DNA of 64,000 nucleotides from an uncultured Verrucomicrobiales bacterium (GCA_937930235.1 CALGLJ010000008.1:23-64022); one strand, 5' to 3'; positions 1-64,000 are shown, numbered from the stretch's first letter. The notes: a model not told the origin generated them from the letters alone. Program-made: numbers and translations.

Positions 1-1
1 C

Positions 2-136
2 ATCTTCACCAACAAACGCCGCAACCGACTCAAGGTTCTTTATTACGACCGCACCGGCGTCTGCATTTTGATCAAACGTCTCGAAATCGGAACCTTCTCC
101 TGGCCCAAGCCCAGTCAATTTTTGTGTCAGGCATAA
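2..136 (+). mobile_element. IS66-family accessory protein TnpB (Orf2) fragment; 5' end lies outside the window, C-terminally truncated, no transposase follows
   Basis: Frame +2 reads [44 protein letters not shown]. The R..K.LYYD..G.C...KRLE.G.F.WP core is the IS66 Orf2 signature as I remember it. The TAA at 134-136 comes roughly 35 aa early, and no tnpC-like ORF follows in 137-546. Confidence 0.7.
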
Positions 137-546
137 TTTAAGTCTGCTGGTTCTCAATCCCTGTATCTATCATGGTTTTGCGACGGATTGGGTGGAGTAG
201 ATTGGCGCAGGAAAAGTCGTAATGGAGGGGGCGTAGGCGTAATCCTGTCGGCGAAATGAGTTCACCCAAGCTGTCGTGCAAACGGCCGTTCCGTCACGCC
301 ACCTGCCAATTTTACGGCAGCAAGGCATATTTTAACCTGATGGCCTCTGGAATTGCGTGGCTCAATACCAGTCACAGCACTTTGCGGGAATATCGGACGA
401 GTTCCTTACGTCCGGCAGGATAGCGCGGGCATTCGGGTTTTTTGTCAAATTATTGGGGGGCGTCTCTGCAATTTGGTTGAGACAGGACTGAAAAGAGAGC
501 AGGAGCCCTGACTTGACCTCACAGAAAGCGTGGGCATAATGCAAAT

Positions 547-2685
547 ATGGAACGAAATACCACCGTCTCCCTCAAGAAAATTTATGTTTTATCTCTTATG
601 ATATTTGGTCCGACGATGGATTCATTATCGGCACAAGAGATTCTGAAAGAGCGTGGAAGCTCATGGGACTACCTTTTCTATCAGTCGGCTGCGATGCCTG
701 CAGACCCTGAGACGATCGATGCGGATTTCCACACGACGTGGAATGGAGCGAGTGCTAGTTTTGACAATGACTATGACGGCCCCCAATTCCTGACCGGAGA
801 TGCCCCTCTGGGTTATGGAGAAGTGCCAACAAATGCGTTTCCGACCACTAATGTGTGGGATCTCAATGACGTGACGGCGTCGCCTCCCTCGGGCACTCGT
901 CTGGCCGCGATGTATTTACGAACAACCTTACCCGCACCTACGAACGATGTGACGGTGCTAACTTTCACCGGGGTGATCGATGATGGGGTCATCATTTATG
1001 TCAATGGGGACAGGGTAAGATCTGAGTTGGTGACTCCTCCAGATGATCTTGCCGCTTCGACTTGGGCCCTCCAGGCGACTGATCAGGGGAATGAAAATAT
1101 GGACAAATCAGTCAGAGTTCCCGGTCTCTTCCTCAACGCAGGGTTCCCGATTGATATTGCGATTTCGGTGCATAATTCATCTGATACAGGGAGTGATTTG
1201 ATGTTAGATGTCGAAGTCGAGGCATTTGAATCGGATGGGCCACCCAACGATGATTTTGCCAATGCGCAGTTACTGACGGAATTGTTGAATACCACCGGCG
1301 TTGAATTTCCCATCATGGTGGACACTTCCAATGGGGACTTTGGTCTTGGTGCTGGACGCGAGCAGGGTGAGCCGGATCATGCGGGAAATGCCGGAGGAGG
1401 ATCAATTTGGTATCGCTATGAAGCATCTGGTTTCAATCGAAGAGTTTGGGTGAACGTGGCAGAGTCAAATTTTGATACTCTCCTCGCAGTTTATACTGGT
1501 GATGCCGTAGATAATTTAACTCCGGTGAGAACATTCCCAAATTGGCCTGATTCTCCCGATGCTGCGAGTTCACGAGATTCCGCGCCTTTTGGAGAAGGAG
1601 CTCGGGTGGAGTTTGATGCCGTGTCCGGTGAGACTTATTACATCGCAGTGGATGGGGCAGATGGGAGCTTTGGAAGTCTGGAACTCACTTATGGTAATGC
1701 GTTTACGGGAATCGGTCCTGATAATCCTAATGATAACCCACAATTAAATGCGGTCTTTGAAGGGATGGACCCGGTGGATGAGTTGGTCGGACCAGGTGCG
1801 AGTTGGGAGTTTCTCCTGCACACCGACGTCGATACTCAACCGAATGATCCGGCATTGGTGGATTCCGATTTTTTCGGAGTCAATGGGAATCCTGGTTGGC
1901 AAACTGCCGCTGGTTATGATGGACCTATTTTTGGAATGGCCGCCGCTCCTTTGGGCTATGGAACGATCAACGCCTTGGCGATGAATGGTTCGAATATGGC
2001 AATTTCTGGGGAATCAAATATTTGGGGAAACCGAGATCACGATGGAGATGGGGAACTCGATTCTTCGCCACCTAGTGATGCTCGTTTCACTGCATATTTC
2101 CGGACCACCTTTACTCCGGATCGAGAAATCTCAGATCTCGCGGTGTATGGGCTTTTGGATGATGGCGCGGTGATTTACATCAACGGAGTAGAGGGTGCTC
2201 GTATTAATATTGCGGATACTGCAGATGTGAATGATTGGCAGCTTCTTGCTGAATCTGTCAGACCTAAAAATCGTTCCACTGAGGCTAACCCGCAAGCAGC
2301 AGTGATTCGCGGCTTGAATTTAGCAGCAAATGAGCCGGTAGAGGTTGCGGTGAGCTTACACAATGCGGAAAGCACCAGTTCCGATCTGGCCTTGAATCTT
2401 CAAATTTTTGAACAAGCGTCACCGGAGGTTGTTGAGCCACCGATGACAGGAGATCGTCCTGTTTTAGCGATTTCTCCTACGACAGCGGATGGGGCCTTTG
2501 ATCTGAATTGGGTCTGGGAACCAGGAGTAAACTTCGAAGTGCAGTTTAGCCCAGTGTTAGAGAATCCTACTTGGACTGCTGTTGCAGAAGCAACGGTGAC
2601 TGAGGATAATGGGAGCTATTCGGCTAGTGTCTCAGTGCCATTTGGAGTGAACCCAGTCGGTTTCTACCGAGTCGAGGAACAATAG
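547..2685 (+). CDS. Secreted multidomain protein of unknown function (duplicated 'DDGxxIYxNG' beta-sandwich-like module flanking an 'NDDFANA...YYIAVDG' module)
   Basis: 712-aa ORF with a hydrophobic signal-like N-terminus (YVLSLMIFGPTMDSLSAQE). Residues ~30-230 and ~400-620 are paralogous (YLRTTLPAP..FTGVIDDGVIIYVNGDRV versus YFRTTFTPD..YGLLDDGAVIYINGVEG). The middle module reads NDDFANAQLL..GEPDHAGNAGGGSIWYRY..FDTLLAVYTG..YYIAVDG. No catalytic motif recognised. Confidence 0.75.
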   Translation: MERNTTVSLKKIYVLSLMIFGPTMDSLSAQEILKERGSSWDYLFYQSAAMPADPETIDADFHTTWNGASASFDNDYDGPQFLTGDAPLGYGEVPTNAFPTTNVWDLNDVTASPPSGTRLAAMYLRTTLPAPTNDVTVLTFTGVIDDGVIIYVNGDRVRSELVTPPDDLAASTWALQATDQGNENMDKSVRVPGLFLNAGFPIDIAISVHNSSDTGSDLMLDVEVEAFESDGPPNDDFANAQLLTELLNTTGVEFPIMVDTSNGDFGLGAGREQGEPDHAGNAGGGSIWYRYEASGFNRRVWVNVAESNFDTLLAVYTGDAVDNLTPVRTFPNWPDSPDAASSRDSAPFGEGARVEFDAVSGETYYIAVDGADGSFGSLELTYGNAFTGIGPDNPNDNPQLNAVFEGMDPVDELVGPGASWEFLLHTDVDTQPNDPALVDSDFFGVNGNPGWQTAAGYDGPIFGMAAAPLGYGTINALAMNGSNMAISGESNIWGNRDHDGDGELDSSPPSDARFTAYFRTTFTPDREISDLAVYGLLDDGAVIYINGVEGARINIADTADVNDWQLLAESVRPKNRSTEANPQAAVIRGLNLAANEPVEVAVSLHNAESTSSDLALNLQIFEQASPEVVEPPMTGDRPVLAISPTTADGAFDLNWVWEPGVNFEVQFSPVLENPTWTAVAEATVTEDNGSYSASVSVPFGVNPVGFYRVEEQ

Positions 2686-2695
2686 TGTTTCAAGC

Positions 2696-3613
2696 ATGAC
2701 GATTGAAGTGGTGGGCTTTGGCTTGGCCGGAGCCTGCCTTGCAATCCAGCTTACAAAACTTGGAGCCATCGTTCGGGTCACGGATGATGGCTTTTTAGGC
2801 AGCACTGCGGTCGCAGCGGGTTTGGTTAATCCTGTTACGGGCAAAAATTTTCAACCGAGCTGGCGCTTATCGGACTTCTGGCCGGAGGCGCAATTATTTT
2901 ACCAATCTCTGGATGAATCGCTCTATCATCCCATGCCGATCTTTCGGCGTTGGATGGATGATCGAGATAAGTTTCAAAAAAAATATGACACCGTCGCCCC
3001 GTGGATTGCGGAGGTGTCTGAGGAGGGGGTGACTTGGAAAGAGGGGGGCTGGCTGGAGACGCGGCGCTTTCTGGAGGTGGCTCGTGCTTGGCTTCTGGAG
3101 CAGGGGGTGAGCTTTGAGCCTGGCTGCTCTGACTCTGAGGTGCAAGTCCGCTGCGGTGGTTCGGCCGCATTACGAAAGCGAGAATTTGCCAAAATCGACC
3201 ATCGTTGTGCAAAAGGTGAGATTCTCACCGTGACGATTCCTGATTGGCAAGAAGACTACATTTTGACCGGAGGCGGATGGCTTATTCCAATTGGAAATGA
3301 AAAATACCGAGTCGGGGCGACATACGCTTGGGATGGTCTCGATTCTGGCCCTACCGAAGAAGGTCGTGAATGGGTCGAGCGTATTTTACGAAATTTCACG
3401 AAACGTGATTATGAAATTTGTGACCACCAGGCCGGAGTTCGACCGATTATTCGAAAGAGCCAGCCGGTCCTCCATTATGAAGAAGAGCTGGGTTGGCTAT
3501 TTAATGGACTGGGCTCCAAAGGGGTGATCTACGCGCCTCGGGTTGCGAGACAACTGGCCGAGCATTTGTTAGATGGCAAGGCGTTCGATCCAGATCTTCG
3601 GCTTTCAATTTGA
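2696..3613 (+). CDS. FAD-dependent oxidoreductase (DAO/glycine-oxidase-like)
   Basis: N-terminal dinucleotide-binding motif VVGFGLAGACLA (GxGxxG). C-terminal HQAGVRP..NGLGSKGVIYAP is typical of DAO-family flavoproteins. 305 aa. Confidence 0.7.
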   Translation: MTIEVVGFGLAGACLAIQLTKLGAIVRVTDDGFLGSTAVAAGLVNPVTGKNFQPSWRLSDFWPEAQLFYQSLDESLYHPMPIFRRWMDDRDKFQKKYDTVAPWIAEVSEEGVTWKEGGWLETRRFLEVARAWLLEQGVSFEPGCSDSEVQVRCGGSAALRKREFAKIDHRCAKGEILTVTIPDWQEDYILTGGGWLIPIGNEKYRVGATYAWDGLDSGPTEEGREWVERILRNFTKRDYEICDHQAGVRPIIRKSQPVLHYEEELGWLFNGLGSKGVIYAPRVARQLAEHLLDGKAFDPDLRLSI

Positions 3614-4231
3614 TTTGCGTGAACGCAGGCCCTGTAAGGTCTTTCCTTCCGCTTCCCATTGAATTTGGAAATCAGTCTTGGGGTAAAAAAAGGCGTCATC
3701 CGGCCAAGTAAGTCTTTCTAAAGCAGAATAGTTCGTGAGCTGTTCCTCGGACCACTCGAAGTATTCAGAATGATCGGTCTTAAAGAGAAACTCGCCTCCC
3801 GGAATGAGAGTTCTGCTGACGGCCTTGAGGAAGGGTTCTTGGAAGAGTCTCCGCTTGTGATGCTTCGCCTTGGGCCATGGGTCGGGACAGAGGAGGTGAA
3901 GGCGGGAGATGGATTCGGCAGGTAAGAGCCACTCAAGAGTGTAGAGGCTTTCGAGTCGTAGCACTTTTAAATTACTCAAACCGAGCCGATCTGCCTTACG
4001 GCAGACCTTACGCACTCGCCCAAGAAGGCGTTCGACTCCGAGGAAATTGCGCTCGGGATAATGTTGAGCCATTTCTAGGAGAAAAGAACCATCCCCACAT
4101 CCCAAGTCCACTTCCAGAGGAGCAGCGTTTTCAAAGTAATCGCCGATGGTAATCTCCGCGAAATAGTCATGTGGAATGAGTTCGCAAGGCTCTGCCGGAC
4201 GATCATAAGAGGTGACGGGGATGGCTTCCAT
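3605..4231 (-). CDS. trmB: tRNA (guanine-N7)-methyltransferase
   Basis: SAM-binding VDLGCGDGSFLLEMA and LLCPDPWPKAKHHKRRL motifs. I use the internal ATG (MEAIPV.., 4231) because the longer ORF to 4330 would overlap the 3' end of the upstream gene. Confidence 0.85.
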   Translation of the reverse strand: MEAIPVTSYDRPAEPCELIPHDYFAEITIGDYFENAAPLEVDLGCGDGSFLLEMAQHYPERNFLGVERLLGRVRKVCRKADRLGLSNLKVLRLESLYTLEWLLPAESISRLHLLCPDPWPKAKHHKRRLFQEPFLKAVSRTLIPGGEFLFKTDHSEYFEWSEEQLTNYSALERLTWPDDAFFYPKTDFQIQWEAEGKTLQGLRSRKSN

Positions 4232-4247
4232 TGAATGATGGAGAGGA

Positions 4248-5600
4248 TTAATTTGTGAGAGAGGTACGGACGCGATAGAAGATACGACTAGCAGTTGGGG
4301 GACGGGAAACTTGATAGAAAGTCGTATCAATTACTGTTCCACTCCGTGTTTGTGTTGCGAAGGGAATGGCGTTCCAGTTTTCGAGATCTGTACTACTCTC
4401 AATCACAAAGGTTGCGGAGTTATCGATGAATTTACGTCTCGGGTGTCTGAGGATCACAAAATTGTTGTCTCGAAAAGAGTCAACGGTCAGGAGATCTCGG
4501 GTTAAATTTTCTGGGCTAAGACCGAAAGCATAAATTTGGAGGTTCGTGATACCGTCTTCATCAGGATCTGCGAGTGCTCCGCTAATTTCAGGATTTGCTG
4601 CGTCTTCTTCTGAGAAGTTGTCAATTCTCCAGTCATCGTAACTCTGTAAAAATTCAATTCGAAAGATGTCTTGGACGGTATTTCCGATGCTGTCTTCTGC
4701 TTCGATGATGAATGTTTTGAGATTTCCAAGCTGAGGGTCGAGGTAGGTGACATTGAGCTGATTTCCCACGATCTCTCCAGAGATTGAGTCCGCTCCAGTT
4801 GCTTGCGCAATGCGACAAGTTAAATTGGTGTCGGTGCCCGCTTCACCTGCTGGGACTGCGATACGGCTGACCGAATCGAATACATAAAAGTCATCGATAT
4901 TGATCGTTTCAGGTGTGCTTGCTGCTTCGACAGGAACTGAGCTTTGGGCTCCTCCGTAATTGAAGCTGATAAATGCGTCAGGATTATTTAGGAGGAGTGC
5001 GTTGGGGAGAGTGGACTGTGAAATCCGTGCAAAAACAGTGAATCCACTATTTTGGAGATCGAGATTATCGGAGTTGTCTCCGAGGCTCACAAACCACTGA
5101 CTTGTCGCGGAATCAGGATTGTTTGCAGTTTTAGCCATGGAAATCGTGCCCAAGGTGTTCGAGACATTAAATTCGTTGACGATTGGTGGTTGAATTTCGA
5201 GCGGGGGAAATGCTACGAAATTAGAGTTCTGTATCTGGAAGATGTTGACCCCAAAACCACCCCCCTGAATGACGAAATTTTCTGCAATACGATGAATGAT
5301 GGTGTCGACATAATCTCCACGATCAACGTAGCCTAAAAAGTTTGTAACGGTTCCTGGGGCTCTATTTTTGAAGAGTAGGAAATCAAAATTTGAAGTAACG
5401 CGATTGCCACCGCGATCGTAGCTGGCCGTGAATCGAACGGCCTCATCCATAATTTCTTCAGTGCCAAACTTGAGCGGAATTGTGCGTGAGTTTGGGCTAA
5501 ATTTAACGGATTCTTGGATATCAGGGGTTCGTGCGTTGAGAACAGGCACCACCATGGACTGAGCAATGGCATGGTTGGCACAGAGAATTGCTACGATCAT
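4248..5600 (-). CDS. Cyclophilin-type peptidyl-prolyl cis-trans isomerase fused to a beta-rich region and a C-terminal surface-protein module
   Basis: Cyclophilin core: HRIAENFVIQGGGF, GTISMAKTANNPDSATSQWFVSL, FTVFARI. C-terminal 132 aa carry DPDEDGITNLQIYAFGLSP..VIESSTDLENW..IFYRVRT. The start is uncertain: the ORF runs to 5861 but would then overlap the divergent HAD gene. The ATG at 5600 gives a signal-like MIVAILCANHAIAQS. Confidence 0.75.
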   Translation of the reverse strand: MIVAILCANHAIAQSMVVPVLNARTPDIQESVKFSPNSRTIPLKFGTEEIMDEAVRFTASYDRGGNRVTSNFDFLLFKNRAPGTVTNFLGYVDRGDYVDTIIHRIAENFVIQGGGFGVNIFQIQNSNFVAFPPLEIQPPIVNEFNVSNTLGTISMAKTANNPDSATSQWFVSLGDNSDNLDLQNSGFTVFARISQSTLPNALLLNNPDAFISFNYGGAQSSVPVEAASTPETINIDDFYVFDSVSRIAVPAGEAGTDTNLTCRIAQATGADSISGEIVGNQLNVTYLDPQLGNLKTFIIEAEDSIGNTVQDIFRIEFLQSYDDWRIDNFSEEDAANPEISGALADPDEDGITNLQIYAFGLSPENLTRDLLTVDSFRDNNFVILRHPRRKFIDNSATFVIESSTDLENWNAIPFATQTRSGTVIDTTFYQVSRPPTASRIFYRVRTSLTN

Positions 5601-5681
5601 TCCTTTCACGGAGAGGACTCTGCACTGAATCTTGTTCAGATTGAAATTCCATTTTTTGCTTAATCTGAATATCCCGAGTCT

Positions 5682-6382
5682 GTGCGGGAACATGTCCTTT
5701 TCGATCTTGATCAAACTGTGGTACCTTGGGACACCCAACTTGTCTTTCGCAGTTACGTGTTGCGGCAAGAGCCGATCCGTCGATTGGGTTGTCTGATTTT
5801 CCCATTCTTTCTGCCATTTGCTAAAATTTTGGGGGCGGGAGGTCTGAAGCGGGTGTTTCATTGTTATCTATGGAGAATGAAACGTGAACGCCTTGAGGAA
5901 CTCGCGCAGCAGTTTGTGGATGAATGGCTTCCTTCGCTGACATACCCGGAAATCATTGCCGAAATTGAAACGCACCGAGAAGCAGGCCGGCAGGTGGTTC
6001 TTTCTTCTGCGAGTCCTGATCTTTGGGTGGAAAAGATCGGGACGGCTCTGGGTTTCCATCTCAGTCTGGGAACACGTTTCGAATGGAAAGATCAGGTCGA
6101 ATTTTTCCCCGATTTGATAGGGGAAAATCATAAAGGAGAGGAAAAAGTACGCCGCTTGGCCGAGCGGGGCATTACGGAAGGGTTTTCTGGATACAGTGAT
6201 TCCCGAGCGGATGTGCCACTCCTTCTCTTATGCGATCATCAGACCTTGGTGAATCCTCTCCCGGGAATTCGCGCGGAAGGAGAGCAGCGGGGGTGGTTTC
6301 TCATGGAGCCGAAGAAGCCGTGGAAAGATCGCCGCGCATTCGGGGTGGCGTGCACCTTGCAATTTTTTGGACTCTGGAAGCC

Positions 6383-6386
<4 letters not shown>
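5682..6386 (+). CDS. HAD-superfamily hydrolase, subfamily IB (SerB-like)
   Basis: HAD motif I LFDLDQTVV (DxDxT), motif II LSSASP, conserved Lys region GENHKGEEK, motif IV YSDSRADVPLL. GTG start. Confidence 0.8.
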
Positions 6387-9253
<2,867 letters not shown>

Positions 9254-9289
9254 CTATCCTTGCCATGATGCAGATCAAAGCCAATCCTC

Positions 9290-10216
9290 TTGGTGGTGAC
9301 CTTCTCACGGAATCAGGAACTCCCAATCGCTTTCTCATTAGCGCTGGCGATACACCTTGCCCTGATCCTGATGTTTTCCATTTTTGTGAGCTCGGCTAGG
9401 ACTGCTCAGGCTGGAACCAGCTCCTCGCCCCCGGAACCACCTTCAGATGAAATTACTCTTATTTTTGAAGAAGATGCACCCGTTGCCTTGGAGACGCCTT
9501 CCGAGGAGATGCTTCCGAGTCACCCGTCTGAGCGCGAGCAGAAACCAGGCTTTGCTGCAAGCGTGCAAAATACGGACCATTCTCCAGAAAATGCGTCATT
9601 GATCGGGGCGGCTCCCAGTGTGGCCACGAGTGATGAGCACGCTCTCGCTGGGAGTGATCAAGGCCCCGCGCTGTCAGGTCAACAAACCCCGAAAGCTGAT
9701 GTGAAGACCGTGGCTTCTCGCTTTGCCGAGCAGCCGGAAGCAACACCCGAGCGGACCCCTACTTTTGTGGAACCGAAGGTGGCAGATGAAATGGTCGAGG
9801 AAAAGGTGCCCGAAACTCAAGTGGAGGAAGTGAAAGAACCCAAGGAGGTGGAATCTCCAAAAACAGAGGTCCGGGGAGTCCTCAGCTTATCCGGAGAGGG
9901 CAGTCTCGACGTCCGGCAAACAGCGGTGGGGCGCTATCAAGACCAACTTTTTAAAATCATTGAAATCAAGTGGCAGAACAATCTCGAATCATACAAGGAG
10001 CATATTGCTCCCGGTCTCATTATTTATCGTTTTACCGTTGATCGGAATGGAAAGATCTCGCGCAAGCGACGTGTCGAGATGAAAGGAGCTTCACAGATTC
10101 AGTGGGGCCACGTCGTTCGTGATGTCGATTCTTCTGAAATTCCTCCCATGCCGAAGGAGGTCATCCGTGAACTCAAAGGCCAGCCGCTGGAACTTACCCT
10201 GACTTTTAACTACTAA
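9290..10216 (+). CDS. TonB-like energy-transducer protein
   Basis: N-terminal TM segment IAFSLALAIHLALILMFSIFV and an acidic Pro/Glu/Lys-rich linker (EEKVPETQVEEVKEPKEVESPK). A ~90-aa C-terminal domain sits directly upstream of exbB/exbD. TTG/GTG start. Confidence 0.55.
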   Translation: MVVTFSRNQELPIAFSLALAIHLALILMFSIFVSSARTAQAGTSSSPPEPPSDEITLIFEEDAPVALETPSEEMLPSHPSEREQKPGFAASVQNTDHSPENASLIGAAPSVATSDEHALAGSDQGPALSGQQTPKADVKTVASRFAEQPEATPERTPTFVEPKVADEMVEEKVPETQVEEVKEPKEVESPKTEVRGVLSLSGEGSLDVRQTAVGRYQDQLFKIIEIKWQNNLESYKEHIAPGLIIYRFTVDRNGKISRKRRVEMKGASQIQWGHVVRDVDSSEIPPMPKEVIRELKGQPLELTLTFNY

Positions 10217-10229
10217 CCCTCCTCTACTT

Positions 10230-10859
10230 ATGAGTTTGATTTTTGCCACCTCGTCCACCTGGGAGTTTATCCTCGCGGGGGGATTTTTCATGATCCTCTT
10301 GGGCATCTGCTCCCTCACGGCTGTGACGGTGATTTTTCTGAAATTGATCACACTCAAGCGTGATCGAGTTCTTCCGCGAAATTTGGAAGATGAGGTGGAG
10401 CGTTTCGACAAAAATCTCGATGTGGGAAAAGTGAAAATGTTAGAGAAAGCGTTTTCACAAGGAGATAACACCCTCGCTCGTCTTTGCTCGATTGCGGTGA
10501 CGCACTCAGATCGCCCTCAGATTGAAGTGAAGGAAAGGGTGCAGTCGTCGGCACGGGAAGAGATCGTGCAGATGAATTCGGGCCTCGCAATTTTAGAGGT
10601 CATCACCACCATTGCTCCGCTGTTAGGACTGCTCGGGACCGCAAGTGGATTAGTGAAAGTTTTTGGCGATTTAACCTCAAGAGAGGTGATCCAGAGTGGC
10701 ATCGCAACGGCTCTCAGCACGACCGTGGTGGGAATCGCCATTGCCGTGCCAGCGGTGATTGCACATAGTTATTTTAGTCGACGAATCGAGACCTTCGCCG
10801 TTCGCTTGGAGGTTCTGTTAAGCCGAGTTGTCTCCGCCTGCGATCAACGTTCTCAATAG
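10230..10859 (+). CDS. exbB: MotA/TolQ/ExbB proton-channel protein
   Basis: Three predicted TM segments. IAPLLGLLGTASGLVKVF and TTVVGIAIAVPAVIAHSYF are typical of ExbB/TolQ. Confidence 0.85.
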   Translation: MSLIFATSSTWEFILAGGFFMILLGICSLTAVTVIFLKLITLKRDRVLPRNLEDEVERFDKNLDVGKVKMLEKAFSQGDNTLARLCSIAVTHSDRPQIEVKERVQSSAREEIVQMNSGLAILEVITTIAPLLGLLGTASGLVKVFGDLTSREVIQSGIATALSTTVVGIAIAVPAVIAHSYFSRRIETFAVRLEVLLSRVVSACDQRSQ

Positions 10860-10870
10860 TCATTTGTCCG

Positions 10871-11302
10871 GTGGAATTTTACCATTCAAATAAGAAGCCC
10901 CTCACGGTCCCGATCGTTTCTCTGATTGATATCCTGGTGACCTTGCTCTTTTTCTTCATCGTCTCGATGAATAATATGGAGCAAAAACAGCCGCGTCCGG
11001 TCATGAAGGTGACTCTTCCTACCGCGACTTCGCAAAAGGTTCAGACGATCACCACGACGCGAACCGTTCTTTCTCTCGATACCAAAGGAACGGCTGAAAT
11101 CGACGGGCTTGTGGTTCCGGAAGGCTTCCTGACCGAATATCTCATTGCTAACAAAAGGCAGCGTCCTGATTTAAAACTCGAAATGCGGGCTGACGAGGCT
11201 TGCCCGTGGGGAGAAGTCTTAAAAGCACATGGCGCTGCGATCGAGGCTGGCTACTCTGCGAACGAAATCGTAAATCGAGTCCGCAAAAATCCGCAAAAAT
11301 AA
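10871..11302 (+). CDS. exbD: ExbD/TolR biopolymer transport protein
   Basis: N-terminal PIVSLIDILVTLLFFFIV TM helix followed by a periplasmic domain. GTG start. Adjacent to exbB. Confidence 0.85.
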   Translation: MEFYHSNKKPLTVPIVSLIDILVTLLFFFIVSMNNMEQKQPRPVMKVTLPTATSQKVQTITTTRTVLSLDTKGTAEIDGLVVPEGFLTEYLIANKRQRPDLKLEMRADEACPWGEVLKAHGAAIEAGYSANEIVNRVRKNPQK

Positions 11303-11306
11303 ATCG

Positions 11307-11852
11307 ATGGTTTTAGACATTACCCAATACGGAAATCCTGTTCTTCGTAAAAAGTGCCACCTGGTTGGAGAAGTAACCGACGAGCTCAAAGAGCTGGTGG
11401 AGAATATGATCGAAACCATGAAGAGCGCTGAAGGAATAGGAATTGCCGCCCCGCAAGTGAATGTCGATCTTCAGCTTGCGGTAGTCGACGTATCACATGA
11501 TCCCGAGTGTATCAGCTATCTCCGGATCGATGGAGAAGAGGCGAAGCTGGAGGAGGTGATGCCCCTCGTCTTTTTTAATCCCGAGCTGGAGTTTGGAAAA
11601 ACGAAAGAATCTGAGATGGAAGGGTGCCTCAGTATCCAGGGGATCAATGCTCAGGTGCGCCGCCCGACCGAAGTGAAAGCAAAGCTCCACCTCATGGATG
11701 GGCGCACGATTGTGCTCGAGACAGATGGGTTGTTTGCGCGCGCGATCCAGCATGAAACGGATCATCTCAATGGAGTTCTTTTTACCGATCGCGTCAGTCC
11801 TGCGAGTAAGCTTTCGGTTCGCCGAAAGCTTAAAAAATTAGTGGAAGGCTAG
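11307..11852 (+). CDS. def: Peptide deformylase
   Basis: All three Def motifs are present: GIGIAAPQV, EGCLS, HETDHL. Confidence 0.95.
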   Translation: MVLDITQYGNPVLRKKCHLVGEVTDELKELVENMIETMKSAEGIGIAAPQVNVDLQLAVVDVSHDPECISYLRIDGEEAKLEEVMPLVFFNPELEFGKTKESEMEGCLSIQGINAQVRRPTEVKAKLHLMDGRTIVLETDGLFARAIQHETDHLNGVLFTDRVSPASKLSVRRKLKKLVEG

Positions 11853-12910
11853 ACGAAGTCGAAGCGGGAGAGATCCTGAACGTCGATCAGCCCTGCGACT
11901 TTCTTCCCTTCGAGGACGATGACATCATCGATTCGGTTTTCGCGGATGATCTTGACCACGTTCACCGCGAGATCGTCAGTTTGCACCGTGATGGGATTCT
12001 TTGTCATATGTTCGCAGACGCAAGTATCGCCAATGTCACGGTGATTCTGATACCCCCGAACGAAGTCACCGTGAGTAAAGATGCCCACTAAGGAATCGTC
12101 TGGATTGACAATTGTCGCGGCCCCCGCACGGCACGCTAACATCGCGAGCACTGTATTCTGGACGGTGGTCTCAGGGTCGACTTTTACGAAGTCTGAGCCC
12201 TTCCTCATAATATCAGAGACCCGTGTCAGGAGGTATTTCCCGAGAGTCCCGCTGGGGTGAAGTTCGGCAAAGTCATCTTCCTGAAAACCGCGTTCCTCTA
12301 GGAGAACCATGGCGAGCGCATCGCCAAGCACTAACATATTGGTCGAGCTGGAAGTGGGTGCGAGGCCGAGAGGACAAGCTTCATCATCGACTCCGATATC
12401 GAGCACAATATCACTATGACGAGCGAGAGTGGAGTTTGGGTTTCCGGTGAGCGCAATCACTTGCGTGGCCCGTTTTTTCACATGAGGCAAGAGGGTCATC
12501 ATTTCCTGAGTTTCTCCCGAATAGCTCAGCGCGATAATGAGATCATCGGTGGAAAGGAGGCCGAGATCTCCATGCAGGGCGTTTTGGCAGCTGAGATTGA
12601 CCGCCGTTGCTCCCGTGCTGTTGAAAGTCGCTACAATTTTTTTTCCGATATTTTCCGACTTCCCGACCCCGATGATGACAATCTTTTTTTCCAAAAGTAA
12701 GGTGTCCTTGAGCGCGGTGATCGCTTGTGAGAACTGGTCATCGAGTCGGTCCGAGAGCCGCTTGAGCTGCTCGATCTCGATTTCGAGGACTCGTCGTGCT
12801 TTTTCAAGGAGTGGAGAGGAAGCGCTCACTGGGGAAGGGTGCCGAAGGTCAGAAGTAAGGTCCAGAAGTAAGTCTGGAGTGGGGTGCAGGAGCAGAGTAG
12901 CCTTTCTCAT
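11849..12910 (-). CDS. kdsD: Arabinose-5-phosphate isomerase (KpsF/GutQ/KdsD family; SIS domain plus CBS pair)
   Basis: SIS-domain motif GVGKSENIGKKIVATFNSTG, followed by tandem CBS domains at the C-terminus. Confidence 0.85.
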   Translation of the reverse strand: MRKATLLLHPTPDLLLDLTSDLRHPSPVSASSPLLEKARRVLEIEIEQLKRLSDRLDDQFSQAITALKDTLLLEKKIVIIGVGKSENIGKKIVATFNSTGATAVNLSCQNALHGDLGLLSTDDLIIALSYSGETQEMMTLLPHVKKRATQVIALTGNPNSTLARHSDIVLDIGVDDEACPLGLAPTSSSTNMLVLGDALAMVLLEERGFQEDDFAELHPSGTLGKYLLTRVSDIMRKGSDFVKVDPETTVQNTVLAMLACRAGAATIVNPDDSLVGIFTHGDFVRGYQNHRDIGDTCVCEHMTKNPITVQTDDLAVNVVKIIRENRIDDVIVLEGKKVAGLIDVQDLSRFDFV

Positions 12911-12915
12911 CCTCG

Positions 12916-14757
12916 ATGAAGCGCTTCCTGCCTTATCTCAAATATTTTCGCCCTGTTCGCTGGCATTTTGCAGGCGGAGTTTTGGCCGCCTTAATCTATG
13001 CTTTGGCGAGTGGACTGGGTTTGCCCCTCGTCACAAAAGAAGTATTTCCGATCATTTTCAAAAGCGAAAAATCCCTAGGGAATGAGGCGCTACAATATGA
13101 AAAATGGCGCGCAGCCGAACTCGGAGAACCATTTCAAGAGAAGCTGGTCAGCTCCTTTACGACAGATGAAATGCCCTCGGAAAAAGTCAGTGCCTACCAA
13201 CGACGCATGACAAATTGGCTGGGTGAGATGGAGCATTCCAGACTTGTTCTCCTCAGTTGCCTTTGGCTTCCCTTGGTCTTTTTTCTCCGTGCATTGGGAG
13301 GTTATTTTAATACCTACCTCTTGAATTATTGTGGTTATCGGGTGGTTGAGGGAATCCGAGATCAGGTCTTTTTCAAGATGCAGTCTCTTCCGGTTTCGTT
13401 TTTCCAGAAACATCAATCAGGAGATTTATTAGCGCGGTTGACTGGGGATGCTGAATTGCTGCGACAAACGGTGACCAAAGTGAGTGGAGATCTCGTGAAG
13501 CAGCCTGCGCAGCTCATTTTTGCCTTGGGTTTTCTGATCTATGTTTCAGTGGTCGAGGAGGGGAGCTTTATTGCTTTCATTTCTCTGCTCTCGATTCCGC
13601 TCTGCGTGTTCCCGATCCGAATCGTGGGTCGCCGCTTAGCGAAGCGGGCACGGGTGCTTCAAAATGTCGCAGGTGATTTGAGCGGCCAGGTTGCCGAAAG
13701 TCTGCAGGCTCCCATGGAAATCCGAGCCTATAATTTACAGGAAAACGTGATCGGGAAGTTCCGCCGTCAGGTGAAGGATCTGATCCGTTATTCGATGAAG
13801 GTGATTAAGTATCGCCAGGTGATTTCCCCTGCGGTGGAACTAGTCGCGGCGTTTGGCCTTTCCCTCGCGCTTTATCTTGGTTCGCAGCGAAGCATGAGTT
13901 TAGAGGCCTTCATGGCCATCGGGATGGCTCTCTATATGTCTTATGAGCCGATTAAAAAATTGGGGGCAGTCCACAGTCTCATGAAGCAAGGAGAAGCTGC
14001 GCTGGACCGTATCGAAGAAGTCTTACATGCGGAAGGTGAACTCGCGGAACCTCTCGCTCCGAAAACTCCCAAAGAGTTTTCGAGTGAAATTCGTTTTGAG
14101 AAGGTGTCCTTCGCTTATGGAGAAGAAGGGGGAGAAACGACGCTTAAGGAAATCAGTACCGTAATTTCTCCCGGAGAATGTGTCGCCCTCATCGGGTCCA
14201 GCGGTGCCGGTAAATCGACCTTTGCGAATCTCATCCCTCGATTTTATGACGTATCGGACGGAAGCCTGAAGGTGAGTGGTCAGGATGTGCGCGAGTGGTC
14301 TAAAAATGAGCTGCGCGATCGCATCGCATTGGTGTCTCAGACTCCAATTCTGTTTAGTGGGACCATTCGTGAAAATATCCGCCTAGGAAAACCAGGGGCG
14401 ACGGATGAGGAGGTCGAAGAAGCCGCAAAGAAAGCCTTTGCACATGACTTCATCCTGAAACAGGAAAATGGCTACGATACCCAAGTGGCAGAGAAAGGAA
14501 CGAAAGTCTCCGGAGGGCAGCGGCAACGAATTGCTATTGCCCGTGCGTTTTTGAAAGATGCGCCCATTTTGATTTTGGATGAAGCGACGGCAGCTCTGGA
14601 CAATGAAGCAGAGGCTCGCATTCAGGAGGCTTTGGCAAAGTTAATTCAAAATCGGACCACAATCATTATCGCGCATCGTCTCAGTACGACGAAGATCGCA
14701 GGTCGTATCTTAGAGTTTGATCGCGGAGAAATCATCTCCGAACGAGCAGAAGCTTAA
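12916..14757 (+). CDS. msbA: ABC exporter, fused permease/ATPase (MsbA-like lipid A flippase)
   Basis: Six-TM N-terminal half, Walker A GSSGAGKST, signature VSGGQRQRIAIARA, Walker B ILILDEATAALD. The LPS-gene context supports an MsbA-like role. Confidence 0.8.
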   Translation: MKRFLPYLKYFRPVRWHFAGGVLAALIYALASGLGLPLVTKEVFPIIFKSEKSLGNEALQYEKWRAAELGEPFQEKLVSSFTTDEMPSEKVSAYQRRMTNWLGEMEHSRLVLLSCLWLPLVFFLRALGGYFNTYLLNYCGYRVVEGIRDQVFFKMQSLPVSFFQKHQSGDLLARLTGDAELLRQTVTKVSGDLVKQPAQLIFALGFLIYVSVVEEGSFIAFISLLSIPLCVFPIRIVGRRLAKRARVLQNVAGDLSGQVAESLQAPMEIRAYNLQENVIGKFRRQVKDLIRYSMKVIKYRQVISPAVELVAAFGLSLALYLGSQRSMSLEAFMAIGMALYMSYEPIKKLGAVHSLMKQGEAALDRIEEVLHAEGELAEPLAPKTPKEFSSEIRFEKVSFAYGEEGGETTLKEISTVISPGECVALIGSSGAGKSTFANLIPRFYDVSDGSLKVSGQDVREWSKNELRDRIALVSQTPILFSGTIRENIRLGKPGATDEEVEEAAKKAFAHDFILKQENGYDTQVAEKGTKVSGGQRQRIAIARAFLKDAPILILDEATAALDNEAEARIQEALAKLIQNRTTIIIAHRLSTTKIAGRILEFDRGEIISERAEA

Positions 14758-15698
14758 AGTGCGTTTTCTAGGGCGGCTAGAAAGCGCGTTTGGAAAGCAC
14801 GATCATTTTCTTGGACCCATTCTTGGGCAGATTTTTGGAAGATTTCCAGTTGATCTTCAGGCGTGGCCAAGGTGTTTTGAATGGCCGTTTCGAGGGCCTT
14901 CGTATCGACATGGAAATTCGTTCCTAAATGACGTGCTTCGGTGTGGCTGCTTTTCACTAGTCTTCCGCGGTCAGGGCGCACCAGCTCATTCATCGGTGGG
15001 CCATCTGTGGTGATCACGTAAGCCCCACAAGACATGGCCTCGACGAGGTAATGGCCCCAGCCCTCCGAGCGGGATGGACAGAGGTGAATGGGATGTTCAT
15101 TACAGAGTGTGATAATCTCTTCATCTTTGAGGTATTCCGAAAAGAGGACGACATTTTCAGGCAGAGAAGCGGGCGCATTTTCCTGACATTGCACCAGAGT
15201 CAGAGGTGGCCATTCGGGATGTTTTTTCCAAAGCTCAATAATGGTTTCGGTCCCTTTTAAGGTGCTTTTACCGGCTAGATGAAGAATGCCCAATTTTTTC
15301 CGAGCAATATCAGATCGATATAAATTGTGGGAAGTAAAGCCCGTGAAATGGCATGAGGAATGAACTTGAGTGAAGACTTCGAGAGCATGTTGGCTCTTAC
15401 AAAAGATGTGGTCGATTTTCTTCAATACCGGGACATGACGTTGCGGAAAGCGCTCTTGATTTGGGATTAAGATATTGCAGGGAGCGGACCCGATCCATCT
15501 GGGGAAAACGCGCTCAAGAAAAATATTGGCATCAAAACGTTTTTCTCCAGGGAACCAGCGGCGGATGGGTGAGATGGAGCGACAATGGCTGATGGTGACT
15601 TCATAGTCAGCCGCTCTGGCAACTTGGTGAATCAAATCAACGTCACGATCAAGGCCGACTCCATTGGTGCGGGCGACGATGTTAAGATGCTTTTTCAT
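14754..15698 (-). CDS. Glycosyltransferase (GT4/GT1-like)
   Basis: E-x7-E motif region PSRSEGWGHYLVEAMSCGAYVITTD. LPS gene neighbourhood. Confidence 0.7.
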   Translation of the reverse strand: MKKHLNIVARTNGVGLDRDVDLIHQVARAADYEVTISHCRSISPIRRWFPGEKRFDANIFLERVFPRWIGSAPCNILIPNQERFPQRHVPVLKKIDHIFCKSQHALEVFTQVHSSCHFTGFTSHNLYRSDIARKKLGILHLAGKSTLKGTETIIELWKKHPEWPPLTLVQCQENAPASLPENVVLFSEYLKDEEIITLCNEHPIHLCPSRSEGWGHYLVEAMSCGAYVITTDGPPMNELVRPDRGRLVKSSHTEARHLGTNFHVDTKALETAIQNTLATPEDQLEIFQKSAQEWVQENDRAFQTRFLAALENAL

Positions 15699-16548
15699 GT
15701 CGCTGGAGGTAGTAGAGTTTTGAATATTTCAGAAAGACGGAGTGGGATGAATTTGCCGCAATCATGAGACCGGCTAAGCCATCGAGAAATCCTAGTTTGA
15801 GAACATAGTCTCGGAAAAATTTAAAAGGAGGGCGTAGCAAGATATCGCATAACGAGGCTCGTTTTCCCTTTTTTTGAAGCTCTTCCGCGGCGATGTCGGT
15901 GAAGTAGTTGATTTGTTGCACATGTGCGGACAGGGAGGCGACGGTATAGTGTTTGAGCTCTCCTTGGATATGTCCGGTGGAGGAGCCGTGGTCCATCTTG
16001 AAGGAGTCATGCGGGTTCACCCCCTGCCAGGTGCCTTTCTTCTTATGCCAAAGCCGGAGTTTACGATCCGGATACCAACCAGAATGCTTCACCCAGGTGC
16101 CACAATAGTTATTTCTCCGGTTGATGGTGTATCCATCGGCAGAGAAATTGTTCTTTAGGCTGAGGATGCTTTGGATGGCTTCATCATTGAGCTCCTCATC
16201 AGCATCAAGTGATAGACAGTAGTCATGATTCGCTTGTGTGATGGCAAAGTTCTTTTGCTGAATATGACCTTCAAATCGATGTTCGATGAACGTCACGCCC
16301 AAGTCATGGCAAATTTTAGCGGTATCATCCGTGCTGAATGAATCGATCACAATGATTTCATCAGCGACCTTTTCCAGAGAGCGGATACAACGAGCGATAG
16401 AAGCTTCCTCGTTATAGGTGATAATGAGGGCAGAAATCGGCGTGATCGATTCAGGGCTGGAGTGAAGATTTTCCATGGAGAGTGGGTGAGAAATTGATCT
16501 TAAGAAAAGCAGATCCCTGGTCGAGAGTGAAACGGGGAGAGAGGACAA
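15682..16548 (-). CDS. Glycosyltransferase family 2
   Basis: GT2 signature ISALIITYNEEASIARCIRS..IIVIDSFSTDDT and the DxD motif LSLDADEEL. An alternative ATG at 16476 (MENLHSS..) is equally possible. Confidence 0.8.
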   Translation of the reverse strand: MSSLPVSLSTRDLLFLRSISHPLSMENLHSSPESITPISALIITYNEEASIARCIRSLEKVADEIIVIDSFSTDDTAKICHDLGVTFIEHRFEGHIQQKNFAITQANHDYCLSLDADEELNDEAIQSILSLKNNFSADGYTINRRNNYCGTWVKHSGWYPDRKLRLWHKKKGTWQGVNPHDSFKMDHGSSTGHIQGELKHYTVASLSAHVQQINYFTDIAAEELQKKGKRASLCDILLRPPFKFFRDYVLKLGFLDGLAGLMIAANSSHSVFLKYSKLYYLQRHEKAS

Positions 16549-16589
16549 AAGCGTTGCAATGCTAGAGGGAGAGAATTAGGTTGGCCCCT

Positions 16590-18746
16590 ATGTTAGAAGG
16601 GGGATTTTCTGAATTTTCGGAAGGAAAATTTGTGGGGAAAATCGACCCTCGCTTTTTAGAAAATTTGGATACCTCTCGGCTGAGAGATTTTTCGAAAGAA
16701 CTCCAGTCTCCGGAAGGCCGCATTTTAGCTCAGGGGCGGCATCAAGTTGTGATGCTCCCTTTCTTGCGGGAAGGGCAATCGGTTGAGGTGGTGGTGAAGG
16801 CTTTTGGGCGGCAAAATCGGCTCAAAGATCTTTATGATTCTTATCATGGATCTAAGGCTTCACGGTCTTTTCAGGCGGCAAATTTTTTGTTTAAAAATGA
16901 GGTCGGAACTCCAGAACCCATTGGATATTTTGAACGTTGGGAAGGGCGGCGGCTCATGGAAAGCTATTATCTTTCGTCCTATCTCGATTCTTTAACCAGT
17001 GTGAGGGATTTGCTTTTTCAGATGTATGAGAGGTATGGAGACTGTGCCCATTTTGTCCGTTTTCTGAAGCATCTTGCGCAAGCGATTCGCAAGATGCATG
17101 ATGTGGGTTTTTGCCACTATGATCTGGGAAATCAGAATATGGAACTCACAGGAACGATTGATGGGAATTGGGGTGAGATTCAGTTTGTTGACCTGAACCG
17201 AGGGAAAATCAAAAATGATTTGAGCCCTCAAGAGAGAGCCATCGACTTTGCTCGTCTACGTTTGCCCTCTGCGTTTCTTGATATTTTGATTGCGATCTAT
17301 TGGGACGATCAACCACCGAAGGAATTCATCTCACGGCTGAAATCTTTAAGACGCCGCTTTGATCTGTGGGAGAAGTCTCGCGCTCTGAGGCATCCTTTTC
17401 GAAAGCGTTCAGGAAATGGCCTACTTCGGGTGCAAGATATTTGGATTTGGGACCGTGAATCAGCGCAAGCGTCGATCACAATGAATCGTGACGAACGGAA
17501 AAAGTATTATCCCAAGGGGCGTCATTTGGCGGTGGCTCAGGCCGTGACGAAGGAGGGGATTGGAGTGTGGAAGGAGTATCAACGCTTATTACCACAAGCA
17601 TTTACAAAAAAAGTTGAGCTGGCGGGGCGATTTGGAATGGCGCTGGAGGCGACAGATCTTGAGTTTCAGCAGCAGAGAAAATTTTTAGCACGGCTGAGTC
17701 CGATCCCGATCCCGGTCCTTTTGCGTTTTTGTCATCACGAGGGGCGAGCTCAATGGGAACGGACTTTGACTGACCTTGAGAGTCTCCATTCGGAAGGCTA
17801 TCAGGTGATGATTGCGATGGTGCAGTGTCGGCGTTCAGTTCTTGATCCTGAGAGTTGGCGTGAGTTTTTGGAGTTTGTGATAGACCGAGCGGCCGACATG
17901 GTGACGATGGTTGAGTTGTGCCATGCGGTGAACCGAATGAAGTGGGGGGTGCATTCTCCTCAGGAACAGGGGATGCTTCTTGAGCCAGTGGTGGCGTTGC
18001 AAAAAAAGTACCCTCAGGTGAAGTTCACCGGGCCGGCTTGTATTGATTTTGAATATCACTATGTCCTTTCAGCTTTGGAAGAAACACCCCGCGAATTTCA
18101 ATACGCCGCATTGTCGCACCACCTTTATGTAGACCGGCGAGGCGCACCCGAAAATTTTCAAAGCAAATTCAGCACTGTGGAGAAGGCGGCGCTTCTGCAA
18201 GCTATTGCGCGTTCGTCTTCTCGATGTAGCGATCAGGTGATTATTTCCGAGGTGAATTGGCCGATAAAAGGGACCGGGATTTGGTCTCCCGTCGGGGCGA
18301 CGTATTGGCCTGCGGGTCAACCTGAGAGTAAACTCAATGTGTCAGAGGAAGAATATGGATGGTATATGCTCCGTTACCTGGTGCTCACAATTTGTTCTGG
18401 ATTTGTGGAGCAGGTCTATTGGTGGAGGCTCGTTTCCCATGGTTTTGGTCTGGTGGATGAGCGCGCGGAAGACGGTTGGCGAGAACGGCCCGGATTTTTG
18501 ATGCTCCAATTTTTTCTGACGACCTTGGGAGAGGCGACCTTTTTGGAAAAGCTCCCTAGTGAGGAGGGGGTGTATGCGTTGAAGTTTCAGACGAATGAAG
18601 CAGAAGTGGTGATGGGGTGGGCGCATGGGGCCGCAGAAGAAACGCGGTGGCCTTCAGAGCATACTGCGGCGTATGATGCTTATGGGGAAAAGATCACTTC
18701 GAGGGCTTTGGGTGAAGCTCCCGTTTACTTTTTCTTAGAAAGATAA
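16590..18746 (+). CDS. Fusion protein: Kdo/WaaP-type lipopolysaccharide kinase domain plus a (beta/alpha)8-barrel glycoside-hydrolase-like domain
   Basis: The N-terminal ~260 aa carry the kinase catalytic loop FCHYDLGNQNMEL and FVDLNRG. The C-terminal ~430 aa carry clan GH-A-like strands (CHAVNRMKWG; IISEVNWP). ATG at 16590 (the track uses TTG at 16581). Confidence 0.65.
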   Translation: MLEGGFSEFSEGKFVGKIDPRFLENLDTSRLRDFSKELQSPEGRILAQGRHQVVMLPFLREGQSVEVVVKAFGRQNRLKDLYDSYHGSKASRSFQAANFLFKNEVGTPEPIGYFERWEGRRLMESYYLSSYLDSLTSVRDLLFQMYERYGDCAHFVRFLKHLAQAIRKMHDVGFCHYDLGNQNMELTGTIDGNWGEIQFVDLNRGKIKNDLSPQERAIDFARLRLPSAFLDILIAIYWDDQPPKEFISRLKSLRRRFDLWEKSRALRHPFRKRSGNGLLRVQDIWIWDRESAQASITMNRDERKKYYPKGRHLAVAQAVTKEGIGVWKEYQRLLPQAFTKKVELAGRFGMALEATDLEFQQQRKFLARLSPIPIPVLLRFCHHEGRAQWERTLTDLESLHSEGYQVMIAMVQCRRSVLDPESWREFLEFVIDRAADMVTMVELCHAVNRMKWGVHSPQEQGMLLEPVVALQKKYPQVKFTGPACIDFEYHYVLSALEETPREFQYAALSHHLYVDRRGAPENFQSKFSTVEKAALLQAIARSSSRCSDQVIISEVNWPIKGTGIWSPVGATYWPAGQPESKLNVSEEEYGWYMLRYLVLTICSGFVEQVYWWRLVSHGFGLVDERAEDGWRERPGFLMLQFFLTTLGEATFLEKLPSEEGVYALKFQTNEAEVVMGWAHGAAEETRWPSEHTAAYDAYGEKITSRALGEAPVYFFLER

Positions 18747-19345
18747 GCCCGCTCTAGTGGCAGGGAGAGAGAAGGGTGAGCTTCTTGAAGTTTGTCCAGA
18801 AAACGGTTCCAGCGGCGGACGATTTTCGCATCTACTAAAGAATCGAAGAGATTAAGGATGGGGATGGCAACGCGTTCTCCTAATCCATCGATTACGATTG
18901 GAGTGAGAGCGTGATCTGCGGACCGTTGCAGGAGAATATTCCGGCCATGGAGATCGCTAACGAGGATTTGATTTTTCTGAAGATATTGTCCGAGATCCTG
19001 CAGTGCGTGAAAGAATGCATCGAGGTGCTCAGGTTGAGTCTTGAGGTAATGTTCGAGTGTGTTTGAAACGGTCCCATCGTGATCGCGGACACACTCAAAG
19101 AGATGTGCCGGTCCCAAGTTGGTGGTGCAGGGAGCAACATAGTCGGCAATCATGGAGAGGTCCGTCTGGATTCGGTGGAGGGTGCGGAAGTATGCGAGAT
19201 CGGCTTTGAAGCGTTTGACGGACTTCGGATTATCTGTGGTGATTTTTAAACAAAGATCAGGGTTTTCCGGGTGCTCATAGCAGCGACAGTAGGCTCCTGA
19301 TGCGATGAGGTGATCAGTTTCGGAAATTTGAATCGGATCGGACAT
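18725..19345 (-). CDS. YrbL-like / LPS-kinase-like small kinase-fold protein
   Basis: GAYCRCYEHPENPDLCLKI (nucleotide-binding region plus Lys), ILVSDLHGRNILLQR (catalytic-loop-like), IVIDGLG. 206 aa. Confidence 0.6.
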   Translation of the reverse strand: MSDPIQISETDHLIASGAYCRCYEHPENPDLCLKITTDNPKSVKRFKADLAYFRTLHRIQTDLSMIADYVAPCTTNLGPAHLFECVRDHDGTVSNTLEHYLKTQPEHLDAFFHALQDLGQYLQKNQILVSDLHGRNILLQRSADHALTPIVIDGLGERVAIPILNLFDSLVDAKIVRRWNRFLDKLQEAHPSLSLPLERAYLSKKK

Positions 19346-19378
19346 GGGGAAAAGATGCGAGCGGCGGTTGAGGTCTGT

Positions 19379-20533
19379 TTAGGATGTTCCTGGAAGAAGC
19401 TCTTCGAGGTGGCAGGTGCGGATTTTTTTATGAGACCCAGGGAGAAGGGGGGCGTTTTCTGGGGTGGTAATGATCAGATCAATGTTGATTTCGCTTTGAG
19501 CTTCCAGTTCTGAGGGAGAACGGATGATCCATTCGATGAATTGAGGGGGGAATGGAAATTCTGGCTGAGGAGGGGCCTCATTTTCGGCCTCGTTTAGGAC
19601 GATGATCTTGAGAGGTTTGGTGATGGAATGGGGTGGAGGAAATGGGGTTCGGCAAAGTGCTTGCAGGGGGAATTGCTTGGGCAATTTCCAGCGGTCTTGA
19701 AACCAAAAGACGTCTCCCGGAGATGAACGCCAAGCGTTTTCGAGATTGGCGGCGCAGGCACTGGAATCGCGTCCGCTGACTTTGGTGAAAGTGAGTTCCC
19801 AATGGTCTTTCCGAATGGTTTTGCAGTGAAGGCCGATCATTTCTGCTTCGGTGCGTTTCGCAAGGAGTGCGGGAAGGGGGGAGCAACTGGTGGGGCGACC
19901 AAAGAATGCGCAGAGGTCACCTTTCCTGGGAATGCGTTGATCGGCTAAAATTCCGAGGATGCCATTTTCTCTCAAGAACGCACATAAAGTGTGGGAAGAG
20001 GTTCGTTTTGGGAAGAGGCGGACTCCGCGCTTTTTACGACGACGCTCGATGAGTTGGTTGAGCAGCGGGTTGTTGAGTGGTCGATAGTGAGTGGCAAAAG
20101 GGACTGTGACCTTCGCCAGTGCAGGGCTTTGGGCGAGAAGTTCCCAGTTTCCCATATGGGGAATGAGAAGGATGGTCCCTTTGTTTTTCGCGATAGCATT
20201 TTGGAGAATTTCCAAATTTGTCAGAGTAACGCAGTCTTTGATTTCTGTTTCCGATAGGAATGGAATGCGGATGGAAGAGAGTAGGTTGCCAGTCGTTTTT
20301 TTAAAAACCTCCTTGAGAAGTGAGTGCTGTTCGGCAGAGGTTTTTTCTCCTTCAAAAGCAAACTGAAGATTCCGCATGACGGTGCGTTTGAGTGGGGCGG
20401 CGAATGGCAGCAAGGCTCTTCCGGTCAGCGCCCCGATTTGATAGGTGAGCCCTACCGGTAAGTGGCGCATGATGAATTCAAAAGTACGATAAACTCCATA
20501 CTGAATTCGATGCGCCAGAGTTGTTTTTTTCAT
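19379..20533 (-). CDS. Lipid A biosynthesis (LpxL/HtrB-family) acyltransferase with a Pro-rich C-terminal extension
   Basis: Acyltransferase H-x4-E motif in LLIPHMGNWELL, and ILADQR. About 100 extra C-terminal residues (PFPPPHSITKPLKIIVLNEAENEAPPQPEFPFPPQ..). Confidence 0.7.
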   Translation of the reverse strand: MKKTTLAHRIQYGVYRTFEFIMRHLPVGLTYQIGALTGRALLPFAAPLKRTVMRNLQFAFEGEKTSAEQHSLLKEVFKKTTGNLLSSIRIPFLSETEIKDCVTLTNLEILQNAIAKNKGTILLIPHMGNWELLAQSPALAKVTVPFATHYRPLNNPLLNQLIERRRKKRGVRLFPKRTSSHTLCAFLRENGILGILADQRIPRKGDLCAFFGRPTSCSPLPALLAKRTEAEMIGLHCKTIRKDHWELTFTKVSGRDSSACAANLENAWRSSPGDVFWFQDRWKLPKQFPLQALCRTPFPPPHSITKPLKIIVLNEAENEAPPQPEFPFPPQFIEWIIRSPSELEAQSEINIDLIITTPENAPLLPGSHKKIRTCHLEELLPGTS

Positions 20534-20536
20534 CGC

Positions 20537-21577
20537 TCAGGAATTCAGATGTTTCAGGTAGTATCGGCTCAGGGCGGCCCCTTCCTGTTCAATGGCGTAA
20601 TGGTCGACGACATGTTGGCGGCCGGCCTGGCCCATTTGAATGAGGGCAGAATGATTTGTTAAAAGCTGAGCTAGGCGCTCTTGAGTTTTGGGGAGGTCAT
20701 CACAAGGGACCAGCGCTCCGTGGGTGCCATCGCGGACAATGTCTTTCCAAGCCCCGGCATGGGAAGCGAGGACCGCGCATTCCGAAGCCATGGCCTCCAG
20801 CACGGTGAGTCCAAATCCTTCATTACGCGAGAGGGCGGCAACGAGGGTCATCGCTTGAAAGAGGGCTGGGAGTTCGGAGCTGGGACGTTTCCCGTGGAAA
20901 ATGATGCGCTCGGAAAGTCCTGCCTCGGAGATTTCTTGTTCGAGTTCTTTTTGAAAGGAAGCAAAGCTCGGCGTGGTCTCACCGACGATTACAATCGTGG
21001 GGTCGAGGTTTTCTTTAAGCAAAGGAATGGCTGCTCGGACGAGGAGATCGACTCCCTTTTGGGGCCGGACTCGGCCAAAAATTCCGATGCCATATTTTCC
21101 GGGGAATCCCAGCTTCTGCCATGCCTGTTCTTTGTTTTCTGGCGGTTGATAGTGTGTGAGATTCACCCCGTGAGGGATCATTTCATCAGCAGGATTTTTG
21201 AGAAAAAAAGCGGCCGCCGAACAGGTGGTGAGAATGCCATCCATTTGTCCCATGAGATACTTGGTGAACTTGCTGTGGTGACGTTGTGCGGTAGAGGTGA
21301 AGATGATTTTCAGGCGTGCGCCAAAAACTTTTTTGGCTACGAGGGCTTGAATCATCTCGTCATTTCGCCGGGCGTGAAAGACGCGCGTTTTTCCGTCACG
21401 GCCGAGTTTGATCAATTCTCGAAAATTCAGGGTGGGGACATCAGGGGGTAAATGGTGTGCTCCTAAGACCGCCGTATTCACAGACCGGCGCACTTCGGGC
21501 AGGGTTGCTAGCATGGTCGAGGTGACACCGGAAAAGCGGGCATTCGAGTTTCCCAGAATGACTTGGATATCAGTCAT
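20537..21577 (-). CDS. Glycosyltransferase family 4
   Basis: E-x7-E region RNEGFGLTVLEAMASECAVLAS. I use the ATG at 21577 (MTDIQVILGN..), which overlaps the stop of the upstream gene by 8 nt (ATGACTGA). The track ORF runs to 21703. Confidence 0.75.
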   Translation of the reverse strand: MTDIQVILGNSNARFSGVTSTMLATLPEVRRSVNTAVLGAHHLPPDVPTLNFRELIKLGRDGKTRVFHARRNDEMIQALVAKKVFGARLKIIFTSTAQRHHSKFTKYLMGQMDGILTTCSAAAFFLKNPADEMIPHGVNLTHYQPPENKEQAWQKLGFPGKYGIGIFGRVRPQKGVDLLVRAAIPLLKENLDPTIVIVGETTPSFASFQKELEQEISEAGLSERIIFHGKRPSSELPALFQAMTLVAALSRNEGFGLTVLEAMASECAVLASHAGAWKDIVRDGTHGALVPCDDLPKTQERLAQLLTNHSALIQMGQAGRQHVVDHYAIEQEGAALSRYYLKHLNS

Positions 21578-22220
21578 GGGCGGTGGGGTCATCTTGACGA
21601 GTTGCGAGACACATATTGAGCGTCCCGATGAGGAGGAGGTAGCATGCGAGGAGTTCGAGATAGCCCTGGACGGTGTCTGGGATGTCTTGATGAAAGGCGT
21701 CACCTAAAGTCGCTTTCCACAAAAGTGGAGTTCCGAGAAAACGTCCCATGACATAGATCATCATAAAGGCAGAGGCGATAAAGCCCGCCGCAGGGTGAGA
21801 GGTCATCTCGTGAACGAAGGGGCCAAAGGCTTTTCGATGTTTGAGAAAAATCACCATGGTGTAGAGCGCGAGGATTCCAAAAATATAATCGACCGGAATT
21901 TTGGTGGTTTCTTCAAAGATCGCATCGCCTTCCCCAAAGGCTCCTGCGAGAGCCGCGATCCCCATGATCTGATAAAACGGGCCGGTTTTCCCTGCGGGTT
22001 TGGAAGCTCCGAACCAAAATGCTCCGGCGAGGAGGAGAAGGGCCACTTGGAGTCCCTCCACCGCACTTTCTTCGGTGGGAAGGCGTGGGTGATCAGGAAG
22101 CCAAGCTGGGAATAAAATCCCAATCGAACCGAGAACGACCAAAAAAGTCGTCAGCAAACGATGTTTCCAGGATTTTGATAATGGATCATTCAAATCGGAT
22201 GCCAATTCTGGACTTCCCAT
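21570..22220 (-). CDS. Polytopic membrane protein, unknown function
   Basis: 216-aa ORF with at least 5 hydrophobic helices. Translationally coupled to the downstream glycosyltransferase. Confidence 0.6.
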   Translation of the reverse strand: MGSPELASDLNDPLSKSWKHRLLTTFLVVLGSIGILFPAWLPDHPRLPTEESAVEGLQVALLLLAGAFWFGASKPAGKTGPFYQIMGIAALAGAFGEGDAIFEETTKIPVDYIFGILALYTMVIFLKHRKAFGPFVHEMTSHPAAGFIASAFMMIYVMGRFLGTPLLWKATLGDAFHQDIPDTVQGYLELLACYLLLIGTLNMCLATRQDDPTAHD

Positions 22221-22269
22221 TCATAATCGCAAGCCTCACATTCTTCGAAAGATCGTGGAAAGATATTGT

Positions 22270-23829
22270 ATGGCATCTTGTAGTGACAATTTGGTGAAGG
22301 GGATCCTGATTCTTATCCTCATTCCTTTTCTGGCTCATGCGGCGGAGGATGGTAAGGCGAATTATCAAATGTTTTGTGGAGCCTGCCACGGTAATGATGG
22401 CGTGGGAGCGAAGAATAATCCCAATCCTCCCCTCGCAAAAAGTGAATGGCTTCTCGGGTCTCCTGATCGCGCAATCAGTGCGGTGCTGGTGGGCCTTACC
22501 GGTCCGATTGAGGTTCGTGGAAGAGCCTATAATTTAGCCATGCCACCACAAGGAGCAGTCCTTTCTGATGAAAAGTTGGCCTCGATCCTGACCTACGTTC
22601 GCCGGAGCTGGGGCAATAAACAAAAAGCGGTGAAACCAGAGCGAGTCGCCAAGGTTCGTGCTGCGCTCAAAGGGAGGGAGAAGTATTTCACCGCGGAGGA
22701 GCTGCGGAAGACATATCCGATTCCCTTTCCGAAACGCTGGCCTCGTCTCAAGAACCTGATTTCTTCAGTGTATCACGGGAAGTGGGAATACATGCCGGAT
22801 TTCTCCGACATGACTCCCCACGCCACGGAGGAAGAGCCTCGTGGTCTCGTTGATGTGGCTCACGCCGAACGTCAGAAAGAATTTGCGATTGTCTGGGAGG
22901 GTGAGATCCATACGAACCGAGAAGGGGACTACCAAGCCTTATTAGATGCTTCGGATGGCGCGCGTCTTTTCGTAAACGGCCAGTTGATCGTGGAGGTGAA
23001 AGGGGTGGGTCCGCGTGGGAGTGAGCGCGCTCGACGAACCCGTTTCCGGATGTTGAAGGGGTTAAATCAATTCCGCTTAGAGTATTTTAATAATCAGGGA
23101 ACTCCTGGACTCACCGTTTATTTTCAAGGGCCAACTGGTTCTGCGTATCTTTCCGAGAGTCATCTTGAGGTAAAAGAGTCTGCTCCCCGCATCCCGCTGG
23201 TGCCGGAAAAAGGAAGCGCAATTTTGTATCGTAATTTTATTGAGGGCGCTCACCCGAGGGCGATCGGAGTGGGATACGATGGCGGAGTAAATCAAGCCTT
23301 TAGTATCGGTCATTTAGGAATGGATCTGATCTGGCAGGGTTCATTTATTGATGGGGGAAAGCATTGGTCCAATCGAGGAAAAGGCTTCCAGAAACCTTCT
23401 GGGACGGATGTGATTCGTCTTTTAAATCAGCCTGCTTACGCCGTGTTACCCGATGCTGCTTCGCCGTGGCCTGACCGTGGTAAGACCGGGCTCAATGAAA
23501 ATTATCTCGGCTATTCATTAGATGAAAATGGCCTTCCTACTTTTCGCTATGAACTGCAAGGGGTGAAGATCAGGGAACATTCTTCATTCTCTAAAAAGGA
23601 AGGAAAGCGTTGCCTCATCCGGAAGTTGACTTTTACGGGTGAAACCCCTCCTCATCTGTATCTGGCCCTTGCGACAAAGCCGAAAATTTCTCAAGGAGTG
23701 GAAGGGGAATTTCTCCTCGATGATAAAGTATCCCTCACGGTCGAGGGTGCTTCTGCTGAAATCCGGAATGGGAATCTCATTGCTCCGGTGACGTCATCTT
23801 CCCTCATCATCACCTATACTTGGCCGTAA
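22270..23829 (+). CDS. Secreted c-type cytochrome domain plus PA14-like domain protein
   Basis: Signal-like LILILIPFLAHA and heme motif CGACHG, with downstream AMPPQ (Met ligand region). PA14-like GDYQALLDASDGARLFVNGQLIVEVKG..FRLEYFNNQG. Confidence 0.75.
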   Translation: MASCSDNLVKGILILILIPFLAHAAEDGKANYQMFCGACHGNDGVGAKNNPNPPLAKSEWLLGSPDRAISAVLVGLTGPIEVRGRAYNLAMPPQGAVLSDEKLASILTYVRRSWGNKQKAVKPERVAKVRAALKGREKYFTAEELRKTYPIPFPKRWPRLKNLISSVYHGKWEYMPDFSDMTPHATEEEPRGLVDVAHAERQKEFAIVWEGEIHTNREGDYQALLDASDGARLFVNGQLIVEVKGVGPRGSERARRTRFRMLKGLNQFRLEYFNNQGTPGLTVYFQGPTGSAYLSESHLEVKESAPRIPLVPEKGSAILYRNFIEGAHPRAIGVGYDGGVNQAFSIGHLGMDLIWQGSFIDGGKHWSNRGKGFQKPSGTDVIRLLNQPAYAVLPDAASPWPDRGKTGLNENYLGYSLDENGLPTFRYELQGVKIREHSSFSKKEGKRCLIRKLTFTGETPPHLYLALATKPKISQGVEGEFLLDDKVSLTVEGASAEIRNGNLIAPVTSSSLIITYTWP

Positions 23830-23833
23830 TCCA

Positions 23834-25279
23834 TTGCCCCTTTTTCTGCTCGTGAAATTGTTTATTACTCTCACTTTGACTGCGGCTTTTGCGCATGCGC
23901 AGTATTATCAGACCGAAGCCATTCCCCTTCCGAAAGGGGAAATCATTGAAGTTGGTTCGATCGCCTTATTACCGGATCAGAAAATTGCCATATCTGGGCG
24001 CCGAGGCTCGATTTGGATTGGTTCTGGGTGCTATGATGCTGACTTATCCAAGGTGACTTGGACCAGATTTGCCCAAGGTCTTCATGAACCTTTTGGGATG
24101 CATTGGAAGGACGGTTCTCTCTATGTTCAGCAGCGCTCTGAATACACCAGAATTACGGATAAAAATGGTGATGGAAGAGCGGATGATTTTCAGAACATTT
24201 GTGATGATTGGGGGGTCTCGGGCAATTATCATGAGTATTCTTTTGGCTCTTCGCCGGATCGGAATGGAGATGTCTGGATGGTCACTTGCCTGACCGGTTC
24301 CAGTGGGTCTGGAGCGGATTGGCGCGGCTGGGGGATTCGCATGACGCAGGATGGAGTCATGCATCCTGAGATTCCTGGAGTGAGGTCTCCGGGTGGGATT
24401 GGTTTTAATCGAGAGGGAGATGTATTTTATACCGATAATCAGGGGCCGTGGAATGGCTCCTCCTCTCTGAAATGGCTTCAGGTCGGTGGGTTTATGGGAA
24501 GCCCGGCTGGGAATGTGAGTGCAAAGAAATTTAACCTTCCAGCGCCACCCAATCCTCAAAATAAATCTCGCATCACGATTGAAAGAGAAAAGGACCCACG
24601 GATCACCCCACCTGCGGTGGTCTTTCCGCATGGACGAGTGGGGCAATCTCCCACCGCCGTAATCACAGATGTGAGTGAGGGGAAATTTGGGCCATTTTCA
24701 GGGCAAGTCCTCGTGGGTGAGCAAACTCATTCGCAGGTTCAGCGAGTGGATTTGGAGAAGGTCAATGGACTCTACCAAGGGGCCGTTTTTCAATTTATTA
24801 ATGGATATAGCTCGGGTGTGGTCCCGATGCAGATGGCACCAGATGGTACCCTATTTGTCGGAGGCACGAATCGTGGTTGGGGAAGTCGTGGTACTCAGCC
24901 GTTTGCGCTCGAGCGCACTCGCTGGAATGGAGAAGTTCCTTTTGAGATCAAAACGATGCGGGTCACCCCGACAGGTTTTCAGCTGACCTTCACCCAGCCG
25001 GTGGATATGGAATCAGCCTCAAAGGTCTCCTCCTATCAGATGAAGGCGTGGACTTATATTTACCAAAAAACCTATGGAAGTCCGGAGGTCGACCAAGTCA
25101 CGCCCAAGGTCACAGCGGTGCATGTGGGAGCGGATCGACTCGGGGTGAAACTCACTGTCGAAGGATGGGTGAAGGGGCACGTGCATCATCTGAAGGCAGT
25201 GGGGCTAAAGTCTGCCAAAGGAAAATCTCTCTGGCATTCAGATGCGTATTATACCCTGAACGAAATTCCGTCGGAGTGA
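23834..25279 (+). CDS. Secreted beta-propeller protein (PQQ/sorbosone-dehydrogenase-like fold) with a C-terminal Ig-like domain
   Basis: Signal peptide LTLTAAFAHAQ. Propeller-like repeats (DGSLYVQQRS, NGDVWMVT, GIGFNREGDVFYTDNQGPWNGSS, DGTLFVGGTNRGWG). 4 nt downstream of the cytochrome gene. TTG start. Confidence 0.6.
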   Translation: MPLFLLVKLFITLTLTAAFAHAQYYQTEAIPLPKGEIIEVGSIALLPDQKIAISGRRGSIWIGSGCYDADLSKVTWTRFAQGLHEPFGMHWKDGSLYVQQRSEYTRITDKNGDGRADDFQNICDDWGVSGNYHEYSFGSSPDRNGDVWMVTCLTGSSGSGADWRGWGIRMTQDGVMHPEIPGVRSPGGIGFNREGDVFYTDNQGPWNGSSSLKWLQVGGFMGSPAGNVSAKKFNLPAPPNPQNKSRITIEREKDPRITPPAVVFPHGRVGQSPTAVITDVSEGKFGPFSGQVLVGEQTHSQVQRVDLEKVNGLYQGAVFQFINGYSSGVVPMQMAPDGTLFVGGTNRGWGSRGTQPFALERTRWNGEVPFEIKTMRVTPTGFQLTFTQPVDMESASKVSSYQMKAWTYIYQKTYGSPEVDQVTPKVTAVHVGADRLGVKLTVEGWVKGHVHHLKAVGLKSAKGKSLWHSDAYYTLNEIPSE

Positions 25280-25295
25280 AAAGACCTCGGGCATT

Positions 25296-25332
25296 AAAAA
25301 AGCCCGTCTGACCTTGCGATCATCACGGGCTT
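25296..25332 (-). terminator. Putative rho-independent terminator of the azurin gene
   Basis: On the minus strand, AAGCCCG-(19 nt)-CGGGCTT is followed by TTTT. The large loop keeps confidence low. Confidence 0.4.
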
Positions 25333-25356
25333 GAGAAAATAGAGACTGTCGGGTCG

Positions 25357-25854
25357 TTACTTAACGATCATCTTGCCTTTCATCACTCCGAAATGACCGG
25401 GGAAAGTGCAGAGGTAATCGTAAGTGCCTGCGGCAGGAGCGGTGAAGGTAATGGTGGTTTCTTCACCTGGTCCGAGTACTTTGGTATACGCGATCACCTT
25501 TTCTTTATTGGCTTCATCTGTGAGGACGTATTCGGTCTCTTTCGCCTGCATGGCGGCAATGGCATACTTAGGGGGCTCAACGCCCGCCGCGAGGATGACC
25601 AGATTATGCCCCATGGCGATTTTTGGAAGTTTGCCGATATTTTTGAGAGTCAGTTCCACGACTTGTCCGGCGGTGACTTCAAACTCCTTTTTGTCGAACT
25701 GCATTTGATCATTACACTCGATCACGAGTTTGACATCTGCGGCTTTTGCTGGCGCTTCTGGTTTTTCTGCAGACTCCGCTTTGGCATGGTGATCTGCAAA
25801 TGCGATTGGTGAGCAGATGAGAGAGAGGGTGGATAAGATGATTGTGAGCTTCAT
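25357..25854 (-). CDS. Azurin-type blue copper protein (cupredoxin)
   Basis: Signal peptide. MGHNLVI (His ligand region) and YDYLCTFPGHFGVMKG (Cys-x2-PGH-x3-Met type-1 copper site). Confidence 0.85.
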   Translation of the reverse strand: MKLTIILSTLSLICSPIAFADHHAKAESAEKPEAPAKAADVKLVIECNDQMQFDKKEFEVTAGQVVELTLKNIGKLPKIAMGHNLVILAAGVEPPKYAIAAMQAKETEYVLTDEANKEKVIAYTKVLGPGEETTITFTAPAAGTYDYLCTFPGHFGVMKGKMIVK

Positions 25855-25923
25855 AGTAATAGTGTTCGGTAGATTGAACGTTTCTGCAAAGAGAAATCAT
25901 TCATTACTCTAAGATTTTCAGCT

Positions 25924-25935
25924 AGACAATTGTCT
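25924..25935. promoter_or_regulatory. Perfect 12-bp palindrome AGACAATTGTCT upstream of the azurin gene (candidate operator)
   Basis: Seen directly, about 70-80 nt upstream of the azurin start codon (25854), in the 118-bp gap to the rluA-family gene. Confidence 0.3.
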
Positions 25936-25972
25936 GGTGTCAGGCTCAGCGAGTCCGGCAAAAAAGTGGATT

Positions 25973-26599
25973 TCAGAAAGGGCAGGGGCAGGAAAAGGTT
26001 AGCCGTTCTTTCCCAGTGGGATGAGTGAAGGTGAGCTCGCTGGCGTGGAGTTTCATTTTTCCGGGGCCGTCCCCATGGCCATAAAGAGGATCATCAAGAA
26101 TGGGGATGCCAAGCCCTTTCGGGTGGGCTGAATGGACGCGCAGCTGGTGCGTGCGGCCAGTTTCGGGGTGGAAGGCGATGCGCGTCAGTCCATTTTCAAT
26201 GGCGATTTTTTTCCAATGAGTGACTCCGATTTTTCCATGAATTTCATCGTAAATTTGATAGGGACGATTTTCGATATCAAGTCGGAAGGGTAAGGTGATG
26301 GTTCCGCTTTCTCCTTCGAGCTGGCCCTCGAGAAGGGCTAGGTAGTGCTTCTCGGTTTCTTGGTTTTGAAATTGCTGAGAAAGATGGCGGTGTGACTCGG
26401 CGGTGAGCCCCAAGACAAGAATTCCGGAAGTATCCATATCGAGCCGATGAGCGGCAGGATGTGTAATACAGTGAGGAATTTGCGTGCGAATCCGGTGCGA
26501 TACCGAATCGATTTTCTCCAAACCGCGTCCCGGAACAGAGAGGAGTCCGCTGGGCTTATTGACGACGACGATGTCGTGATCCTGGTAGAGAATTTCCAT
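25973..26599 (-). CDS. RluA-family pseudouridine synthase
   Basis: Catalytic motif HRLDMDTSGILVLG, and C-terminal RTHQLRVH. Confidence 0.85.
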   Translation of the reverse strand: MEILYQDHDIVVVNKPSGLLSVPGRGLEKIDSVSHRIRTQIPHCITHPAAHRLDMDTSGILVLGLTAESHRHLSQQFQNQETEKHYLALLEGQLEGESGTITLPFRLDIENRPYQIYDEIHGKIGVTHWKKIAIENGLTRIAFHPETGRTHQLRVHSAHPKGLGIPILDDPLYGHGDGPGKMKLHASELTFTHPTGKERLTFSCPCPF

Positions 26600-26604
26600 G
26601 GGAG

Positions 26605-27525
26605 TTAACCCTTACCGCGTGTTTTTGTCCGGTGCGGCTGAGCATTTTTTTCGATAAATTCGATGACCTTATCGGCGACATCTTTCCCGGTCGCAGTTTC
26701 AATCCCCTCCAGTCCTGGAGAGGAATTCACCTCCATGATGACGGGGCCGTGATTTGAGCGTAGGAGATCGACACCTGCTAGGTTGAGACCCATGATTTTG
26801 GCCGCTCGCACTGCGGTGGAGCGTTCTTCTGGGGTGATACGGACGATTTTTGCCGAGCCTCCACGATGAAGGTTGGAGCGAAATTCGCCTTCTTTTCCTT
26901 GGCGTTTCATGGATGCGACGACTTTTCCTCCCACCACGAGGCAGCGGATGTCAGATCCTCCTGCTTCTTCAATAAACTCTTGTGCGAGGATATGAGCATC
27001 AAGCCCGCGAAATGCTTCAATCACGGATTCGGCAGCTTTTTGTGTTTCTGCGAGGACCACGCCGACACCCTGAGTGCCTTCGAGAAGCTTGATGACGAGG
27101 GGGGCTCCTCCGCACGATTTGATGAGGTGGCCGGTCGCTTTTGAGTCATGTGCAAAGGCGGTCACGGGGAGGCCGATGCCTTTTCGCGCAAGAAGCTGCA
27201 GGGAGCGCAGTTTGTCACGTGAACGGCTGATGGCGACAGATTCATTCAGCGAATATGTGCCCATCATTTCAAACTGACGAACCGCCGCAGTGCCGAAAAA
27301 GGTGTTCGAAGCACCAATCCGGGGGATGACGGCATCAAAATTGAGAGATTCATCTCCGAGGTAGATTTTAGGTCCCGTGGACTTAATGCTCATGTGGCAT
27401 CTGAGGTAGTCGATAACCTCGACATGGTGCCCCCGATGCTCTGCCGCATTCATGAGACTACGCGTGGAATAGAGATCCTTATTACGAGAAAGGATACCAA
27501 TACGGAGTGGCTTAAAGTCGGTCAT
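26605..27525 (-). CDS. rimK: Ribosomal protein S6 glutamate ligase RimK (ATP-grasp)
   Basis: ATP-grasp motifs [54 protein letters not shown]. Confidence 0.9.
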
Positions 27526-27582
27526 GAGCGTGGGAAACAGAAATGCAATGCATGAGCTGGTTTTGACAGCAAATCAATTGCT

Positions 27583-28437
27583 TTAAGGCAGGATTTCAAT
27601 GTGATCGATGAGTCTGACATCTCCATATAAGCAGGCAGTCGCTAGGGTAGCAGGGGAAACGAATTTGGAAATAGGCTGAAGGCTCAGGGAGTCGACAAAT
27701 TCCAGATAGTCGATTTTAAAATCCGCAGGCGCTTCTAGGAGGAGATGGTGGCGTGCGGCATCAAGGTAAACTTGAGGGTTCTGCTCGCCCGATGGTGCGA
27801 GATCACGCGCGGCGGAGAGGGCGCGGCGGATCCGGGGGGCGTCGGCCCGATGTGCTGGGGTGAGTCTGCGATTTCGAGAAGACAGGGCGAGTCCATCTTC
27901 CTCCCGCACCGTCGGGTGACCAATGATTTTGACGGAGACATTCAAATCACGAACCATCCGGTGGATGAGCGCGAGCTGCTGGAAGTCTTTTTTTCCAAAA
28001 ATGGCGAGATCGGGGTGGAGAATGTGAAATAGCTTCAGGACAATCGTCAAAACTCCATCAAAATGGCCGGGGCGTGTCGCTCCGCAAAGGTGCTTACTCA
28101 GGAGGGAGTCGGTCACGAGAATGGAATGGTCACTTGCGTAAAGGGATGCCGCCTCGGGAACAAAGGCGACGTCCACGCCCTCTGCTTCACACAGTGCGAG
28201 ATCTTGTTCGAGCGGTTGGGGGTAACTGGTGAGATCTTCCGGGCGGTCAAACTGGATGGGGTTGACAAAAATAGAGATGATCACGGTGCCTTCTGGGCCA
28301 ACATGCTCGCGTGCCGCGCGGAGAAGTTCCAGGTGGCCTTCGTGAAGTGCCCCCATCGTGGGGACGAGGGCGTGGGGGCGGGGAAGTTTTTTAAGAACAG
28401 ATCGAACAGATGAAACTTCCGAATGTCTATGAATCAT
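27583..28437 (-). CDS. panC: Pantoate--beta-alanine ligase
   Basis: VPTMGALHEGHLEL (HxGH), FGKKDFQQL, LALSSRN. The ATG at 28437 gives the usual ~25-aa spacing before VPTMG (the track ORF runs to 28473). Confidence 0.9.
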   Translation of the reverse strand: MIHRHSEVSSVRSVLKKLPRPHALVPTMGALHEGHLELLRAAREHVGPEGTVIISIFVNPIQFDRPEDLTSYPQPLEQDLALCEAEGVDVAFVPEAASLYASDHSILVTDSLLSKHLCGATRPGHFDGVLTIVLKLFHILHPDLAIFGKKDFQQLALIHRMVRDLNVSVKIIGHPTVREEDGLALSSRNRRLTPAHRADAPRIRRALSAARDLAPSGEQNPQVYLDAARHHLLLEAPADFKIDYLEFVDSLSLQPISKFVSPATLATACLYGDVRLIDHIEILP

Positions 28438-28546
28438 AGCAGGGAGTGTTACGTGAGCTTTCTCGGATAGCAAAAGAGTTTTTCCAAGCTGGATGGTTGA
28501 CGAATCGGTTTATGAGAGACATTCTGCAGGCAACAAAAACCAATTT

Positions 28547-29122
28547 ATGATGATTCCTCGGTTGATAAAAATTTCTATCGCATTCATAGCGCTGCATTCG
28601 GTGGCAGTCGGCCAGTCGCTTAAAATTGCGACCGTCGATATGGAACGCCTTTTCAATGAATTCCACCGGACCAATGAGGTGCAAAAGGAGATCAACATTG
28701 AGCGTGCTCGTATTCAGAAGGATAATAATATCCGGCTGGCTGATATCCGTGCAATTGATGACCGGATGCAGACGATCCGAAAGCAGCTCAAAGGTGATGT
28801 TGGCACCAAAAAGCGGCAGGACCTCGATAATGAAGCACGTGAACTCCAGCAGGATGGCATTCACAAGGAACGTGAACGCACCGAATTCCTCGAACGTCGT
28901 AACAAGGCTCTCAATGAGAAAATGCGAAAGCAGATGACCTCTATTTTCGTCGAACTCCGAGAGACTGTGAGTGAGCATGCTCGGAATGAAAATTTTGATT
29001 ACATTTTTGATAAATCTGGAAATTCCCGCCAAGGAGTTCCCTTCGTATTACACGCGAAAGAGATGGTTGATTTAACGGAACATCTCATTAAGAACGTGAA
29101 TAACTCGGCTAAGAAGAAATAG
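28547..29122 (+). CDS. skp: OmpH/Skp-family periplasmic chaperone (paralogue 1)
   Basis: Signal peptide MMIPRLIKISIAFIALHSVAVGQS. KIATVDMERLFNEF start, a long charged coiled-coil region, and a C-terminal DYIFDKSGN motif. Confidence 0.75.
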   Translation: MMIPRLIKISIAFIALHSVAVGQSLKIATVDMERLFNEFHRTNEVQKEINIERARIQKDNNIRLADIRAIDDRMQTIRKQLKGDVGTKKRQDLDNEARELQQDGIHKERERTEFLERRNKALNEKMRKQMTSIFVELRETVSEHARNENFDYIFDKSGNSRQGVPFVLHAKEMVDLTEHLIKNVNNSAKKK

Positions 29123-29136
29123 CGTATTCAAAATCC

Positions 29137-30168
29137 GTGTCTCTCAGCGCAGAACAATTAGCGGAGCTGGTCAATGTGCCAGCTCCTTCTATATCAGGAT
29201 CTTATGATGGGGTGTCTTCTCTTGATGAGGCGACGGCATCCCAGGTGAGTTTTTTAGGAAATCCCCGTTATGCCCCGCTCCTGACACAAACCAAAGCAGG
29301 GGCCGTGCTTGTCCCGGAAGGGGAGTGGCAGGCTCCAGATGGTTGCCTTCTTCTCACAGTTGAGAATCCTTCCGCTGCCTTTTCCAAGGTGATTGAACAA
29401 TTCCAAAAGAGTGCGCGCCCTTTTGAAGCTGGAGTGCATCCTGCAGCTTGGGTCGCGGATGAGGTGGAATATGACCCAAAGACGGTCATGATATCTGCGG
29501 GAGCCATTGTCGAAAAAGGGGTGAGCCTGGGATCGGGAACGGTGATCGGCCCTGGAGTGACGGTGGGCCGAGGAGCTCAGATTGGTGAAAATTGCTACCT
29601 GCACGCTCAGTCCGTGGTCAGAGAAGGGTGTATTTTACATGATCGCGTCATCCTGCAACCCAATGTCGTGGTGGGGTCTGATGGCTTTGGCTACGAATTT
29701 GTGGATGGTTGCCATCAGAAGGTTCCTCAAGTGGGAATTGTGGTGATCGAAGATGATGTGGAAATTGGGTCGAACTCCTGCATTGATCGCGCTCGCTTTG
29801 GAGAAACGCGCATTGGAAAAGGGAGCAAGATTGATAATTTAGTTCAAATCGCGCACAACGTCCAGATCGGCCAGCACACCATCGTTGTGGCTCAGAGCGG
29901 TATCGCTGGGAGCAGTAAATTGGGAAATTATGTCACTGTGGCCGCTCAAGCAGGGGTCGCCGGGCATGTGGAAATTGGTGATCAGGTGATCTTGGGGGGA
30001 CGGGCCGGTGCCACCAAGAGTCTGCCAAATGCCGATACTTACTTGGGATATCCCGCGAGACCCCTAGTGAAGGAACAGCGGAAGATGGCCGCTCTGGCAC
30101 GAGTGCCGAAATTAGTGGAAGAAGTAAAATCGTTGAAGAAAAAGTTGGCACAATTGGCGGGGGAATAG
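29137..30168 (+). CDS. lpxD: UDP-3-O-acylglucosamine N-acyltransferase
   Basis: N-terminal LpxD domain, then left-handed beta-helix hexapeptide repeats (IGENCYLHAQSVV.., IEDDVEIGSNSCIDR, KIDNLVQIAHNVQIG). GTG start. Confidence 0.9.
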   Translation: MSLSAEQLAELVNVPAPSISGSYDGVSSLDEATASQVSFLGNPRYAPLLTQTKAGAVLVPEGEWQAPDGCLLLTVENPSAAFSKVIEQFQKSARPFEAGVHPAAWVADEVEYDPKTVMISAGAIVEKGVSLGSGTVIGPGVTVGRGAQIGENCYLHAQSVVREGCILHDRVILQPNVVVGSDGFGYEFVDGCHQKVPQVGIVVIEDDVEIGSNSCIDRARFGETRIGKGSKIDNLVQIAHNVQIGQHTIVVAQSGIAGSSKLGNYVTVAAQAGVAGHVEIGDQVILGGRAGATKSLPNADTYLGYPARPLVKEQRKMAALARVPKLVEEVKSLKKKLAQLAGE

Positions 30169-30211
30169 TCCATTTACTTTGTCAGCCGAATATTACTAAA
30201 AATTTTCCATC

Positions 30212-30814
30212 ATGAAATCGTTTGTTTCCCTCGTCTCCCTCGTCTCCATTCTTCTGAGTATTTCCGCTTTTTCTGCGGAGCTCAAAGTGGGCACCGTCAA
30301 CATGCGGCTTTTGCTGAACAGTTTTCACGAAACGCAGGCGGCTGACGCAGAAGCGCAAGTGGAGCGCGATAATCTTCGTAAAAAAGCAGAAGAGCGCATG
30401 ACCGCGATCAACGCGCTTCAGGAGGAGCTGAAGAAACTGGATGCCGAATTTAAGGATCCCTCTCTGGCGGTCGCCCGCCGGAAAAAAGTGGCGGCTGAAT
30501 TTGGCAAGAGGCAGGAAAGTCTCAAAATGCTGGGGCGCGATCATGATGAATTTCTCCAACGCAGTAACCGTGCGCTACAGGAGAAGATGCGGGCCAAGAC
30601 CGCAGACCTTCGCATAAAAGTCATCGGAGCAGTGCAAGCATATGCTGCGACTCAAAATGTAGATTACGTCTTCGATGGCTCAGGCCTCACTTCCAGCCAA
30701 GTGCCCTTCCTTCTTTACGTTCGCGAACCAGTTGATATCACTGAAGGCGTGCTGAAGGAGTTGAATAAAGACGCTCCTGCCGAGTTCAAAAAAAAGGCCG
30801 AAGCAAAAAAGTAA
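30212..30814 (+). CDS. skp: OmpH/Skp-family periplasmic chaperone (paralogue 2)
   Basis: Signal peptide, KVGTVNMRLLLNSF, a charged helical arm, C-terminal DYVFDGSG. Confidence 0.75.
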   Translation: MKSFVSLVSLVSILLSISAFSAELKVGTVNMRLLLNSFHETQAADAEAQVERDNLRKKAEERMTAINALQEELKKLDAEFKDPSLAVARRKKVAAEFGKRQESLKMLGRDHDEFLQRSNRALQEKMRAKTADLRIKVIGAVQAYAATQNVDYVFDGSGLTSSQVPFLLYVREPVDITEGVLKELNKDAPAEFKKKAEAKK

Positions 30815-30850
30815 CATTTCGTTAATTCCCAATTTTTCACCCTGAAAACT

Positions 30851-31444
30851 ATGACACATTTTTTCACCGCTCTCTTGATGGTCTGTCTGACTCTCCCTGT
30901 CCTTTCGCAAGAGAAGACAAATAAGATCGGGACCGCGAACATGACTCTGCTTTTCTCGAAATATCACAAAACGACCAAACTCCTCAAAACCTTCGATGAC
31001 TATCGTGATGAAATTATCAAACAACGCAATGAGCGCGTTGAGGTGATAAAAACTGCGGCAGAAGAGTTTCGCAGATTCCACCGGGAAGCCCAAGTGGAAG
31101 CTCTCTCAGATGAGAACCGCAGCAAGCTCTTAGAGCAGGCCGCCAAGAAACAAAAAGAAGCTCGCAGCTTGGAAACGGATCTCAATTCATGGTTGAACCG
31201 ACGCCAGTCTGCCATCGATGAAAAGAAGGCCATGGAGTTTGTCGCACTCCGCAAAGAAATTTTAGCCATCATTCAGAAGCTTGGAAATGAAGAAGGCTAT
31301 GACTTTATTTTCGATCTCAGCGGGAATTCGATCGCCGGGGTCAACGTCCTCGTTTACACCAAAGACGCCACGGATCTTACCGGCATTCTTCTTGAGAAAA
31401 TTAACGAAAACGCCCCCAAAGAAGAGACCAAAACTGATGAGTGA
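30851..31444 (+). CDS. skp: OmpH/Skp-family periplasmic chaperone (paralogue 3)
   Basis: Signal peptide, KIGTANMTLLFSKY, a charged helical arm, C-terminal YDFIFDLSGN. Confidence 0.7.
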   Translation: MTHFFTALLMVCLTLPVLSQEKTNKIGTANMTLLFSKYHKTTKLLKTFDDYRDEIIKQRNERVEVIKTAAEEFRRFHREAQVEALSDENRSKLLEQAAKKQKEARSLETDLNSWLNRRQSAIDEKKAMEFVALRKEILAIIQKLGNEEGYDFIFDLSGNSIAGVNVLVYTKDATDLTGILLEKINENAPKEETKTDE

Positions 31445-31488
31445 TCCTTCCTCATTCGCTTTCCCGTTCACTTCCCCATGATCACCAG

Positions 31489-31517
31489 ACGCCAAAGGTT
31501 CTCTTTGGCGTTTTTTT
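31489..31517 (+). terminator. Rho-independent terminator after the third skp paralogue
   Basis: ACGCCAAAG-GTTCT-CTTTGGCGT hairpin (9-bp stem, 5-nt loop) followed by a T7 run. Confidence 0.7.
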
Positions 31518-31532
31518 CTTCCTCATTGAACG

Positions 31533-32093
31533 ATGAAGCGGGCGACTATTATCGCACACGAGAAGATCGCGGCGCATCTCAAGCTCGGTGATCACGCGAT
31601 CGATGCCACGGTGGGGAATGGCTACGATACGCTATTCTTAGCGGAAAAAGTCGGAGCTGAGGGACACGTGACCGGCTTTGATATTCAGAAAGAAGCTCTG
31701 GCCTCCGCCCGGAGGCGCCTCGCAGATGCGGGGGTAGATGATTTACGTGTCACCCTGAGACATGCCAGCCATGCTGAGATGCTCCAACATACGGACCAAC
31801 CAGTCGCGGCGGTGATGTTTAATCTTGGCTACTTACCGGGAGGAAATCAGGAAAAAATCACTTGCACAGCCAGTACCCTACCCGCCTTGGATCAGGCGGT
31901 GTCGCTTTTACAAGTAGAGGGGATCTTAACATGCGTATGCTATCCTGGGCACCCGGGGGGACTTGAGGAGGCTGAATCGATCCTTACGTGGGCCGCCGCA
32001 CTTGATCAGGAGATCTATCGGGTGGAGATGTATAACGAAAAAGGCCGCCATGAAGGGCGACCTTTTTTAGTGAGTCTCACGCGCGTTGCATGA
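31533..32093 (+). CDS. Class I SAM-dependent methyltransferase (YtqB/MnmM-like 'putative rRNA methylase' family)
   Basis: AIDATVGNGYDTLFLAE, VTGFDIQ, MFNLGYLPGG. 186 aa. Confidence 0.7.
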   Translation: MKRATIIAHEKIAAHLKLGDHAIDATVGNGYDTLFLAEKVGAEGHVTGFDIQKEALASARRRLADAGVDDLRVTLRHASHAEMLQHTDQPVAAVMFNLGYLPGGNQEKITCTASTLPALDQAVSLLQVEGILTCVCYPGHPGGLEEAESILTWAAALDQEIYRVEMYNEKGRHEGRPFLVSLTRVA

Positions 32094-32110
32094 GTTGAGC
32101 CAGAGTGAGT

Positions 32111-32548
32111 CTAGCGCTCACAGACTTCCCCGTCTTGGAAGAAACGTTTCAGTTCCGCAGCCGCCGTATCTGGGCCATCAGAAGCGTGACACACATTGCG
32201 CATCTTCGAGTCACCACTCTTATCGCCGAAATCTCCCCGGATCGTTCCCGCCGCTGCTTCCGTGGAATCAGTTGGCCCAAGCAAGTCCCTGACTTTTCCG
32301 ATCACCCCTTCTCCTGCGAGCGCGAGCGCGATAACAGGGGACTCTTGCATAAAATTTCGCACAGAGGGGAAAAAGGGCATTTCCGCAATGTGAGCATAAT
32401 GCTCAGCCAGAATCTCGTCGGAAAGGGACATCATCTTGATTCCGCGAATGACGAATCCTTCCTTCTCAAAGCGAGAAAGAACAGTGCCTACCAGATTTTT
32501 TTTAACAGCATCAGGCTTGAAGAGAATAAGGGTGGTTTCTTGCGACAT
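32111..32548 (-). CDS. ndk: Nucleoside-diphosphate kinase
   Basis: ETTLILFKPDAV, TIRGDFG, and the active-site NVCHASD. Confidence 0.95.
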   Translation of the reverse strand: MSQETTLILFKPDAVKKNLVGTVLSRFEKEGFVIRGIKMMSLSDEILAEHYAHIAEMPFFPSVRNFMQESPVIALALAGEGVIGKVRDLLGPTDSTEAAAGTIRGDFGDKSGDSKMRNVCHASDGPDTAAAELKRFFQDGEVCER

Positions 32549-32605
32549 ATCTAATTCTGGAAATAGGGGCCTGAGCCCGGTCTGTCAATACTCGGCACCG
32601 CAGAT

Positions 32606-33142
32606 CTAAAGACCTAAAGTAACCACCAGGTGATCATCCTTCACTTGAATGTTCTGGATGAGATAACGCGCCGCTTTCTTTTTTAAATCAGTCTCTTTCA
32701 GTCGATAAACTTCTTGCCCATCCAGATATTTCTGCGCCAAGACGGTAGCGAGCAGACTCAGAGCTGATTCGTACTTCTTCGGGAGTTTGGAAGCTTCGAT
32801 TTCTTCCACCTCGATCTCGGTGAGCTGCAGGGCCTTATTTTTCTGATCGAAGAGGACTCCAGTACGCATTGTCAGCATCGCGTGATAGCTCCCTTTGAGG
32901 GGAATATCGACTCTTGCCATGAGCTTCAGTTTGAAACGTTCCTCTCCCTCAACAAAGCTCACCTCCGGTTTCTCAATCGTGACCGGAACGACCCCGTAGA
33001 TTTTTTCGATCTTAGGAAACTTCTTCTCTAGCTTGTCTCGGATATCTTGCTCTGAGAATTTTAATTCAATTCCGCTGTTTTGAGAACGGCATCCTGTCAG
33101 CACGAGCACCAAAGCCACCCACACCCAATTTTGAATCTGCAT
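32606..33142 (-). CDS. Putative lipoprotein (possibly DUF1439/YceB-like)
   Basis: The ATG at 33142 gives MQIQNWVWVALVLVLTGC with an L-T-G-C lipobox. The track ORF extends to 33427 but would overlap recA and lacks any signal. Confidence 0.6.
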   Translation of the reverse strand: MQIQNWVWVALVLVLTGCRSQNSGIELKFSEQDIRDKLEKKFPKIEKIYGVVPVTIEKPEVSFVEGEERFKLKLMARVDIPLKGSYHAMLTMRTGVLFDQKNKALQLTEIEVEEIEASKLPKKYESALSLLATVLAQKYLDGQEVYRLKETDLKKKAARYLIQNIQVKDDHLVVTLGL

Positions 33143-33302
33143 CACGCAGACTGAAGCGGAGCGAAACTTGGTTCCAACCTTTATTTGATCAGAAGTAAGA
33201 AAAATAAAATCGAAAGAACATTGGTATTTTGAACACTTTTTTGTGGACAGAGGACTGTTCATTTGATTTATTTCCTTCAGATCAATTACTACAAGCATTG
33301 TC

Positions 33303-34385
33303 ATGAGTACCACAGCCGTTAAAGATCCCGTCATGCCCGAGAAGAAAGAGAAAGCATCTGCTGAAGCCGTTGATAAAGGCGCAGAGAAAATTGCCGCCGC
33401 TCGCCGTAAGAATCTCGATCTAGCCATTAATCAAATCCAAAAAGACTTTGGAGAGGCCGCGATTATGCGTCTTGGAGATGCCACCACTATGGATGTGGAG
33501 GCGATCCCAACTGGAAACCTCCTCATTGATCGTGCCCTAGGAGTTGGTGGTTTTCCTCGTGGTCGGATCGTCGAAGTGTTCGGGCCTGAATCTTCTGGTA
33601 AGACCACCCTCACTCTCACCGTCATCGCCCAAGCTCAAAAAGCAGGAGGCCTTGCAGCTTTCATCGATGTCGAGCACGCGCTCGATCCCCAATACGCGCG
33701 CCTTCTCGGAGTGAATTTAGATGACCTCTTGGTCTCACAACCGTCTTCCGGTGAGGAAGCATTACAAATTTGTGAAACACTCGTGCGTTCAAATGCCATC
33801 GATGTTGTTGTCCTTGATTCCGTAGCTGCTCTTGTCACGAAACAGGAACTTGCAGGAGAAATTGGTGACTCCACTGTCGGAACCCAAGCGCGCCTCATGA
33901 GTGCTGCTATGCGTAAGCTGACAGGATTGATTTCGCGCGCTCGCACTACCTGTATCTTCACCAATCAGATTCGTGAAAAAATTGGGGTCATGTTTGGGAG
34001 CCCGGAAACCACTCCTGGTGGACGAGCGCTCAAGTTCTTCTCTTCCGTAAGAGTGGATATTCGACGAATTGGCCAGATTAAAGCCACTGATGGCACCGTT
34101 CAGGGAAATCGGACGAAAATTAAAGTCGTGAAGAATAAAGTCGCTCCTCCATTCACTGATGCGGAATTCGACATCATGTATAATGAGGGGATTTCTTCGA
34201 CCGGCTCACTTCTCGATCTGGCTTTGGAGTTTGATATTATCCAAAAGCGAGGCAGTTGGTTTAGCTATGATGGGACCCAATTAGCCCAAGGGCGTGATGG
34301 TGCCAAAAATGCCCTCAAAGAAGATGAGGCTCTCTATTTAGATGTAGAGGAAAAGGTGAAAGAAAAACTCGCCGAAACCAAATAG
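33303..34385 (+). CDS. recA: Recombinase A
   Basis: Walker [49 protein letters not shown]. Confidence 0.97.
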
Positions 34386-34562
34386 AAAACCGCAAGACGA
34401 GGGCCTTGATTCTTGGAAAAGATCTGATCGCGAACATGACGTGATGGGAAATTCACGAATGAGGGGTCGGCCCGACCAAAGCCAAAGTCAAGGCTCTGGA
34501 ACTTTACTTGCAGGCTTGGGGAATACCGTTGGACAGATGCCTTGTTTTCGGGATCTTCAAAG

Positions 34563-36035
34563 ATGGAAATCTCCTTAGTTTATCCCCACCAGCTTTTTGC
34601 AAAGCACCCGGCTATTGAGCTGGGGAAGCCGGTATTTCTATTGGAAGATCCACTGTTTTTCGGGACTGATTCTGAACATCCGCTAAAGCTACATGCTAAG
34701 AAACTCATGCTGCACCGTGCAGCGATGAAGTTCTACGCGGCAGGGATCGAAAACAGCACCTATGTCGAGTTGCCGAAGGAGCCATGCAGATCGGATGAAT
34801 TGTTAGAAAAAGTAGTTCCGCTGAAGGTCTCTAAAATTCGCTGTATCGATCCGGTTGATTATTTGCTGGAGAGAAGATTGCGGCGTTTTTGTGAGAAGAG
34901 AGGGATCGAGTTGACGCTCTTAGAGTCTCCCATGTTTGTGACTCCGGATGGGTGGGTGAATGAAATCATGGATGGAATGAAGAAGCCTTTCATGAAGACG
35001 TTCTACGAAGCTCAGCGAAAGCGTATGGACGTGCTCATGGATGGTGATAAGCCCAAAGGAGGAAAGTATTCCTTTGATGCTGAAAATCGAAAAAAGCTCC
35101 CCAAGACGGTTGCCATTCCCGAAGCTTATGGTCCACCTCAACATGAGGAAATCAAAGAAGCAGAGATCTGGGTAAAAGAACGCTTCCCGAATGCGCTGGG
35201 GCAGACGGCTAGGTTTCAATATGGGATTTGCCGGGAAGACGCTTTCCAGGCTTTAGAGCTTTTTCTCCAAGAACGTTTCCATCTTTTTGGAGACTATGAA
35301 GATGCCATCTCCGTGAACCATCGCGTCGCCTTTCACTCGGTGCTGACGCCTTATTTAAACATTGGATTGATCACTCCGCAGGAAGTGGTGGATCGGGTGC
35401 TAGAGTTTACGAAAGAGGGTGATGTGATTCCCCTGAACTCACTGGAGGGTTTCATCCGTCAGGTGATCGGGTGGCGGGAATTCATGCGGGTGATTTACTT
35501 ACGGCATGGTGTCTTTGAGCGGAAAGAAAATTTCTGGAAATTCACCCGCAAGATGCCGCAATCGTTCTATGATGGCACAACAGGAATTGATCCCATTGAC
35601 CACGTGATTCAGGCACTTCATGAAGATGCCTACTGCCACCACATTGAGCGCCTGATGGTGCTGGGTAATTTTATGATGCTTTGTCGTATCGATCCCGATG
35701 ATGTTTATCGATGGTTTATGGAGTTTTTCATTGATGCCTACGACTGGGTCATGGTTCCGAATGTTTACGGAATGAGTCAGTTTGCTGATGGAGGAATCTT
35801 TGCCACGAAGCCTTATCTTTCTGGCTCTAACTATATTCGTAAAATGTCAGACTTCAAAAAAGGGCCTTGGTGCGAGGTTTGGGACGGTCTCTTTTGGACT
35901 TTCGTGGAAGATCATCACGATTTCTTTTTGAAGAACTATCGTATGGCTCAAATGGCACGCCTTCATGATCGCATGACTGATGAGAAAAAGAAAACCCACC
36001 GAGAAAATGCAGCACGATTTTTGGCCCAACTCTAA
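34563..36035 (+). CDS. Cryptochrome/photolyase-family protein ('deoxyribodipyrimidine photolyase-related', CryPro / bacterial (6-4) photolyase-like)
   Basis: N-terminal LVYPHQLF, then VLTPYLNIGLITPQEV, GFIRQVIGWREF, YCHHIERLMVLGNF, YDWVMVPNVYGMSQFADGG, SGSNYIRKMSDF. ATG at 34563 (the track uses TTG at 34542). Confidence 0.8.
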   Translation: MEISLVYPHQLFAKHPAIELGKPVFLLEDPLFFGTDSEHPLKLHAKKLMLHRAAMKFYAAGIENSTYVELPKEPCRSDELLEKVVPLKVSKIRCIDPVDYLLERRLRRFCEKRGIELTLLESPMFVTPDGWVNEIMDGMKKPFMKTFYEAQRKRMDVLMDGDKPKGGKYSFDAENRKKLPKTVAIPEAYGPPQHEEIKEAEIWVKERFPNALGQTARFQYGICREDAFQALELFLQERFHLFGDYEDAISVNHRVAFHSVLTPYLNIGLITPQEVVDRVLEFTKEGDVIPLNSLEGFIRQVIGWREFMRVIYLRHGVFERKENFWKFTRKMPQSFYDGTTGIDPIDHVIQALHEDAYCHHIERLMVLGNFMMLCRIDPDDVYRWFMEFFIDAYDWVMVPNVYGMSQFADGGIFATKPYLSGSNYIRKMSDFKKGPWCEVWDGLFWTFVEDHHDFFLKNYRMAQMARLHDRMTDEKKKTHRENAARFLAQL

Positions 36036-37212
36036 ACCGAAATTTGCTGAGACCAGAGAAGAGGCTTTAGCACGTTTAGCAGAGTTTTCTCAGACGGCGT
36101 CCCGCTACAGCCGAGAGCGAAATCATGTTGTGTCCGGTCATCCCAATGTCTCTCGTCTGAGTCCTGCGATTCGGCATCGTTTGATTTCTGAGGAAGAAGC
36201 AGTTCGTGCGGTGCTTGAGCGTTACGCGTTCTCAACGGTAGAGAAATTCCTTCAAGAGATTTACTGGCGTCGTTACTGGAAAAGCTGGTTGGCAATGCGC
36301 CCGCAGGTGTGGACGGAGTACTTGATGGATTTAGCAACCCTCAAAGAAGGTGAAGATCACGAACGCGCTCAGGAAATCAGTGAGGGAAGAGGTCCCATCG
36401 CGGTCATGAATGACTTTGCCCACGAACTCATTGAGACTGGTTATCTACACAATCATGCTCGGATGTGGTTCGCGGCTTATTGGATTCATACTCTGCGCTT
36501 GCCGTGGCAACTCGGAGCAGACTTTTTCTATCGGCATTTACTTGATGCGGACCCGGCCTCTAACACCTTGTCTTGGCGTTGGGTTGCCGGTCTTCAGACC
36601 ATCGGGAAAAGCTATTTGGCTCGCCGCTCAAATATTGAAAAATACCTTCATCCCGATCTTCTGAAAACAAAAGGTCTGGAGCTGTTAGAAAATCCTAGCC
36701 CTGCGTCTGTGCAATTTGAAAATGCGGGCAATCGAGAAATAAAAGCGCCGGTCAGGAAGAATCCATCCATGGATTTAGCCCGTAAAACGATCCTCTGGCT
36801 TCATGAAGAAGATCTCAGTGTGGAAACTTGGATCAACCGTCCTACTTTAGCAAAGATTGACCAAGTGATTGTCACCTGGGATTCATCAGATGCATCACGG
36901 GTTAAAAAATCATGGCTAGAGGCGGCGATCACCGATGCCGTTTCACGCTGGAATATCCCTACAATTCTTCAGAGACAGAGGACCCCCACCATTGAGAACG
37001 AGCAATTCACACAAGTCATTGCCGTCCGCCCAGAGATTGGCCCTCTGAATGATACGCTACCGGAAGTAGAACAATCTCTCTCCATGAAAGGGATGGATTT
37101 GCACCTGGTCGAGCGCGAGGAAGACCTTCTCCTGCAAGGCGCCGCAAAGGGAGGTTTCTTTTCCTTCTGGAAATCACTGGCTCCAAATATTCGATCAATG
37201 AAAGAGCTTTAA
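36007..37212 (+). CDS. Photolyase FAD-binding-domain protein lacking the N-terminal alpha/beta domain, with a ~150-aa C-terminal extension
   Basis: SRLSPAIRHRLIS, EKFLQEIYWRRYW, GYLHNHARMWFAAYWIH, DADPASNTLSWRWVAG are photolyase FAD-binding-domain motifs beginning ~25 aa from the N-terminus. The start overlaps the upstream gene by 29 nt. Confidence 0.7.
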   Translation: MQHDFWPNSKPKFAETREEALARLAEFSQTASRYSRERNHVVSGHPNVSRLSPAIRHRLISEEEAVRAVLERYAFSTVEKFLQEIYWRRYWKSWLAMRPQVWTEYLMDLATLKEGEDHERAQEISEGRGPIAVMNDFAHELIETGYLHNHARMWFAAYWIHTLRLPWQLGADFFYRHLLDADPASNTLSWRWVAGLQTIGKSYLARRSNIEKYLHPDLLKTKGLELLENPSPASVQFENAGNREIKAPVRKNPSMDLARKTILWLHEEDLSVETWINRPTLAKIDQVIVTWDSSDASRVKKSWLEAAITDAVSRWNIPTILQRQRTPTIENEQFTQVIAVRPEIGPLNDTLPEVEQSLSMKGMDLHLVEREEDLLLQGAAKGGFFSFWKSLAPNIRSMKEL

Positions 37213-37302
37213 TCACTCATCCAATCACGAAAGCAAAAGAATCAAATAAACTCGTCAAAAATTTTTGCAGCCACATCAGATTGTCAGGACAAACAGAGCT
37301 GT

Positions 37303-37515
37303 ATGAGCCTATCTTTGAGTCCCCCTAGCACTCCCATATGGCCTGCGGATCGTTTCGGCCAAAGCATCACGGAACTTCCCGATGGACGAAAGGTGCTCGT
37401 CGCAGGTGAGCATGAAGATCATTATGACGCAGATGTCTTTGTATTAGAACGAGCACACATTCGTTTTCAGTTCGTTAATTTATCTGAATTATTTATCTTT
37501 TTAAAGTATATATAA
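37303..37515 (+). pseudogene. Probable 5' remnant of a gene truncated at ~37440 by AT-rich DNA
   Basis: The first ~46 codons have normal composition (..IWPADRFGQSITELPDGRKVLVAGEHEDHYDADV). The reading frame then runs into extremely AT-rich sequence and stops (..FVNLSELFIFLKYI*). Confidence 0.3.
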
Positions 37516-37605
37516 TTATCTTTATTTTAAATTATTTTAATTCAATGTTATATCTATTGCCGCATTAATGGCGACAAACAAGAAAATTAAAAATTGGAAG
37601 ATACA

Positions 37606-38400
37606 ATGAAAAATCAAATAGACAGAACAATAGTAAATCGGATCAAACCAGGCTGGTTAGTAGCTTTAGCGATGTTAATGACTTCGTTCAATGTATTCGC
37701 AGAGAATCATTTCAGATTGGTTAATCCAATATCTCGAAGCTTTGATCACTTAGTGGTCTTCTCGGGAGAAGCGAAGTTTACGCCGGATTTCCCAGGTCTT
37801 GGGGGAATATTGGTAGGGGGATTCGGCGGTGGTAATGAAAATTTCCAAAAAAATGTGATGAAGCGAACTGACGAAGAAATTGAAGAAAATCGCCAAGAGG
37901 CAATTAATTTCTTCCAGACCAAGTTTGGGATTGATGCCAACGACAGCGCCAACATTCTGTTTTTTGGTTTTGAAATTGATCCAAGAACAAACCTGCGAAT
38001 GATTGTTCAGTCGAGAGCATTTGTCCCGCGCAGAGGCTTCAAGATTCGCGAAGGAGGCTGGGGAATTGCGGTATTAAATCCAGATGGAGTTCCTCTTGGA
38101 GGAGACTTTGAAGGGACTCTGCCTGCGGGCGCTTTTCTTGCTTTTGGGGAGTATAATATCAAGCGCCCTCACCGACGGAATATGATCATCAAATTTCAGT
38201 CAGACATACCCATTATTTCCAATGGGACTGACATCACAGCGGTTCGTTACAAGATTTCCAATAATCGACTCGGTGAAGGAATTGAGCAAAATACATTCAC
38301 TTTAACTGAATTGGAGGACGGACAAATCAGCTATCTCAAACGGTCTGTATTGACTTTCTCCGCTGATCGTAAGAAGAGACAAAAGCGATATTCGCGATAA
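37606..38400 (+). CDS. Exported hypothetical protein on an AT-rich segment
   Basis: 264-aa ORF with signal peptide GWLVALAMLMTSFNVFAEN and a basic C-terminus (RKKRQKRYSR). No motif recognised. One hand-counted line is ~40% G+C. Confidence 0.6.
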   Translation: MKNQIDRTIVNRIKPGWLVALAMLMTSFNVFAENHFRLVNPISRSFDHLVVFSGEAKFTPDFPGLGGILVGGFGGGNENFQKNVMKRTDEEIEENRQEAINFFQTKFGIDANDSANILFFGFEIDPRTNLRMIVQSRAFVPRRGFKIREGGWGIAVLNPDGVPLGGDFEGTLPAGAFLAFGEYNIKRPHRRNMIIKFQSDIPIISNGTDITAVRYKISNNRLGEGIEQNTFTLTELEDGQISYLKRSVLTFSADRKKRQKRYSR

Positions 38401-38618
38401 ATTCGGCGGGTGCTAATGACCCGTTTCACAGCCATCCCACAGGCTGAATAAACAAAGAAGTGGCTGGTGGTCGATCCTATCTGGGATCGGCCTACTTGTA
38501 AAAAACCAGCCAAAGCCAGAGTTCCGGTTCTCGCTCAATCTTGATCTATTTCCTTGTGTCACGTCATCAGGATCGTCCTTCGGAATCTTCATTATGACGA
38601 GAAGTCCGGTATTTGTCC

Positions 38619-39599
38619 TCACGAGCGGTGGCGAAAACGGAGGAAGGCGATAGCAAGAATCAGCTGGAGGCCGATCTTTGGCTCGGGGATGGTATTCACG
38701 ATCCAATCATGGTGAGGCCGTAGGTCGGTGAAAAAGGTGAGGTCGCCGTAACGCGAATCGTTGCGGGAAAAGCCTGAGGGTAGGGTGGGGTTGGTGCCCC
38801 AAGAGGTGATTCCGGCGAGCTGCCATGATCCATCGCTGCTGCTCTGAACAAGCAGGGGCCCTCCGCTATCCCCAGGAGCCGTGGTGGCCTCCAATGAGGT
38901 GGGCATGGCCTCGCTGATGGCGGGAGCTTGTTCCAGCACTGTGGCGCTGAGGGTTGGATTGGAAAAGCCGTCATCATAGAAGCTGCGGGCCACGGTGGAG
39001 GCTTGGAGAGCGTTGCGCCGTTCTGAGCCGTCGTCGAAGTCGGTGACTAGAAAACCGCCACCAAGGGAGGAGAATTCCCGATCGATCGTGTTGGTGCCAG
39101 CCAGGCGCATCGTGCTGCCGTTTGCCCCTAGGATGCCAGTTCCAGAAAAGCCCTGCCCGAGGAAAACTCCTTCACTCCCTAGAAGGCTGCTGCCGGAAAA
39201 AAGACTGGTTTTACGAGTGGTTGTCGGGTTCTTGAGCCGGAGTAACGCTAAGTCCGCCCCCTGGTTCAGTCCCGTAGTGGGGTTGCCGCTCCAGCCAGGT
39301 GCGAGTGAAATGAACATTGCTCGGTGAGATTTGCCACCCCGATGGATGGTGATTTGATCTGCGCTGAAACCATCGACGACGTGGGCTGCAGTCAAGACCC
39401 AACCGGGCTGAAATTCAAACCCGGTTCCCGTGCTACCAGTGCCGTTTCTCCGGTTGGCACGGATTTCCGTCAAACCGTTGAAGGCCACGTCGTTGGCCAA
39501 GGCAAGGTGGTCCTCCAGGGAGCCTCCGTGCTGGATGACCACTGCGTGAAGTGAGCTGAAGGCGCTGCACGTTGCGTAAAAAAGGGCTTTTAAAGTCAT
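38619..39599 (-). CDS. Secreted trypsin-like (S1) serine protease with a PEP-CTERM sorting signal
   Basis: Catalytic triad contexts LTAAHVV (His), ADLALLRL (Asp), GDSGGPLLV (Ser). The C-terminus TIPEPKIGLQLILAIAFLRFRHRS has the PEP motif, a hydrophobic helix and a basic tail. Confidence 0.85.
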   Translation of the reverse strand: MTLKALFYATCSAFSSLHAVVIQHGGSLEDHLALANDVAFNGLTEIRANRRNGTGSTGTGFEFQPGWVLTAAHVVDGFSADQITIHRGGKSHRAMFISLAPGWSGNPTTGLNQGADLALLRLKNPTTTRKTSLFSGSSLLGSEGVFLGQGFSGTGILGANGSTMRLAGTNTIDREFSSLGGGFLVTDFDDGSERRNALQASTVARSFYDDGFSNPTLSATVLEQAPAISEAMPTSLEATTAPGDSGGPLLVQSSSDGSWQLAGITSWGTNPTLPSGFSRNDSRYGDLTFFTDLRPHHDWIVNTIPEPKIGLQLILAIAFLRFRHRS

Positions 39600-39716
39600 A
39601 AACTTTCGTCTAGAGGAAATATAGTCGAAGGTAGGGTATATGCACAGCTTATCTGTTCCTTGAAGTCAAATACCTGCCAGCGCTGCTTTTTCTAACTCAC
39701 CATTAAAACACTCATT

Positions 39717-40961
39717 ATGAAAATTTTGACCTCTCTAAGCTTGCTCGCTCTCACCTACCATGCGCTCGCTGACATTGATGTCCCAGGAGCGAATGGCTCG
39801 AGCGGGGTGCTCAATATTACGGAAGACACTGTGATTGACCTTTCCCAGGCAGCCGACGGGGCTTGGGATGGTGCAAACACTGTGAACGGGATTTACGATG
39901 CTTCCCAATGGGCTGTCGTTTTCAACTACGCCAGCGTCAATATCGCGGAAGGAACCACCGTCACTTTCACAAATCATCCGAGCAAGGCTCCAGTAGTCTG
40001 GCTGGTGGCTGGTGATGTCACTATCGCAGGCACGGTGAGTCTGAATGGCCATGAGAGCCAAATTGCGCCGAGCTTGGCGGAAGGCGGGCCCGGAGGATTT
40101 CGCGGTGGAACTTCCAGCTTCCGCAGTAATCCGCGAGCAAGCGCTGGCTTTGGACCAGGGGGTGGGTTTCAGCAAAATAATGCAGGTCGTAGTGGCTCCT
40201 ACGGCACGGCGATCAGTGATTCTGCAACTTATGGAAATCCTTCCCTCATTCCCTTGATTGGAGGGTCTGGCGCCGCAGCGGACCCCGAACTGCAAGCTAC
40301 AGATCGTCGGGGCGGTGGTGGTGGTGGTGGAGCCATTTTGATCGCATGTGAGGGATCCGTGACTTTGACGGGAACTTTGAGAGCTGATGGAGGACAAGGA
40401 ATTAGTCCTAGGTTTTCAAATCTGAATAACTCCGGCGGCAGCGGTGGAGGGATCCGCCTTGTGTGCGATAGCTTTACCGGAGACGGAAATCTCACTGCCG
40501 CTGGTGGCTCTGGCTGGCAGGCTGGCGGTTCCGGGCGTATTCGTATTGAGCGCGTGTCGGCTTCCTCAGACCTCTCCATCGTGCCAGATCCATCTGTGGT
40601 TCCGATCGCGGCCAACGACACTGCGCTTTTGTGGCCGCCAGCGACTGCTCCACAGGTGCGTGTCGTCTCTATCGGCGGAGAAAACGCCCCAGCAGACCCT
40701 CGGGCGGCCTTTGGCGCGGAAGGCGCGGACGTTTCTCTCGGAGAAACTGAGAGTACGCCCATTGTGATCGAGACTACCAACGTCGAGCAGGCCTCGACCG
40801 TGCAGGTTCGCGTCACCCCCCGCTCCAATGCCAACGCCACTGTGATTGACGCGGCGGTTGATTCCGTTGTGTCCACCAACCCGCTTGTGGTGCGTTGGAC
40901 GGCTGACCTTCCAGTCAACACCGGATATTCGGCCGTCCAAGTCAAAGTAGTGCGTCCGTAA
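39717..40961 (+). CDS. Secreted glycine-rich (beta-helix-like) protein
   Basis: Signal peptide LSLLALTYHALA. Repetitive Gly-rich segments (RRGGGGGGGAILIACEGSVTLTGTLRADGGQG; NNSGGSGGGIRLVCDSFTGDGNLTAAGGSGWQAGGSGRIRI). A beta-rich C-terminal ~120 aa. 60 nt upstream of the giant gene. Confidence 0.75.
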   Translation: MKILTSLSLLALTYHALADIDVPGANGSSGVLNITEDTVIDLSQAADGAWDGANTVNGIYDASQWAVVFNYASVNIAEGTTVTFTNHPSKAPVVWLVAGDVTIAGTVSLNGHESQIAPSLAEGGPGGFRGGTSSFRSNPRASAGFGPGGGFQQNNAGRSGSYGTAISDSATYGNPSLIPLIGGSGAAADPELQATDRRGGGGGGGAILIACEGSVTLTGTLRADGGQGISPRFSNLNNSGGSGGGIRLVCDSFTGDGNLTAAGGSGWQAGGSGRIRIERVSASSDLSIVPDPSVVPIAANDTALLWPPATAPQVRVVSIGGENAPADPRAAFGAEGADVSLGETESTPIVIETTNVEQASTVQVRVTPRSNANATVIDAAVDSVVSTNPLVVRWTADLPVNTGYSAVQVKVVRP

Positions 40962-41021
40962 AGAGCGTCTGCCAGTCTAGAGAGTTTCATCTTTTTTCCC
41001 CATCGTTATTTGTTTCTGGCC

Positions 41022-44000
41022 ATGTCTCATCGGCTGATCCTTGCTTGTAGCCTCGTATTTTTTGCGTCTTCGCTTTGGGGGCAGGAGCTTCTTCTGCGCG
41101 AGGTTGTGTCGCGCGAGTATTCGCTGAGCATCGGGAGCGACTCCAGTGATCGGCACGTCACCTCGCGCGAATTTTCGCTCGCAGTGCGCTCGGGAAGAGC
41201 AGAGGGCGAAGTCACCAGTCGGGAACTCGTGTTGGCGGTGGCGGATGATGCTCCGCCGCCAGCCTTGACGGATTTCGGGATCGAGGTTTCGCCGACGGGG
41301 AGTGAAGTAAGCCTCGATTGGTCCGGATACGGAGCACCGCAGTACCGGGACATCGGTCAATTTTGGATCTATCTGTCTGATGACGGACCCATCACAAGCT
41401 TGGTCGACCTCACACCCGTTTTGACGACGGACGGAGAGACCTTTTCGGCGACGTTGACGGGTTTGAGTGAGTTTCGGGATCATTTTCTAGCAATCGTTCC
41501 GGTCGATAGTGCGGGGAATTTTGACCCAGCGGTTAACTACGGCGCGGCTTATGTGATCAGCCCGGAAATCATTTCGCGAGAGCTGTCTTTGTTCATCGGG
41601 AGAGAGCCCATTTCGCCATATCGGGAAGTTATTTCGCGCGAGTATGATCTTGCGATTTCTCCTTCCGAACCTCCGTCCGCGCTCACAGACTTGATGGTTT
41701 CCGTTTCCTCCTTGGGAGATATCGCGAGCTTAGACTGGTCCGGCTACAATCAAGGGGTCGAGGGACCGATTGAGCGCTTTGACATCTATCTCTCTGACGA
41801 TGGACCCATCACCGATGTCACGGGCCTGACCCCGCTGCGTAGCTTGCCGGGGATGAGCTTGAGGGTGGAATTGAGCGGGCTGAGCCAAAATCGAGACCAC
41901 TTTTTTGCAGTTGTGCCAGTGAATGCTGCAGGCGCCTTCCAGTCGGTGGTGAATTACGCAGCGGCTTATGTGCTTTCGCCCGAAATCGTTTCGCGAGAGC
42001 TGAGCCTCTTTGTGGGCGAAACGTCTGATTTAACTCAGGACGTTTCTATCGTTTCCCGGGAGTATGATATTTTGGTGCCTGATTCTTCGATACCCGCGCC
42101 CGTCACGGGAGGTGCAAGTGAGTTTTTAGTAACCACCTCCCGCACCGCCTTCGGGGCCGTGGATTTGGACTTCTCCGATTACAATGAATTGGAGCAGCTT
42201 GATGTCGTTCGCTACGACGTTTACGTCCAAGATCGCTTTTTTGACACGGTGACGGGCCTCACGCCTTTTGCACAGCTGCCTCTGGGGGATCAAAAACCGA
42301 TTCTGGCTGGTTTGCCGGGTGGGGCCATCCGGCACATTGCGGTGGTGGCGGTCGATGCGCTGGGTGGCTTTGATCCAACGGTGCGCTCGTTTTCGGCTCA
42401 GGCCTCAATTTCTGGATTGGGTGAAGTGACTGATTTAGCGGGTAGTGCCACGGGAACAACGCTGAGTTTTTTCTGGATTGCACCGGAGGATGCCGTGGAA
42501 TTTTTACAAGGCTTTGAAGTTCAGCTTGGTGATGCTGACCCGGTCCGACTTCCGGTCGCGACCACTTCCTATGACGTTACTGGGCTCACGCCCGCAACGG
42601 GGTATCCTTTTCGAGTCAGCACAGTTGATATTTTTGGTAACGTGAGCGGTGGGACGTCGTTGAATGCCTCCACACTTCTTCCTAATCCGACAGGGGTGTT
42701 TTTGATACAAAGTGGGGGGGACGCCCTTTTGCAATGGCAGCCGACTCAGCCTGAAGGGTTGGTTGCGTTTTACGAGGTGTATCGTACTCCGGCGGCCTTT
42801 ACCGATATTTCCGGTCTCCAGCCGTTGGGGGTGAGCTTGGGCACGGAGTTCAATGTTGGGCCCATCGCAGCATTGAGCGATGCGCATTTCGCGGTGGTAG
42901 CGGTCAATGCGCTCGGAGCTAAAGATCTGACCGTTGTCTCGATTTCTTCCGATAAGCAGGCGCAGACCATTACCTTCGCCGACCTCAGCTTAGGAGCATC
43001 TCCGCTGAGCCTTAATGCGATAGCGTCTAGCGGTTTACCTGTCATTTTTTCGGTCAACCCTCGAGTCGGGCGTCTCACGGATTCTGGAAATGCGGTGGAA
43101 ATTCTGCGAGGCGGGCTTTTGGAAGTGACGGCAACCCAGCCGGGGGACGCACGCTTTTGGGCTGCTCCGCCGGTGACTCGCATCTTGCGCGTTGCTCCAC
43201 TCATCCGCTCCTTTGCGGTTAATGGGGTAGAAATCACTCCGACTACCGAGATCGGCCTGCGCTCGGAAACTCTCTCGGTGGTGGCGGATGATGTCGATGG
43301 CATCCGGGAAGCGGAATTTTTCCTACGGCCTTTTGGAAATGGTGTTTTCACTAGCTTGGGGAGCGATCTCATTCCAGGGGATGGTTTATCCACGACCTTC
43401 CTCACCGCGCCTTTTGCACCGGGTCGCTATGATTTGCAGGTTACCGTTACTACTTTTGGTGATGTCACCAACTCGACCACTCGCTCTGTCTCTTTGGTAA
43501 GAAAAGTCCCGCTCCGCCCAGTTATTGAGTCACCCGCGTCTGGCCTACTTACCCGGAGTCAGATGCTTACGGTGACCGGAACTGCCGAGCCCGGAGCGCA
43601 GGTTCAGCTTTTCAGTAATGGTACGCTTTTGACGACGGTGGCCGCCTCCGAAGCGGGAGCGTTTTCCGGCACGATCTCGCTCCAGGCGGGCACGAATGAT
43701 CTGAGCGCCCGCGCTCTGAACGACGCGGGGGACAGTCAGGCTTCTGACCCTGTCTCAGTTACTTTAGAGTCTGCATTAAGTTTGGCAGTGATGCCGACTT
43801 CGGCCACTGAGGGGACAACTATTTCCCTGATTGTTTCTCGAAATCATGGTTCTGGGCGGTTGCAAGTGCGCTTGCGTGATGTGGTAGCGGGCCAAGTTAC
43901 GCTACCTACGTCTGTCATTTTACCTGATGGAGAAACGAGCGTTTCGGTCTTGGTGCCAGTCATTGATGATCAAGTGGCCGAGGCCACGAGTGGGCTGCGT

Positions 44001-47000
44001 CTATCGGCTACTGCTCCGGGATATCGCAGCGCAACCGCCACACTTTTAATCGAGGATGACGACCAACCGACGCTCACTCTTACGGCAAATCGCGAGGTCA
44101 TTGCTGAGGGTGCAGAATTGGGTCAACTTCGCTTCACTCTTACGAGGACGCCTGTTACCGCAACACCCTTTGTGGTGCAGCTTAGCAGTTCTGCGCCGGC
44201 AACCCTGAAAATTCCTACTCAAATCCAGTTTGGTCCCTTTGCGGGTAGCACTTCCTTCTTAGCTGAGTTGCCAAATAACGAGGAACAAAATGAAGACACC
44301 TTGGTGCGCATCGGGGCGCGGATTTTGGATGTCAGCTCGGGTGAATTGGTCAGCGAGGCCATGGAAACTGCGGTTTTGGTGACCGATGATGACGGTGCGA
44401 CCTTGCGACTTTCCTTTGATCAGCAGGCTGTTCCGGAAGGTGGGGTGATTAGTGGAAAAGTAAACCGCAGCGGACCCACTACCGCGAGTCTTACAGTTCA
44501 GCTCGCTTATACTCCGAGCGGTCGTCTTTCCGGTCCGGCTTCGGTGACGATTCCTGCAGACCAGAGGGAGGTGGGCTTTTCCATTGAGGGTCTGCCGGAT
44601 AACATTCTAGAAAACCAAGAAAGTATCGTGGTGCGGGCCCAGGCCTCCGAGTTTTCTCCCGTCGAACGCTCTCTGGTAGTTAATGATCTGCCTTTCCCCG
44701 ACCTCGTAGTGAGCCAGGTGAGCATTGATGCGCCTGTGCTGACGCAAGCGCTTACGAATTATCGTTACCGCCTGGCCAACCGCGGGGTGACCCGTACTCC
44801 TCGAGCCTTTGAGACGCGGGTGTATCTCTCTCGGGACGCGCTCCTGGATGTCGACGACGTTCTTCTGGAGGCCTATGAATACCCGGATCGCTTGGCTCCG
44901 GGCCAAGAAGTGGAACGTTCCGATTCTTTCAATACTCCCTCTGAGGTGGGCGATTACTTCATTTTGGTCGTTGTGGACCAAGCAAATGGAGTGATCGAGG
45001 TCATCGAAGACAATAATCTTCGGGCGTCCGCTCGGTTCGAAAATCAACCTGCCTATACCGCGTCCGTTTCTACCGAGGTGGAGGTGGCCCCGACCAACAG
45101 CGAAATTCCATTCACGGGAATGGCCACCAACTTCGATGGCTCACCTGCGGCTGAGAAGTTGGTTCATATCGCAATCAATACCGAGGACACCGAGCGTACC
45201 CTAGAGACTTTGACCGATGCGCAGGGCCGCTTTTCTACCATCTTCCAACCGCTGCGGGGCGAGGGCGGCACCTACGGAGTTGCGGCCCTTCATCCGGGAC
45301 AGCAGGAAATCGCGGTGCAGGATTCCTTCACTCTGCTCGGGGTAAGTACGGAGCCTCGTCAGCTGGCCCTGAGCGTCACTCGTGGAGGAAGCGCGACCAT
45401 GGATTCCTTTACCGTCAGTAATCTCGCCAATATTCCGCTGAACGAGATCACTTTTGAGCTCCTCGATGCTCCAGCAGGTTTGATTTTTGAGGGCTCGCTG
45501 CGCAATCTCACCGAACTCGATGGAGATAGCATGGCGGAGGCTGATCTCACAGTGGAGGCCAGTATGATCGCTCCAGATCTGTATGAAGGTCAAATGCGGA
45601 TTTGCAGTGTGGAGGGAGCGAAGCAGGACGTGCCGATTGTCATCACGGTTCGGGATCCTAGTAGTCGGCTTCTCTACGAGGGTGAGCCGATCGACCGAGG
45701 GATGTTGCGGGGGGATTCCAGTTTCGTAAATCTGCCTATTCGGAATCAAGGGGGAGCCCACAGCGGGCCGATTTCCATTTTGATCCCGTCTGAGTTCCCA
45801 TGGTTGACGGCGGCTACGGTCATGCCTGCGCCCTCGCTCGCTCCGGGGGAAAGGGCCGAGTTGACCTTGCAACTCACGCCGCCTGCCGATCTTGCATTTG
45901 GCGAATATACCGGAAGCATTGTGCTAGAAACGGGGTCGTCTCGAGTGAGCGTGCCCTTTGCTCTACGTCCAATTTCGGATCGTCTCGGCTCGTTCACGGT
46001 TTTGGCCGAGGATGAATTTACTTATTATGCGGAGGGCCGCCCGCCGCTAGCTGGCTGCCGGGTGCGGCTCTGCGATGTTTTCTCGCGAGAGATTGTGGCG
46101 GAAAGTACGACGGGAGCGGATGGGTTGCTCACTTTTGATGAAGTGGTAGAGGGTTACTACGTGCTCAAGGCTTCGGCCGAGGATCATGCAAACTTCGAGC
46201 GGACCATTTTCATCCAACCCGGAACGAACAATAGGGAAAATATTTTCCTCCAGCGCCAAACGGTGCGCTACACTTGGAATGTGGTGCCGACCAGGGTGCG
46301 AGATCGCTACCGCATTGTGCTGGAGACGGAGTTCGAGACCAATGTGCCTGCTCCCGTGGTTACGATCGAGCCTGCTTTTGTCGACTTAGACGAATTGACT
46401 GAAGAAACGACTCAGATTGACTTCACCATTACGAATCATGGTTTGATCCGTGCCGACGACGTCAGTCTAGGTTTCGGCTCGAATAGTGATTGGCGCATCA
46501 GCGCTCTGACCGAGGACTTGGGGGACCTTGAAGCGAAGAGTTCGAGGGTGGTGCCGGTAGTATTTCAAAGACTTGGTGAGAGGGCCCGGAACGCTCGCAA
46601 TTGTTCGGGCTCGATCTCTGGACGACTTCAGTGGTTCTATGAGTGTGGGGAATATAGCCTCAGTGGCTCCGTTGGTATCTCACTGGCAGCTAATGACCGG
46701 CCCGGGCAGAATTGCGGGGGAGGGAGAGTGACTCCAGTGGGAGGCGGAGGCGGAGGCGGAGGCGGAGGGAATTTTAATCCCGTAGCCAGCAGCAGCGGCG
46801 GATCCTGTGACCCCTGCGTGGCTCGCGCGATCCTAGATTGTGGGATTGGTTTCATTCCGGTGGTTGGTTGTGGATATGCGGCAGGCACTACCGCTCTTAC
46901 CTGTGCGGATCAGGGGGCGAGCCGAGACTGCCTTATTGATACTGCCCAGACTGGTTTCGGATGCGTGTGTGATGCCTTCGATCTGGCATCACTCGGGCTC

Positions 47001-50000
47001 AGCGGGGGGGTCTGTGGCGCTCTAAACTGCTTTGTAGATTTATTGCAGTGTGCTTTTCCGCAGGATATGCGGAGCCGAAGCTACGATGCTGTCTTGGCGG
47101 ACTTTCAGAGGGCAGGGCGTCGAGTGGAAGCAATGATGGAATTTGAACTCACTCTGGTGGGTGATCCTGCTTGGAGGCCAATTTTTGAAGAGGAAGGCAC
47201 CTCGGAATTCATGGAACTTTTCCGTCGCGATATTGCTGGGGAGACAGAAGCAGCAATCCAGATCACGACGGCGGAACGGGCCGCTCTCTTGAGCACGATG
47301 ACTGGGCAAAATCACCCTCAGTTGGTGGAAAGTCTGATCGAGAGGTGGCACCGCAGCCTCGATTACTGGGAGCGGGGTTATGTTAGTATCGAGGACATTC
47401 CGACTGGCGAAAGTCGAGATTTCATTGAGCCCCTACTTTTAGCGGAAGCAGGCACACGCATCGTGGCGGCCTATGATGAAGCTCGGGCCATGGGTTTTGA
47501 GGATCCGGTCGAGGCCTTTGGGGCATCCCTTCAGGATATGTTCGATTTTCTTTCTTCCGGTGATGGTGTTTGCGCGCGAGTGAGACTTCAGATCGAGCAA
47601 GAAGCAGTGCTGACTCGCGATGCCTTTGCAGCGTCTCTGAATTTGGACAATTCCGGCGTAGAGCCGCTGACGAATGTGCAAGTGGAGGTTCGCGTCCTGA
47701 ACGATAACGGGGAGGACTCGACAGATCTCTTCGGCATAGCTGGGCCTGAAATTTCTGGGCTAAATAGTGGTGTGGTCGCAGCAGGGAGTGCGGCGGACTG
47801 GGCTTGGACCATCATTCCGGGGCGGGAAGCAGCCCCTGAACAAGTAGAGATTTACTTTGTCGAAGGTGTTATCAGCTATGTGCTGGGTGGTATTCCGGTG
47901 GAAATTCCGCTTGCTCCGCAGCGCATCCGCGTGTTGCCCAATCCGAGCCTAAAAATTAAGTATTTCCACGAGCGCGACGTCTTTTCTGATGACCCCTTCA
48001 CAGATGTTATTGAGCCCAGCATTCCCTTCACCCTCGGTGTGATGGTAGAAAATACTGGCGGCGGTATTGCGCGCGATCTTTCCATCACTTCAGGCCAACC
48101 TGAAATTATCGAGAACGAAAAAGGCCTGCTCATCGACTTCGAGATCATCGGCTCCGAGGTGGATGGCCGTTCATTTACGCCTAGCTTGGAGGCGGACTTC
48201 GGCCAGCTCGTGCCTGGTGAGATCAAAATTGGACGCTGGCTTATGACCTCTAGCCTTCACGGTCACTTCCGTAGTTTCTCCGCCCAGTTTGAGCATCTCG
48301 ATGGCCTCGGGAACGAGAGCCTCTCGCTCATCGAGAGTGTGGAAATCCACGAAATGGTCCGACAAGTTGAAGTGACTGGTGCGAAGGCGGATGGTAAGCC
48401 AGACTTTTTGACCAATGACGTTGCGGATATCTTGAAGTTGCCCGATACAATTCACCTCAGCGATGGCTCCACCGCAACCGTTGCGGTCTCCACCGAAGCG
48501 ACGGTTGGGACTCCTACCGAGACAAATCTGACTATCCAGATCCAAAATACCGGATTGGGCAGCGGTTTTGGCTATTTGCGTATCGATGATCCCGCAGACG
48601 GCCGCTTCCGCCTGCTTTCCTGCCGTCGTTCGGATGGCCAGGAAATCCCCTTGAGCTCCAACGTTTGGGTGACGGATCGCACTTTCATCGGCTTTGGCCT
48701 GCGCCCAGTGCGGGAAAATAAGCTACATCTCTTCGATTGCGATAGCTCTGGCACCTACACCTTGACTTACGGAGTCGGACCAGCCGTGGATACCGAGGCT
48801 CCCACCAGCCGCGTGACTGCGCTCCCATCCTCTAGCAGCCCGCTCGTTACGGTGCGCTGGACCGGCACCGATACTGGAGATGGAATCGCTTCCTATGACG
48901 TATTCGTTTCAGAAAATGGAGGCGCGTTTTCACCCTGGCTCACTGGAGTCACCCAGACGGAGGCACTCTACCGCGGGACCTCAGGAGCTAGTTACCAATT
49001 TTACTCGCAGGCTATTGACCGTCAGGGGAACCAAGAGCCTGCTAAAAACACGGCGGAGGCTATGACTTTAATCGATCAGGAAAATCAGGTTCCCGTTCTC
49101 AATCTCCCAGCGGTGGTGCGAGTGGCGGAGGGATCTACCCTGATCTATCAAATTCAGGCTAACGACCTCGATGGCCCCACCTCAGATCTCCGCTTTGAGG
49201 TCACTAGCGCGAATCCTGGAATTATTATCGATCGTACCACTGGCCGCCTAAGGTTCCGCCCGGGCGAGGCGGATGGCGGTACCACCATTCCGGTAAACGT
49301 GATTGTTTCGGATGGGTCTGCGATTCCCGCTACCGCTCAAGGGACTTTCTCGATCCAAGTCGAAGAAATCAACGCAGCTCCGGTCTTGGCGAATCCCGGT
49401 AGTTATCAACTTGATATTGGACAACCACTTGCACTCACGCTGGCAGCGGAAGATGGCGATCTCCCGGCGCAGCAGCTTTCCTACAGCATCATTTCTGGCG
49501 CACCGACGGGGATGAATCTCCAGCCCACTAGTGGGCTTCTCACCTGGACTCCAACGGCGGTGGATGAAAAGAAAAGCTATCAGATCACGGTGGAGGTCTC
49601 CGATAACCAATCACCTCCGGCGGTGGCCCGGCGAACCCTCTTTCTAGAGGTCCTCGAAGATCCCGGCACTCCACCTGAGTTCGATGCCTTCCCGGTGCTG
49701 TCTTGGATGAGCGGCTCCGCTCAAAGTGCGACCCTCTCCGCCTCTGATCCCGAAGGTCAACCTGTTACGCTCAGCGCTGATCTTTCCGCCCTCCCTGGCG
49801 GCTGGAAAATTTTCGACGGACCACTGGATTCCGGCCGCGGCACCTTGGAATGGAGCCTTCTTGGTGTTCCCCCTGGAACCTACGAGCTTCCGGTCACTGC
49901 CAGCACTTCCCGACAGTCGGTGAGCCGCAATCTTACAATTGAAGTGCTGGTTCGTCCTGCCTTTGATTCCTTCGAAAGTTGGCTCGCAGCCTACTCAGTT

Positions 50001-50393
50001 CCCGCCTCCCAAAATGGTGGAAATGACAGTCTCAACAGTCCTGGCCTCCCCAACCTTCTTGCCTACGCCACCGGAGTAGACCCCCGCCGCATCCAAATCG
50101 CCGATCAACCCGCGTCGCCGCCGCAAGCGTCTCTTAGTGCGAGCCGAAACTCTCTTCTCTTCACGGCCCCCACTGTTGGGCGAGCCGATCTTATCTATGA
50201 AGTTGTTGCCTCCAATGACCTCTTTCGCACCGAGTCTGTTATCGCTCGGCGCACCGGAAGGGGCTCCTGGACAGGCTCGGCCAGCATCGAGATCTTGGAA
50301 ACCCGCGGAGGCTTGGATGTATTGAGGGTCGCAGGAGAGGCTCTGAACTCTGATAGTCCATCATTTATCCGCCTACGGATTCAGAGGCAGTGA
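41022..50393 (+). CDS. Giant (3,123-aa) secreted/cell-surface multidomain protein
   Basis: Uninterrupted ORF with signal peptide MSHRLILACSLVFFASSLWGQE. Approximate map by eye:
- 41.1-42.4 kb: three [SRE-motif + FN3-like] units
- 42.4-43.7 kb: FN3/Ig-like domains
- 43.77-44.69 kb: four Calx-beta-like domains
- 44.69-45.04 kb: CARDB (PDLVVSQVSI..)
- 46.05-46.26 kb: CarboxypepD_reg-like (CRVRLCDV..)
- 46.60-47.05 kb: Gly10 run plus Cys-rich hydrophobic segment
- 47.05-47.6 kb: helical region
- 47.6-48.4 kb: CARDB-like domains
- 48.79-49.07 kb: FN3
- 49.08-49.93 kb: four cadherin-like Ig domains
- 49.93-50.39 kb: C-terminal module. Confidence 0.9.
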   Translation: MSHRLILACSLVFFASSLWGQELLLREVVSREYSLSIGSDSSDRHVTSREFSLAVRSGRAEGEVTSRELVLAVADDAPPPALTDFGIEVSPTGSEVSLDWSGYGAPQYRDIGQFWIYLSDDGPITSLVDLTPVLTTDGETFSATLTGLSEFRDHFLAIVPVDSAGNFDPAVNYGAAYVISPEIISRELSLFIGREPISPYREVISREYDLAISPSEPPSALTDLMVSVSSLGDIASLDWSGYNQGVEGPIERFDIYLSDDGPITDVTGLTPLRSLPGMSLRVELSGLSQNRDHFFAVVPVNAAGAFQSVVNYAAAYVLSPEIVSRELSLFVGETSDLTQDVSIVSREYDILVPDSSIPAPVTGGASEFLVTTSRTAFGAVDLDFSDYNELEQLDVVRYDVYVQDRFFDTVTGLTPFAQLPLGDQKPILAGLPGGAIRHIAVVAVDALGGFDPTVRSFSAQASISGLGEVTDLAGSATGTTLSFFWIAPEDAVEFLQGFEVQLGDADPVRLPVATTSYDVTGLTPATGYPFRVSTVDIFGNVSGGTSLNASTLLPNPTGVFLIQSGGDALLQWQPTQPEGLVAFYEVYRTPAAFTDISGLQPLGVSLGTEFNVGPIAALSDAHFAVVAVNALGAKDLTVVSISSDKQAQTITFADLSLGASPLSLNAIASSGLPVIFSVNPRVGRLTDSGNAVEILRGGLLEVTATQPGDARFWAAPPVTRILRVAPLIRSFAVNGVEITPTTEIGLRSETLSVVADDVDGIREAEFFLRPFGNGVFTSLGSDLIPGDGLSTTFLTAPFAPGRYDLQVTVTTFGDVTNSTTRSVSLVRKVPLRPVIESPASGLLTRSQMLTVTGTAEPGAQVQLFSNGTLLTTVAASEAGAFSGTISLQAGTNDLSARALNDAGDSQASDPVSVTLESALSLAVMPTSATEGTTISLIVSRNHGSGRLQVRLRDVVAGQVTLPTSVILPDGETSVSVLVPVIDDQVAEATSGLRLSATAPGYRSATATLLIEDDDQPTLTLTANREVIAEGAELGQLRFTLTRTPVTATPFVVQLSSSAPATLKIPTQIQFGPFAGSTSFLAELPNNEEQNEDTLVRIGARILDVSSGELVSEAMETAVLVTDDDGATLRLSFDQQAVPEGGVISGKVNRSGPTTASLTVQLAYTPSGRLSGPASVTIPADQREVGFSIEGLPDNILENQESIVVRAQASEFSPVERSLVVNDLPFPDLVVSQVSIDAPVLTQALTNYRYRLANRGVTRTPRAFETRVYLSRDALLDVDDVLLEAYEYPDRLAPGQEVERSDSFNTPSEVGDYFILVVVDQANGVIEVIEDNNLRASARFENQPAYTASVSTEVEVAPTNSEIPFTGMATNFDGSPAAEKLVHIAINTEDTERTLETLTDAQGRFSTIFQPLRGEGGTYGVAALHPGQQEIAVQDSFTLLGVSTEPRQLALSVTRGGSATMDSFTVSNLANIPLNEITFELLDAPAGLIFEGSLRNLTELDGDSMAEADLTVEASMIAPDLYEGQMRICSVEGAKQDVPIVITVRDPSSRLLYEGEPIDRGMLRGDSSFVNLPIRNQGGAHSGPISILIPSEFPWLTAATVMPAPSLAPGERAELTLQLTPPADLAFGEYTGSIVLETGSSRVSVPFALRPISDRLGSFTVLAEDEFTYYAEGRPPLAGCRVRLCDVFSREIVAESTTGADGLLTFDEVVEGYYVLKASAEDHANFERTIFIQPGTNNRENIFLQRQTVRYTWNVVPTRVRDRYRIVLETEFETNVPAPVVTIEPAFVDLDELTEETTQIDFTITNHGLIRADDVSLGFGSNSDWRISALTEDLGDLEAKSSRVVPVVFQRLGERARNARNCSGSISGRLQWFYECGEYSLSGSVGISLAANDRPGQNCGGGRVTPVGGGGGGGGGGNFNPVASSSGGSCDPCVARAILDCGIGFIPVVGCGYAAGTTALTCADQGASRDCLIDTAQTGFGCVCDAFDLASLGLSGGVCGALNCFVDLLQCAFPQDMRSRSYDAVLADFQRAGRRVEAMMEFELTLVGDPAWRPIFEEEGTSEFMELFRRDIAGETEAAIQITTAERAALLSTMTGQNHPQLVESLIERWHRSLDYWERGYVSIEDIPTGESRDFIEPLLLAEAGTRIVAAYDEARAMGFEDPVEAFGASLQDMFDFLSSGDGVCARVRLQIEQEAVLTRDAFAASLNLDNSGVEPLTNVQVEVRVLNDNGEDSTDLFGIAGPEISGLNSGVVAAGSAADWAWTIIPGREAAPEQVEIYFVEGVISYVLGGIPVEIPLAPQRIRVLPNPSLKIKYFHERDVFSDDPFTDVIEPSIPFTLGVMVENTGGGIARDLSITSGQPEIIENEKGLLIDFEIIGSEVDGRSFTPSLEADFGQLVPGEIKIGRWLMTSSLHGHFRSFSAQFEHLDGLGNESLSLIESVEIHEMVRQVEVTGAKADGKPDFLTNDVADILKLPDTIHLSDGSTATVAVSTEATVGTPTETNLTIQIQNTGLGSGFGYLRIDDPADGRFRLLSCRRSDGQEIPLSSNVWVTDRTFIGFGLRPVRENKLHLFDCDSSGTYTLTYGVGPAVDTEAPTSRVTALPSSSSPLVTVRWTGTDTGDGIASYDVFVSENGGAFSPWLTGVTQTEALYRGTSGASYQFYSQAIDRQGNQEPAKNTAEAMTLIDQENQVPVLNLPAVVRVAEGSTLIYQIQANDLDGPTSDLRFEVTSANPGIIIDRTTGRLRFRPGEADGGTTIPVNVIVSDGSAIPATAQGTFSIQVEEINAAPVLANPGSYQLDIGQPLALTLAAEDGDLPAQQLSYSIISGAPTGMNLQPTSGLLTWTPTAVDEKKSYQITVEVSDNQSPPAVARRTLFLEVLEDPGTPPEFDAFPVLSWMSGSAQSATLSASDPEGQPVTLSADLSALPGGWKIFDGPLDSGRGTLEWSLLGVPPGTYELPVTASTSRQSVSRNLTIEVLVRPAFDSFESWLAAYSVPASQNGGNDSLNSPGLPNLLAYATGVDPRRIQIADQPASPPQASLSASRNSLLFTAPTVGRADLIYEVVASNDLFRTESVIARRTGRGSWTGSASIEILETRGGLDVLRVAGEALNSDSPSFIRLRIQRQ
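46740..46769 (+). repeat. In-frame (GGAGGC)n microsatellite encoding Gly10 within the giant gene
   Basis: gga ggc gga ggc gga ggc gga ggc gga ggg. Coordinates were cross-checked against the antisense poly-Pro ORF 46637..46888. Confidence 0.9.
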
Positions 50394-50621
50394 TGTTCAT
50401 CTCGCAGGAGCGAGTGTGCAGCGCTAGGATTTGTAGGATGAAATTATTTCGACAATGAAATATTATAAATTTTTATGTTAGAGGCCGTAAGAAATAGAAT
50501 AAAAAGTCAATGGTTTTAATGGAGGTAAAGTCCGTTGTGAGAAATCCGGGTAAGCGAGAATTTTCTTTCCAAAACAGGTGAATATGTGCGTAGGAAAGGT
50601 CGTCATATCGACGATAATATT

Positions 50622-51242
50622 ATGAAAGCTACTGCTAAAATCTCACTCATTTTTCTTTCCTGCTCATTTCTCGCAATGGTCTCTTCTTGCGATAAGGCTG
50701 AAAAAGCAGCCGAAAAAGCGAAAGAACAAACCTCGGAGATGAAAGACTCAGCTGCAGATGCTGCCAAAAGCGCAGTTTCTAATACTAAAGATGCTGCATC
50801 CGATGCGGCTAAGTCTGTTGCCGATGGCTCCTCCTCGATGAAAGACGCAGTCAAAAATACCGCTTCTCAAGCAACTCAAAACGTTAAGGAAGTTGCCACA
50901 AACGTTACCGAAGACGTCAAAAAGAAAGCCATGGAATCAGTCGATGCGGCGAAGTCTAAGGCCACCGATGCTGTCGACGCCGTAAAGTCCAAGGCCACTG
51001 ACGCTGTTGATGCGGCGAAGTCTAAAGCGACCGACGCTGTCGAAGGCGCTAAGTCCAAGGCCACTGATGCCGTCGATGCTGCTAAGTCCAAGGCGACCGA
51101 TGCTGTCGAAGGCGCTAAGTCTAAGGCGACCGACGCTGTCGACGCTGCTAAGTCTAAAGCCACTGATGCTGTCAAAAAAGCAACGGCTGGTGCTACTGAT
51201 GAAGCTAACAACGCTCTCAAAAAGCTGACTCCTGGACAATAA
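50622..51242 (+). CDS. Lipoprotein composed of 11-residue amphipathic repeats (LEA-/apolipoprotein-like)
   Basis: MKATAKISLIFLSCSFLAMVSSC has a V-S-S-C lipobox. The remainder is Ala/Lys/Asp/Ser/Thr-rich, with seven near-identical VDAAKSKATDA units. ATG at 50622 (the track uses GTG at 50586). Confidence 0.75.
   Translation: MKATAKISLIFLSCSFLAMVSSCDKAEKAAEKAKEQTSEMKDSAADAAKSAVSNTKDAASDAAKSVADGSSSMKDAVKNTASQATQNVKEVATNVTEDVKKKAMESVDAAKSKATDAVDAVKSKATDAVDAAKSKATDAVEGAKSKATDAVDAAKSKATDAVEGAKSKATDAVDAAKSKATDAVKKATAGATDEANNALKKLTPGQ
50940..51170 (+). repeat. Seven tandem 33-bp coding repeats (11-aa unit V[DE][AG][AV]KSKATDA)
   Basis: Residues 119-195 of the track ORF. The units differ mainly at synonymous third positions (aag tct aag gcc acc gat / aag tcc aag gcc act gac / aag tct aaa gcg acc gac). 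Confidence 0.9.
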
Positions 51243-51270
51243 TTTCAACATTTCCCTGCCTGCAAGATCG

Positions 51271-51311
51271 TCCCCATGGCCTTCCCCCCGGAGGTCATGG
51301 GGATTTTTTTT
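51271..51311 (+). terminator. Rho-independent terminator after the repeat lipoprotein gene
   Basis: TCCCCATGGCCTTC-CCCCC-GGAGGTCATGGGGA forms a ~14-bp stem with two G-U pairs, followed by a T8 run. Confidence 0.75.
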
Positions 51312-51456
51312 ACACGCTTTCCTACCCAAGCGGCATTATTAAAGGGGTAGATCTTCAAAAGAAGCCCGCTCTTTAGAGCTTTGACAGAAAAAACCTGCCA
51401 TCTTTTACCCAAATCGCCCTCTTGAAAATTGGGCCTTTTTCATCTCCTATCCTCAC

Positions 51457-54400
51457 ATGCGCAACCTATTCCTCAGTCTGATCTTAGCACTGCCCCTGCT
51501 CGGTGCTGATCAGATCTACGACGCCTTTGAGTCCGACGGTTTTGGAGAATGGCAGCTCGAAGGTAACGCATTTGGAAAAGCCCCCGTTTCCGCAAGCCCT
51601 CAGGCCCTCAATGGGATCGTTAAAAATTACTCCAACGACTACTACGTCACTTCCTCTCATGGAGGGGATCGTTCCATGGGACAATTGACTTCCCCTGAAT
51701 TTGTCATTCAGAAACCCTATATTACTTTTCTTATTTCCGGAGGCTCAGACCAGGGAGAAACTGCAGTGCAACTCCTCATCGGAGATGAAATCGTAGCAGA
51801 ATCCACCGGCCGCCGTGACCTCGTGATGCGCCCCGCTCTCTGGCCCGTAGAGCAATTCAAAGGACAAAAAGCCCGCATTCGTATCATCGATCAATCCGAG
51901 GGGATCTGGGGTATTATCAATGCCGACCACTTCCTCTTCTCTGATCGACCGAACCCCAAGTTCCCGCTCACAACTCAAAAAGGTATTCCCCACGAAAAAG
52001 GCTTAGTTTCGGTAAAGGAGATTCCTGGCCTGACCATTCCCGAGGGCTCTGACTTAGCGATCTTTGCCAATCACCAAGAGCATGGGCTCCACTCACCCAC
52101 CGCTCTCACGGTAGACCCTCAAGGCCGTGTCTATGCCGTCGAAACTCATCGCTTCCGGGCGGGAGTCGAAGACAACCGAGACCACCTCTACTGGCTGCAC
52201 GATGACCTCGCCGCCCAAACCACCGATGACCGCCTTCAATTACATGAAAAATGGGCGCGTCGAAAACCCATCACTGATCTTACCGCCAATGAGGAAAAAA
52301 TTCGGCTCCTCATTGACACCGATGGTGATGGCAAAGCGGATAAAACCCACATCTTCGCCTCCGGATTCAATGACATCCTCGATGGCACCGCTGCCGGTAT
52401 CATGGCCCTAGAAGGTGTCATTTATTTCGCCTGTATCCCTAACATCTACACTCTTGAAGATGAGGATGGCGACCTGGTCTCCGATACTCAAACCATCTTA
52501 CAAGACGGCTTCGGCGTGCGCGTTTCCTTCTCAGGTCACGATCTCAATGGCTTCACCCTTGGGCCTGATGGACGTATCTACTGCACCATTGGAGACCGCG
52601 GCTTCAGTTTCACCACCAAAGAAAATCGCACCTATCGCTATCCCAATCAGGGTGCCATCCTCCGCTTTGATCCTGATGGCAGTAACTTCCAGGTCGTCCA
52701 CACCGGACTACGAAATCCCAAGGAAATCGCCTTTGATAAATACGGAACGGCCATCACCATCGACAACAATTCCGACCAGGGGGACCGAGCTCGCGTCGTC
52801 TTCATGATGGAAGGCGGCGATTCAGGATGGCGCATGGGGCACCAAGTCCTCCATTCATTTCATAAAACCGTCGGCATTCCCGAACGCCCGATCAACGCAT
52901 GGATGGCAGAGAAAATGTGGCAACCGCAGAACGATGCCCAGCCCGCCTATATCGTCCCCCCGATTGCCAATCTCACCTCCGGTCCCTCCGGACTCGCATA
53001 TTACCCTGGCACGGGATATGATAAAAAATCTAAAGATCAATTTCTCATCTGCGACTACCGGGGAAGCGCCCCCTCATCTGGTATTTGGCATTTTGGAATC
53101 AAGCCACAAGGAGCAGGTTTCGCTCTCAGCGAATACGGGAAATTTAATTGGGGAATCACCGCCACCGATCTTGAGTGGGGCTACGATGGTCGCATTTACA
53201 TCTCAGACTTTATCAAAGGCTGGACCACTCATGAGGGTGGCCGCATTTATTCTCTCGGAACCCCAAACCTCGCTCAAGATGTACTCGTTATCTCGACTCA
53301 GGAGCTCATTCAAAAAGACTTTACCACCATCGCAGAAGAAGAACTCGCCGATCTTCTCCGACACCCAGACCAGCGCATCCGCCTCCGCGCTCAAATGCAC
53401 CTCGCTCAAAAACCACAGGCCCTCGCATTCTTCACCGCCTCCGCAAATCAAAAGCTCAACGAAATCGAGCGTCTGCACGGCATCTGGGGACTAGGCATCC
53501 TCGCTCGGAAAAACCAGAGCCGACCTGCCATGAATTTCCTTGGCAGCCTTCTCGAAGATCCGAACCCGCGCATTCGCGCCCAAGCGGTCAAAGCTCTTGG
53601 CGATAGCTTCGTTCCCGACTCCCTCCCGCTCTTGCACCTGCTCCTAGACCCTGACCCACGTGTCCAGGCTCTCACCGCCCTCGCATTTTCCAAACATCCA
53701 CATCCAGAAGTCTACGACCAACTCATCCCCCTCATTGAAGAGAACAATGACCAAGACCCCTTCCTCCGCCATGCCACCAGCCTTTGCCTCGCGGCAAACG
53801 TAGATCAAGCAGGCCTCGCTGGACACCGGAACCATTCATCCGCCTCCGTTCGTCTCGCCGCCGTGATCGCGCTCCGCCGTTTTCACAGCCCTCTATTAGC
53901 ACAGTTTCTCGTCGATGATGACCCCCGTGTCGCCGATGAAGCAATCCGAGCCATACATGACCTTTCCATCGAACGAGCTCGCCCCGCGATTGCCGCACTT
54001 CTGGATAACTACGAAACCGCAAAGAACTCAGGGCGCAAAGTCTCCCCCATGATCATGCGGCGTCTTATTCATAGCGCCTTCCGTCTCGGGGAAGAAAAAA
54101 ATGTCGCCCGCCTGGTCAGAGTTGCCGCCAACTCCACGATCGGCATTTCTGAGCGCCTCGAAGCCCTCCGTCTCCTCTCTCTCTGGACAAAGCCTCCACG
54201 TGTCGACCCCTCCATTGGAAACTTCGCCCCTCTGAGCGAACGCGAGATCACCAAATTCAAGGCTGATCTTCTCAAGTATATCAACCTCCTCTTCACTACG
54301 GACTCCCTCGTACTTGGAAAAACAATCGCTCTCGCCTCTCAGTATGGGCTTACCCTAGATACCCTCGACACCGGCACGCTCACTCGCCTCGTTCGAGATC

Positions 54401-55932
54401 AGAAAAGTGATGCCTTTACCCGCACCGAGGCCCTCAAGCTTCTCATGAAAACTTCGCCAGAAAATCCCGATGTCATTCTGACCGAAGCCGTGCAATCCGA
54501 CCAAGACCTCCTGGCAAACACCGCTCTTACCCTCGCGGCTGAGCATAATCCTGAAGCTAACATTACCGCCTTTAAGCGAGCTCTTGAATCGGAAAACCAC
54601 ACCCGCCGTCAAACCGCTTGGAAAATTGTTGGCGGCCTTTCTACCGAACATGCAGTGCCTCTCATTCGAGAAGGCCTCGATCAGCTTAAACGAGGGCAGG
54701 GAGACGAGGAATGCATGCTCGAAATCATCGAAGCGGCCCGTTCACGTAATGAGCCCCTCATCGATTTTGCCCTCACTTCATACGAAGCCGTCGCTATTCA
54801 GGGTGACCCACTCTATAAATGGCGCCCGGCTCTTGCTGGAGGAGACCCCAAAAACGGAAAGAAACTTTTCCAATCTCATGGCTCCGCGCAATGCATGCGC
54901 TGCCATCGGGTCAGCCAAGGTCACTCTGAAGGGGGAGAAGCGGGCCCGAATCTGATGGGCGTTGGTCTCCGCCAAGACGCATACACCCTTCTCGAATCAC
55001 TCATGAATCCGAGTGCGAAAATCGCCCCCAGATTCGGAATCGCTCAAGCAACTCTTAAGAATGGCCTCACCCAAAGTGGCCTCGTCATGGATGATGCGGA
55101 CACTCATATTGACCTCAAAAAAGGTGAAACGATCTGGAGAATTGATAAATCACTCCTGAAAGCTCCTGTCACCCAAACTTCAGGAATGCCCTCGATGGCA
55201 GGCATCTTGAAAATTTCAGAAGCGCGTGATATTGTTGCCTGGCTCTTGACTCTGACCAAAGAATCAGGTGAAACACAGAGTGTTTATGAGACCGTCCCAC
55301 TGACTCTCTCACTCAAAGCTAAGCCTGAGCCTAAACCGAAACCAGAAACCCGCAAAAAACCCATGTCAGAAAATACCGCCATCGATCCCGCCATCATGCA
55401 AGCCGGTAAAAAAGTCTATGACACCACCTGCATCGCCTGTCATCAAGCCGAAGGGAAGGGCATGGCCAATGTATTTCCTCCCGTTGCAAATTCTGAATGG
55501 GTCAATGGCCCTGCTGAAAACCTAATCAAAATCCAATTGCGTGGACTTCAAGGCCCCATCAAGGTTGCTGGAAATGATTATAATGGAGCCATGCCTCCCC
55601 AGGCAATGCAAAGCGATGAAACGATTGCCTCCGTTCTGACTTACATTCGAAATTCCTTCGGTAACTCTGCTCCAGCAGTCACTCCCGAAATGGTCGCTGC
55701 ACACCGTGATGAAGTTGGTAAACCAATGATCACGGTCGCCGAGCTCCTACCTCCAATTCCCTCCGGACCAGAGAAAACGGGGGAAACAGAAGAAGTCGGA
55801 ACCATTTTACCCCTTCCGGCCATGAGTATTCAATCGACCCTCGGAGCTTCCGTCTGGGGCCTCACTGCTACCCTCATCATCGGAGCTCTTTGCGTCTTCG
55901 GCCTCGTGAGAATGAAACTCTCCAGTGACTAA
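51457..55932 (+). CDS. PVC-type 'membrane-bound dehydrogenase domain' / HEAT-repeat / dual cytochrome c protein (1,491 aa)
   Basis: Signal peptide. An N-terminal jelly-roll-like module (FESDGFGEWQLEGNAFGKAP..IINADHFLFSD) and a beta-propeller-like region. HEAT repeats (DPNPRIRAQAVKALG, DPDPRVQALTALA, SASVRLAAVIALR). Two heme motifs, CMRCH and CIACH. C-terminal TM helix VWGLTATLIIGALCVFGLV. Confidence 0.85.
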   Translation: MRNLFLSLILALPLLGADQIYDAFESDGFGEWQLEGNAFGKAPVSASPQALNGIVKNYSNDYYVTSSHGGDRSMGQLTSPEFVIQKPYITFLISGGSDQGETAVQLLIGDEIVAESTGRRDLVMRPALWPVEQFKGQKARIRIIDQSEGIWGIINADHFLFSDRPNPKFPLTTQKGIPHEKGLVSVKEIPGLTIPEGSDLAIFANHQEHGLHSPTALTVDPQGRVYAVETHRFRAGVEDNRDHLYWLHDDLAAQTTDDRLQLHEKWARRKPITDLTANEEKIRLLIDTDGDGKADKTHIFASGFNDILDGTAAGIMALEGVIYFACIPNIYTLEDEDGDLVSDTQTILQDGFGVRVSFSGHDLNGFTLGPDGRIYCTIGDRGFSFTTKENRTYRYPNQGAILRFDPDGSNFQVVHTGLRNPKEIAFDKYGTAITIDNNSDQGDRARVVFMMEGGDSGWRMGHQVLHSFHKTVGIPERPINAWMAEKMWQPQNDAQPAYIVPPIANLTSGPSGLAYYPGTGYDKKSKDQFLICDYRGSAPSSGIWHFGIKPQGAGFALSEYGKFNWGITATDLEWGYDGRIYISDFIKGWTTHEGGRIYSLGTPNLAQDVLVISTQELIQKDFTTIAEEELADLLRHPDQRIRLRAQMHLAQKPQALAFFTASANQKLNEIERLHGIWGLGILARKNQSRPAMNFLGSLLEDPNPRIRAQAVKALGDSFVPDSLPLLHLLLDPDPRVQALTALAFSKHPHPEVYDQLIPLIEENNDQDPFLRHATSLCLAANVDQAGLAGHRNHSSASVRLAAVIALRRFHSPLLAQFLVDDDPRVADEAIRAIHDLSIERARPAIAALLDNYETAKNSGRKVSPMIMRRLIHSAFRLGEEKNVARLVRVAANSTIGISERLEALRLLSLWTKPPRVDPSIGNFAPLSEREITKFKADLLKYINLLFTTDSLVLGKTIALASQYGLTLDTLDTGTLTRLVRDQKSDAFTRTEALKLLMKTSPENPDVILTEAVQSDQDLLANTALTLAAEHNPEANITAFKRALESENHTRRQTAWKIVGGLSTEHAVPLIREGLDQLKRGQGDEECMLEIIEAARSRNEPLIDFALTSYEAVAIQGDPLYKWRPALAGGDPKNGKKLFQSHGSAQCMRCHRVSQGHSEGGEAGPNLMGVGLRQDAYTLLESLMNPSAKIAPRFGIAQATLKNGLTQSGLVMDDADTHIDLKKGETIWRIDKSLLKAPVTQTSGMPSMAGILKISEARDIVAWLLTLTKESGETQSVYETVPLTLSLKAKPEPKPKPETRKKPMSENTAIDPAIMQAGKKVYDTTCIACHQAEGKGMANVFPPVANSEWVNGPAENLIKIQLRGLQGPIKVAGNDYNGAMPPQAMQSDETIASVLTYIRNSFGNSAPAVTPEMVAAHRDEVGKPMITVAELLPPIPSGPEKTGETEEVGTILPLPAMSIQSTLGASVWGLTATLIIGALCVFGLVRMKLSSD

Positions 55933-56073
55933 GGCAAAATCACTTTCCCGTCTTTCCTTTCCTGCCCCCTCGGATCAAACTCTACATGATGTGATTCGTA
56001 GGTTTTCTTTTGTCATCTCCGATGATCTGGCAACCGTCACGGAAAAATGACGGTGTAAATCAGAGGGTGAATT

Positions 56074-56097
56074 TTATGAAATTTTCAAATTTCATAA
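56074..56097. promoter_or_regulatory. Perfect inverted repeat TTATGAAATTT-TC-AAATTTCATAA in the AT-rich leader (candidate operator)
   Basis: 11-bp arms with a 2-bp spacer, seen directly. Hand-indexed, so coordinates may be off by 1 nt. About 335 nt upstream of the 56431 start. Confidence 0.3.
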
Positions 56098-56430
56098 GGG
56101 TTGGTCTTATTTCGACCGATATTTTTTTAATATCTGCGTAATACCAAACTTAACCACTCATTTTACCTTTATATTCAGGCGCGGAATTAATTCTGAAATC
56201 CATAACCCTTTAATAATCAAATGAAATGGGCGATATCGTTTGAATGAATTTAATAAAAATCCGCCGAGTTCATAAAAAGAAACTATAGCAAAAAGCTCTT
56301 TTCTTGCATGCATTAATCAGATAGATTATCCTGACTAATAATTTCTTGCGCTTTTACAGGGACGGCGCACCTTACGGGCTGACAGCGACACTAATTATAG
56401 TGTTCGCTGGCGACACCAAACAACGATTCT

Positions 56431-57561
56431 ATGGGGCTTATCAGTCATAAGAACCGCATAATTCTTCTCCTCTTGAAGGGCGCGCTGTTAGTGCTTTTTG
56501 TGGGGCTGTTAGGTTATGGAGTAGGTTACTTTTTTGAAAAAAAGAAATATGAGGTTTCTATTTCATCACCTGGAAAGAACCCAAGCATATTGTGTCTCAG
56601 AGTAGAATTTCCCGATCATAAAATGCGGATGCTTGATCTGGAATGGAAGACGAAGCTCACACGACTCATCGGCCAGGCAAATACTTATTGGAAAGACCAG
56701 CTTTATGGGACTTTTCAATCATTTCAAGAGCCTAAGATCTCCGCGATTTTAACATTGAATGAGCCAGCCGATGCTTACTTAGACGATCTCGATAAAATAT
56801 ACCAAGATTCGGCAAAGGCGGCAAAAGCTGCTGGGATAGCAGTTGAAGATTTCGATCATGTGTTGATGTCCTATCCGAGTGTCACGGAGACCGAGAAGGC
56901 TTGGGGCTCTCCCGGAAAGATTTGGTATCCCGGAGAAATCATTGAGCCGCCTAAGCTCGTGCATGAAATCGGTCATTCCTTTGGCTTAGGCCATTGTGCT
57001 CTCGAGTATCGTGATTCTAGCCGCATAGACCCTAAGTCTCCTCCATCTACAGATCCTTGGTTTATGATGGGTGAACCTTCTTTACTCTTTTTTACCCCGC
57101 TTCCGCTGCCCATGAGATTCCAACTGGAAGCTCTCACCGAATCTCAAGTTCCATTGCTTAAGCGAGAGCCTGGTAAAAAATCGGAGACTCTCAGACTTCA
57201 CGATTTTCGAAAATCCCCTCAACCTGGCCAGCACGCGGGTTACCGGATTTCAGGTAAAGATGATTCCACTTTTTGGATCGGCTACCTCACCGGGCCAGAA
57301 GAGACATTTGATGCAGGAGGGCTCTTTCCAGTAACTGGACTGGTCGTGCAGCGCAGTCAGCAATACCTGGTCGAAAGCTACCCAGCGACGAAAGAAAAAC
57401 ATGATATCTATCCCGAGCTACTTCCTAAGCGCTTGGGACTAAAGAAGGGGGAGCAACTTCACATCAAATCAGGAAAATTCACCGTCAGTCTGATTGCAGA
57501 AGGAGCTGATGAAGATGGTCACGCTTGGGCGGATGTAGTAGTAGATTTTGGAATATCTTAA
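56431..57561 (+). CDS. Membrane-anchored zinc metalloprotease-like protein (HExxHxxGxxH; gametolysin/M11-like or other metzincin)
   Basis: N-terminal TM anchor IILLLLKGALLVLFVGLLGYGVGYFF. Zinc-binding consensus VHEIGHSFGLGH. The preceding region (ILCLRVEFPD..YWKDQLYGTF) resembles the M11 N-terminal part, from memory. Confidence 0.75.
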   Translation: MGLISHKNRIILLLLKGALLVLFVGLLGYGVGYFFEKKKYEVSISSPGKNPSILCLRVEFPDHKMRMLDLEWKTKLTRLIGQANTYWKDQLYGTFQSFQEPKISAILTLNEPADAYLDDLDKIYQDSAKAAKAAGIAVEDFDHVLMSYPSVTETEKAWGSPGKIWYPGEIIEPPKLVHEIGHSFGLGHCALEYRDSSRIDPKSPPSTDPWFMMGEPSLLFFTPLPLPMRFQLEALTESQVPLLKREPGKKSETLRLHDFRKSPQPGQHAGYRISGKDDSTFWIGYLTGPEETFDAGGLFPVTGLVVQRSQQYLVESYPATKEKHDIYPELLPKRLGLKKGEQLHIKSGKFTVSLIAEGADEDGHAWADVVVDFGIS

Positions 57562-57573
57562 TTTTTTGTAGTT

Positions 57574-58548
57574 ATGAAAACAGTCACTTCTCCTATTTTT
57601 CAATACTTCTGCCTTGGCATCGGGGTTCTTGGACTTGGTAGTGCGGCCTATTTCGGCCTCTGGAAATCTGACCCAAATGTTCACCATGGACACCGACATG
57701 AAGAAGGTGGCGAAAGTCATTCGAAACGTTCTCACGCCTCGGGAGGTGGGCCTTCGAATGAATCTGCTGCGGGGCATTTCCGAGTTCCTAAAGTCGAACG
57801 CTATCCTGAACACGAAGCAATTTTTGCCTCATCGCTTAATGGAGATGAGGCTCTCGGACAGCATGTTCTTCAGCTTCTTGAACAAGATAAAGAGAAGGCG
57901 CTCGCAATTCTCTCTACCTTGACTGCCGAGTTAAATTATCAAGTTGTGGGAGATACTTTGCTGAGCTTCTTCGAGAAAAATGGGGGGCTAGAAAAGGGTC
58001 TAGAGGCATTTCACATCCTCGATCCGAACGCCGACATCACGGCTCCTTTGTTGAAACGTTTTCTCACTCCGGTCTGGAAAGAATCTCCCGAGGTGGCGAT
58101 GAAATTTATCAACGATTTCCCTGAGTTGAATGGGATCGAGGTTGCCGCAATGAGCATCGGCTCAGAAGTCGGCCGGAGCGATGACCCGACAAAAGATTTT
58201 CAGACCGTCCTTCAGGGAGATTTACCAGACGAGGTTCGTTCCAGCTATCTGGCAAGTCTTTCCGGAGAATGGGTGAAAAAAGATTTTGACGGAGCGTTCG
58301 AATATTTCAGTAAACTGGAGAATACCCCAATTCTTGCAGACGCTATTTATGAAATCATCGGTACCAGTTCTGCAATTGACCCACAAAGTTCGATGGAATG
58401 GGCGCTGTCGATCAAAGATGAAGGTCTTAGGGAGTCTGCCATTCAAGATGTGGAGCAAATTTGGGCTGAGCAAGATGAAGCTGGTTACCAAGAATGGAAA
58501 TTAGCCCAATCTCAGCCCGCTATCACTGAGAATTTTCAAGAGGAGTAA
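57574..58548 (+). CDS. Membrane-anchored protein with a His-rich linker and a helical-repeat ectodomain, unknown function
   Basis: TM helix IFQYFCLGIGVLGLGSAAYFGLW, then NVHHGHRHEEGGESHSKRSHASGG, then ~240 aa of predicted helical repeats. 12 nt after the protease gene. Confidence 0.65.
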   Translation: MKTVTSPIFQYFCLGIGVLGLGSAAYFGLWKSDPNVHHGHRHEEGGESHSKRSHASGGGPSNESAAGHFRVPKVERYPEHEAIFASSLNGDEALGQHVLQLLEQDKEKALAILSTLTAELNYQVVGDTLLSFFEKNGGLEKGLEAFHILDPNADITAPLLKRFLTPVWKESPEVAMKFINDFPELNGIEVAAMSIGSEVGRSDDPTKDFQTVLQGDLPDEVRSSYLASLSGEWVKKDFDGAFEYFSKLENTPILADAIYEIIGTSSAIDPQSSMEWALSIKDEGLRESAIQDVEQIWAEQDEAGYQEWKLAQSQPAITENFQEE

Positions 58549-58615
58549 ATCCTAATCACTTTTCTAGGGGTTCTTTGAATCCTTGAAAAACACAAAACAA
58601 AAACAAAAATATAAA

Positions 58616-59116
58616 ATGAAAAAACTAGTAATTACTGGCACCCTCGCGGTCGCTGCTGTTGTTGGAGCTCTCGTGGGCAAGCAAAACGCTAGCAAAGAAG
58701 AGCAAGTCTTCGCTGCTGGACGTTTCGTTGAGGTCACACTCATTGCTAACGCCAATCAGAGATTTGTCACTCCCCGTAACCGTGGAAGAAGCCTTAGAGC
58801 AAACGCTTCAAGATTTAGTAATGCGGCAATTTTCCGTCGTTGCAGTGTCGTTCCAGGTACTGTGAACTTCGTAGCAAGAACTGGATTCCTGACTTGTGAT
58901 GGAATTCGTCTTCGTGCCAATAGAAGAACAGCAGGAGCAAACGAAGATTTCGTTCTCGTGACTTCAGGCCGCACTCAAGGCCTCAGAGCGAACAATGGTC
59001 GCTTTGTTTCTTCTGAGCGTGGACGTCGTGCAATGCGCTGCAACCGCAGAAATTTAAACGCTGCTGAGCGTTTCATCCAAGGGCCACGCAATGGCGTGAT
59101 CCCAGTCGGCAGATAA
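58616..59116 (+). CDS. Small secreted arginine-rich protein with three internal repeats (beta-trefoil/fascin-like pattern)
   Basis: Signal peptide MKKLVITGTLAVAAVVGALVG. The three ~40-aa units are RFVTPRNRGRSLRANASRFSNAAIF, GFLTCDGIRLRANRRTAGANEDF and RFVSSERGRRAMRCNRRNLNAAERF. ATG at 58616 (the track uses TTG at 58583). Confidence 0.7.
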   Translation: MKKLVITGTLAVAAVVGALVGKQNASKEEQVFAAGRFVEVTLIANANQRFVTPRNRGRSLRANASRFSNAAIFRRCSVVPGTVNFVARTGFLTCDGIRLRANRRTAGANEDFVLVTSGRTQGLRANNGRFVSSERGRRAMRCNRRNLNAAERFIQGPRNGVIPVGR

Positions 59117-59175
59117 TCATGCCTCTCGGTGAAGCTCCCTATTTCAATATAGGGAGATCTTGGCCGTTAGTTTCT

Positions 59176-59210
59176 AATCTCCACTCTGGTTCGCTAGGGT
59201 GGAGATTTTT
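59176..59210 (+). terminator. Rho-independent terminator closing the 56.4-59.1 kb operon
   Basis: AATCTCCAC-(14 nt)-GTGGAGATT followed by TTTT. A second hairpin (CTCCCTAT-TTCAAT-ATAGGGAG) lies at 59135-59156. Confidence 0.6.
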
Positions 59211-59253
59211 CTTGGGAGGGAAATGAAAGTCGCTCGCTACCAGCCAAGCCAAT

Positions 59254-59454
59254 TTATTCAGGCGAGATGGTGAACTCGGATGAGCGGCTGGGCGGACGGT
59301 CTTCGGTCACAATCAAGTAAAGGGAAAGTCCGATCAGGCATCCAATGAGGATGGCAATGATGACATTCGTGGTCGCGAGGTATTTTTGCTCTATGGGGGT
59401 CTGAGCGGCTTTTTTGGGGTCGGGACTGAAATTGGGATTCTCGGAAGGGGCCAT
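59254..59454 (-). CDS. Small single-pass membrane protein (66 aa), hypothetical
   Basis: One clear TM helix (TNVIIAILIGCLIGLSLYLIV). 68 nt downstream of the TraB/GumN-like gene on the same strand. Supported only by ORF and hydrophobicity. Confidence 0.4.
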   Translation of the reverse strand: MAPSENPNFSPDPKKAAQTPIEQKYLATTNVIIAILIGCLIGLSLYLIVTEDRPPSRSSEFTISPE

Positions 59455-59522
59455 TGGCTTGATCGGGGTGATTACACCTACACCAACGCGAGAAAGAGTG
59501 ATTTCATTAGAGAAAAATTGAT

Positions 59523-60347
59523 CTACTCTTTAGGGACATTCCAAGCGGTCATCCATCTCTGTTTTGTTTTTTTAAACCCCAATTTTACTAAGGAGGCTTC
59601 CATATCGGGGAAGTGTGCCGCGCCATAGAAGATGGCGCAATTTTTGTGACCTGCTTTGAGTTCACGAGTAAGGACTTCGAGGCATTTTGCATTTCGGTCT
59701 GTGATGATGACAGATTCACCGGAAAGTGCCCCAATCTGGTCATCTCCTTGCCCTAAGCTCTCGATGAGTTCACGCTTCACGATGTTTGAGTTTCCTGTCA
59801 GGAGGCCCTTCATGATTTTTGAAAAATCTCCACTACTTTCCGTTTGAGTCTCTTTCCCCGCTTGGAGGGCAAATTTTAAAATCGATTCATCGCGGGCTTT
59901 CTGGAGAGTTTGGAATTCTTTCAAGCTGAGATCGGCATGGACGAAATTTTCCGGACTGTAGTCAATTTGAGATTTTTGATCCGTGAGTTTCAAAAATTTA
60001 GCGACAGCGCCATACGCTCGTGTCAGGAATTTCTGTTTTTCCTGTTTTTTCTTCTGCTTTTGAAATGCGGCGAGATTTTCTCCACCGATCATTTCGTAGA
60101 GGAGGCGGTCATATTTTTTGAATTCTTCATTGAGCGCTCCGTAGTAAGCTTGATCTGCGATGTGGATCGCTCCGATAAGCGTGACGGATGCCCCTTCTTT
60201 CTCATAAGTGGTATTAGCCGTTTGTAGCTTGGCATTTTCCTCAGCGTGAGCCACTCGGATGAAATCAGTTTTGACGACGGCGGGTTCCTTGGCGTGAATC
60301 AAGGATAAGCTGCACCACATTATTATAAACATCACGGCTTTCATCAT
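59523..60347 (-). CDS. Secreted TraB/GumN-family-like protein
   Basis: Signal peptide MMKAVMFIIMWCSLSLIHA. N-terminal TLIGAIHIADQAYY and C-terminal AIFYGAAHFPDM resemble the two His motifs of TraB/GumN proteins (from memory). Confidence 0.5.
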   Translation of the reverse strand: MMKAVMFIIMWCSLSLIHAKEPAVVKTDFIRVAHAEENAKLQTANTTYEKEGASVTLIGAIHIADQAYYGALNEEFKKYDRLLYEMIGGENLAAFQKQKKKQEKQKFLTRAYGAVAKFLKLTDQKSQIDYSPENFVHADLSLKEFQTLQKARDESILKFALQAGKETQTESSGDFSKIMKGLLTGNSNIVKRELIESLGQGDDQIGALSGESVIITDRNAKCLEVLTRELKAGHKNCAIFYGAAHFPDMEASLVKLGFKKTKQRWMTAWNVPKE

Positions 60348-60508
60348 CAGGGAACTTACCTCTCCTGAGAGTGGATGCAAACTCCAGAATGCGAGTCCGA
60401 TTCTTGTTCTTTTGTCCGGCTTCGTATTCGGTCAGGGACATTCAAAACATCGTTGATTCATTTGTCGGTGCCAAGACCATTGCTCTTGGCCGCATTTTCG
60501 CTTATGCC

Positions 60509-62290
60509 ATGGAGGTGGAGCTAAAGTATTGCGAAGATCTTTTCCGTTATCAACGGCGTCAGTCCCGGGTTGTGACCGTGGGAAATGTCCCGATAGGTGG
60601 CGATCACCCGGTGGTCATTCAGTCCATGATTACGAGTGATACCCGTGATACGGAAGCTTGTGTCGCAGAAGTCCTCCAACTCGCTGAGGCAGGTTGTCAG
60701 ATGGTGCGGATCACCGCCCAGACAAAGAAGTATGCTCAAAATTTAGAACACATTCGTGATGGGGTCCGTGCTGCGGGTTGTCACGTGCCCTTGGTTGCAG
60801 ATATTCATTTTAAACCTGACGCTGCTTTCGAAGCCGCGCAATGGGTGGAAAAAGTGCGCGTGAATCCCGGTAATTACGCGGATAAGAAAAAGTTTGAGAT
60901 TCGAGAATATACTGATGCGCAGTATGCGGAGGAATTAGAACGCATTCGGGAAGAATTTGCACCGCTTGTACGTCTCTGCAAGGAGCTGGGGCGTGCGATC
61001 CGCATCGGGACCAATCATGGCTCCCTCAGCGACCGGATTATGAATCGGTATGGAGATACTCCATTGGGAATGGTTGAGAGTGCGCTCGAGTTTGCCCGTA
61101 TCGCACGGGAAGAAGATTTCCATAATTTTGTGTTTTCGATGAAAGCATCGAATCCCAAAGTGATGATTGAAGCTTATCGCCTCCTTGTGGCGCGTCTTGC
61201 TGAAGAAGGAGAAGACTGGAATTACCCCCTTCATCTTGGAGTGACCGAGGCGGGTGACGGAGAAGATGGCCGGATCAAATCCGCGATTGGAATTGGCTCC
61301 CTTCTAGCGGACGGAATTGGTGACACCATTCGTGTATCGCTCACGGAAGATGCGGTGCATGAGGTGCCAGTAGCACGCACGCTCGTTGATGTGGTTTCTC
61401 AAATGTCTTCCGGAAGAGAATCGTACGATGTGGCTCCGAATTGGAATCCATTTGAATTTGAACGTCGCCATAGCGAGACCATCACCCTTGGAAATTTTTC
61501 GTGTGGAGGGGGGGAGCTGATGCGCGTCTTTACCACAAGGTCTAAGTATGAGTCCGTCTCTCACAAGCTTGCGCAGATGGGAGATTATCAACCAGAAATC
61601 GTGCTGGAAGATACGGAAATCATTCGTATTGATCCTCGCAGTGAAGCTGCTTTTGCCGCGATTAATTCTGAGCAAAGCCCTCAGATGGTCACGGTGAGTG
61701 ATGGGCTGGACCTTCACCCGATCTCAGCGTTTCGACTCTTGGCGTCACAGCTCGATGCCCGCCATAATATCTTACTTAAAGATACTCTTCACCCGCAGCA
61801 AATGGGAGGAGAAGACTTTCTTCCGACCTTGCTGCGGGCCGCGATGAATCTTGGTTCACTCATTTGTGATGGGATCGGAGATGCCATTCTCGTTCAGGGA
61901 GAAGATGCGCCTGGTCAATCTTTGCGCCTTTCTTATAATATTTTACAAGCAGCAGGAGCTCGGATTTTTAAGACTGATTATGTCGCATGCCCGAGCTGCG
62001 GTCGCACCTTATTTAACTTACAGGAGACCACGCAAAAAATTCGAGAAGCGACTGGCCATCTCAAAGGAGTTCGGATTGCCGTCATGGGCTGCATTGTCAA
62101 TGGCCCTGGTGAAATGGCGGATGCGGATTTTGGTTATGTCGGGGGGGCTCCCGGTAAGATTAACCTCTATGTTGGGAAACAGGCGGTGAAATTTAACATT
62201 CCTGAAGGCGAAGCGGTAGAGCGGTTACAGGATCTCATTCGTGAACATGGACGCTGGGTAGATGCTCCGGAAACGGTTGTTGAAATTTGA
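60509..62290 (+). CDS. ispG: 4-hydroxy-3-methylbut-2-en-1-yl diphosphate synthase, long form with an inserted domain
   Basis: VGNVPIGGDHPVVIQSM, VRITAQT, ADIHF, RVNPGN, IGTNHGS, GVTEAG, CPSCGRT, GCIVNGPGEM. A ~250-aa insertion sits between the TIM-barrel and the 4Fe-4S domain. ATG at 60509. Confidence 0.95.
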   Translation: MEVELKYCEDLFRYQRRQSRVVTVGNVPIGGDHPVVIQSMITSDTRDTEACVAEVLQLAEAGCQMVRITAQTKKYAQNLEHIRDGVRAAGCHVPLVADIHFKPDAAFEAAQWVEKVRVNPGNYADKKKFEIREYTDAQYAEELERIREEFAPLVRLCKELGRAIRIGTNHGSLSDRIMNRYGDTPLGMVESALEFARIAREEDFHNFVFSMKASNPKVMIEAYRLLVARLAEEGEDWNYPLHLGVTEAGDGEDGRIKSAIGIGSLLADGIGDTIRVSLTEDAVHEVPVARTLVDVVSQMSSGRESYDVAPNWNPFEFERRHSETITLGNFSCGGGELMRVFTTRSKYESVSHKLAQMGDYQPEIVLEDTEIIRIDPRSEAAFAAINSEQSPQMVTVSDGLDLHPISAFRLLASQLDARHNILLKDTLHPQQMGGEDFLPTLLRAAMNLGSLICDGIGDAILVQGEDAPGQSLRLSYNILQAAGARIFKTDYVACPSCGRTLFNLQETTQKIREATGHLKGVRIAVMGCIVNGPGEMADADFGYVGGAPGKINLYVGKQAVKFNIPEGEAVERLQDLIREHGRWVDAPETVVEI

Positions 62291-62580
62291 TGAAAGCAGT
62301 CGAAGCACCAGTTCGAAAATCGAATCTCAAGACCGAGAGTAACACCTCATCGCCATGGCAGGTCGTGGTCCTCGATGATCCCGTGAATCTTATGGAGTAT
62401 GTCACGCGTGTTCTTATGAAAATCTTTGGCCATTCTCAGGAAGTGGCTCAAAAAATGATGATGGATGTCCATATTCGAGGGCGGGCAATCGTGTGGAAGG
62501 GGAATCGTGAAAAAGGAGAAATGTATGTGCAGCAGCTTCACCAAGCTCAACTCCGCGCTTCTCTTGAAAAAGCTCAGTAA
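62290..62580 (+). CDS. clpS: ATP-dependent Clp protease adaptor ClpS
   Basis: WQVVVLDDPVNLMEYVTRVLMKIFGHSQEVAQKMMMDVHIRGRAIV. The ATG overlaps the ispG TGA by 1 nt (TGATG). Confidence 0.9.
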   Translation: MKAVEAPVRKSNLKTESNTSSPWQVVVLDDPVNLMEYVTRVLMKIFGHSQEVAQKMMMDVHIRGRAIVWKGNREKGEMYVQQLHQAQLRASLEKAQ

Positions 62581-62585
62581 ACTTT

Positions 62586-63110
62586 ATGTCCGAAGACGGA
62601 AACCTACTTACAAATTTTCAACCTGATATCGTTTTTATGAATCAGGCGATTCGGGAGGCTCAAAAAGCCTACGCTGCTAAAGAAGTGCCTATTGGCGCCG
62701 TCATTGTCCGAGACTCACAAATTATTGCACGAGGTTGGAATCAGGTGGAAACGCTCAAGGATGCTACCGCACATGCGGAAATGTTAGCTCTTACTGCGGC
62801 TCAAACCGCCATGGCTGACTGGCGGCTTGAAGGATGTACCTTGTATGTGACCAAAGAGCCTTGCCCGATGTGTGCGGGGGCGATCGTCCATTGCCGACCA
62901 GATCGAGTGGTGATCGGATGTCCTGACCCCAAAGGAGGGGCGGCCGGTGGTTGGATCAACTTGTTAGAGAGTAACCCTCCTCTAAATCACCGCTGTGAGG
63001 TCACCATGGGTGTTCTTGAAGAAGAGAGCGTAGGTCTGCTCAAATCGTTTTTCCGTGAAGCACGCGAGCGGAAAAAGCAAGGAGAAGCTCATGAGAAAGG
63101 TGGCGAGTAG
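62586..63110 (+). CDS. tadA: tRNA adenosine(34) deaminase
   Basis: CDA zinc motifs HAEMLAL and PCPMCAGA. Confidence 0.9.
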   Translation: MSEDGNLLTNFQPDIVFMNQAIREAQKAYAAKEVPIGAVIVRDSQIIARGWNQVETLKDATAHAEMLALTAAQTAMADWRLEGCTLYVTKEPCPMCAGAIVHCRPDRVVIGCPDPKGGAAGGWINLLESNPPLNHRCEVTMGVLEEESVGLLKSFFREARERKKQGEAHEKGGE

Positions 63111-63116
63111 AAGAAG

Positions 63117-63611
63117 ATGAACACCCTTTGGAAAATACGAATCGCGATCGTGGTGGTGTTTGTGGGCCTGATCATCAGTGGAGTGACGGCCTTTCCGCTG
63201 CTTCATGAACTCAATTTCTTGGCATCTCTCTTTGTCGAAGAAGGGGGCAGCCTTGATCCGCAAAAATATACGGGGCTGACTCACTGGGTTCTGCGAGTGA
63301 GAGAAGGCCTCGAGGTGACTTACGAGCAATACCCTTTCATTGCTTATGGAACAGACTGGCTAGCCTTTGCGCATTTGATGATCGCGCTATTTTTCATTTT
63401 GCCCTATCGAGACCCGATCCGCTACATCGGAGTTTTATATGTGGGGATATGGGCTTCACTTCTCATCTTTCCACTGGCCTTAATCTGCGGCCCTCTTCGT
63501 GAGATTCCTTTTTTCTGGCGTCTCATTGATTGTTCTTTTGGAGCGTTTTGCCTCCCTCCTCTCATCTATGCGATTCGAGGGACGAATGCTCTGGAGAAAG
63601 AAAATTCTTAG
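63117..63611 (+). CDS. Integral membrane protein, unknown function
   Basis: 164-aa ORF with four hydrophobic helices. 6 nt after tadA. Confidence 0.55.
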   Translation: MNTLWKIRIAIVVVFVGLIISGVTAFPLLHELNFLASLFVEEGGSLDPQKYTGLTHWVLRVREGLEVTYEQYPFIAYGTDWLAFAHLMIALFFILPYRDPIRYIGVLYVGIWASLLIFPLALICGPLREIPFFWRLIDCSFGAFCLPPLIYAIRGTNALEKENS

Positions 63612-63706
63612 CGCCCTCTGATCATTGTGACGCAATCTGAATCGATAGGATTTACTTTCCTTCCATGTGCCATTTTTTCATGAGCTTGATGTGAGCCTGA
63701 ATCTTC

Positions 63707-64000
63707 TCAAAGTCTTTGCTCGCTCGTGTTGATCCATTGGTTGAGCTGAGTGCGGAGCTTGACGAGTTGATTCTGATATTCGAGTTTTTGAGCGAGGTTC
63801 GTGAGTTCCATAGGGATCGTCTTTAAGGTCATAAAGCTCTTCTTTTGGGCGTCGTTTAATTTTCCTTTTTGATGCCAGTCTCGTAGTGCAATGAGAATGG
63901 ATTTATTTTCTTTGTAAGCGGAAGGTTGCAGGTACGAGCGTTGGGGAAGAAAATTACGGATATATTTGAAACGCTTCGTTCGGACTGAGCGAATAGATCC
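63707..64000 (-). CDS. Sulfatase C-terminal end (5' part outside the window), with an apparent compensated frameshift
   Basis: The minus-strand frame from 64000 reads ..IRSVRTKRFKYIRNFLPQRSYLQPSAYKENKSILIALRDWHQKGKLNDAQKKSFMTLKTIPMELTNLAQKLEYQNQLVKLRTQLNQWINTSEQRL*. The RxxRYKYIRNF and ..NLA..Y......L...L..W patterns are typical sulfatase C-termini. The ORF is absent from the track because its Met lies outside the window. Confidence 0.7.
   Translation of the reverse strand, partial: GSIRSVRTKRFKYIRNFLPQRSYLQPSAYKENKSILIALRDWHQKGKLNDAQKKSFMTLKTIPMELTNLAQKLEYQNQLVKLRTQLNQWINTSEQRL

Follow-up and report, generated by a model that had tools for sequence, protein, structure and literature searches.

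Organisation and base composition of the locus

Three genes occupy the block under study in the window (the whole 64-kb stretch of DNA that was analysed): one for a secreted trypsin-like serine protease, one for a Gly-rich protein in divergent orientation to it and, directly behind the latter, one for a giant secreted modular protein (Table 1). The gene positions of the original prediction hold in the ORF call, with an alternative TTG start at 41010 that would lengthen the giant by 4 aa, and the same three ORFs, of 326, 414 and 3,123 aa, were called independently on a Logan contig. The ORF ends likewise bear out the claimed divergent gap between the protease and Gly-rich genes, in which no sigma-70-like match was found and whose counterparts measure 67 bp in locus L002 and 105 bp in locus L010, as well as the claimed 60 nt between the Gly-rich stop codon and the giant's ATG, a gap in which there is no terminator-like site.

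Table 1. Features of the block, with positions counted from the first nucleotide of the window.
Feature	Positions	Strand	Basis or remark
Secreted trypsin-like serine protease, 326 aa	38619..39599	-	Pfam, orthologue motifs
Divergent intergenic region, protease/Gly-rich	39600..39716	.	117 bp, AT-rich, 39% G+C
Gly-rich constant partner, 414 aa, Sec signal	39717..40961	+	ORF call, homologue motifs, AF2
Giant secreted modular protein, 3,123 aa from ATG	41022..50393	+	ORF call, Pfam, independent call
Giant signal peptide, aa 1-21	41022..41084	+	Read from sequence
Constant N-terminal module, aa 22-470	41085..42431	+	Motif positions, tblastn, consensus
Extracellular beta-sandwich array	42444..46250	+	Pfam
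Cys-rich, Gly-rich variable segment, 14 Cys	46602..47051	+	Composition; Pfam blank
Poorly conserved segment, aa 2015-2177	47064..47552	+	Orthologue comparison, composition
Conserved all-beta core, 411 aa (aa 2178-2588)	47553..48785	+	Homologues, AF2
FN3-like domain, then He_PIG, cadherin-like, Big_9 repeats	48786..49988	+	Pfam
C-terminal module, aa 2990-3123, ending ...FIRLRIQRQ	49989..50390	+	Pfam blank

The AT-rich flanks described earlier were recovered (40.9% G+C in 37440-38600 and 37.0% in 50394-50620). The claimed contrast of 63-65% against about 55% G+C shrank on computation to 55.9% for the block against 49.7% outside it, and only 17% of the block's 60-nt lines reach at least 63%. Part of this shift of +6 points lies at codon position 2, where G+C is 0.48-0.56 in the block genes as against about 0.40-0.44 elsewhere (for GC3, 0.55-0.65 against about 0.44-0.60), and this part is attributable to the Gly/Ala/Pro-rich proteins encoded. 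Since the next gene downstream (51457-55932) also has 53% G+C, the block lacks the character of a sharp compositional island. No tRNA gene was detected in the 64-kb window and no repeats were found flanking the block, while the flanks of the window are shared by none of the 80 fetched loci, all of which come from other species. With a composition shift that is only modest, recent horizontal acquisition of the block is not supported; nor do a tRNA, repeats at the borders or conserved flanks lend support to a foreign island as a general feature of the gene pair described below.

The Gly-rich partner protein

The Gly-rich protein consists, in order, of an N-terminal beta region, Gly-rich loops (GPGGFRG, FGPGGG and YGNPSLIPLIGGSGG), the rungs of a beta-solenoid (GGGAILIA, GGSGGGIRLV and GRIRIER) and a C-terminal beta-sandwich ending in VQVKVVRP; a signal peptide is seen in its sequence as in that of the giant. 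It has no sequence match in Pfam, NCBIfam, PADLOC, PHROG or PDB, and belongs to a large, widespread family that has neither a name nor a Pfam or NCBIfam model. More than 4,553 homologues were found at 52-70% identity, and the family comprises 4,876 clusters (50% identity) at E<=1e-3 and 1,174 at E<=1e-30, drawn from Verrucomicrobiota, Lentisphaerota, Kiritimatiellota, Desulfobacterales, Thiohalocapsa, Planctomycetota and Armatimonadota. The AF2 model (pLDDT 80.9, pTM 0.83) is a beta-solenoid plus sandwich, of which aa 120-200, the most conserved loops, are of low confidence. Searched with Foldseek, this model matched only CBM21-like sandwiches in PDB (E about 0.01), with no enzyme among them, and uncharacterised viral proteins in BFVD, two of which are named collagen-like (E=1e-7, TM about 0.3). 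Most invariant positions of the family are taken by Gly, Pro or aromatic residues, and no catalytic set is evident; the family's strong conservation would also be in keeping with an enzyme or a component of some machinery.

The giant protein

The first SRE strand of the giant abuts its signal peptide, a layout repeated in the partners at other loci. The constant N-terminal module carries seven E-x-x-S-R-E-x-S strand motifs (at aa 30, 48, 66, 185, 205, 324 and 345) with which three FN3-like units alternate; partners have a median of seven motifs, the consensus S-R-E residues being at least 90% conserved in some and at least 70% in others, and no Pfam family matches the SRE/FN3-like unit. Further along, Pfam places fn3 (aa 475-536), Big_6/Glucodextran_B (834-914), CARDB (1226-1334), NPCBM_assoc (1569-1630), CarboxypepD_reg (1675-1743) and a weak MG4-like domain. 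Most of the modules listed in the original prediction are thereby upheld, namely fn3, CARDB, CarboxypepD_reg, He_PIG/cadherin-like and Ig-like (Big_6), with NPCBM_assoc found in addition, whereas Calx-beta is represented by three repeats that are only marginal (E=0.078). As had also been stated, Pfam detects no enzyme domain in the giant. The reported Gly10 run was located at aa 1907-1916 (46740-46769), and the Cys-rich stretch at aa 1861-2010, with 14 of the giant's 21 Cys; in some orthologues an unrelated segment replaces the latter, and residue composition suggests that the poorly conserved segment after it is alpha-helical.

The 411-aa core that follows is an unannotated, highly conserved module. 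It carries the motifs YFHxRDVFSDDPFT, ENEKGLLIDF, FEHLDG, DGxPDFLxN and WxTDRTF...ENxLHLxD, is 48-52% identical to sequences from Scalinduaceae and other phyla, and recurs in giants whose N-termini are different as well as in a PKD protein of 707 aa. None of its 181 matches has a Pfam match over that region, and its profile has none in PDB. For its all-beta AF2 model (pLDDT 91.3), Foldseek returned generic tandem Ig-like folds only, with TM<=0.22. The C-terminal module had been described as shared, a description that did not hold: a second copy went undetected in the 64-kb window, and the module is carried by only 3 of the 80 loci, these being the closest orthologues. It has no Pfam match and matches neither a membrane anchor nor a sorting signal. 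The giant ORF as a whole is unbroken in close relatives (3,103-3,309 aa), and the orthologue of Haloferula chungangensis is 47% identical to it over 3,125 aa.

The trypsin-like protease

Against Pfam cut-offs of 20.6 and 27.6 bits, the protease scores 50.3 for Trypsin (PF00089) and 33.6 for Trypsin_2 (PF13365), respectively. Its triad was assigned by motif, the His (TAAHV), Asp (DLALLRL) and Ser (GDSGG) motifs being invariant in 3 orthologues. The PEP-CTERM-like tail, IPEPKIGLQLILAIAFLRFRHRS, comprises IPEP (also invariant in 3 orthologues), a hydrophobic stretch and RFRHRS; PF07589 (PEP-CTERM) gave no match for the tail of the window's protease and a sub-threshold one (E=0.039) for that of the L002 orthologue, and NCBIfam yielded no PEP-CTERM match for the protease tails. 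An upstream, divergent protease was found at only 2 of the 80 other loci, those of H. chungangensis and Verrucomicrobiales SVL2_sbin.37; two of the closest relatives lack it, and the upstream genes there are an aldose epimerase and a Mur ligase. None of the 80 metagenome loci with distant relatives of the protease carries the Gly-rich or the giant gene. On these sequence comparisons, the protease is a lineage-specific neighbour in a small Haloferula-related clade and is not needed by the cassette generally; within that clade, it may trim surface proteins.

Conservation of a two-gene pair

Synteny was assessed on loci fetched singly and on 80 genome loci. Of the trio originally claimed, the Gly-rich/giant pair recurs adjacent and co-directional in at least six phyla, and it is the protease that drops out. 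In almost every locus of at least 45% identity that has downstream DNA, the next gene on the same strand encodes an SRE/FN3 partner with a signal peptide; homologues of the Gly-rich protein below about 45% identity often have no SRE-type neighbour. Clustering of the ORFs of 81 loci (the 80 and the window) placed the Gly-rich family in 81 and the giant-type family in 59, with no third gene family recurring among them, and tblastn with aa 1-500 of the giant matched 53 of the 80. The window itself holds what defines the pair, namely a protein of ~415 aa with GPGGFRG, PVVWLV and GRIRIER, and behind it a same-strand ExxSRExS/FN3-like signal-peptide protein. What is conserved is a unit of two genes and not of three.

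The pairwise identities of the Gly-rich protein and of the partner's N-terminus are correlated over 51 pairs (r=0.71, Mantel p<=0.001), at mean identities of 55% and 41%, respectively. The partner can be exchanged from about 500-750 aa onwards: its distal part may hold Laminin_G_3 plus cadherin, PA14 plus CHB_HEX_C, Big_9, GEVED or Ig/PKD domains by Pfam, may have the giant layout, or may be an RHS/YD shell (TEN_YD-shell), as in the Desulfobacterales partner (L005/L017), with which the window's giant shares 41% identity over 939 aa. Several genomes have two or more cassettes, and over evolutionary time the pair has probably been passed between phyla. In a fusion protein, P0312, the Gly-rich domain is continuous with an SRE/FN3 region; as a single case, it could be an artefact of gene calling or assembly.

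A proposed surface fibre cassette and its alternatives

The block is best explained as a cassette for a surface fibre or adhesin, with the Gly-rich partner docking or assembling its constant base, a reading to which a probability of roughly one half is given. What was observed is the order of the genes, the sizes of their families, their domain content and co-variation, and the variability of the distal part; binding, surface location and adhesion, and hence the mechanism, are inferred. The functional unit would be a cassette of two genes, for an exported Gly-rich protein (about 415 aa) and a Sec-exported modular protein. The giant, whose distal ~2,500 aa here consist of Ig-like, CARDB and cadherin-like domains strung out on either side of the 411-aa beta core, would extend outside the cell as an adhesin-type fibre; the Gly-rich partner would bind its constant N-terminal base and dock, cap or help to assemble it at the cell envelope, and binding specificity would come from the variable distal part. 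No membrane anchor, lipobox, outer-membrane barrel or known sorting signal can be recognised in either protein.

In the original prediction, all three genes made up a mega-adhesin or S-layer system acquired by horizontal transfer, with the protease as the giant's dedicated processing enzyme. The divergent protease/Gly-rich/giant order is indeed kept in H. chungangensis and SVL2_sbin.37 despite differing flanks otherwise, the protease has intact catalytic triad motifs and a surface-sorting-like tail, and the block, which exceeds its surroundings by about 6 G+C points, has AT-rich borders at which, exactly, an independent assembly broke. However, the protease is missing from 78 of the 80 other loci, including relatives at 66-70% identity, and its distant relatives never adjoin the pair; given also that tRNA and flanking repeats are absent, that amino-acid composition accounts for part of the G+C excess, and that the Pfam results contain no SLH or other S-layer signature or comparable envelope-anchoring match, such a trio is quite unlikely. 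The Gly-rich protein and the SRE/FN3 N-terminus might instead be an export or presentation device for polymorphic effectors, similar in its logic to two-partner secretion, its payload being adhesive heads in some genomes and RHS-encapsulated toxins in others. This would accord with a constant N-terminus behind which everything is swapped among partners, with the RHS repeats and TEN_YD-shell behind the same module in the Desulfobacterales partner, with the multiple cassettes of several genomes and with the pair's apparent mobility between phyla. It is unlikely all the same: RHS, toxin and immunity-like elements are missing from the window's giant, AF2 predicts the Gly-rich protein to be a soluble solenoid plus sandwich with no membrane barrel, neither an immunity gene nor a secretion ATPase is consistently linked across the 81 loci, and distal parts are mostly lectin- or Ig-type binding domains.

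Highly improbable, finally, is a Gly-rich beta-solenoid that acts as a secreted enzyme, for example on polysaccharide, beside a carbohydrate-binding giant that captures polymers. The carriers of the pair do include Pontiella, Haloferula and Lentisphaerota, which are polysaccharide degraders, LamG, PA14 and CBM-like folds occur among the distal domains or structure matches, sulfatase genes lie near two loci, and the Gly-rich family is very strongly conserved. Many lyase and hydrolase beta-helix structures have been deposited in PDB, yet none is among the Foldseek PDB matches of the Gly-rich model, its invariant residues do not suggest a catalytic set, and it matches no enzyme family, CAZymes included.

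Comparison with known systems

In two-partner secretion, a TpsB transporter is combined with a giant TpsA exoprotein, as in FhaC/FHA. The putative surface fibre cassette resembles this arrangement in its small constant gene beside that of a giant secreted protein and in a constant N-terminal module followed by a variable adhesive or toxic distal part; unlike it, the partner lies upstream here and is a predicted soluble solenoid plus sandwich (AF2), not an Omp85/POTRA barrel. ShlB, POTRA, Bac_surface_Ag and Haemagg_act (TPS) gave no Pfam match in the Gly-rich protein or the giant, and two-partner secretion was rejected, the pair comprising neither an Omp85-type TpsB nor a TPS domain. With type I adhesins (LapA, SiiE, MpIBP), the giant shares a succession of Ig-like, cadherin-like and Calx-like domains several thousand residues long, and binding-type modules near the distal end. 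It differs in its N-terminal Sec signal peptide and in having no RTX-repeat family by Pfam; with no recurrent neighbour gene across the 81 loci either, it was not classed as a type I-secreted RTX adhesin. A chaperone-usher pilus was also discarded, there being no third conserved gene and the core's likeness to pilins and chaperones amounting to a generic Ig-fold (TM<=0.22).

RHS/YD-shell toxins and teneurin-like proteins are linked to the pair by the Desulfobacterales relative, which joins the same N-terminal module to RHS and a YD shell, and the logic of a constant head and variable tail is that of RHS/YD-shell polymorphic toxins; the window's giant was set apart from these, RHS, YD and toxin domains being absent from it by Pfam. 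Neither the SRE/FN3 module nor the Gly-rich partner is mentioned in the passages available from Zhang et al. 2012 (PMC3482391). The protease resembles sorting-tail proteases (VesB/VesC, PEP-CTERM/exosortase substrates) in its S1 domain, signal peptide, short motif and hydrophobic plus basic tail, and departs from PEP-CTERM/exosortase substrates in that this tail falls below the PEP-CTERM HMM threshold. Vibrio VesB and VesC are trypsin-like secreted proteases with a GlyGly-CTERM. The rungs GGGAILIA and GGSGGGIRLV resemble the GGA[ILV] beta-helix repeats (GGAI) of the polymorphic membrane proteins of chlamydiae, members of the PVC group, from which the Gly-rich protein differs in having no Chlam_PMP match or autotransporter barrel and in being only 414 aa long. 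It is possible, if doubtful, that the Gly-rich protein and the SRE/FN3 module make up an undescribed, phylum-crossing device that presents, assembles or exports exchangeable giants, whether adhesin or RHS toxin, with the 411-aa core as a second new functional module; such a device would fill the role that two-partner or type I secretion plays elsewhere.

Gene layout and borders of the GC-rich block

The block at 38619-50393 comprises a trypsin-like protease gene, a gene for a secreted glycine-rich (Gly-rich) protein and a giant gene (see table), and the ORF coordinates bear out both the divergent gap of 117 bp between the first two and the tandem gap of 60 nt between the last two. The ATG start of the giant gene agrees with the genes called independently on a Logan contig.

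Table. Coordinates of the block genes and neighbouring features in the window
Feature	Position	Strand	Source
Two photolyase-related genes	34542-37212	plus	
268-aa ORF	37594-38400	plus	
Protease ORF, 326 aa	38619-39599	minus	ORF list
Gly-rich ORF, 414 aa	39717-40961	plus	ORF list
Giant ORF (from TTG; 3,123 aa from ATG at 41022)	41010-50393	plus	ORF list
218-aa ORF	50586-51242	plus	
Terminator-like hairpin	51270-51304		
Haem-binding CxxCH protein, 1,491 aa	51457-55932	plus	

The original prediction of a horizontally acquired, markedly GC-rich unit fared unevenly. The AT-rich flanks were confirmed (40.9% G+C at 37440-38600 and 37% at 50394-50620), whereas the contrast in G+C had been overstated, being 55.9% in the block against 49.7% in the rest of the window, with 60-nt lines of at least 63% G+C making up 17% inside the block and 2.6% outside. 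The G+C content at codon position 2 of the block genes is 0.48-0.56 against about 0.40-0.44, as expected from proteins rich in Gly, Ala and Pro, while GC3 is raised only moderately; the next large gene downstream is likewise 53% G+C. With no tRNA gene in the window, no direct or inverted repeats found to bracket the block and only a modest shift in composition, the island interpretation did not gain support. None of the 80 related loci retained from the genome scan described below shares the flanks of the window. The Logan contig (L001, ERR9287624, 11,925 bp), an independent assembly corresponding to about 38.6-50.5 kb of the window, carries exactly the three block genes, and its termini coincide with both AT-rich borders. 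Strain-level variation at these positions, or an interruption of the assembly in DNA of low G+C, could account for this.

Several neighbouring genes merit description. The 268-aa ORF in the AT-rich stretch upstream has a signal-peptide-like start, no Pfam or NCBIfam match, and, at 42.6% G+C, the lowest GC3 of the window (0.41); by composition it appears more foreign than does the block. The slightly overlapping photolyase-related genes encode DPRP plus FAD_binding_7 and FAD_binding_7 domains, in that order. The 218-aa ORF just after the giant gene begins with a stretch that resembles a signal peptide or lipoprotein N-terminus and ends in Cys; it contains at least six tandem 33-nt repeats (11 aa, AKSKATDAVDA-type) and shows weak Apolipoprotein and Ag473-lipoprotein-like matches. 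A terminator-like hairpin, stronger than any other in the region, lies 3' of it. The PVC-type haem-binding protein further downstream exceeds the cut-offs of TIGR02604 and TIGR02603, and also contains DUF7133, HEAT repeats and a cytochrome c domain; its presence assigns the window to the Planctomycetota-Verrucomicrobiota group.

A Gly-rich gene and a giant gene as a recurrent pair

A one-genome-per-species scan yielded 211 relatives of the Gly-rich protein, of which 80 loci were kept, the carriers being distributed over Verrucomicrobiota, Lentisphaerota/Victivallales, Kiritimatiellota (Pontiella), Desulfobacterales, Thiohalocapsa, Scalinduaceae, Phycisphaerales, Armatimonadota, Acidobacteriota and Hydrogenedentes. 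In Haloferula chungangensis, two Desulfobacterales, one Verrucomicrobiales genome and a JGI metagenome contig, the Gly-rich gene is followed immediately by a large, co-directional gene that bears fn3. Where the Gly-rich homologue is at least 45% identical and enough downstream DNA is available, the next ORF opens with a signal peptide and the “ExxSRExS” strand motif (SRE) in essentially all loci. Clustering of all ORFs in 81 loci (the 80 and the window) returned only two recurrent families, namely the Gly-rich family (81) and that of its downstream partner (59); no third conserved gene such as an usher, barrel or ATPase emerged from this all-against-all comparison.

The two halves also co-vary, with pairwise identities correlated at r=0.71 (Mantel p<=0.001, 51 pairs) and the Gly-rich half being the more conserved (mean identity 55% versus 41% for the partner half). 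The link proposed between the two genes is thus upheld as a co-directional, adjacent and co-varying pair across loci. The Gly-rich proteins of Desulfobacterales are 63-69% identical to a Verrucomicrobiales one, closer than many Verrucomicrobiota are among themselves, which points to movement of the pair between phyla. In a 1,426-aa representative protein (P0312), a Gly-rich domain (aa 416-757) is joined to SRE/FN3 units, fn3 and DUF11; this single case is suggestive of a natural fusion of both genes and could also be an artefact of gene calling or assembly. Several genomes have at least two Gly-rich copies (L049/L064, L023/L086, L069/L087, L070/L073 and L058/L076), some with differing partners, as a cassette that multiplies and diversifies would show. 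The two Desulfobacterales loci share a homologous gene (33% identity; L005 9206-9922 and L003 5924-7294) with no recorded Pfam match, which adjoins the Gly-rich gene on its upstream side in L005 and lies one gene further off in L003; like the protease in the Haloferula clade, it may be an accessory restricted to its clade.

The Gly-rich protein family

The Gly-rich protein carries a Sec-type signal peptide, and searches of Pfam, NCBIfam, PADLOC, PHROGs and PDB sequences gave no match to it. Screening 5.8 billion proteins brought up more than 4,553 homologues, the best 120 of which are 52-70% identical over their full length and nearly all about 410-440 aa long. Among 1.84 billion representatives, a profile retrieved 4,876 clusters at E<=1e-3, of which 1,174 reach E<=1e-30; again, nearly all stand alone, with lengths of about 400-460 aa. 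The motifs GPGGFRG, PVVWLV, YGN..L.PL.GGSG, GGG.GGGA.LIA, GGSGGGIR and GRIRIER are invariant in the alignment, and the C-terminus is fixed as ...VQVKVVRP. Overall, the family is very large, tightly conserved and so far unannotated.

The AlphaFold2 model (30 homologues; pLDDT 80.9, pTM 0.83) predicts beta strands at the N-terminus and a sandwich at the C-terminus (aa 310-414), with Gly-rich loops of low confidence (aa 120-200) and then solenoid-like rungs (aa 200-300) between them. Against the PDB, Foldseek matched the sandwich only, to CBM21-like domains (E about 0.01), and against a viral library it retrieved uncharacterised viral proteins, two of them named collagen-like (E down to 1e-7, TM about 0.3). 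A defence-system or phage origin was considered and rejected, PADLOC and PHROG having given nothing relevant except FN3 similarity to tail fibres.

A constant base, a variable head and a conserved core

Following its signal peptide, the giant has seven SRE motifs (aa 30, 48, 66, 185, 205, 324 and 345) interspersed with three FN3-like units. Pfam supports, in order, fn3, Big_6, CARDB, NPCBM_assoc and CarboxypepD_reg, and later He_PIG, cadherin-like and Big_9 domains, in agreement with the proposal of an adhesin-type protein, and detects no enzyme domain; of the Calx-beta-like modules also proposed, there is a marginal Pfam match only (E=0.078). The Gly10 linker and Cys-rich centre are present, with 14 Cys in aa 1861-2010. 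No Pfam family covers the SRE units, this Cys-rich Gly10-bearing segment, aa 2015-2177 (helical in look from residue composition only) or the C-terminal 134 aa.

When the giant was searched by tblastn against the 80 loci, aa 1-500 were found in 53, aa 501-750 in 35, aa 751-1000 in 11, the central 1,000-2,750 in about 24 and the last 123 aa in only three. Past the common N-terminus, complete shorter partners carry Laminin_G_3 and cadherin, PA14 and CHB_HEX_C, Big_9/cadherin-like, GEVED or Ig/PKD/CARDB domains by Pfam, with Laminin_G_3 in one more. A Desulfobacterales partner of 3,727 aa bears RHS repeats and a TEN_YD-shell, yet shares 41% identity with the giant of the window across the first 939 aa. 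At the level of sequence, the partner design is one of a constant base and a variable head.

A 411-aa core (aa 2178-2588) is 48-52% identical even to a Scalinduaceae protein, with the motifs YFHxRDVFSDDPFT, ENEKGLLIDF, FEHLDG, DGxPDFLxN and WxTDRTF...ENxLHLxD. It is carried by at least 181 database proteins, none with a Pfam match there; this is an underestimate, since the word-indexed search listed proteins of at most 716 aa and missed the 3,123-aa source protein that is present in the collection. Some of the short matches are pieces of split giant genes; one split giant gene that encodes the core has a lectin/PPC N-terminus, and a 707-aa PKD protein contains the core as well. Such strong conservation suggests that the core may bind a particular ligand or partner. 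Its AF2 model is all-beta (pLDDT 91.3). The core profile found no match among PDB sequences and Foldseek retrieved nothing more specific than tandem Ig-like folds of a generic kind, such as those of pilins, integrin legs and chaperones (TM<=0.22), on which grounds a pilin or chaperone-usher reading was rejected. A transglutaminase-core protein adjoins the standalone 707-aa core protein (L169 8001-11066), and another of 1,931 aa lies close to a Desulfobacterales cassette (L003 1-4216), which may be coincidence.

Proposed role and alternative readings

The pair is co-directional and closely spaced, with Sec signals on both proteins and no terminator-like site in the gap between the genes; neither protein has a membrane anchor, barrel or known sorting signal. 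We propose that the giant would form an extracellular fibre and that the Gly-rich protein would dock, cap or help assemble its constant N-terminal base. The original prediction had instead envisaged a trio in which the protease is the processing enzyme. That protease exceeds the Pfam cut-offs for Trypsin and Trypsin_2 and keeps the motifs TAAHV, DLALLRL and GDSGG, followed at its end by IPEP, a hydrophobic stretch and basic residues, the motifs and tail being invariant in two orthologues; the tail is termed PEP-CTERM-like only, as the PEP-CTERM profile scored below threshold. Among the 80 loci, only those of H. chungangensis and Verrucomicrobiales SVL2_sbin.37 have a homologue (43-44% identity) in the upstream, divergent position, and in two close relatives the pair is preceded by an aldose epimerase and an M42 peptidase, and by a Mur ligase, respectively. 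A metagenome scan with the single protease sequence gave no relatives, while one with the protease alignment gave 80 distant ones (at most 37% identity over the best-matching segment), none of which lies within 4 kb of the Gly-rich gene or of the N-terminal part of the giant. The protease was hence rejected on synteny as a core component. The trio does stand in three genomes including the window, and its retention in such fairly divergent genomes makes a local functional link possible, with the general system being independent of the protease; among the 80 loci, co-occurrence of all three genes was limited to two.

Two further, less likely readings concern the pair itself. It could be a trafficking module for polymorphic effectors, a notion to which the RHS-type partner lends itself; the window's giant has no RHS, YD or toxin domain by Pfam. 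Alternatively, the Gly-rich protein may have an enzymatic role, for which its tightly conserved motifs might be cited; Foldseek against the PDB and the viral library found no enzyme fold for its model. Docking, capping or assembly of the giant's base by the Gly-rich protein is the reading preferred here.

Significance and relation to known systems

Very large proteins are a frequent surface feature of Verrucomicrobiota and related phyla, where little is understood of how they are exported, retained and assembled. Gene order now connects a family of more than 1,000 clusters (E<=1e-30) with a recognisable module at the N-terminus of exchangeable giants. The Gly-rich partner family, the SRE/FN3 module and the 411-aa core, all currently unannotated, offer a means of annotating thousands of genes now labelled “hypothetical”. 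The pair is cross-phylum and testable, with H. chungangensis, H. sargassicola and Pontiella sulfatireligans as cultured carriers; should the partner be an anchoring or assembly factor, it would represent a new mode of large-protein display on diderm cells.

No description of the pair was found in the literature library searched or by term search within the polymorphic-toxin survey (PMC3482391), an absence there rather than a proof of absence. Two-partner secretion, type I-secreted giant adhesins and RHS polymorphic toxins follow a similar logic, and the defining parts of each were sought and not found in the window's pair, which is filed with the large modular surface proteins that have an accessory partner.
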